A stretch of 20,000 bases of DNA from an uncultured virus (IMG/VR IMGVR_UViG_3300030372_002776) (taxonomy: Duplodnaviria; Heunggongvirae; Uroviricota; Caudoviricetes), in IMG/VR virus record IMGVR_UViG_3300030372_002776. One strand, written 5' to 3'. The position numbers were made by a program, and so were the translations under genes. The notes beneath the pieces are model-generated. The model did not search any database, was not told the DNA's origin, and saw only the letters and a list, made by a program, of their open reading frames with translations. Shown one piece after another: positions 1 to 20,000 of the stretch; the stretch's first letter is position 1, and each line of letters starts with the position of its first letter.

Positions 1-3000
1 ATTAGGAAGTACTTCAGGACCCCAATATCTTCCATTTACAGAACATCCGGCTCTATTTCCACAACAGATAACTGGGCCAGCGCATGTTGTACCGTCTCCT
101 CCACCAAATCCTTGACGAGGGCAAACTATATCATCACCCAGATCATTAAATGATTCACAAAGACAACAAACTTCCCAAGCTACCTCTGCACCAAAATCCC
201 CCCAATTGTCGCCTTGACCGCTATACTGTGTGCTATTCCAAGTATCAATAATATCTTGATTTTGATAGTCCCCTGATTCCATCATCTTAATTACAACGGC
301 TTCTTTGCAGCTTATTAAAGAGGCTTCAGGTATATCATAGATAAAGCTGGGTTGGCTGTTTTGTAAACCTAATCTTTTTGTTGTAATATTTCCGGGCCAT
401 TCTGAAGGATCTCCGCTTTTAGAATTTACATATAAACATTCAAAATTATTAGATCCATCACAGCAAGCACCAAATGCGTTATCATTTACTCCGCCGGGAC
501 CGCCGCCGTCATCATTAGTGCAGTTTGCTCCTCCTGAGGAGCAATCTTCTTTTCCACATTCACAAGTACCTTGATCAACACCATTGCCGTCATTATTATA
601 AGAAGTACAAAGAGAATTTAAAGGGAAAAATTGACTTGCATTAGCTAATTTAGCTTCAGCGCATTCACAAATTTTGAATAAGGTTTTATTTCTAAAGCCA
701 GAAAAAATTCCTTCGGTACACTCTCTCCATTCCATGCTTCCTTGTAATATAGAAGAAGCACCTCCTAAACAACTTAATGGTCTCTTAGTGATAGCATCAG
801 TATTTCCAAGAGAATCAGCAAAAGCATTTACTCCGGGCTGTGCATAACTTCTATAAAATCCTTCCCACCATTGAAGATATCTAGGAGGAATTCGATTAGA
901 TGTATTTTGTCTATGAGCAGTATGAACTGACTCAGGAATAGGCATAGATATACCAAATACGCATCTATTTTGTGCCGAATCTGTGTTTAAGTTATTGCCT
1001 CCGCCTCCTGAGTCATCAGAACATTTATCAGCTTCTTCTATTCTAAATAAATAAAGACCAGCAGGAATTACATAAGTAGAACATTCATATCTAAACCTGT
1101 TAAAGTTTTCTCCATTAAGTTCTTCTCTTGTTCCGTTTCCTGTTCCAGAAGCCTTAAGAAATTGTTTTCCTGTTTTTGTGTCTTTAGCTGTATGTTTAAT
1201 TCCAATAGTAAAGGTAGGCATAAAAGTATGCCCTCCAAAGTTTTGTCCTCTGCCTCCATCTTCAATATCAGTTGAAAAATTATATTTTCCATTAGAAGAA
1301 TAAACATCGAATTTAGCTTCTATTTTTCCTGAAGCAGCATTAGCAGTATAATTGTAATGAACAGGAGCATAACTAGGAATTCCTAGTCCAGTATACGCTG
1401 TTCTTCCATAAAATCTATTTTGAGAATCTACAGGATCTAAAGAAGAAGGCCGATCAAGGCCATCTTGTACTTCTGAGGCTGTGCAAGCCAGTGTTTTACC
1501 GCTTTCATTATTTAGAACAACTTCGGTATTTGCGTCATCGTTAGAATCGGTTAAATCCGCAAAACTAAGTCCTCCAAAAGTACTTTGTTCATAATCTCCT
1601 TGATATATAGATACATTTGCTCCTACATCTTCTTTGCATTGTATTTGAGTTCCTACTTGAATACTTCCTCCTAAACCATATTGATATCCTCCATATACAT
1701 AATATGAGCCATTTGAGTTCTCATACGGTCTTGGAATATAAGGAGTAGTAGAAGAGTTGTTTTCAGGAGTTATCATACATGCACTAGCTCTGTGATTGTT
1801 TTGTTTTGCGTGTTCGGCCACATCAATCACATTGCCAGTGTTACTAAATTTATTTTTTTTAAAAAGCTCTTCAATAGTAGAGTCTCCGTTTCTACTTCCC
1901 TCGCCTGTTCCTCCTACAACGTCATTACTATCTTCTAAATACCTTCTATCTAATAGAATCGATGCATTGGCGGTATTTTCTTGAGTATCTTCTAAGAAAA
2001 CAGCGGGATCTGTAACCCAGTGAATTACTCCTCCTTGATTATCTTGAATAGAACTAAGTTCATAATGGGAAACATAATTTTCTGTATCATTTGGATTAAT
2101 ACTTAGTCTTGTTCCTACTCCATTATTTTCTTTTGGACATTCAAAAGCATAATCTTTATTTCTATTTACAGTGCCAAAAGAAAGAGGGAGTGCATCTACT
2201 AAGTTACAGCTTGCTTTTGTATTTCTAATATAAGTAAATACTAAACGAAGTTTGTCAGAGGCATCTTCTTCTCCGCTAAGACCAACTTCTTCTGGTGCGC
2301 CCCAAGGTGGTCCGCTTATTCCCTCAGCAACTGTTGTTTTTGCTATTTTTTGTCCAGAATCGTCCCAATTAGAAAAAACTTCTGCGCTGCTTAAACAATC
2401 TTCAAATCTTGAATCAGAAACAGCAGCATTTGCCCAAGGATTATCTGCGTCTGTAAGATCAAACTCTCTTACAATAGTAATTGTTTCAGGGAGATACTCA
2501 CTTGTTTTACAGAAGTCTGAATAATCTTCTAGTTTAAGCTCTGCCCCTTGACTTCCTGTTGCTGCATTGGTTCTTGTACAAGGATTTCCTCCTTGCCACT
2601 TTGTATTATCTGTAGTATTTCCTGTATTTAAACCACTAAGAATAGTTCCGGTTCCAAGTTGCGCGGTATTTGCGTTACTTGCAGAAGCGTTATAACAAGA
2701 TGAACCATTTGCTTCTGCAATGGCAGATTCTGTTCCGTAATACACAGTAGAGCCGTGAGGATTCATTCTAAAATGAATTTCATCAACATGACCTAGTTTA
2801 AGTTCTTTGATAGCTCCTTGAGTCCCTGTATAGGAACTACCAACTGTTGGAGGGAACTGAGAAAAGCCAATAACCTTAAAAGCTCTGTATACTGCTCTAT
2901 TTGTATTATAGGCACCATCAATTGCGGGATCAATCTTCATGACAACAAAGGTTCCCTTGTTGTCTCCGGTCTGTGTCATATTATCTGACTTGTTTGTACC

Positions 3001-4311
3001 GCCTACAAAGGAAGCTAGGGGATCTACGTCACACGCAGTTTTAAAAGCTGCGTTAGCAGTAGAGGTATTGTTTTCTGCCTCTCCGGGCGTTGTCTTAGTA
3101 ATATAGACCCCTTCGCCATGAAGCTCCACCATAACCTTGTCAAGCCCGTGTCCGTTTGCGCTTTCTACAATTGTTTTAAAATTAATTGCAGTTTGTGGAG
3201 CAGAAGTTACTCCTAAGAACTCTTGGTTTGCGGCATTGGGAGAACCTGTGTTTTTTAGTTTATAGGTTTTTGTTTCACCGCCTGCTGTAATTGTAAACTC
3301 CCCAGTATTAGTTCCATTAAATCCGCTTCCAAACTTAAAGTAGTTACTCGCTCTATTAGCACCACTACAGAAGTTTAAAGGAACCCTGCTTTCTGATCCA
3401 CCATATTGTTGATTAAAGTTTTGTTTACTTGTACTATCAGAAGCAAAAGTAATCTTGCCTGCTGTTAGTAGAGTTGAGTTAGGTACTTCTCTTGTAGTGC
3501 CGTCACCGGGGGCTGCAAGTGCATGGGAGGGTGTATTATAATCAGTACCTGTTTGAGCAGCATTTGGATTAATATAATGGGGGTGATTACTATCTCTAAC
3601 TTCTTCTAACAAGGGAGTATAGTCTAAGTAAAAATAGGTATTTCCCATATCGTCTGGAATGCCGTCTTGTACTGTAGCAGATGATTCATCGTATGATTTG
3701 TAATCAAAGTTTTCTTCATCTTCTCTAGTTCTTCCTGTTGGGCAGGTATCGTGAGTTGTTGTATAAGGATTTCCTGCTGGTGTATCTTGTTCAATTTCAC
3801 ATGTAGGCCATGCAAATCTTTCAAAAATATTGCTATCTGAGTGATCATCTTGATTAAATTGAAAATAATCGTTGCAATCACATTGAGCTAAAATAGCATA
3901 TAATCTACCATACCTTTGACCGCCTCCGGCATCATCTTTAGTATTTTTATGAGTAATATGATATCTTAAACAATCTTCGCAGTTTGCTAAGTTTACAGTT
4001 CCGCTCTTAGAGTCGTTTACAAAATTAAGTTGACTGATATTAGTACTATAACTTAATCCTCCAGTAGGAACTTCATCAGCAGTTCTTGCACCCGAAGCAG
4101 TCATCTGATCAGTAATAACAGGGCCATAGCAGCAATTTTGGTTATCTCTAAAATAATGACCTGTAGTATATGCTCCGGCATTTCCATATAAGTTTTCTGG
4201 AACCCAAAGACCATGTGAATCATTTAAACTGTTTCCGATACGAGAAATGGTTTCGGAAACTTCTGCTTTGTTGAATTTTGTACAACAACAGTTTCTGTTA
4301 TTACTCGGCAT
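1..4311 (-). CDS. Giant Cys-rich putative virion/tail-associated protein, >1437 aa, 3'-truncated by the window edge (not in the ORF track)
   Basis: ATG at 4311-4309 preceded by AAGGA overlapping the upstream stop. I translated the frame by hand down to position 1 and found no stop. Starts MPSNNRNCCCTKFNKAEVSETISRIG and ends ...CAGPVICCGNRAGCSVNGRYWGPEVLPN at the edge. G/N/S/T/D-rich with Cys clusters at both ends. The CDS is well supported; the function is inferred from position. Confidence 0.9.
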   Translation of the reverse strand, partial: MPSNNRNCCCTKFNKAEVSETISRIGNSLNDSHGLWVPENLYGNAGAYTTGHYFRDNQNCCYGPVITDQMTASGARTADEVPTGGLSYSTNISQLNFVNDSKSGTVNLANCEDCLRYHITHKNTKDDAGGGQRYGRLYAILAQCDCNDYFQFNQDDHSDSNIFERFAWPTCEIEQDTPAGNPYTTTHDTCPTGRTREDEENFDYKSYDESSATVQDGIPDDMGNTYFYLDYTPLLEEVRDSNHPHYINPNAAQTGTDYNTPSHALAAPGDGTTREVPNSTLLTAGKITFASDSTSKQNFNQQYGGSESRVPLNFCSGANRASNYFKFGSGFNGTNTGEFTITAGGETKTYKLKNTGSPNAANQEFLGVTSAPQTAINFKTIVESANGHGLDKVMVELHGEGVYITKTTPGEAENNTSTANAAFKTACDVDPLASFVGGTNKSDNMTQTGDNKGTFVVMKIDPAIDGAYNTNRAVYRAFKVIGFSQFPPTVGSSYTGTQGAIKELKLGHVDEIHFRMNPHGSTVYYGTESAIAEANGSSCYNASASNANTAQLGTGTILSGLNTGNTTDNTKWQGGNPCTRTNAATGSQGAELKLEDYSDFCKTSEYLPETITIVREFDLTDADNPWANAAVSDSRFEDCLSSAEVFSNWDDSGQKIAKTTVAEGISGPPWGAPEEVGLSGEEDASDKLRLVFTYIRNTKASCNLVDALPLSFGTVNRNKDYAFECPKENNGVGTRLSINPNDTENYVSHYELSSIQDNQGGVIHWVTDPAVFLEDTQENTANASILLDRRYLEDSNDVVGGTGEGSRNGDSTIEELFKKNKFSNTGNVIDVAEHAKQNNHRASACMITPENNSSTTPYIPRPYENSNGSYYVYGGYQYGLGGSIQVGTQIQCKEDVGANVSIYQGDYEQSTFGGLSFADLTDSNDDANTEVVLNNESGKTLACTASEVQDGLDRPSSLDPVDSQNRFYGRTAYTGLGIPSYAPVHYNYTANAASGKIEAKFDVYSSNGKYNFSTDIEDGGRGQNFGGHTFMPTFTIGIKHTAKDTKTGKQFLKASGTGNGTREELNGENFNRFRYECSTYVIPAGLYLFRIEEADKCSDDSGGGGNNLNTDSAQNRCVFGISMPIPESVHTAHRQNTSNRIPPRYLQWWEGFYRSYAQPGVNAFADSLGNTDAITKRPLSCLGGASSILQGSMEWRECTEGIFSGFRNKTLFKICECAEAKLANASQFFPLNSLCTSYNNDGNGVDQGTCECGKEDCSSGGANCTNDDGGGPGGVNDNAFGACCDGSNNFECLYVNSKSGDPSEWPGNITTKRLGLQNSQPSFIYDIPEASLISCKEAVVIKMMESGDYQNQDIIDTWNSTQYSGQGDNWGDFGAEVAWEVCCLCESFNDLGDDIVCPRQGFGGGDGTTCAGPVICCGNRAGCSVNGRYWGPEVLPN

Positions 4312-4324
4312 TTATATTTATTCC

Positions 4325-5836
4325 TTATCCACATAAGCCTTGTGAGACGTTTGGCATACTAAAGTAGTAAAATGGGGGAGACGGAGTATACATTGATCCG
4401 TCTGTTTCTTTTCCAATCGAGGGGGAAGAGTTCGCTGGTACACTTCCTTGGAAGTTTGTTCCTGCACCTCTGCCGCCGGGAGGAAAGAGGCCAGAATAAT
4501 TATCTTCTCCAGATACGCTTGCGGTCCATCTTTCATGCATAACAACAATTGTTCCGGGCATAATAGGCTCAACAGTATAGTTTTGAGGAAATTGTCTTTT
4601 TGCATATAGTTTACTAGTAGTGGTTGTAGATGAGGTCAATTTAGACGTAATTTCTTTAACATGAGCGGTGTCGTGTCCTGCGGTATCGTTATTAGAATCA
4701 GTTAAAGACATACCTGCGCCCATTACACCATAGCCATCAGTTGCTGCCCCAGAGGTATCCGAAGACACATAGAAGTTTGACATCTCTGCTGTATTTAATG
4801 CATAGAAATATCCGTTATTGGTTCCTCCGGTTGTTGGATCAACGCTCTTCCATGTTCTTGCTTGTGTTGAATTAATTGCAGGCGTTTGTGTAGTAGCCCC
4901 GTATTGCATAAATAGACCATCAAGAGTTGGTAATGATCCATCCCAATTTCCGCCTGAAAGTTTAGGATCATATTCACCAGAAACAATACTCATTGATATT
5001 CCAGTAACATTGCCATCCGTTGGATTAGTCACAGTTAATCCAGCAGATTTATAGAGGGAATCAGAGATATTAATATTTTCTGGAACATCTCTTGTAAGAA
5101 TAATACTATTTGTACTTAACTCTTTTGTAGCGGTATGAAACCTAATTGTTGATGTATTATTTGTAATAGTACCGAGACCAGTAGCGGTAGTACTAGACTG
5201 AGTAATATTATTCCAAGCACTTTCCCAGTTAGTTAAAAATTGAGCAATTGTATCAGAATTGACGGTTCCGGTTAAATCGTGATCTAATTTTAAACTAAAC
5301 TCCGCTAGACTTGTGGTATATGATGGGTCTGCAAGAGCAACGGCTTGGTTTGATCCTGCGTTTGTTCCATACAGAGTTACGGGAAGTTTAAAGGTAGTAG
5401 TAACATCATTAGTTCCCCAAGTGTTATTAGCAAAGGTAAAGGTAAGTTTTACTTGGTGAGCAATTGGAGTTCTGATTGCAACTTCTTCCCATTCATACAT
5501 CCATCTGTTTTCATTGGTTGACGAATCAGCAGCATCATACGCAGGTCCTGCTGCTGCGTTTCTTGTACCCATAGCAGTATGCCCAGTAATTCGTGCAAGA
5601 AATACCTGTCTGTCTAGCTGTTCTCTGATTAGATCAATAGTAGCCGCTCTAGAGATAAACCTTTCTCCTACAGCACTATCTCCATAGTGTACATAAAGTT
5701 CTGCGGGATTTGCGGTTTTGTCTGCGGATTGTACGGGATCATCTGGTAATGATACTGTAACTTCTCCATGTGCGCCCGTAGTAAACACGGCATGTTCTGC
5801 TGCCGTTCCTCTTCGACGCTTAACTTGCTTAGCCAT
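4325..5836 (-). CDS. Tail fibre/adaptor-like protein with Mtd-like (major tropism determinant) N-terminal domain
   Basis: N-terminus MAKQVKRRRGTAAEHAVFTTGAHGEVTV...ELYVHYGDSAVG resembles the Bordetella phage BPP-1 Mtd N-terminal motif (VQFRGGTTAQHATFTGAAREITVD...VVVHDG). T/S/N/G-rich body, AAGGAG RBS, directly downstream of tail tubular B. Confidence 0.75.
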   Translation of the reverse strand: MAKQVKRRRGTAAEHAVFTTGAHGEVTVSLPDDPVQSADKTANPAELYVHYGDSAVGERFISRAATIDLIREQLDRQVFLARITGHTAMGTRNAAAGPAYDAADSSTNENRWMYEWEEVAIRTPIAHQVKLTFTFANNTWGTNDVTTTFKLPVTLYGTNAGSNQAVALADPSYTTSLAEFSLKLDHDLTGTVNSDTIAQFLTNWESAWNNITQSSTTATGLGTITNNTSTIRFHTATKELSTNSIILTRDVPENINISDSLYKSAGLTVTNPTDGNVTGISMSIVSGEYDPKLSGGNWDGSLPTLDGLFMQYGATTQTPAINSTQARTWKSVDPTTGGTNNGYFYALNTAEMSNFYVSSDTSGAATDGYGVMGAGMSLTDSNNDTAGHDTAHVKEITSKLTSSTTTTSKLYAKRQFPQNYTVEPIMPGTIVVMHERWTASVSGEDNYSGLFPPGGRGAGTNFQGSVPANSSPSIGKETDGSMYTPSPPFYYFSMPNVSQGLCG

Positions 5837-5846
5837 GTCTTACTCC

Positions 5847-8800
5847 TTAGTTTCTAATAGATGACATTCGTGGTGAGAATATTCCACGGAATTCTATGTT
5901 AGCAATATTTACTGGTTCGTGATAGCTGCTGACAAATGATATTTCAGCATTATGAGCAAAGCTCATTACTTTAGCCATAAACTCCCCGTTTTCTTGTACA
6001 CCAAGATGGGAAGAAGTAAAGGATTCAGAGTTTATCCTTTGTTTATAGAAAGGATCTGTAATAACAATATCTGTATTATTATTATACTGTTTTCTTTTTA
6101 CTTCAAAGTTAAATTTTCCTGTTTTATAAAACTTCATAGAAATATTTTTGATATTTAAGACACCATCTAATGCATTATTGGTTTGATCTCTGAATACTAA
6201 TTCGGATAAGGTAGCTCTCATTGTAAAGGAAGTACCAAACCAGTTTTCTGTTTTCTTTGCTTCATTGTCTAAGAAGTTAAATAAAAGACCATATTCTAAA
6301 AATTCTTGTATATACCTATCTGCATTTCTTCCAAAATCTTCAAAAGAACTAGCAGTTATTTCTATTTGTCCATAATCTTCTGTTGAGGTTACATTAGAAG
6401 ATCTTTGATCTCCACTTACTGTAACCTGTGTTTTTTTGCCATTATTCGAAATAGAAGAAACAATAGTTAATTCTTCTCCAATATCGGTTTGATTAAGTCC
6501 TACAATAGCTTTATCTAATTTAGAATTATGAACAGGAAGAGTAAAAGTTGTATTGCCTGAAGAAGAACTGTATACAGTATTGAAATTTATATTTGTAATA
6601 ATGCTTTTTACTTTAAAGTTTGGAGCAACAGTAGTTCCCGGTAGGTTTTTAAAATCAACTCGATTTCCTACTTCAAAACCTTTACCGTGTTTTAATATTT
6701 CCCACTGAACAGGAACACCGTATACACTATAAACATCCCCTATGTTTTTATCTTCGTGTTTTGTAATTCGTATACTAAGTCCTGTTCCACTTCCAGAAGT
6801 AGTATTTTGTTCTAAAACGTCTCCCTTTCTATATCCTTGAGGAACTTTATAGTTTACAGACTCTGGTCTAACTGCAAAAGTTCCGTTCTTTGAGGTATTG
6901 ATAGTGGGATTAGATCCGGGGTCTGGAGCAACATCAGGAAGTCCTGAAATAGACGCAGAAGTAAGAACATTAGTATTAGTTGGTTTTCGATACAAGTTTG
7001 ACAATTGACTATCAGCGGTTAAAATACCTTCGACGCTATCATCAGCTATTCCTAAATCACTTGGAAGTAAATACCCAGATCCTCCTGATTGAAGCGCAAC
7101 GGATTTTATTTTTCCTATTGTCTCTACTTCAGTAACTTGAAGAATTAATCCAGATCCGGGGTTTGTATTAATATTTCCGCCAGCAGAACCCGGAATAACT
7201 TTGTTTTCAAATGTTAAAGTATCTCCTACCTGATAGCCTGAAGTATTGTTACTTTTTATCGTAAAAGTAAGAATTTTACCCCAATCGCTTTCTATTTCTT
7301 TTACTTTTAATAAGTCTTCAAAAAGACTCATAGAAACTCTTCTATCAATTCTAGGATATGTTTCATCTTCAGTGACTACCGAAGTTTTTTGAATAAAGAA
7401 TTGGCTTGATTCTTCTCCGCTAGGTTTTTTATACGGCCTTAAAACAACCGAATATAAAACATCGTCAATAAAGTTTATACTTTTAATTCTATCTGTTGTA
7501 TCGGTTGTCCACTTATGAAGTGAGTTTTGAATAATTTTATCGCCCGAAAATCTACTTGTATAAAAATACAACACATTTTGATTTTCTCTATCAACTAAAG
7601 TAATTAAGCTTTTAATAGCAGAAGTAGCGATGTCTTGGAATGTTTTAGGGAGATATCCTTCAGCTTGGAAAGTTACTTCTGCTGCATTTGCAACATTTGA
7701 TGATCCTGATCCGTAATATAAATAAATTTTCTGAGGAGCAAAGAAATAAACTTGAGATCCTAATAATTGAGGTTGAGTTACTGGATCAGTAGAATAAAAT
7801 GCAGTTGCTTGTAGTTCTGCTGTTAGTGGAGTAATTTGATTCTCAGAACCAAGTAGTTCAAATTGAATATCGTTTAAGGTTGAAACAAACATATAGCTTT
7901 CAAAAGGAACTAAATGGCTAATTGTAACAAGATCTCCTCTTCCTGTTCTAACATCAACAGGATCAGTATCAACAATATTATCAGGATCATCGATCCACAG
8001 ATTAAAGAAGTCTCCTACTTTAGAACAGAAAACATTGTCTTCTGCACACATCCAAAATCTATCTCTCCAAAAAGTAACGTCGTTTATTTTCTTTCTAACC
8101 CTTTCGTTATTTGCTCCTATAAAAGCGGATGGTCCGGGGTTTGTAGAAAGCGTTCCAGTTAATCTATCTTTAAACGGAGCTTTTAAAAATCTCCAAGTAT
8201 TTTCTGAAGTTACAAAGTCAAAAAGCAATGGCATTGTTCGTGTATCAAAAGAACCATAAGGGGACTCTGCTCTTACTTGTTCATAAAAAGGAGATCCTCT
8301 ATCTTCAAACGAAACAGTTCTAAAGAATGCCGAAGGTTTAGTAAGATAAGATTCTCTTGTTACAAATACCTTGCCTCTTCCGTCTGCATCTCCTACTGTA
8401 TCTTCAGCATACAAAAAGGATAAGCTTTCTTCTGCTCCGTTTAAGTCTGTAAAATCATCATCGTTTGTTGGAGGAATAGGAATTAATGAAAAGTTTTGTA
8501 TTGATTGACCAATATCAAGTGCGGTAGAAGTAGATAAAACAATGTTATCACCAATAGGTTGATGCTTTGATCTGTTGTATTTAATTTTAAGATCTTCTGT
8601 AAAATTTAAATCCATTTCTTTATTGACATAAAGACTATCTTGACTTGCTGCCGCAAAGAAATTAACATCAGTAATATATGGTACTTTTGGAATGTCTAAA
8701 ATAGCTCCTGTGCTTCCTTTAATTTGTTTAAGTACAACAGAGTTACTGTCATTATCTAAAGTTAAAGCATGTGTAGCATTTAATAAATTTAATTTTGTTC

Positions 8801-11576
8801 CGTCATCGCTACTAGGAGCCGTAGCTGCTCGTATAAAGTGATTTAAGGTTGTTAAAGTATCACTAGGCTGTAAAACCGCTCCTTTTCCAGAGCCAGTAAG
8901 ACAAGAATATCTTCCAGAAGTTAATTGTTGATCTACTCCCGCGTTGATTGTCTCATTAACTGAATTAGTAAGATCAACTTCATGAAGAATAGGTTCTGAA
9001 ATATCTGTAGTAATACCGTTATTAATAATTCCTATGTTATTAATTTGTTTTTGAGAAGTAATTCCCATTTCTCTTAAAACAGTTTGAGGGTTAAATAAAA
9101 GAGTATTTGATTTTTCTGACCCTCTATGAATAAATTCATATGTTGCTCGGTTTATCCCACTATTCCAATCTTCTGGATTAGGTCTAGGATCGCCTGATGT
9201 ACCAAATGTAAAACCGGGCATATCGTGGAATTTAATTATTATGTCTTTTGTTGACCCAGCTAAAGGTGGAATTCCTTCTTGAGTAAATCTTCCGTTAGAA
9301 TATCCTTCTCCGGGTTCATCAATGGTTATGGTTAATTCTCCAATATTCCAAACCAAAGATGCGGTTACATCAGGAACTGCGCCGCTATCTGTTTGTGTTC
9401 CGTAGACTCTTTTATCTGAAGGATATCTAAATGTCCAACTGCCGCTAAACCTAGTTCCTTCAGAATCTAACCCAATAAAGTCATCGTCGCTTCCCCCGCT
9501 AAATCTAGACTCCATTGTAATTGTGCCATTGGCTGTAAAAGGAATATTATGGGTTGTAAAATCATCAGTACCGCTGACAATCGCATTAGCTTTAGTTATT
9601 GCTGAATGAAAAGGAAACATTAGATTAACAAATGAGTTTTTGTTTGCTCCTGTTGTTAAATAAAAAGGCACTCCTTGACCAAACCCAGTAAAAGTATTAA
9701 AACTTACATTAGAAGGATTAATTGTATTTCCGTATTGGTTTCCTCCACTAGCAACAATAGGACCATTCATAAAAGATCTATAAGTAGAATCTATAGATGA
9801 TGGATAAAAATCGCTATCAACTGCATGACCGGGATACCAGTTGGTTCCTATAAAGTTTGGTGTAATATTTCCTAAAGGTTTTTCTGCAACGGAAAAAACA
9901 AACTCTAATTTGTTTTGAAAAATTTCAGATACTTGTCCAACACCTAATGGATTCATATTTGTTTCACCATAAGAAGTTAATCCAAGTCTTGTTCCTGTAT
10001 TGTCAAATTTTACACAGCCCTCTCCACCAATATCAACGTATTTTTGTATAATAGGAATTGGATCTTCTGTTAATCTGTCACAAATAAATAGTCCATTAGT
10101 ATCTTTATTTATTTTTAATTTTGCGTTTCCTCCGGACCTAGCTACTATTTCCATTAGTGTTTTTATAGTAGCTTCTTGATCTCCTGTAGAGATATTAAAA
10201 TCAACTTGAGTTGTTACCGCTCCGTTTTCATACCAAACACTTCCTAAAGCATAATTATGATTTAGTTCTCCGTAATTCCATCCACACCCTGCTTGTGTTT
10301 GAAAGTCTGCACCATCGGGGTTAAATCGAGAACATCTAGAATTTAAATCAATTCCGTTTAAATCAATTAGTCTAGTTGTTTCAGTAATTTCAGGAGCTTG
10401 AAATCCTAAAGATCTAGGAAAGGCTGAAGTTCGATATTTTATCTCTTCTCCGCCAAAATCTTTTTCGGTTTTTACTAGTTTAATTCTATATCTAGAACCA
10501 TCATTTTGAACTCTAGGAATAATTCCTTCTGTTTTTCCAATATCATCTTTAGTAAATTTTATTTTAGCGAATCTAGATTTATGATTAAGTAATACAAATT
10601 GTCCTAAAAAGGAGCCGTAATAATTATCACTACTGCTTGAACTTTCATATATTTTAATAATATCCCCTTTACTAAAAAGGGGATTTTCTTCATTAAAGTC
10701 TTTAAATGTTCTTTGAAGGTTTCCGGCCTTATCGCCTTTTTGGTCTATTTCATATCCGTTAAAAAATCCGCTTTCATCAAATTGAATAATAAATTCAATT
10801 ATTACTGCTGAATTAGAATTTACATCATTATGTTCGTATTCTTTTATAATAATTGGGTTTTCATCAAAATCTGTTTTATATAATTCTTTGTATCCTGCTT
10901 TTACTTCTTTATTTAAAAGAATAGCAGAAGTACCAAAAGCTTTTAATTTTATTAAATTATTTCCTTCTCCTGTTTTATATCCTTCACGAATATAATCAAT
11001 AACGTCTTTAGTAACGCTTCCATAATCAACTGATTGTAAGCTTAGGTTTTTTTCTTCTATTTTCCATACGGTAATAAACTTTTTCTTATAGTTTAAAGAG
11101 TATCCAGAATCGTATGAATTAGACAAAGAATTCCAAACATAATCTTGTGTAGATCCTTGAACTTCTTCTATTGTTGTGTTTCCGTCTTTGTCTTTAATTT
11201 CTACCGTTGTAGGAGGAGACTGAGTAAGTCCAACATTAATAGCTATTAAAAATTCATTCGTTTCGTCTACTGTAAGCCATTTAAAAAAGAAATCATCTTC
11301 ATCGTCTGGGATATAAATTTCGGTTCCTGTTGATCCACCAATAGTTAAATCTAAAGTATTAAATACCATAGCATTTGGAGCTAAATCAACATCCTCAACG
11401 TATTCTTCTGCTTTACCGGGAAAATAATCAAAACCATTTCTTTTTTCAAAAGAGTTTTCAATAGTTAAAAATACATTATCTAATTCCTGAGCTTCTGAAG
11501 GTAATCGTTTTGTTACCGGCTGCCTGCCGACTCCTCCGGCAAGAGAATAAATAGGAAGTCTAATTTGTTGTGACAT
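5847..11576 (-). CDS. gp12: Tail tubular protein B / nozzle (T7 gp12-like), enlarged to 1909 aa
   Basis: N-terminus IYSLAGGVGRQPVTKRLPSEAQELDN...EKRNG resembles gp12 IKNLKGGISQQPDILRYPDQG...QKRPP. Core TMPLL...GTLSTNPGPSAFIG..KINDVTFWRDRFWMCAEDNVFCSKVGDFFNLW...DTDPVDV resembles gp12 TMPHAL...GDVDTNPWPSFVGSSINDVFFFRNRLGFLSGENIILSRTAKYFNFY...DDDPIDV. Syntenic after the gp11-like gene. Confidence 0.92.
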   Translation of the reverse strand: MSQQIRLPIYSLAGGVGRQPVTKRLPSEAQELDNVFLTIENSFEKRNGFDYFPGKAEEYVEDVDLAPNAMVFNTLDLTIGGSTGTEIYIPDDEDDFFFKWLTVDETNEFLIAINVGLTQSPPTTVEIKDKDGNTTIEEVQGSTQDYVWNSLSNSYDSGYSLNYKKKFITVWKIEEKNLSLQSVDYGSVTKDVIDYIREGYKTGEGNNLIKLKAFGTSAILLNKEVKAGYKELYKTDFDENPIIIKEYEHNDVNSNSAVIIEFIIQFDESGFFNGYEIDQKGDKAGNLQRTFKDFNEENPLFSKGDIIKIYESSSSSDNYYGSFLGQFVLLNHKSRFAKIKFTKDDIGKTEGIIPRVQNDGSRYRIKLVKTEKDFGGEEIKYRTSAFPRSLGFQAPEITETTRLIDLNGIDLNSRCSRFNPDGADFQTQAGCGWNYGELNHNYALGSVWYENGAVTTQVDFNISTGDQEATIKTLMEIVARSGGNAKLKINKDTNGLFICDRLTEDPIPIIQKYVDIGGEGCVKFDNTGTRLGLTSYGETNMNPLGVGQVSEIFQNKLEFVFSVAEKPLGNITPNFIGTNWYPGHAVDSDFYPSSIDSTYRSFMNGPIVASGGNQYGNTINPSNVSFNTFTGFGQGVPFYLTTGANKNSFVNLMFPFHSAITKANAIVSGTDDFTTHNIPFTANGTITMESRFSGGSDDDFIGLDSEGTRFSGSWTFRYPSDKRVYGTQTDSGAVPDVTASLVWNIGELTITIDEPGEGYSNGRFTQEGIPPLAGSTKDIIIKFHDMPGFTFGTSGDPRPNPEDWNSGINRATYEFIHRGSEKSNTLLFNPQTVLREMGITSQKQINNIGIINNGITTDISEPILHEVDLTNSVNETINAGVDQQLTSGRYSCLTGSGKGAVLQPSDTLTTLNHFIRAATAPSSDDGTKLNLLNATHALTLDNDSNSVVLKQIKGSTGAILDIPKVPYITDVNFFAAASQDSLYVNKEMDLNFTEDLKIKYNRSKHQPIGDNIVLSTSTALDIGQSIQNFSLIPIPPTNDDDFTDLNGAEESLSFLYAEDTVGDADGRGKVFVTRESYLTKPSAFFRTVSFEDRGSPFYEQVRAESPYGSFDTRTMPLLFDFVTSENTWRFLKAPFKDRLTGTLSTNPGPSAFIGANNERVRKKINDVTFWRDRFWMCAEDNVFCSKVGDFFNLWIDDPDNIVDTDPVDVRTGRGDLVTISHLVPFESYMFVSTLNDIQFELLGSENQITPLTAELQATAFYSTDPVTQPQLLGSQVYFFAPQKIYLYYGSGSSNVANAAEVTFQAEGYLPKTFQDIATSAIKSLITLVDRENQNVLYFYTSRFSGDKIIQNSLHKWTTDTTDRIKSINFIDDVLYSVVLRPYKKPSGEESSQFFIQKTSVVTEDETYPRIDRRVSMSLFEDLLKVKEIESDWGKILTFTIKSNNTSGYQVGDTLTFENKVIPGSAGGNINTNPGSGLILQVTEVETIGKIKSVALQSGGSGYLLPSDLGIADDSVEGILTADSQLSNLYRKPTNTNVLTSASISGLPDVAPDPGSNPTINTSKNGTFAVRPESVNYKVPQGYRKGDVLEQNTTSGSGTGLSIRITKHEDKNIGDVYSVYGVPVQWEILKHGKGFEVGNRVDFKNLPGTTVAPNFKVKSIITNINFNTVYSSSSGNTTFTLPVHNSKLDKAIVGLNQTDIGEELTIVSSISNNGKKTQVTVSGDQRSSNVTSTEDYGQIEITASSFEDFGRNADRYIQEFLEYGLLFNFLDNEAKKTENWFGTSFTMRATLSELVFRDQTNNALDGVLNIKNISMKFYKTGKFNFEVKRKQYNNNTDIVITDPFYKQRINSESFTSSHLGVQENGEFMAKVMSFAHNAEISFVSSYHEPVNIANIEFRGIFSPRMSSIRN

Positions 11577-11578
11577 AT

Positions 11579-12331
11579 TCAGCCCTTTGCCTTCCAGTAT
11601 CGTATATCTCTTCTATGACCAAAGTTTCGACGAGTAGCTCTTACAATAGCATTATCGCCTACGGAGAAGATATTTCTTTTTCTGTCATTAATATCAGATG
11701 CTTTAGCCTTAGCCATAAACATCTGCTCACGGCCCCCTAGAAGCTTGTCTGCGCCTGCGTCTCCCTGAGTAGCCATTTGGTACATTCTTTCAGCGGTGGC
11801 TGTAATGGCCCTCTGCGTGGCTGTGTCGATGTTCTCGAAGGATACAAAAAGATCCATGAGAACTGTATATTCAGTATTGAGATCAAATTCAGCGGTTTGA
11901 TTTGTAGTATTATAAAGAAAGTTTTTATTTGCGTCTGCGGTTACAATAGTTCCTAGACCTGTAAAAGTACTTCCAATTCTATCAAAGCCATAAATAAGCT
12001 TTCCATCTGTATCATAATGAGGCGAAATAAGCTCTGCTGAAATAAGAGATCCATCTGTAGGAGTATCAGAATATGCGTATCCTAAATCAATATATCCGTT
12101 GCCTGACGAGGGTGTAACGCTGCTTGCGCTTAGGGCTGTAGCTGAGGGGGTATATTTCTTTTCAAACTGATTATTAGTAAGGCCTCTAATTTGGTAGTCC
12201 ATTACTACTTGATTAAAAATCTGATTTGCTACTCCTGTTTCGACTGACGTATCTGTTAACGCTGTAATGATAGATTCACCGGATGCTAAAAGCATTTGGT
12301 TAATACAGTCAAGCTTACTCATCAAGCCCAT
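11579..12331 (-). CDS. gp11: Tail tubular protein A / gatekeeper (T7 gp11-like)
   Basis: SKLDCINQMLLASGESIITAL resembles gp11 [20 protein letters not shown]; C-terminal FENIDTATQRAITATAERMYQ helix pattern; lies between capsid and tubular B; AGGAG RBS. Confidence 0.88.
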   Translation of the reverse strand: MGLMSKLDCINQMLLASGESIITALTDTSVETGVANQIFNQVVMDYQIRGLTNNQFEKKYTPSATALSASSVTPSSGNGYIDLGYAYSDTPTDGSLISAELISPHYDTDGKLIYGFDRIGSTFTGLGTIVTADANKNFLYNTTNQTAEFDLNTEYTVLMDLFVSFENIDTATQRAITATAERMYQMATQGDAGADKLLGGREQMFMAKAKASDINDRKRNIFSVGDNAIVRATRRNFGHRRDIRYWKAKG

Positions 12332-12350
12332 AGGAGTCTCCTTTTAAAAG

Positions 12351-12388
12351 TTAAAAAATCCGACCCGCCCCCTTTCGGGGACGAGCCG
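12351..12388 (-). terminator. Rho-independent terminator after the capsid gene (positional analogue of T7 Tphi)
   Basis: Minus strand CGGCTCGTCCCC-GAAA-GGGGGCGGGTCG forms a 12-bp stem (3 G-U pairs) with a GNRA loop, followed by GATTTTTTAAC. Confidence 0.85.
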
Positions 12389-12430
12389 TTTGAAATGTAT
12401 GCATGTATATAAAAATATATACAGAAAGAA

Positions 12431-13750
12431 TTAACCGAATGGGTAGTTTGAAGTACCAGCGGTTGAACCGAAGTCTGCAACCATATGCATAAGAGCGCGG
12501 GCATCTGTGCCTGCGCCTGCTGCACGGGTAATACTAGCGTTCGAGCTAACAAGAGCAACACATTCTGGACGTAAAGTACCAGTTCCGCCCATCATGGATG
12601 CAACGGTAAAGTTGGTGTTACGTCGAACGTCTTCTACGGTATCAACCTTCATGCCTTGAAGCGAGAGCGCACAAACTGACTCTGGCTTCCACATGATTGA
12701 TTGTAGATTAGCATCTAAGAAGCCAAGGTTATACTTATCATCACCAATAGCATCAATAGCTGCGGTAGTAGCATAACCACCATTGTCTTGACCCTTATTT
12801 TCACCAGCAATGTTCTTGACATTTCCGGCAAACAAAGTCTTAAGGTGGTTGCTCTTAACGATAGTCATTCCCATGTAATCAAGGGTATCGCTAAGTGCGT
12901 TGTAGCCATCTTCAAGACCATTACCAAGACCACCAGCTTCTGCAACACCACCGAACATTGGGCGACCAGCACCACCAAGTAGGGAGGAGTTATCTCTGGC
13001 TACACCAAGGGCGCGGATGTCAGCAAAGGTTTGTGGGGTAACAGCGCAGAAAGTTCCTTCTGCAAGAATGTTGTTTTCCTGTAAGTGAACATGGAATTCT
13101 TCAATCTGCTGTAGAAGGAGAAGGGCTGCATCAGTTCTCTGAGCAGCAGTACCACTTCCGCTGGCATTACCAAGGTGAGCATGAGTAGCTGAACCAAAGA
13201 TCTTACCGGCAATGTTACCAGAGCTTTCACCAGCAGTTGCGTTAGAAGTAAATGCAGTACCATCAGTGGCACCAGCACGAACGAGAGCCGCAAGAATCTG
13301 CTTATCTCTAGCGTTAGCAAGAGTAAGACCAGATTGACGAGCAAGCTCACTACGGTATTCCCACTGTGAAATCATAGCATCAATGTTATCAATTTCAAAG
13401 TGAGCAGCGTAAGGACGATTGTCCAAACGAACGGCAATGGTATCAGAACCATAGCCATTAGTTGGCTGGTTACCGAGTAGCTCTTGACCAGCACCCCATG
13501 ATGCCTTAAGATCAACAGTACCAGTAACGGGGAATTCCATTACGCGGCCACTGGAGATGGTTTTAGCAGTTACGAGGGGTTCGAAAACTCTATAGTGATC
13601 GTAAGCAGTAATAACTTCACCGGACCATACGGGAAGCCATAGTTTATTAGCACCAGATACGCCGCCGGTGGTTCCGAGGAATGCCTCTGCGTTATATGCA
13701 TTACTTGCATTTGCGCCGCGACCAAATCCCATATTAGCTAGAGCAGTCAT
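12431..13750 (-). CDS. gp10: Major capsid protein (T7 gp10-like, HK97 fold)
   Basis: LWLPVWSGEVITAY...KTISSGRVMEFPVTG resembles gp10 LFLKVFGGEVLTAF...RSISSGKSAQFPVLG; YRSELARQSGLTLANARDKQI and C-terminal VASMMGGTGTLRPECVA also match the family pattern. GAAAGGAAA RBS; lies downstream of the scaffold gene. Confidence 0.95.
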   Translation of the reverse strand: MTALANMGFGRGANASNAYNAEAFLGTTGGVSGANKLWLPVWSGEVITAYDHYRVFEPLVTAKTISSGRVMEFPVTGTVDLKASWGAGQELLGNQPTNGYGSDTIAVRLDNRPYAAHFEIDNIDAMISQWEYRSELARQSGLTLANARDKQILAALVRAGATDGTAFTSNATAGESSGNIAGKIFGSATHAHLGNASGSGTAAQRTDAALLLLQQIEEFHVHLQENNILAEGTFCAVTPQTFADIRALGVARDNSSLLGGAGRPMFGGVAEAGGLGNGLEDGYNALSDTLDYMGMTIVKSNHLKTLFAGNVKNIAGENKGQDNGGYATTAAIDAIGDDKYNLGFLDANLQSIMWKPESVCALSLQGMKVDTVEDVRRNTNFTVASMMGGTGTLRPECVALVSSNASITRAAGAGTDARALMHMVADFGSTAGTSNYPFG

Positions 13751-13784
13751 GATTATTTCCTTTCAAAGAATTTGACTATCTATA

Positions 13785-13916
13785 TAAAATAAAAAGAGGG
13801 TGATTATCACACGCTTTGATTATTCCTTGAAAGGAGTCTTAGCGAGGTGTCTTACGGCGAAAAGCCATCCATTGCCCGAAGGGGGATTTGCTATCCGATT
13901 TCGACGTAATCAACCT
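13785..13916 (-). promoter_or_regulatory. Putative structured cis-regulatory RNA in the scaffold-capsid intergenic leader
   Basis: Outer stem AGGUUGAUUA/UAAUCACCCU encloses two hairpins (13858-13897 with a C-UUCG-G loop; 13808-13849 GA-C-UCCU-UUCA-AGGA-AUAA-UC), followed by CUUUUUAUUUU. Folded by eye only. Confidence 0.55.
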
Positions 13917-13919
13917 AAC

Positions 13920-14855
13920 TTATAACTGACCGCCTTGAGCTTCATAAGTTAAACGTAACTTATTCTCAACAGCGGCTCTGTATTTTGGATCTCTAGTATA
14001 TCTTTTATCTCTCATTGCAGCAAGCATAAGATCCCGAGAACCAAAAGGTTCTTCTACGGAACCAACATTAGCTGTTGGCTGTGCTTGTTCTACCATGCTG
14101 GTAGGCTCTTTTGTTTTCTGAGAGGATACAGAAGATTCATACTTAGTTTTTAACCCAAGCATTACGGTCTCCCACGCAGGGGTTCGCAATCCTTCGTTAA
14201 TTTTAGCTCGTTCGTCAGCAGGAAGATTCTTGGAAGCCCATGACATAAGAGTGTTAAGCTCTTGCTCAGACCCAACTACATTAGCTGCTTCATTAACAGC
14301 TTGCTTCATCATAGCTTTTCTTCCGGCTACAATTTCATTGATAATAGCATCTTGAACACCGAATTCAGCTTTGATAGATTCTCTTGTAGCGTCTGTAAGA
14401 TTTCCATTATTATTATCAATTTCAAGTCCCCATTCAGCCCAGTTTTCAGGTTGAATAACTTTACCATTAGGAGCCACCGTTTCCTCTGGCTCTTCTGAAG
14501 GAGCTTCTGGAATTTCCAGCTTATCCATATCTAACTGAGGAGCTTCCTCTACAGGAGCCTCTGGCTCTTCTGGAGCCACATAGTTGGGGTTTTCGGTCCC
14601 TTCTTGGTATTGTTTCTTTAGATCAGAAACCTCTTGACGGGCCTTAGTATACTCTGCTTGTGCGCCCTTGAGTGAATCAAACCACGCACCGGCATCCTTA
14701 AAGTTCTCAGGAATTGCCTCTCCGTTTTCCTGTACATGCCTTTCAAAGGCTTGTCTTTCATTGTTTACTTGAGTTTGTTCTGGAGTCATCCCTTGAGATT
14801 GTTCCGTGGTTGTTGCTTCTGGAGCAGCCTGTGGAGTCTCGTTATTATTATCCAT
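13920..14855 (-). CDS. gp9: Capsid assembly scaffolding protein (T7 gp9-like)
   Basis: Acidic E/P/A-rich protein. C-terminal FGSRDLMLAAMRDKRYTRDPKYRAAVENKL resembles gp9 FADRSEMIKAMSDPRYRTDANYRRQVEQKV; VVGSEQELNTLMSWASKNL matches the central helix motif. Immediately upstream of the capsid gene. Confidence 0.92.
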   Translation of the reverse strand: MDNNNETPQAAPEATTTEQSQGMTPEQTQVNNERQAFERHVQENGEAIPENFKDAGAWFDSLKGAQAEYTKARQEVSDLKKQYQEGTENPNYVAPEEPEAPVEEAPQLDMDKLEIPEAPSEEPEETVAPNGKVIQPENWAEWGLEIDNNNGNLTDATRESIKAEFGVQDAIINEIVAGRKAMMKQAVNEAANVVGSEQELNTLMSWASKNLPADERAKINEGLRTPAWETVMLGLKTKYESSVSSQKTKEPTSMVEQAQPTANVGSVEEPFGSRDLMLAAMRDKRYTRDPKYRAAVENKLRLTYEAQGGQL

Positions 14856-14864
14856 TTAAATCTC

Positions 14865-15137
14865 CTAAGTTGTCCCCTTGGGGGACGAAAAAAGTATTTT
14901 TACTGTTAAGTATGTAACCCATAAAAAAAGTAAAGCGTACAGTAAGCCGAGTGGAGAGGTATAAAAGCCTCTGCTTGCTTCTAGGGTTGTTTCGTGTAAT
15001 GCCATGATGGCGTTTGTATTCTCTCTTGCTTGTTCGGATATGCTTTGTTGCATTTTCACAGCATCACAAGAAGAAAGAAAACCAAATATTCCTAAAAGAA
15101 ATAATAAGAATGATTTTTTACTTACAAAATCAATCAT
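14865..15137 (-). CDS. Small lipoprotein with C-terminal TM helix (unimolecular-spanin-like architecture)
   Basis: KK, then a hydrophobic stretch, then lipobox LSS|C (Cys24); ~37-aa soluble segment; second hydrophobic helix LGLLYALLFLWVTYLTV. ATGA overlap with the upstream holin-like gene. Confidence 0.6.
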   Translation of the reverse strand: MIDFVSKKSFLLFLLGIFGFLSSCDAVKMQQSISEQARENTNAIMALHETTLEASRGFYTSPLGLLYALLFLWVTYLTVKILFSSPKGTT

Positions 15138-15589
15138 GTCTTTCTACCCCCGGCAGCATTGCCAAAGTAGAATCCAACAATTGCAAGAAGCACTTGTCTG
15201 TTTTCTGAAGTGAAAAGATATCCATTGATTGTTTCAAAGGATGTATCTTCCCATTCACCAAATAGTCCCCAAAAAGGACCAACTACATTTTCTTTAAGTT
15301 CTACAACTGTAGAAATATTAAAGAAAGGAAGAACAAAAGGGGCAATCATGGTGGCAAACAAGATGGCAAGTACAATAATTCGTCTTGTTACTTTGCCAGC
15401 ATCATGAGGAACCCTTTGAATGGCCGCATTTCTAGATTCGGTATTAGCACTAATCATTTTTAGTGTATTATCAAATCGTTGCTGTTCCATTGCGCGGCGT
15501 TCGGCCATAGATCTAAACAAAAATCCGGTAATCGATCCGCCAATCATCGTAATGAATTCTGGCGCAAGTAAAGCTGAAATGGGGTCCAT
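15134..15589 (-). CDS. Putative holin (resembles GTA-type 3TM holins)
   Basis: Hydrophobic N-terminal segment, charged linker, TM segment RRIIVLAILFATMIAPFVLPFF, and C-terminal LLAIVGFYFG followed by a basic tail. AGGAG RBS. Confidence 0.6.
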   Translation of the reverse strand: MDPISALLAPEFITMIGGSITGFLFRSMAERRAMEQQRFDNTLKMISANTESRNAAIQRVPHDAGKVTRRIIVLAILFATMIAPFVLPFFNISTVVELKENVVGPFWGLFGEWEDTSFETINGYLFTSENRQVLLAIVGFYFGNAAGGRKT

Positions 15590-15601
15590 GTTATTCTCCT
15601 A

Positions 15602-16057
15602 TTAAGTTGAGGCTACAAATACTTCAAGATCAACAGTAGCAGTATCTGCTTTTGCTTTTACGCTAGTAATATCCCCGAAGGATATTGCACCGTGAGCAAT
15701 AACAGCGTTGTTTGCATCTAGATCATCGCTATAGAGAACAAAGCTTTCTCCTGCTTTTAATTTAAAGTAAGATGCGTCACCTGATGCTTCTAAGCCAAGA
15801 GTAACGAAGTTGGTATCGTCTTTATTAGTAACTCTAATATATTTAACACCAGAGTTAACAAATGTTCCGCTGCTGACCGCAGCACCCATAGCCGCTACGG
15901 TATACAAAGCATCGGTTGGAATTGTCATAATTCTATGATCTACTTCGTTTACCGAAGCGATTGTTAATGAGTTAGTTACGCCTCTGTCTACTCCATTGAG
16001 AGTCAATGCCTCAGTGTGAGTAACAGTAAGCGTAGCTGGTGAAATTGTACTTGCCAT
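15602..16057 (-). CDS. Small beta-rich virion structural protein (candidate decoration protein)
   Basis: A/T/V/S-rich with alternating beta-strand pattern (YIRVTNKDDTNFVTL, FKLKAGESFVL, AKADTATVDLEVFVAS). AAGGA RBS; within the structural operon. Confidence 0.6.
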   Translation of the reverse strand: MASTISPATLTVTHTEALTLNGVDRGVTNSLTIASVNEVDHRIMTIPTDALYTVAAMGAAVSSGTFVNSGVKYIRVTNKDDTNFVTLGLEASGDASYFKLKAGESFVLYSDDLDANNAVIAHGAISFGDITSVKAKADTATVDLEVFVAST

Positions 16058-16068
16058 TTTTTATTTCC

Positions 16069-17724
16069 TTAAGGGGCGGCATCGCCAGTATATAATACGG
16101 ATACGGGAGTAGAAGTCATAAGAGGAGGACCATCTTTAAAAGCATGATCTGAAGGAAGGTTTCCCGCGAGGCCCCATTTATGGGCTAAATAACCTTCAAC
16201 TCTTTCTCTTGGATTATCAGCAATATCGTTGCTAGATCCTAAATCGTAAAATAAAAATTCTTTTATTGTACCATTAAAATAGTCTTGTCTTGTAACATTT
16301 CCATGTCTATCTTCTACTTTTGTAACTCCAAGGTCAACATTTCCAGTAGCTAAATTTAGATTTTTATTATTTGTTGCGCTTACTTTTCCATCTCCGTTTA
16401 CATAAATAGAGCATAATCCATTTGATCCATCTCTATGAACAGTAAGCATATAAGTAGTATTTGTAGCTAATGCGATTGTTTTTTGTACATTTTGATCTAA
16501 AAATCCACCTTGTTTTAAATCAAAAGATCCGTTTGGAGTAGCATCATCATCTACTTTATAACGAAGATACCAGTTTACTTGAAATGAAGATTTATCAAAA
16601 ATAGTTCTGTATGCATCATCTGTAAAAGACGAAGGAGTCGTAAATACAACAAACATAGCATATCCATTTGTTCCTATATTAAATCCTGAAGGAGATGCTT
16701 TTTCAAAGTATTGGCTTGTTCCATTAAAGGAAAACTCCATATCGCTAGAATCAGGTATTAAAATAGTTGTAGGTGAATTTACTGGAGTAAGATCATTTCC
16801 TGTTGCACTAAAATCTTTTATATTAACAGAAGTCGTAAATTTATCTTCAGTATTTAAGTTTCCTTGATATTGTTCTGCTTTATACCACGCTTTTAGTTCT
16901 GTATCTGTAGTGTCATCCATAACATTAATTGGAGTTAATGTCCAGCCGTTGCTATCAGTAGTAGTTAATGTTCCCGTTCCGGGGGCCGTAGGATTAGATA
17001 AATTAACAAAATTAATATAAGAATTTCTCAAGTTAGTGGATGTGCCAGTAACAGCACCCCCTACATTAACATAATCTTCATCAAAAGATCCCCCTCCAGT
17101 AATTAATCCTTTTGCTTTATCATAAAAAGATTTATGGACTTTTCTAAATACAGAAAGAGTATATGCACCTATATAGATATTTTCATTTACAATAAAAGAA
17201 TAATTTCTTTTTCGCGTCTGTGATTCTCCTCCTGTAAAATCTGTCATGGTTATTTCTCCACCAGTAACTAAGCCTCCTGATGGACTAGAAGCAATATTTC
17301 CTGAAGAGCCTTGTACACTACTAACCGCTAAGGTTATTACATTGTTGCTTCTAGTAACGCTGTCCCAGCCAGTCTGGATCGGAGTGGCTATAAGAGTGAG
17401 AGAATTAAAAATAGCCTCTGCTGAGTCTTCTAAAGACGAAATATCAGAAGTTCCAACTAAAGTTGATGTACTTTGAGCTATTGTTTTGCTACTATCTGTT
17501 GTAAGAGTTGTAGGTTGAACCCCCGTACCATAAATAACACTATCGTAAAGAGAATTAAAAACAAAAGTTTCTCCGTTAGATCCAGCTAAGGTTCCTGCAA
17601 CAGTAATTTCAGCCGAAGCACTATCATTACCTTCAAACAGTCGCTTCCCTTTAATAGAAAGAATAGGGCTATTAAAAGTAATCTTTGGCACAGAGGAATC
17701 TGCTACTATTTGATTATAAGCCAT
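16069..17724 (-). CDS. Virion protein with N-terminal sheath-insert-like module and C-terminal LamG/concanavalin A-like lectin domain
   Basis: LKAWYKAE...IKDFSATGNDLT...FNGTSQYFE...AMFVVF...IYVNG...YFNGTIKEFLFYD...RERVEGYLAHKWGLAGNLPSDH follows the LamG-like pattern of phage adhesion proteins. AAGGA RBS. Confidence 0.75.
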   Translation of the reverse strand: MAYNQIVADSSVPKITFNSPILSIKGKRLFEGNDSASAEITVAGTLAGSNGETFVFNSLYDSVIYGTGVQPTTLTTDSSKTIAQSTSTLVGTSDISSLEDSAEAIFNSLTLIATPIQTGWDSVTRSNNVITLAVSSVQGSSGNIASSPSGGLVTGGEITMTDFTGGESQTRKRNYSFIVNENIYIGAYTLSVFRKVHKSFYDKAKGLITGGGSFDEDYVNVGGAVTGTSTNLRNSYINFVNLSNPTAPGTGTLTTTDSNGWTLTPINVMDDTTDTELKAWYKAEQYQGNLNTEDKFTTSVNIKDFSATGNDLTPVNSPTTILIPDSSDMEFSFNGTSQYFEKASPSGFNIGTNGYAMFVVFTTPSSFTDDAYRTIFDKSSFQVNWYLRYKVDDDATPNGSFDLKQGGFLDQNVQKTIALATNTTYMLTVHRDGSNGLCSIYVNGDGKVSATNNKNLNLATGNVDLGVTKVEDRHGNVTRQDYFNGTIKEFLFYDLGSSNDIADNPRERVEGYLAHKWGLAGNLPSDHAFKDGPPLMTSTPVSVLYTGDAAP

Positions 17725-17733
17725 AGATTATCC

Positions 17734-18984
17734 TTACTTTACTTTTTTAGCAAACTGCATAAAGTTTTTTTCTACAGCTAATTTAACAGCCGCTGCATTA
17801 TCAATGTTGTCAAGAGGCATTCCAGAAGATCCCGGCTCTATGGTAAAGTTGTAAGTTGCGTGTTTGTTTCCTGTTCCTCCAGAAAAGTCAGTTACTGCAA
17901 TATCATCAAGATCTTCACCAACGCCGCCTTCTTCTTCATCATGAACTGTGTTACCTGTTGCTCCAGCCGTTGCTTGGAAAAGAGTAATTGCTTGTTTTCC
18001 ATCAGCCTGAGTAGGGACTTCTGAAACAAAAATCTTTCCATTATGACCAGCAGCAGATTCAATTGCCGCCTTAAATTGAACTAATACAGCATTTTGAGTA
18101 GAAGAGCTTAGGTCTGGAATAGTTACAGCAATTGCTCCATCAAGTCCTGCTGGGAGTGTCGATGCACCTGTATCAGCACCAGTACTCAATGCGGTGCCTG
18201 TAGCTGCTTGAGTTCCTGCGGGTGCATCATCTACAATGACATACTTCCTTGTAGTTCCATCAGTACTTATAAGCTTAAGGTTACCAAGTTCATCACATAG
18301 AGTAACCGCATCGCCGTCAGTTACGGTTATGGTACAAGTTGCTGCTGTTCCAATTCCTCCGCTAAAATCGGGCTTAGTAGTTAAAACAGGAACATCACAA
18401 GTTACTGTAGTGTTTCCTGCTCTTCCTTCTATTTTTTGAGTAAAAGTCATAGTCTTAGGACCGTCAGATACGGCTGCAGCAGCACTTACTGTAATTCTAC
18501 CGTTATGCCCATTAGCATGTTCAACGGCATCTTTAAGTTTATTTAAATATGCTGATTGGGTTGCTGAAGCACTTACTACCACAGCAACACATTGAACACC
18601 AGTATTAAAAAGCTGTGAATCTAAAGTTGAAGCACCTGTGTCCCCATTTTCACCGAGAATATCTCCAGTAGAAGGGGAGCCTGCTTGTCCAGACCTACAA
18701 GTAACATAATATCTACTTGTTCCATCAGTTGATGTCATCCGTATGGATGTTCCTTCTGTCCACTGACTCGCTGTAGCATCGTCTCCATCAGGAACAGTAA
18801 GAACAGAAGTAGCTGCTGCTCCTGCTACGTCATAAGGATATTTATCATTCATAAAAGTCGATAGGGCCACATTAGCAATATCGTCTACTACCTCTGAGTT
18901 TGAATCAGGAGCAGATGATGTTCCTTGATTATCGCAAGCAGAGGCAATCGCGTCTAAGTATTCTGTATCTCCAATAGCCATCAT
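17734..18984 (-). CDS. Virion-type protein containing two tandem ~155-aa repeats
   Basis: 416-aa ORF with AGGAG RBS. Both repeats share AAT..(L/I)TV.DGD, STDGT.R.YV, DTGASTL, TQ.A.L...K.A(V/I)E.A.GHNG(R/K)I.VS, DG...(M/I)T..Q...G..GNT and DFSGG. Confidence 0.85.
   Translation of the reverse strand: MMAIGDTEYLDAIASACDNQGTSSAPDSNSEVVDDIANVALSTFMNDKYPYDVAGAAATSVLTVPDGDDATASQWTEGTSIRMTSTDGTSRYYVTCRSGQAGSPSTGDILGENGDTGASTLDSQLFNTGVQCVAVVVSASATQSAYLNKLKDAVEHANGHNGRITVSAAAAVSDGPKTMTFTQKIEGRAGNTTVTCDVPVLTTKPDFSGGIGTAATCTITVTDGDAVTLCDELGNLKLISTDGTTRKYVIVDDAPAGTQAATGTALSTGADTGASTLPAGLDGAIAVTIPDLSSSTQNAVLVQFKAAIESAAGHNGKIFVSEVPTQADGKQAITLFQATAGATGNTVHDEEEGGVGEDLDDIAVTDFSGGTGNKHATYNFTIEPGSSGMPLDNIDNAAAVKLAVEKNFMQFAKKVK
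17875..18816 (-). repeat. Intragenic tandem domain duplication (copies at approx. 18355-18816 and 17875-18346)
   Basis: Collinear protein motifs in both copies; residual DNA identity, e.g. tccatcagt (STDG) and gcacctgtRtc (DTGA), in both. Confidence 0.9.
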
Positions 18985-19007
18985 TAGGCTCCTTTCATAA
19001 AATGAAA

Positions 19008-19130
19008 TTATTTTTTTCTTTTTGAATACGATTTTGAAGACATTTTACTGCCTGTCTTCTTGGCATATTTTTTAGCTGCCTCTTTACCTGATTTGGTATA
19101 AGGGAATTTCTTTTTTCCTACTTTTGGCAT
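19008..19130 (-). CDS. 40-aa Lys-rich basic protein (not in the ORF track)
   Basis: Hand translation MPKVGKKKFPYTKSGKEAAKKYAKKTGSKMSSKSYSKRKK*. TAATG stop/start overlap with the upstream gene and GAGGA RBS. Confidence 0.8.
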   Translation of the reverse strand: MPKVGKKKFPYTKSGKEAAKKYAKKTGSKMSSKSYSKRKK

Positions 19131-19477
19131 TATTTTTTCCTCTTTCGTGGTGGTCGTGGTACACTTGGTCTGGGGGACCGAGGGGCATCAGGGTTTCTTG
19201 GTGGTCGAGGCCTTACTCCCGGTTTGTTGGGACCGCCCCTACTCCCTGCTGGTCTGTCTCTTCCCTTCGCAGGTGTGGCGTTGGGTGTAGGCGGCTCGTA
19301 GGGGACGTAGGGGCCGACTCCCGGTCGCATGTGCTTTCTGTGTTCGGGCCACTTATCAGGGTAAAACGTATCTGGGTGAACAAATGGAAAATATGCTCTA
19401 TTTTCTGGCCTGCCAGATCCTTTACTAGATAAGTATCTAGATCTAGAACCAGATCCGTTCATGTTTTTTTTAGACAT
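19130..19477 (-). CDS. 115-aa Pro/Arg-rich basic protein, paralogue of 19625..19999
   Basis: AAGGA RBS inside the end of the upstream gene; N-terminus MSKKNMNGSGSRSRYLSSKGSGRPENR shared with its paralogue; low-complexity R/P tail. Confidence 0.75.
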   Translation of the reverse strand: MSKKNMNGSGSRSRYLSSKGSGRPENRAYFPFVHPDTFYPDKWPEHRKHMRPGVGPYVPYEPPTPNATPAKGRDRPAGSRGGPNKPGVRPRPPRNPDAPRSPRPSVPRPPRKRKK

Positions 19478-19480
19478 TGT

Positions 19481-19621
19481 TTATTTCCTTCTTGTTTTAG
19501 TAGGCCTAGGCTTAGGCTTTCGTGGTTTAGGCTTAGGCTTTACTTTTGGAGCCTTAGGCTTCTTTGGATTAACCTTAGGGTGATGAGGAGCATAACCTCC
19601 TCGTTTTGGTTTCTGTGGCAT
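19481..19621 (-). CDS. 46-aa Lys/Pro-rich basic protein (not in the ORF track)
   Basis: Hand translation MPQKPKRGGYAPHHPKVNPKKPKAPKVKPKPKPRKPKPRPTKTRRK*. AAGGT RBS; fills the gap with 3-nt spacers on both sides. Confidence 0.75.
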   Translation of the reverse strand: MPQKPKRGGYAPHHPKVNPKKPKAPKVKPKPKPRKPKPRPTKTRRK

Positions 19622-19624
19622 GGT

Positions 19625-19999
19625 TTATCTACCTTTTCCTGTTCTACCACGTTTTCTGTTTTTTCGCTCTAATTCTAGAAGCCTTCTGTTTTCGTCTCTT
19701 CTTCTTCTGATAGAGTCCTGTGATTCGCCGGGCCTTCTTCTAACACCATCTTCATCACCGCCACCGGGTTCGCTTGGAGTATCAAACCACGGAGTTTCTG
19801 GTCTACGGACAGGAGAATAGGGTTTTGATGGTGGATCTAATGGAGATCCCTCGGGGTATGGAAGACCCGGAGTATAAAAGCCGGGTAGTTTTCGGAGAGG
19901 ACTATAATCGACGCTTCTATTTCCCGGCCTACTGCCAGATCCTTTAGATCCTGTCATTCTTGCTCTAGAACCAGAGCCATTAAACATATTCTTAGCCAT
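19625..19999 (-). CDS. 124-aa Arg/Pro/Gly-rich basic protein, paralogue of 19130..19477
   Basis: MAKNMFNGSGSRARMTGSKGSGSRPGNR N-terminus aligns with the paralogue, which supports this start although the RBS is outside the window. Arg-rich C-terminus. Confidence 0.7.
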   Translation of the reverse strand: MAKNMFNGSGSRARMTGSKGSGSRPGNRSVDYSPLRKLPGFYTPGLPYPEGSPLDPPSKPYSPVRRPETPWFDTPSEPGGGDEDGVRRRPGESQDSIRRRRDENRRLLELERKNRKRGRTGKGR

Positions 20000-20000
20000 T

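Follow-up and report, generated by a model that had tools for sequence, protein, structure and literature searches.

Phages of the S16/T2 type carry a trimeric fiber, gp37, and a separate adhesin, gp38, and fiber-chaperone pairs are also found; the joints in these systems are non-covalent and poor in cysteine. Virions rich in disulfides already have precedents elsewhere among phages, in the groups of Milano, Pam3 and NBD2. Structural proteins of the Agrobacterium phage Milano contain on average 2.1% cysteine, its receptor-binding proteins are attached by disulfides, and in its short-fiber trimer all three copies of Cys38 are bonded to the baseplate (PMC10811340). In cyanophage Pam3, the fiber gp24 is bonded to the wedge proteins gp22/gp23, with three wedge cysteines joined to the trimeric fiber's three Cys28 residues, and the fibers are released by DTT (PMC9942802). 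NBD2 gp39 and PD491P1 are further disulfide-rich virion cases (PMC13576161).

Here we describe a cysteine-rich gene of a marine, T7-like phage. It is the middle member of a cassette comprising an anchor gene, a cysteine-rich gene whose product starts with a CCC triplet, and a gene for a small protein with the pattern LGD..C(x)xC..R. This cassette is common to many unrelated phages of planctomycete bacteria.

A large cysteine-rich gene behind the tail nozzle

The window (the whole stretch of DNA analyzed, 20,000 nucleotides) contains an uninterrupted minus-strand frame (4311..1) of 1437 open codons that starts MPSNNRNCCC and continues past the window edge. The preliminary description of this DNA had pointed out the frame, which the ORF track missed, and had proposed completing it by contig extension. 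Contig L006, in which all 4311 nt are identical, contains the complete ORF of 1650 aa with 50 cysteines; contig L001 also agrees with the ORF (8 mismatches in 4177 nt). The window thus holds residues 1-1437 of a putative receptor-binding tip (1..4311, minus strand), the end of which lies 213 codons outside. Direct reading of the sequence shows that the stop codon of the anchor gene overlaps a ribosome-binding-like site of the cysteine-rich gene (TAAGGA, 4322..4327, minus strand).

There are 46 cysteines in the visible 1437 codons (3.2%), and the earlier hand count of 11 in the first 190 aa and 21 in the last 257 was exact. The nine neighboring ORFs contain 0-1.4% cysteine. A cluster of 21 cysteines in 257 codons was matched in 2 of 2000 shuffles. 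Enrichment was seen for CC dipeptides (6, with 1.4 expected; p 0.0045) and for CxC (5, p 0.015), and none for CxxC (2 in 1437 aa, p 0.44). No signal was detected and, because the best 19-residue hydropathy was only 1.06, we agree with the preliminary description that there is no TM segment.

Four genes on the minus strand encode a T7-type scaffolding protein (13920..14855; PF05396, phrog_1052), the major capsid protein (12431..13750; phrog_267, E 3.9e-31), a T7 gp11-like tail adaptor (11579..12331; PF17212, phrog_446) and a T7 gp12-like tail nozzle of 1909 aa (5847..11576; PF25675, E 1.4e-54, phrog_457). Capsid matches in INPHARED were at about 25%. The window itself has no RNAP. A relative (G807; 65 kb, 96% complete) encodes a single-subunit RNAP (PF00940, E 3e-76), a T7-type portal and a primase-helicase; PF12236 and PF21268 also matched there. 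Judged from the RNAP in G807 and the T7-type head-tail module in the window, the phage is Autographiviridae-like.

The cysteine-rich gene does lie behind the nozzle, as originally proposed, with one 503-aa gene between them. The accompanying implication that it stands in for the T7 internal virion genes gp13-gp16 was not supported. In G807, gp14 (PF24072, over the cut-off) and three cysteine-free proteins of 361, 1245 and 3579 aa follow TerL, and the cysteine-rich gene is in the gp17 slot. Replacement of the internal virion genes was therefore rejected, with no Pfam or PHROG match and with the ejection-type set located after TerL. In every relative long enough to include both, the cysteine-rich gene is between the nozzle and TerS, and no other fiber candidate was seen between the nozzle and the terminase. 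The capsid, adaptor, nozzle and post-TerL proteins contain 0-1.6% cysteine.

Conservation and variation in the cysteine-rich protein

The full-length family has eight members, including the window's own, of 1610-1673 aa. In addition, locus L013 carries a 1438-aa relative that is 37% identical. Across the eight homologues, 36 of the 50 cysteines (72%) are invariant, a figure to be read with the facts that tryptophan is invariant equally often (72%) in the same alignment and that aligners favor cysteine matches within gapped regions. The N-terminal CCC triplet (C8-C10; 4282..4290, minus strand), the proposed anchor-coupling site, is invariant in all nine members and is the hallmark of otherwise unrelated cassette genes. 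The motifs CEDC, CDC and CGFC are also invariant in the family, and the majority of the cysteines are single, within variable Gly/Asn/Asp-rich loops. Distant cysteine columns were gained or lost jointly (725/845, 863/918 and 315/1077) in a set of only nine related sequences. Cysteines kept where their flanks are not, the joint loss of columns, and the lack of CxxC enrichment are hints of disulfides.

Residues 1176-1430 (22..786, minus strand) make up a hypervariable, cysteine-scaffolded region that is a candidate receptor-contact surface. Conservation in this region was 0.91 for cysteine vs. 0.27 for other residues. Crude pN/pS peaked there in three of three informative pairs, exceeding 1 in one pair only (1.13), and marine contigs showed net indels in frame and numerous substitutions. 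A cysteine-poor mobile module at about residues 292-465 (2917..3438, minus strand) is common to many unrelated proteins, often in tandem, and accounted on its own for 13 of the 16 matches from the homologue search. It is probably also present in ORFs upstream of the scaffold, as judged from sequence comparison; its direct BLAST match to a 416-aa ORF in the window was weak (E 0.018). Nothing below E 0.2 matched the module among PDB sequences.

The preliminary description had named two grounds against its reading, loss of the cysteines among homologues and a match to a characterized fiber or ejection family. The cysteines are conserved, and searches of Pfam, PHROGs, NCBIfam and PDB sequences turned up nothing that matched the protein. 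It was also unmatched in INPHARED, and the family profile had no matches to PDB sequences at E<=1. Homology to solved proteins of the Pam3 or Milano type was not seen, as neither the cysteine-rich family nor the anchor matched PDB sequences; across all the queries tried, comparison with PDB sequences gave either nothing or matches no better than chance. AlphaFold2 gave pLDDT values of 27 for residues 1-1020 (10 sequences) and 33 for residues 1020-1650 (13 sequences). Relationship to a planctomycete 'GACC' six-cysteine repeat protein was rejected, since the bead pattern GACC..C..C..G..C..C was matched in none of the eight family members. GACC itself occurs once, in the window sequence alone among the members.

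The anchor protein

The 503-aa anchor (4325..5836, minus strand) combines a weak Mtd_N-like N-terminus, a split anchor domain (NRWxYxWxEV ... ALNxxE ... F.MPN..G.C) and a single cysteine. PF18454 (Mtd_N) matched at E 0.0036 and 17.6 bits, below the curated cut-off of 26.3, and scored equally weakly in two relatives. The tail family phrog_9648 matched at E 0.003, and the anchor HMM at E 8.6e-7, split over three pieces. The sole cysteine, C502, is residue 502 of 503 (codon 4331..4333, minus strand) and was invariant in five of five sequences. We assume from Mtd that the anchor is a trimer. Comparison of the anchor alignment with family libraries gave one weak PHROG match among 19 members. The anchor profile had no matches to PDB sequences at E<=5, the ESM Atlas contained no usable match, and the best match to the N-terminus in INPHARED was at E 0.7.

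A recurrent cassette with an exchangeable middle gene

Membership of the cysteine-rich gene in a cassette goes beyond the preliminary description. A CCC-type ORF (CCC start, at least 3% cysteine) was found <=3.5 kb downstream of the anchor in 24 of 31 independent loci. On the upstream side there was none in 29, and among control windows there were 3 in 108; because the rule itself needed three cysteines, the triplet count is partly circular. The ORF was adjacent in 13 of the positive loci and not adjacent in 11, and seven of the 31 loci had no CCC gene in range. In one positive locus (L197), the ORF seems to be a spurious frame. In a new set of 15 Phycisphaerae loci, outside the original sample, 7 had a CCC gene within 1.5 kb and none had one upstream; there were two further near-misses of the rule in the same set. 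In the reverse test, starting from loci of the small LGD..C(x)xC..R protein, a cysteine-rich gene was immediately upstream in seven of eight and an anchor was present in five of eight, with 4 of 61 in controls. Chance accounted for 21 of the 27 matches in a genome motif search.

The CCC cassette proteins range from 136 to 1673 aa and are mostly unrelated to one another. Only five sequence pairs among 26 of them aligned at E<=1e-3, in a comparison that used wrong or internal starts for four genes (L031, L095, L119 and L146). Family libraries gave no match for 19 of 20. Because they are mostly mutually unrelated, these genes look like swappable tips. At one T7-like locus (L094/L149), an unrelated 891-aa cysteine-rich gene lies between homologous flanks; the middle gene of the cassette is swapped between loci.

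There was a cysteine in the final six residues of 21 of 31 anchors, compared with 40 of 376 control ORFs. Three anchors without the terminal cysteine (L334, L346 and L354) had no CCC gene seen inside 1.5 kb, and in three others (L345, L349 and L355) the single cysteine is relocated to 45 residues before the end. These changes in the anchor are hints of coupling to the CCC gene, and conserved cysteines are present on both partners, C502 of the anchor and CCC of the tip.

The small downstream ORF and the host

The small LGD..C(x)xC..R..LN ORF is directly downstream of the cysteine-rich gene, outside the window edge, and was found by motif in just 5 of the 31 anchor loci. Some members of its family have CxC instead of CxxC. 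Nine of 16 small ORFs matched phrog_32048 (function unknown), with no other family matches, none to redox families among them. The ESM Atlas returned hypothetical viral clusters only, below 0.9, and INPHARED had no match. A probable helix in the small protein opens with PCxxC, presumably resembling the motif of the Erv/ALR sulfhydryl oxidases that poxviruses and giant viruses encode. Identity as an Erv/ALR oxidase was rejected; PF04777 was absent from the small ORFs and from all five related records.

The anchor was present in 27 of 401 Phycisphaerae genomes vs. 0 of 402 controls. A phylum-wide search with a smaller profile found it in 3 of 401, the seed included, and the capsid gene was found in none of 301 Phycisphaerales genomes. 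From the anchor family alone, the host probably belongs to the Phycisphaerae.

Discussion

The cysteine-rich protein is very probably a virion appendage, as its gene context suggests. The best reading is still the large external, cysteine-stabilized appendage or receptor-binding protein of the preliminary description, with no family match and with conserved cysteines. The pattern of conservation makes it likely that the cysteines form disulfides rather than metal sites, and we are somewhat inclined to see the protein as an interchangeable, disulfide-stabilized receptor-binding tip of this T7-like marine phage. The anchor would dock on the virion via its Mtd_N-like N-terminus and present its conserved domain, with one exposed cysteine per chain. 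Some 20 intrachain disulfides would stabilize the 1650-aa tip, and this scaffold would free residues 1176-1430 to vary, tracking host surface receptors.

The N-terminal CCC of the tip could bond the three equivalent cysteines of a trimeric anchor, and such a covalent snap-on joint would let one anchor accept unrelated tips. By analogy, this 3:1 joint is possible, although we stop short of calling it likely. The small protein might assist the tip in folding or in its thiol chemistry. It is doubtful that it is a catalyst, which would permit at least 20 disulfides in a cytoplasmically assembled virion. We also regard as rather unlikely the complete scheme, in which planctomycete phages, T7-like and unrelated, would share a covalent plug-and-socket with a trimeric three-cysteine anchor, stapled CCC tips and a small thiol-disulfide catalyst.

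The cytoplasm in which phage proteins fold is reducing, which would suit an appendage whose cysteines bind metal instead, in Zn sites or Fe-S sites of the lambda gpL type. CCC and one anchor cysteine would supply the four ligands of an inter-chain site, the small CxxC protein would deliver the metal, and CEDC, CDC and CGFC are invariant. Four-cysteine Fe-S sites are known in tail hubs, as in RcGTA (PMC7296036). However, the protein has only the two CxxC motifs, cysteine columns appear and vanish in pairs rather than fours, and most cysteines are single in variable loops, so that we find metal binding quite unlikely.

Two other readings concern where the protein acts. That the cassette encodes a head fiber or capsid-vertex appendage for decoration or initial adsorption, and not a tail receptor-binding protein, would agree with the presence of residues 292-465 in many proteins, among them probably ORFs that lie upstream of the scaffold. 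PF03906 (Phage_T7_tail) was also absent from the cysteine-rich protein and the 503-aa ORF and found in none of four related records, with a control that was likewise empty. But the cassette comes after the nozzle in this phage, and in high-GC loci it stands behind genes that look by eye to be of tail type; there is no other fiber candidate in the nozzle-terminase interval, and a hypervariable region is present. These points make a head location very unlikely. The virion location of the cysteine-rich protein is itself inferred, and its composition resembles that of secreted Cys/Gly/Asn-rich proteins. It might be ejected with the internal proteins or act in the infected cell, for example folded in the large planctomycete periplasm. 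This is highly improbable given the missing signal and TM segment, the separate, cysteine-free group led by gp14, and the tight linkage with a tail-like gene that is seen in unrelated phages.

On the reading as an exchangeable receptor-binding tip, the cassette is likely a host-recognition module for a large uncultured phage group of Phycisphaerae; no such three-gene cassette was found described in the literature searched, with subscription papers and supplements outside the search. The anchor profile and CCC start provide a handle for locating receptor-binding genes and guessing hosts. If the proposal is true, disulfide-attached appendages are no longer confined to myophages but occur in a T7-like podophage as well, and 50 cysteines in one exchangeable protein sharpen the question of how phages make disulfides. 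Compact cassettes (anchor domain of about 130 aa, 150-aa tip, 90-aa helper) make the joint and the redox role of the helper amenable to in vitro work.

Comparison with known systems

The slot, from nozzle to TerS, is that of T7 gp17, in a phage that also has a single-subunit RNAP, T7-type portal, primase-helicase and gp14. Unlike T7, it holds an anchor with a weakly Mtd_N-like N-terminus and a separate cysteine-rich protein, and PF03906 was not found. S16/T2 gp37-gp38 and fiber-chaperone pairs resemble the cassette in that the shaft stays constant, the tip gene varies and a small helper gene lies downstream; they differ from our proposal in their non-covalent, cysteine-poor joint, and there is no family match. 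The small ORFs differ from Erv/ALR proteins in lacking PF04777 and in sometimes having CxC. The RcGTA hub (PMC7296036) and lambda gpL also have conserved cysteines in a tail-tip protein, but four in one domain, whereas there are 50 here, mostly outside CxxC, and no family match. In Milano, cysteines occur across sheath, tube and baseplate, whereas here they are concentrated in one swappable protein. In Pam3, three cysteines are joined to three equivalent cysteines of a trimer, the geometry that we propose for the CCC-anchor joint. The Pam3 joint connects baseplate and fiber in a myophage and its cysteines are scattered; in the podophage described here, they would form a contiguous N-terminal CCC, with the trimer on the virion side.

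A Cys-rich gene outside known families

The Cys-rich gene lies on the minus strand at 4311..1, where its frame stays open for 1437 codons and runs past the edge of the window. A contig identical to the window over all 4311 nt (L006) supplied the remainder, completing the gene as the preliminary description had proposed; the full protein, here called the tip protein, has 1650 aa and 50 Cys. Its visible part contains 46 Cys (3.2%, versus 0-1.4% in nine neighboring ORFs), and our exact counts of 11 in the first 190 residues and 21 in the last 257 agreed with the earlier ones. The C-terminal cluster was enriched (equalled in 2 of 2000 shuffles), as were CC and CxC. We found no enrichment of CxxC and no hydrophobic segment in the protein. 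An identity as a GACC-bead protein was tried and rejected, there being no GACC beads.

Among 7998 scored candidates there were eight full-length family members, including that of the window (1610-1673 aa; pairwise identity 51-84%), and in contig L013 we found a relative of 1438 aa (37% identity across 1257 columns). Conservation of the Cys among homologues, which had been suggested as a check, was found: 36 of the 50 are invariant in the eight proteins, and 29 in all nine with the L013 relative. Trp was equally often invariant (72%), so Cys invariance by itself is nothing special. Within residues 1176-1430, conservation was 91% for Cys versus 27% at non-Cys positions, a contrast to be read with the tendency of aligners to favor Cys matches in gapped regions. 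This segment had the highest crude pN/pS in all three informative pairs (1.13, 0.44 and 0.53; the fourth pair consisted of nearly identical sequences), and marine contigs among the matches listed carried substitutions and in-frame net indels there. Searches of Pfam, PHROGs, NCBIfam, PDB and INPHARED returned no match to the tip protein, and in particular no confident match to a known tail fiber or ejection family, the outcome named at the start as telling against a novel receptor-binding protein.

A Cys-poor stretch, residues 292-465, appears to be a mobile module and was the source of 13 of the 16 matches in a representative search. By alignment (direct BLAST was weak), there are apparently two copies of it in a 416-aa ORF and one in a 551-aa ORF, both upstream of the scaffold gene (16069-18984, minus strand). 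These ORFs likely encode decoration proteins; the C terminus of the 551-aa product, which has no Pfam match, is presumably LamG-like.

Recurrence of a three-gene cassette

Between the nozzle gene and the Cys-rich gene is a 503-aa ORF (4325..5836, minus strand), the anchor, whose single Cys, residue 502, was invariant in five of five. A DNA pattern for the Cys-free motif NRWxYxWxEV, which marks a domain of ~125 aa, matched 21 viral stretches, and a looser pattern gave at least 120 matches. The window ORF matched the anchor profile in three pieces (E 8.6e-7), of which the piece with the seed motif is partly circular and the two later ones are not. A Cys was present within the last six residues in 21/31 anchors versus 40/376 controls, a count in which the profile itself favors that Cys. 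Three anchors lacking it had no CCC gene (defined below) nearby (L334, L346, L354), and in three others the single Cys had moved inward, 45 residues ahead of the C terminus (L345, L349, L355). A lineage of anchor-domain genes without the terminal Cys (L034, L076, L334-L340, L353, L354) occurs in several Phycisphaerae genomes, some with two to three copies each; the position after it is taken by a conserved ORF of ~190 aa, not by a CCC gene.

We scored as a CCC gene any ORF within 3.5 kb downstream of an anchor that starts with CCC, or with CC and a near Cys, and has at least 3% Cys. After exclusion of five of 36 independent anchor clusters for having <1.5 kb of downstream DNA, such a gene was found in 24 of the 31 scored loci, adjacent in 13; one of the 24 (L197) is probably spurious and two are of the window phage's own lineage. 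None was upstream (0/29), and control windows gave 3/108. From 30 out-of-sample Phycisphaerae loci, 15 were usable (11 resembled training rows, two were duplicates and two too short); a CCC gene lay within 1.5 kb in 7/15 and upstream in 0/15, and two further loci narrowly failed the rule. A reciprocal scan with the small ORF downstream of the Cys-rich gene (LGD..C(x)xC..R) covered 120 loci and gave 20 true motif matches in 13 clusters, eight of them with sufficient upstream DNA. A Cys-rich gene came just before the small ORF in 7/8 and an anchor was upstream in 5/8 (controls, 4/61). This linkage suggests that the small ORF encodes a helper; it matched no redox family, and an Erv oxidase identity, tested for the cassette, does not apply. 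At L059, L061, L082, L095 and L031 the CCC gene is followed not by the LGD type but by a small Cys protein of another type (C..C ... C..CGC ... K ... CP..W), and at L010 and L032 the CCC protein itself ends in a GGCC tail.

The CCC proteins span 136-1673 aa, and only five pairs among 26 proteins could be aligned. One of 20 had a Pfam match, to RCC1 repeats (L061:5957-8803), indicating that a beta-propeller module can form part of a tip. A different lineage of T7-like phages (L094/L149) has a homologous anchor and small ORF on either side of an unrelated 891-aa protein with the start ...SKCC. Such swapping of the middle gene fits the behavior of exchangeable receptor-binding genes.

Genomic setting and host

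The gene order in the window is scaffold, major capsid, adaptor, 1909-aa nozzle, 503-aa anchor and Cys-rich gene, which occupies what is the fiber slot of T7-like phages. In related contigs it is followed by a 91-108-aa ORF, TerS (a PF11123 match under the cut-off), a 60-aa hydrophobic ORF and several small basic ORFs, and further along by TerL, a 166-aa ORF and gp14 (PF24072, 29.2 bits versus a cut-off of 27). In G807, a 65-kb relative that is 96% complete, three proteins lacking Cys (361, 1245 and 3579 aa) come after gp14; they have no gp15 or gp16 family match and by position are probably the gp15/gp16 equivalents. This genome also encodes a single-subunit RNA polymerase, portal, DNA polymerase A and a T7-type primase-helicase. 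PF03906 was found in 0/4 records, and the control was likewise empty. Because gp14 and the Cys-free proteins lie after TerL, the internal virion genes appear to have been relocated, not replaced, and the Cys-rich gene does not hold their place, contrary to the preliminary description.

Several neighboring genes had features of their own. The nozzle (5847-11576, minus strand; 1888-1915 aa in relatives) is more than twice the length of the 794-position Pfam profile, with large insertions that match no family. The 3579-aa protein, last of the gp14-led group (L200:2602-13338, minus strand), has an ART-PolyVal ADP-ribosyltransferase domain (E 2e-22) and is possibly an ejected host-modifying enzyme. 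In relatives covering the TerS-TerL interval, it contains between three and five short ORFs that are rich in Lys and highly basic, one of them DUF6321 (L001:5625-6676; L002:15804-16844). A 111-aa ORF before TerL (L002:16841-17176), restricted to the L002/L004/L009 lineage, ends in IPGPGAL, a hydrophobic stretch and RPRRK, which we take to resemble Phycisphaerae PEP-CTERM-type tails; it had no NCBIfam match. The 166-aa ORF (L002:18857-19357) bears a GxxRxGTS motif, presumably sulfotransferase-like, and had no match in Pfam or PHROGs. Two Pro/Arg/Gly-rich basic ORFs of the window (19130-19477 and 19625-19999, minus strand) have near-identical starts (MSKKNMNGSGSR, MAKNMFNGSGSR) and no family match.

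Six of 27 pattern matches in genomes were true anchors, all labelled Planctomycetota and five of them Phycisphaerae. The anchor profile was present in 27/401 Phycisphaerae genomes (two are seeds) and in 0/201 genomes of each of two control phyla. The window phage's capsid gene matched 0/301 genomes of the order Phycisphaerales, so we infer its host, probably a member of the Phycisphaerae, from the anchor family. The four best-matching sequencing runs were marine metagenomes from three studies, and one of them may be the source.

Proposed attachment and comparison with known systems

The best reading of these sequences is a disulfide-stabilized tip joined by its CCC to a trimeric anchor. The tip would probably be monomeric and would be carried by the anchor, probably a trimer, with the CCC bonded to three anchor Cys, one per chain. 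Indirect support comes from the anchors described above that lack the terminal Cys and have either no CCC gene nearby or one shifted Cys. Many CCC genes are not adjacent to the anchor, some anchors have a terminal Cys with no CCC gene in range, and the anchor's match to Mtd_N was weak; all three count against this reading. The Cys of the tip could possibly bind metal instead, for which the RcGTA hub offers a precedent (PMC7296036); the common presence patterns of distant Cys columns (725/845, 863/918, 315/1077) hint modestly that these Cys are bonded in pairs. The boldest interpretation, a covalent plug-and-socket that comes with a putative thiol catalyst, seems to us rather doubtful. The tip protein appears to behave like a disulfide-attached receptor-binding protein, yet one outside any catalogued family. 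The open frame and Cys counts first described stand, and the interpretation as an external protein is partly supported and now extends to a three-gene cassette; replacement of the internal virion genes is not part of it.

Literature searches covering open-access articles found no description of such a cassette. Disulfide-rich virions are established, though called rare, and by the same account phages are not known to encode a dedicated thiol oxidoreductase (PMC13576161). In Pam3, three wedge Cys are bonded to the three Cys28 of each trimeric fiber, and DTT releases the fibers (PMC9942802). In Milano, all three Cys38 of the short-fiber trimer are bonded to the baseplate (PMC10811340). Pam3 and Milano are a precedent for the proposed three-Cys joint geometry.

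Follow-up and report, generated by a model that had tools for sequence, protein, structure and literature searches.

A terminal cysteine in a spike-base-like tail adaptor and a CC(C) leader in a downstream gene point to a plug-in joint for exchanging host-binding parts of phages

Introduction

In a stretch of 20,000 nucleotides from an uncultured virus of the Caudoviricetes (IMG/VR IMGVR_UViG_3300030372_002776), hereafter called the window, a gene for a 503-aa protein with a single cysteine near its C-terminus is followed by a gene for a Cys-rich protein that starts with a CCC-bearing leader. This raises the question of whether the two cysteine elements are the halves of a joint that attaches the second protein to the phage tail. 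A first-pass annotation of the window had proposed such a system, composed of an Mtd_N adaptor and a giant adhesin coupled by terminal Cys and CCC. The coupling was borne out insofar as cysteine and leader gene are present or absent together, whereas the Mtd_N start, the giant size and the adjacency of the two genes proved not to be general. A literature search by title and abstract yielded nothing on this module.

Results

The Adaptor and Its Partner in the Window

All motifs quoted in the first-pass annotation were located in the 503-aa protein (Table 1): FLARITG at residues 79–85, RWMYEWEEV at 111–119, ALNTAEMSN at 346–354, PIMPGTIVVM at 424–433 and YYFSMPNVSQGLCG at 490–503. As had been noted, the terminal cysteine (C502, the penultimate residue) is its only one, and its long middle part is rich in T, S and N (37% across residues 121–340).

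The N-terminus had been described as Mtd-like, and residues 5–29 do match PF18454 (Mtd_N), but with 17.6 bits against a gathering cut-off of 26.3; homologue P0016 scored 19.0 bits, also below this cut-off. No other Mtd domain was matched, and Mtd chains surfaced only at an E-value of 1.2. According to the alignments, the conserved head extends to about residue 61 and is confined to the podophage clade. The Mtd of Bordetella phage BPP-1, which is described as trimeric and as sitting on the tips of podophage tail fibres (PMC2408619), is matched weakly by the first 29 residues of the adaptor, and the non-podophage adaptors lack the Mtd-like head.

Table 1. Features of the adaptor locus in the window.
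Feature	Position	Strand	Basis or remark
Cys-rich partner	1..4311	(-)	no end within the window; at least 1437 aa with 46 Cys
Partner leader MPSNNRNCCC	4282..4311	(-)	CCC = residues 8–10, 4282–4290
Spacer, 13 nt	4312..4324	(-)	Shine-Dalgarno-like AAGGA
Adaptor ORF	4325..5836	(-)	503 aa: Mtd_N-like head, short helix, insert-split OB-fold core, terminal Cys
Last strands and terminal motif YYFSMPNVSQGLCG	4328..4369	(-)	Cys502 codon 4331–4333
OB core, second half, ALNTAE and PIMPGTIVVM	4538..4801	(-)	sequence comparison
Inserted folded domain, ~residues 125–290	4967..5464	(-)	sole confident part of the full-length model
OB core, first half, FLARITG and RWMYEWEEV strands	5480..5602	(-)	sequence comparison
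Helix-like segment, residues 62–77, preceding the OB core	5606..5653	(-)	predicted helix at presumably equivalent place in short homologues
Mtd_N-like start, residues 1–29	5750..5836	(-)	Pfam PF18454 E 0.0036, sub-cut-off; PHROG 9648 E 0.003
Enlarged T7-type nozzle, 1909 aa	5847..11576	(-)	PF25675 E 1.4e-54
T7-type tail tubular/adaptor protein, major capsid protein, scaffold	11579..14855	(-)	Pfam, PHROG

The partner had been reported to start 14 nt later with RNCCC. Its leader, MPSNNRNCCC, contains this stretch, but the spacer is one nucleotide shorter and CCC occupies residues 8–10, not the very start; comparable adaptor-partner spacers were found in loci L001, L003, L004, L006, L007 and L012. 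No family was found for the partner in Pfam or PHROG, and neither it nor the adaptor matched the T7 fibre N-terminal anchor domain in these databases. Relatives of the window partner comprise 1438–1673 aa, and its end and a third gene are described here from the relatives L001, L003 and L004. The nearest virus record is a 6.6-kb fragment without the adaptor gene. On the other side, the adaptor gene comes after the nozzle gene of a T7-like podophage; nozzle, adaptor ring and capsid protein of the window are Cys-poor (0.4–0.7%).

Fold of the Adaptor Core

The core domain of about 120 aa is split by inserts and belongs to a family without a Pfam or PHROG model. In the full-length model of the 503-aa protein, pLDDT was below 50 outside residues 125–290, and the fold searches with it thus cover the insert only. 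This insert, which is lacking in the short homologues, showed a weak likeness (Z ≤ 6.6) to sheath, T4 gp11 and flagellin/FliD domains. It did not match the repeat of the ORF at 17734–18984.

A short homologue of 175 residues, about 31% identical to the window protein in the alignment, was modelled with a pLDDT of 75.6 as an OB barrel with a helix at residues 15–34, to which segment 62–77 of the window adaptor probably corresponds. When this model was compared with 48,161 chains, the top seven matches were all spikes or baseplates of phages, pyocins or injection systems, with Z of 4.6–5.4 (all matches had Z < 8); the best was P2 gpV (Z 5.4, rmsd 3.1, 71 residues). General OB proteins came next at Z 4.4. 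Chains 9gtr_q, 9cuy_Y, 9ndy_G, 8kea_D and 9ki1_V are, judged by titles and lengths, presumably the spikes. Profile comparison gave a match of the second half of the core with a probability of 95%, non-circular and over 23 columns only; the match of the first half was partly circular. Foldseek with the homologue model returned no match at E 0.001, the core sequence had no match in the PDB, and tblastn with three versions of the core found nothing in 50,697 annotated phage records. Among viral models, Foldseek found two uncharacterised proteins of uncultured Caudovirales. Look-alikes in the Atlas were without a name or below 0.9.

The spike matches stop at residues 167–174 of the 175 residues of the homologue model, beyond whose barrel there is one four-residue strand (170–173). 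A triple beta-helix after the OB domain is absent, since the window adaptor chain stops one residue past Cys502, and HxH is absent from the adaptor C-termini listed. Thus, the weak structural match suggests that an OB-fold domain resembling a spike base, rather than the Mtd_N start proposed earlier, is the defining part of the adaptor; most relatives lack the Mtd-like head.

Occurrence and Gene Order

The core domain is present in podophages, siphophages and prophages of Planctomycetota. In one order of this phylum, 48 of 401 sampled genomes carry members of the adaptor family in prophages, and many carriers are uncultured freshwater and marine phages. This agrees with the statement in the first-pass annotation that such pairs occur in uncultured phages and Planctomycetota, as loci were found in both. 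The adaptor gene closes the tail gene block, two genes past the tape-measure gene, and the pairing holds after a nozzle gene as well as after a tape-measure gene. L114, L238 and L251 encode a tape measure and a major tail protein of the sipho type, and sheath families had no match among the 30 proteins scanned. In some loci, the core is fused to the end of a 620–920-aa protein.

The Terminal Cysteine and the Leader Gene Occur Together

The motif N-x3-G-x-C lies at most two residues from the end in 40 of the 41 protein records P0003–P0043 (near-identical cluster members included); the lone exception is a fragment ending before the C-terminal half. In alignment A8, the cysteine occurs in 50 of 51 rows, but this conservation is circular because most rows were picked with a Cys-holding pattern, and it was left out of the evidence. 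Using Cys-free patterns, 29 clusters at 60% identity were retrieved; a 30th (L201) was removed as an unrelated protein. The terminal motif was kept in 27 of the 29 clusters. The downstream leader gene, several cases being scored by eye, carried CCC in 18 clusters, CC or CxCC in 7 and a longer leader with DCDCC in 1, while 3 clusters had none. A strict tag of start plus CCC was found 17 times in the 106 kb downstream of the cluster representatives, as compared to once in 181 kb upstream, never in 70 kb farther downstream and once in 357 kb of the other strand.

A second set of 23 clusters, 2 of them common to the first set, was derived from genomes, and four motifs that the pattern had passed over were assigned by visual inspection. 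Here, a CC(C)-leader gene followed 17 of 18 Cys-bearing clusters, and none of 4 Cys-less clusters within the 9.7–10.1 kb read downstream; a fifth Cys-less row had just 109 nt of downstream sequence. A terminal cysteine and a CC/CCC-leader gene downstream were the two traits that the earlier reading had expected of homologues, and both were thus found. The nominal p for joint absence was 0.0007, or 0.1 if the Cys-less clade is counted as one lineage. Since the four well-read Cys-less clusters form one clade (support 100/99), the evidence for joint loss comes from about two lineages, the other being L181, which branches elsewhere in the tree and has neither motif nor leader gene in a 1.1-kb slot. 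A lineage without the cysteine is thus also without the CCC gene, which supports a functional coupling of adaptor cysteine and leader gene.

In 15 Cys-less loci, a methyltransferase-like gene comes next (incomplete in one), and the order of tape-measure and ~270-aa genes is the same where listed. Apparent CC leaders (+106, L234 and L240) were rejected, as the real gene there is the methyltransferase-like one, which they overlap in a different frame. Two further leader-like matches in Cys-less loci lie at 8.5 and 9.1 kb. A GC-filtered search passed over the low-GC positives L251 and L252; the tally of 23 clusters used no GC filter.

Several loci deviate from the common form. L243 keeps the cysteine, and a leader gene is absent within 6.2 kb. 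L199 carries two cores in tandem, and its payload begins with just one Cys (HSC); L196 has a CxC leader. At least seven clusters carry CC instead of CCC, which is at odds with a strict three-disulfide joint. In L161, L190, L250 and L253, 100–220 more residues follow the cysteine, which therefore need not be terminal.

Payload Bodies, Leaders and a Third Gene

The payload bodies are unrelated, as 33 of them fall into 25 families, and the leader is the sole feature common to them. It has the form M-x(4-9)-CC(C), comprises about 5–12 residues without a hydrophobic stretch and is conserved in its cysteines only; CCC is the commonest form (24 of 30 aligned). Most payloads are Cys-rich throughout (8–58 Cys), so the leader could also pair inside its own chain. 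One payload, which contains 5 Cys altogether, is an SBBP beta-propeller, another carries RCC1 repeats, and the partners scanned with Pfam had no match to the PAAR-repeat domain. A giant adjoining partner, as described by the first-pass annotation, is found in the window; elsewhere, the partner is often small (136–400 aa), and the gap between adaptor and payload genes ranges from -4 nt to 3.7 kb and is often 0.6–3.7 kb.

The payload gene is usually followed by a small gene encoding CxxC or DUF6171-like motifs, at a gap of -19 to +19 nt, i.e., tighter than that between adaptor and payload genes. The small Cys-motif gene belongs to the module as a third member, beyond the two-part system proposed initially.

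Discussion

The arrangement is best explained, with a probability of about 0.6, by a spike-base adaptor trimer whose three cysteines secure an exchangeable receptor-binding payload at its CC(C) leader, through disulfides or metal. The adaptor would be a virion tail protein built on an OB domain of the central-spike type without a beta-helical needle, and most likely trimeric. It may dock on the podophage tail via its Mtd_N-like head and, in the short siphophage adaptors, on the tail tip via the N-terminal helix. The trimer would gather its three C-terminal cysteines where the needle would begin, and these would contact and hold one separately encoded payload by its short leader, M-x(4-9)-CC(C), at a ratio of 3:1. 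The payload, a highly variable Cys-rich protein, is likely to serve receptor binding or adhesion at this place on the particle. Locking may occur by disulfides after lysis, which is slightly preferred, or by a shared metal ion or cluster, and the small Cys-motif protein probably aids payload folding or loading. A bolder version is put forward tentatively, with the odds somewhat against it: a portable covalent plug, common to short- and long-tailed planctomycete phages, in which a needle-less spike-base trimer with three axial cysteines would accept any protein furnished with a CCC leader of ten residues, be it a domain of 136 aa, an adhesin of 1,700 aa or a beta-propeller, one to three, through disulfides or a metal cluster and with help from the small Cys protein.

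Central spikes (P2 gpV, Mu gp45, R2 pyocin spike, T4 gp5, VgrG) provide the best, though weak, structural matches to the OB-like barrel of the modelled adaptor homologue. Their genes likewise come last among the tail genes, and in VgrG the OB domain is fused to the end of a larger protein, as in the loci with a fused core. They are described as trimers of OB fold plus beta-helix, taking a monomeric tip when HxH is missing (PMC12407873). In contrast, the adaptor has neither beta-helix nor HxH apex and ends about 7 residues past the barrel in N-x3-G-x-C, has large inserts in the clade of the window and occurs in podophage and sipho-type tails instead of contractile, sheathed ones. The payload would resemble T4 gp5.4/PAAR tips and the T-even gp38 on gp37 in capping a trimer as a protein of its own, likely in a single copy, and PAAR tips are also reported to bear varied payloads (PMC12407873). 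However, PAAR/gp5.4 tips are conserved folded cones held on main-chain hydrogen bonds, whereas the payloads share only the CC(C) leader. In Agrobacterium phage Milano, the baseplate is described as holding both the tail spike and the short fibre by disulfides between chains (PMC10811340); there, the disulfide network is particle-wide, while here one dedicated Cys would pair with a portable leader among otherwise Cys-poor virion proteins.

These findings provide a testable anatomy for a family marking the tail tip of many uncultured phages and planctomycete prophages, and they place a central-spike-like domain outside contractile tails, T7-like podophages included. The CC(C)-leader gene is a likely host-recognition gene in phages almost without cultured representatives. 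The module suggests that a minimal cysteine tag couples unrelated payloads to a trimer and points to a so far undescribed plug-in joint for exchanging host-binding parts. If the portable plug is real, the trimer-to-monomer problem solved by PAAR tips would have a second solution with a different chemistry, and the leader would be a natural peptide tag for swapping receptor-binding modules.

Taken alone, the metal branch of this explanation is possible, though unlikely: three axial adaptor cysteines and one or more leader cysteines would coordinate Zn, Fe or an Fe-S cluster delivered by the small Cys-motif protein, in place of the iron that gpV-type spikes hold with their three HxH motifs. Phage assembly takes place in the reducing cytoplasm, which speaks for metal, as do the motifs of the third gene and the tolerance of such a site for CC, CxC and single-Cys leaders. 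Fe or Fe-S is reported at spike apices and in tail-tip proteins (PMC12407873, PMC11915804, PMC7296036, PMC11445458), and lambda gpL, the RcGTA hub and the JBD30 upper baseplate protein have Cys-bound metal in the tail tip. In RcGTA and JBD30, however, all four Cys ligands are described as coming from a single chain (PMC7296036, PMC11445458), whereas with one Cys per adaptor chain any metal site must be shared between chains. Moreover, the prevailing CCC offers more ligands than one site needs, and 8–58 Cys in extracellular-looking payloads suit disulfides. It is rather improbable that the parts are held by ordinary strand pairing, as in gp5-gp5.4 and VgrG-PAAR, with the terminal Cys joining adaptor subunits and CCC pairing within the payload or with a third protein. 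The contact of known tips is described as a patch of hydrophobic character plus hydrogen bonds of the main chain (PMC12407873), the extra strand at 170–173 of the homologue model suits strand addition, and the third gene is the closer neighbour of the payload gene. Against this, the leaders have nothing in common except cysteines, one Cys per chain cannot be paired off within a trimer, and Cys and leader gene are missing together.

The explanation by a cysteine joint must also be weighed against two further readings. The genes may merely travel together as one tail design, the payload attaching to the nozzle, the ~270-aa tail-tip protein or a fibre and never to the adaptor. Fibre and lysis-like genes do lie between the two in many siphophage loci, and the joint loss concerns few lineages; but the pair persists in podophage and siphophage tails without another recognised tail gene in common, in many distant clusters the two genes touch or overlap each other, and Cys-less prophages lack the payload yet retain the upstream tail genes, which leaves mere co-travel a small chance. 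A single protein made by frameshift or read-through, or a CCC leader acting as a lipid-attachment or export signal, is scarcely credible. Export does not fit short leaders lacking a hydrophobic stretch. Overlaps of stop and start are frequent (-4 to 0 nt), but a separate ribosome-binding site precedes the partner, which is often encoded 0.6–3.7 kb away.

The Adaptor and Its Partner in the Window

The window carries a T7-like podophage structural block with all genes on the minus strand, in the order scaffold, major capsid protein, tail tubular protein, nozzle, 503-aa adaptor and Cys-rich partner, the last of which continues past the left edge. All motifs quoted for the adaptor by the first-pass annotation were found in its sequence, and Cys502 was confirmed as its sole cysteine. 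The Mtd_N N-terminus that it had named is a weak match below the family cut-off. The partner opens MPSNNRNCCC, with CCC at residues 8–10, and starts 13 nt rather than 14 nt past the adaptor stop. Complete partners in the relatives L001, L003 and L004 comprise 1438–1673 aa with 52–58 Cys and are followed by a CxxC gene of about 100 aa; in L007, which belongs to the same clade, the next genes are those of the small and large terminase. Nozzle length in relatives ranges from about 1400 to 1916 aa, and the adaptor could dock on the nozzle inserts. Short, very Lys/Arg-rich ORFs occur in runs near structural or terminase genes.

Coordinates of features in the window and in fetched loci (L numbers)
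Feature	Locus and coordinates	Strand	Remark
Partner	window 1–4311	-	open at left edge
Adaptor	window 4325–5836	-	503 aa
Nozzle	window 5847–11576	-	1909 aa, >2x the 794-position family model
Lys/Arg-rich ORFs	window 19130–19999	-	
Lys/Arg-rich ORFs	L001 17200–18400; L003 15270–16340		
Mobile domain in partner	window 2998–3339	-	residues 325–438
ORF with mobile domain	window 17734–18984	-	416 aa
Third gene (examples)	L001 16555–16842; L007 13827–14102; L114 11324–11632; L169 4440–4703; others		
M-x4-W-x-G gene	L131 5355; L133 12362–15300; L180 2368; L196; L199; L181		
Gene between tape measure and core	L107 7125–7994; L114 7102–7866; L238 11364–12161; L251 8657–9442		230–305 aa
Gene between fused core and CC(C) gene	L250 9038–9604; L253 10329–10913		about 190 aa
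Tandem cores	L199 7171–8618		
Extended core	L200 5403–6449		

Coupling of the Terminal Cysteine with a CC(C) Leader Gene

In a first set of 29 true clusters at 60% identity, the terminal motif N-x3-G-x-C was present in 27; in L200 the Cys lies at the end of an extension, and L181 has none. The downstream gene had a CCC leader in 18 clusters, CC or CxCC in seven and a longer leader with DCDCC in L200, and no leader gene was found for three, namely L181 and the two tandem cores of L199 (some leaders, in short or GTG-started frames, were read by eye). A strict rule of start plus CCC gave 17 matches in 106 kb downstream versus one in 181 kb upstream, none in 70 kb farther downstream and one in 357 kb of the other strand; a looser CC rule gave 21, 0, 0 and 18 matches, respectively.

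A genome-derived set of 23 clusters, two of them shared with the first set, served as a natural control; four of the motifs in it were scored by eye. The leader gene followed 17 of 18 Cys-bearing clusters (the exception, L243, had none in 6.2 kb) and was found within 4.5 kb of 0 of 4 Cys-less clusters, each read about 10 kb downstream; a fifth Cys-less cluster had only 109 nt of downstream sequence. The 15 Cys-less loci fetched from among about 40 matches listed have an overlapping methyltransferase-like next gene. Since these loci form one clade (100/99) and L181 and L215 fall inside a supported Cys-bearing group (98/82), the joint absence of Cys and leader gene is seen in about two independent cases. 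In L200, both ends are changed together: the long C-terminal core extension ends DDDCT, and the DCDCC of the next gene's leader lies at positions 27–31.

In the Cys-less core prophages (L234–L242, L244–L249), the methyltransferase-like gene replaces the payload, and the core instead contains a C-x8-C loop in its interior sequence; in L238, a glycosyltransferase-like gene follows in the payload's place. Genomes G002 and G537 each carry both core types. The tandem cores of L199, which precede a 652-aa payload opening with a single Cys, perhaps form a mixed trimer.

Size and Spread of the Adaptor Family

Relatives of 371–385 aa with the same ends came from a close homologue search and from profile searching across 1.84 billion representatives; N-x3-G-x-C ended 40 of 41 protein records, the one miss being a fragment. 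When viral, metagenome and genome collections were scanned with peptide patterns containing no Cys, a short form of 147–305 aa was recovered, which aligns with the window protein after its inserts are set aside; these forms are linked by two profile matches, the first of which is partly circular. The short forms are encoded two genes past the tape-measure gene where the major tail protein is of the sipho type, and some are fused to the end of 620–920-aa proteins. The core tree (122 columns for 63 rows, with many forks left open) places the seven podophage rows together in one clade (99/91) among the other rows. Pfam holds no model for the core, annotated phages gave no tblastn match to it, and PHROG gave one weak match of unknown function (E 0.027). 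A species-wide genome scan yielded one match, in a Planctomycetota assembly; the core was present in 2 of 401 genomes sampled across Planctomycetota (earlier profile) and in 48 of 401 from the order of the matched genome, a sampling that covered Planctomycetota only. The module is real and widespread, and it is undescribed as far as our literature searches reach, which found no paper on it.

In L107, L114, L238 and L251, the tape-measure gene and the core are always separated by a gene without a known family; these loci contain no recognisable hub or central-fibre gene, leaving a very small tail tip. In fused-core loci (L250, L253, L219, L220; frames of 790–1250 aa), the Cys is followed by 34–135 more residues.

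The Partner and the Small Third Gene

The leader follows the pattern M-x(4-9)-CC(C), in which Arg, Lys or Gly often precedes the cysteines; nothing else was common to the 30 rows compared, a set selected for the presence of CC. Comparison of 33 partner bodies, which measured 136–1673 aa, gave 25 families; one is an SBBP beta-propeller with five Cys, three in the leader, another has RCC1 repeats, and 17 others had no match in the same Pfam scan. The leader is kept where up to 3.7 kb separate the partner gene from the core. Because the tag is common to unrelated bodies and kept at such distances, it looks like a docking signal.

A 65–195-aa Cys-motif gene starts within 20 nt of the partner stop in 26 of 27 loci read (exception L107), a position that suggests a role in assembly. 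Some of these third genes match PHROG 13558 or 32048, or DUF6171 below cut-off; most are of two types, C-x2-C-x2-R-x3-LN or DUF6171/PHROG 13558-like. Its expected place in the window is off the left edge. In many long-tailed members, the module is followed by a 280–390-aa gene with an M-x4-W-x-G start and a W-x4-NW motif, sometimes in 2–3 copies, for which no confident Pfam family was found.

Fold of the Core and the Proposed Joint

The full-length window model was confident only at residues 125–290, an inserted segment that weakly resembles sheath, T4 gp11 and flagellar domains. In the model of the short homologue L131 (pLDDT 75.6), a helix is followed by a barrel of five strands and then by a final strand that precedes the Cys. 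Compared with 48,161 chains, it matched P2 gpV first (Z 5.4) and a Streptomyces injection-system baseplate chain next (5.2), with PhiTE, Bas63, A-1(L) and Mu baseplate chains and the R2 pyocin spike (4.9–4.6) completing the top seven rows; general OB proteins followed from Z 4.4. At such low Z values, the model makes an OB fold likely and spike ancestry plausible. Structural matches stop 1–8 residues before the Cys, where spikes start their beta-helix; the spike order is OB domain, then beta-helix (excerpts of PMC11915804 and PMC12407873).

Spikes are trimeric; where the HxH apex is missing, they carry a monomeric tip (PMC12407873, excerpt). The adaptor would correspond to a trimeric spike base lacking the needle, in which the three cysteines come together close to the axis and grip the payload leader. 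Three disulfides, formed once the cell has lysed, would suit a CCC leader, and phage Milano, whose fibres are attached via disulfides, offers a precedent (PMC10811340, excerpt); a shared metal site would be the better fit for CC, CxC and single-Cys leaders. A direct Cys-dependent joint, as the first-pass annotation had proposed, has in our estimate a probability of about 0.6, with the two chemistries almost equally likely. Docking in the podophage would fall to the Mtd_N-like head, which may either form six side appendages, as Mtd is located on BPP-1 fibres (PMC2408619, excerpt), or act as a single plug on the axis of the enlarged nozzle.

The module would work similarly to a spike plus tip, but in contrast to the central spike family its core lacks a beta-helix and HxH, and its tails lack a sheath. 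It does not fit PAAR, Mtd_N or four-Cys Fe-S tail proteins as defined in excerpts of PMC7296036 and PMC11445458. PMC13243795 and PMC12309495 describe further minimal hubs and monomeric tips modelled on trimers, in passages that make no mention of cysteine. The module appears to vary the spike-and-tip design; the genetic case for it is strong, and its chemistry is a proposal.

A mobile domain of about 115 aa is common to the giant partner, the 416-aa ORF of the window and P0012, a homologue whose OB core it splits as an extra insert at residues 107–224 (40% identity).
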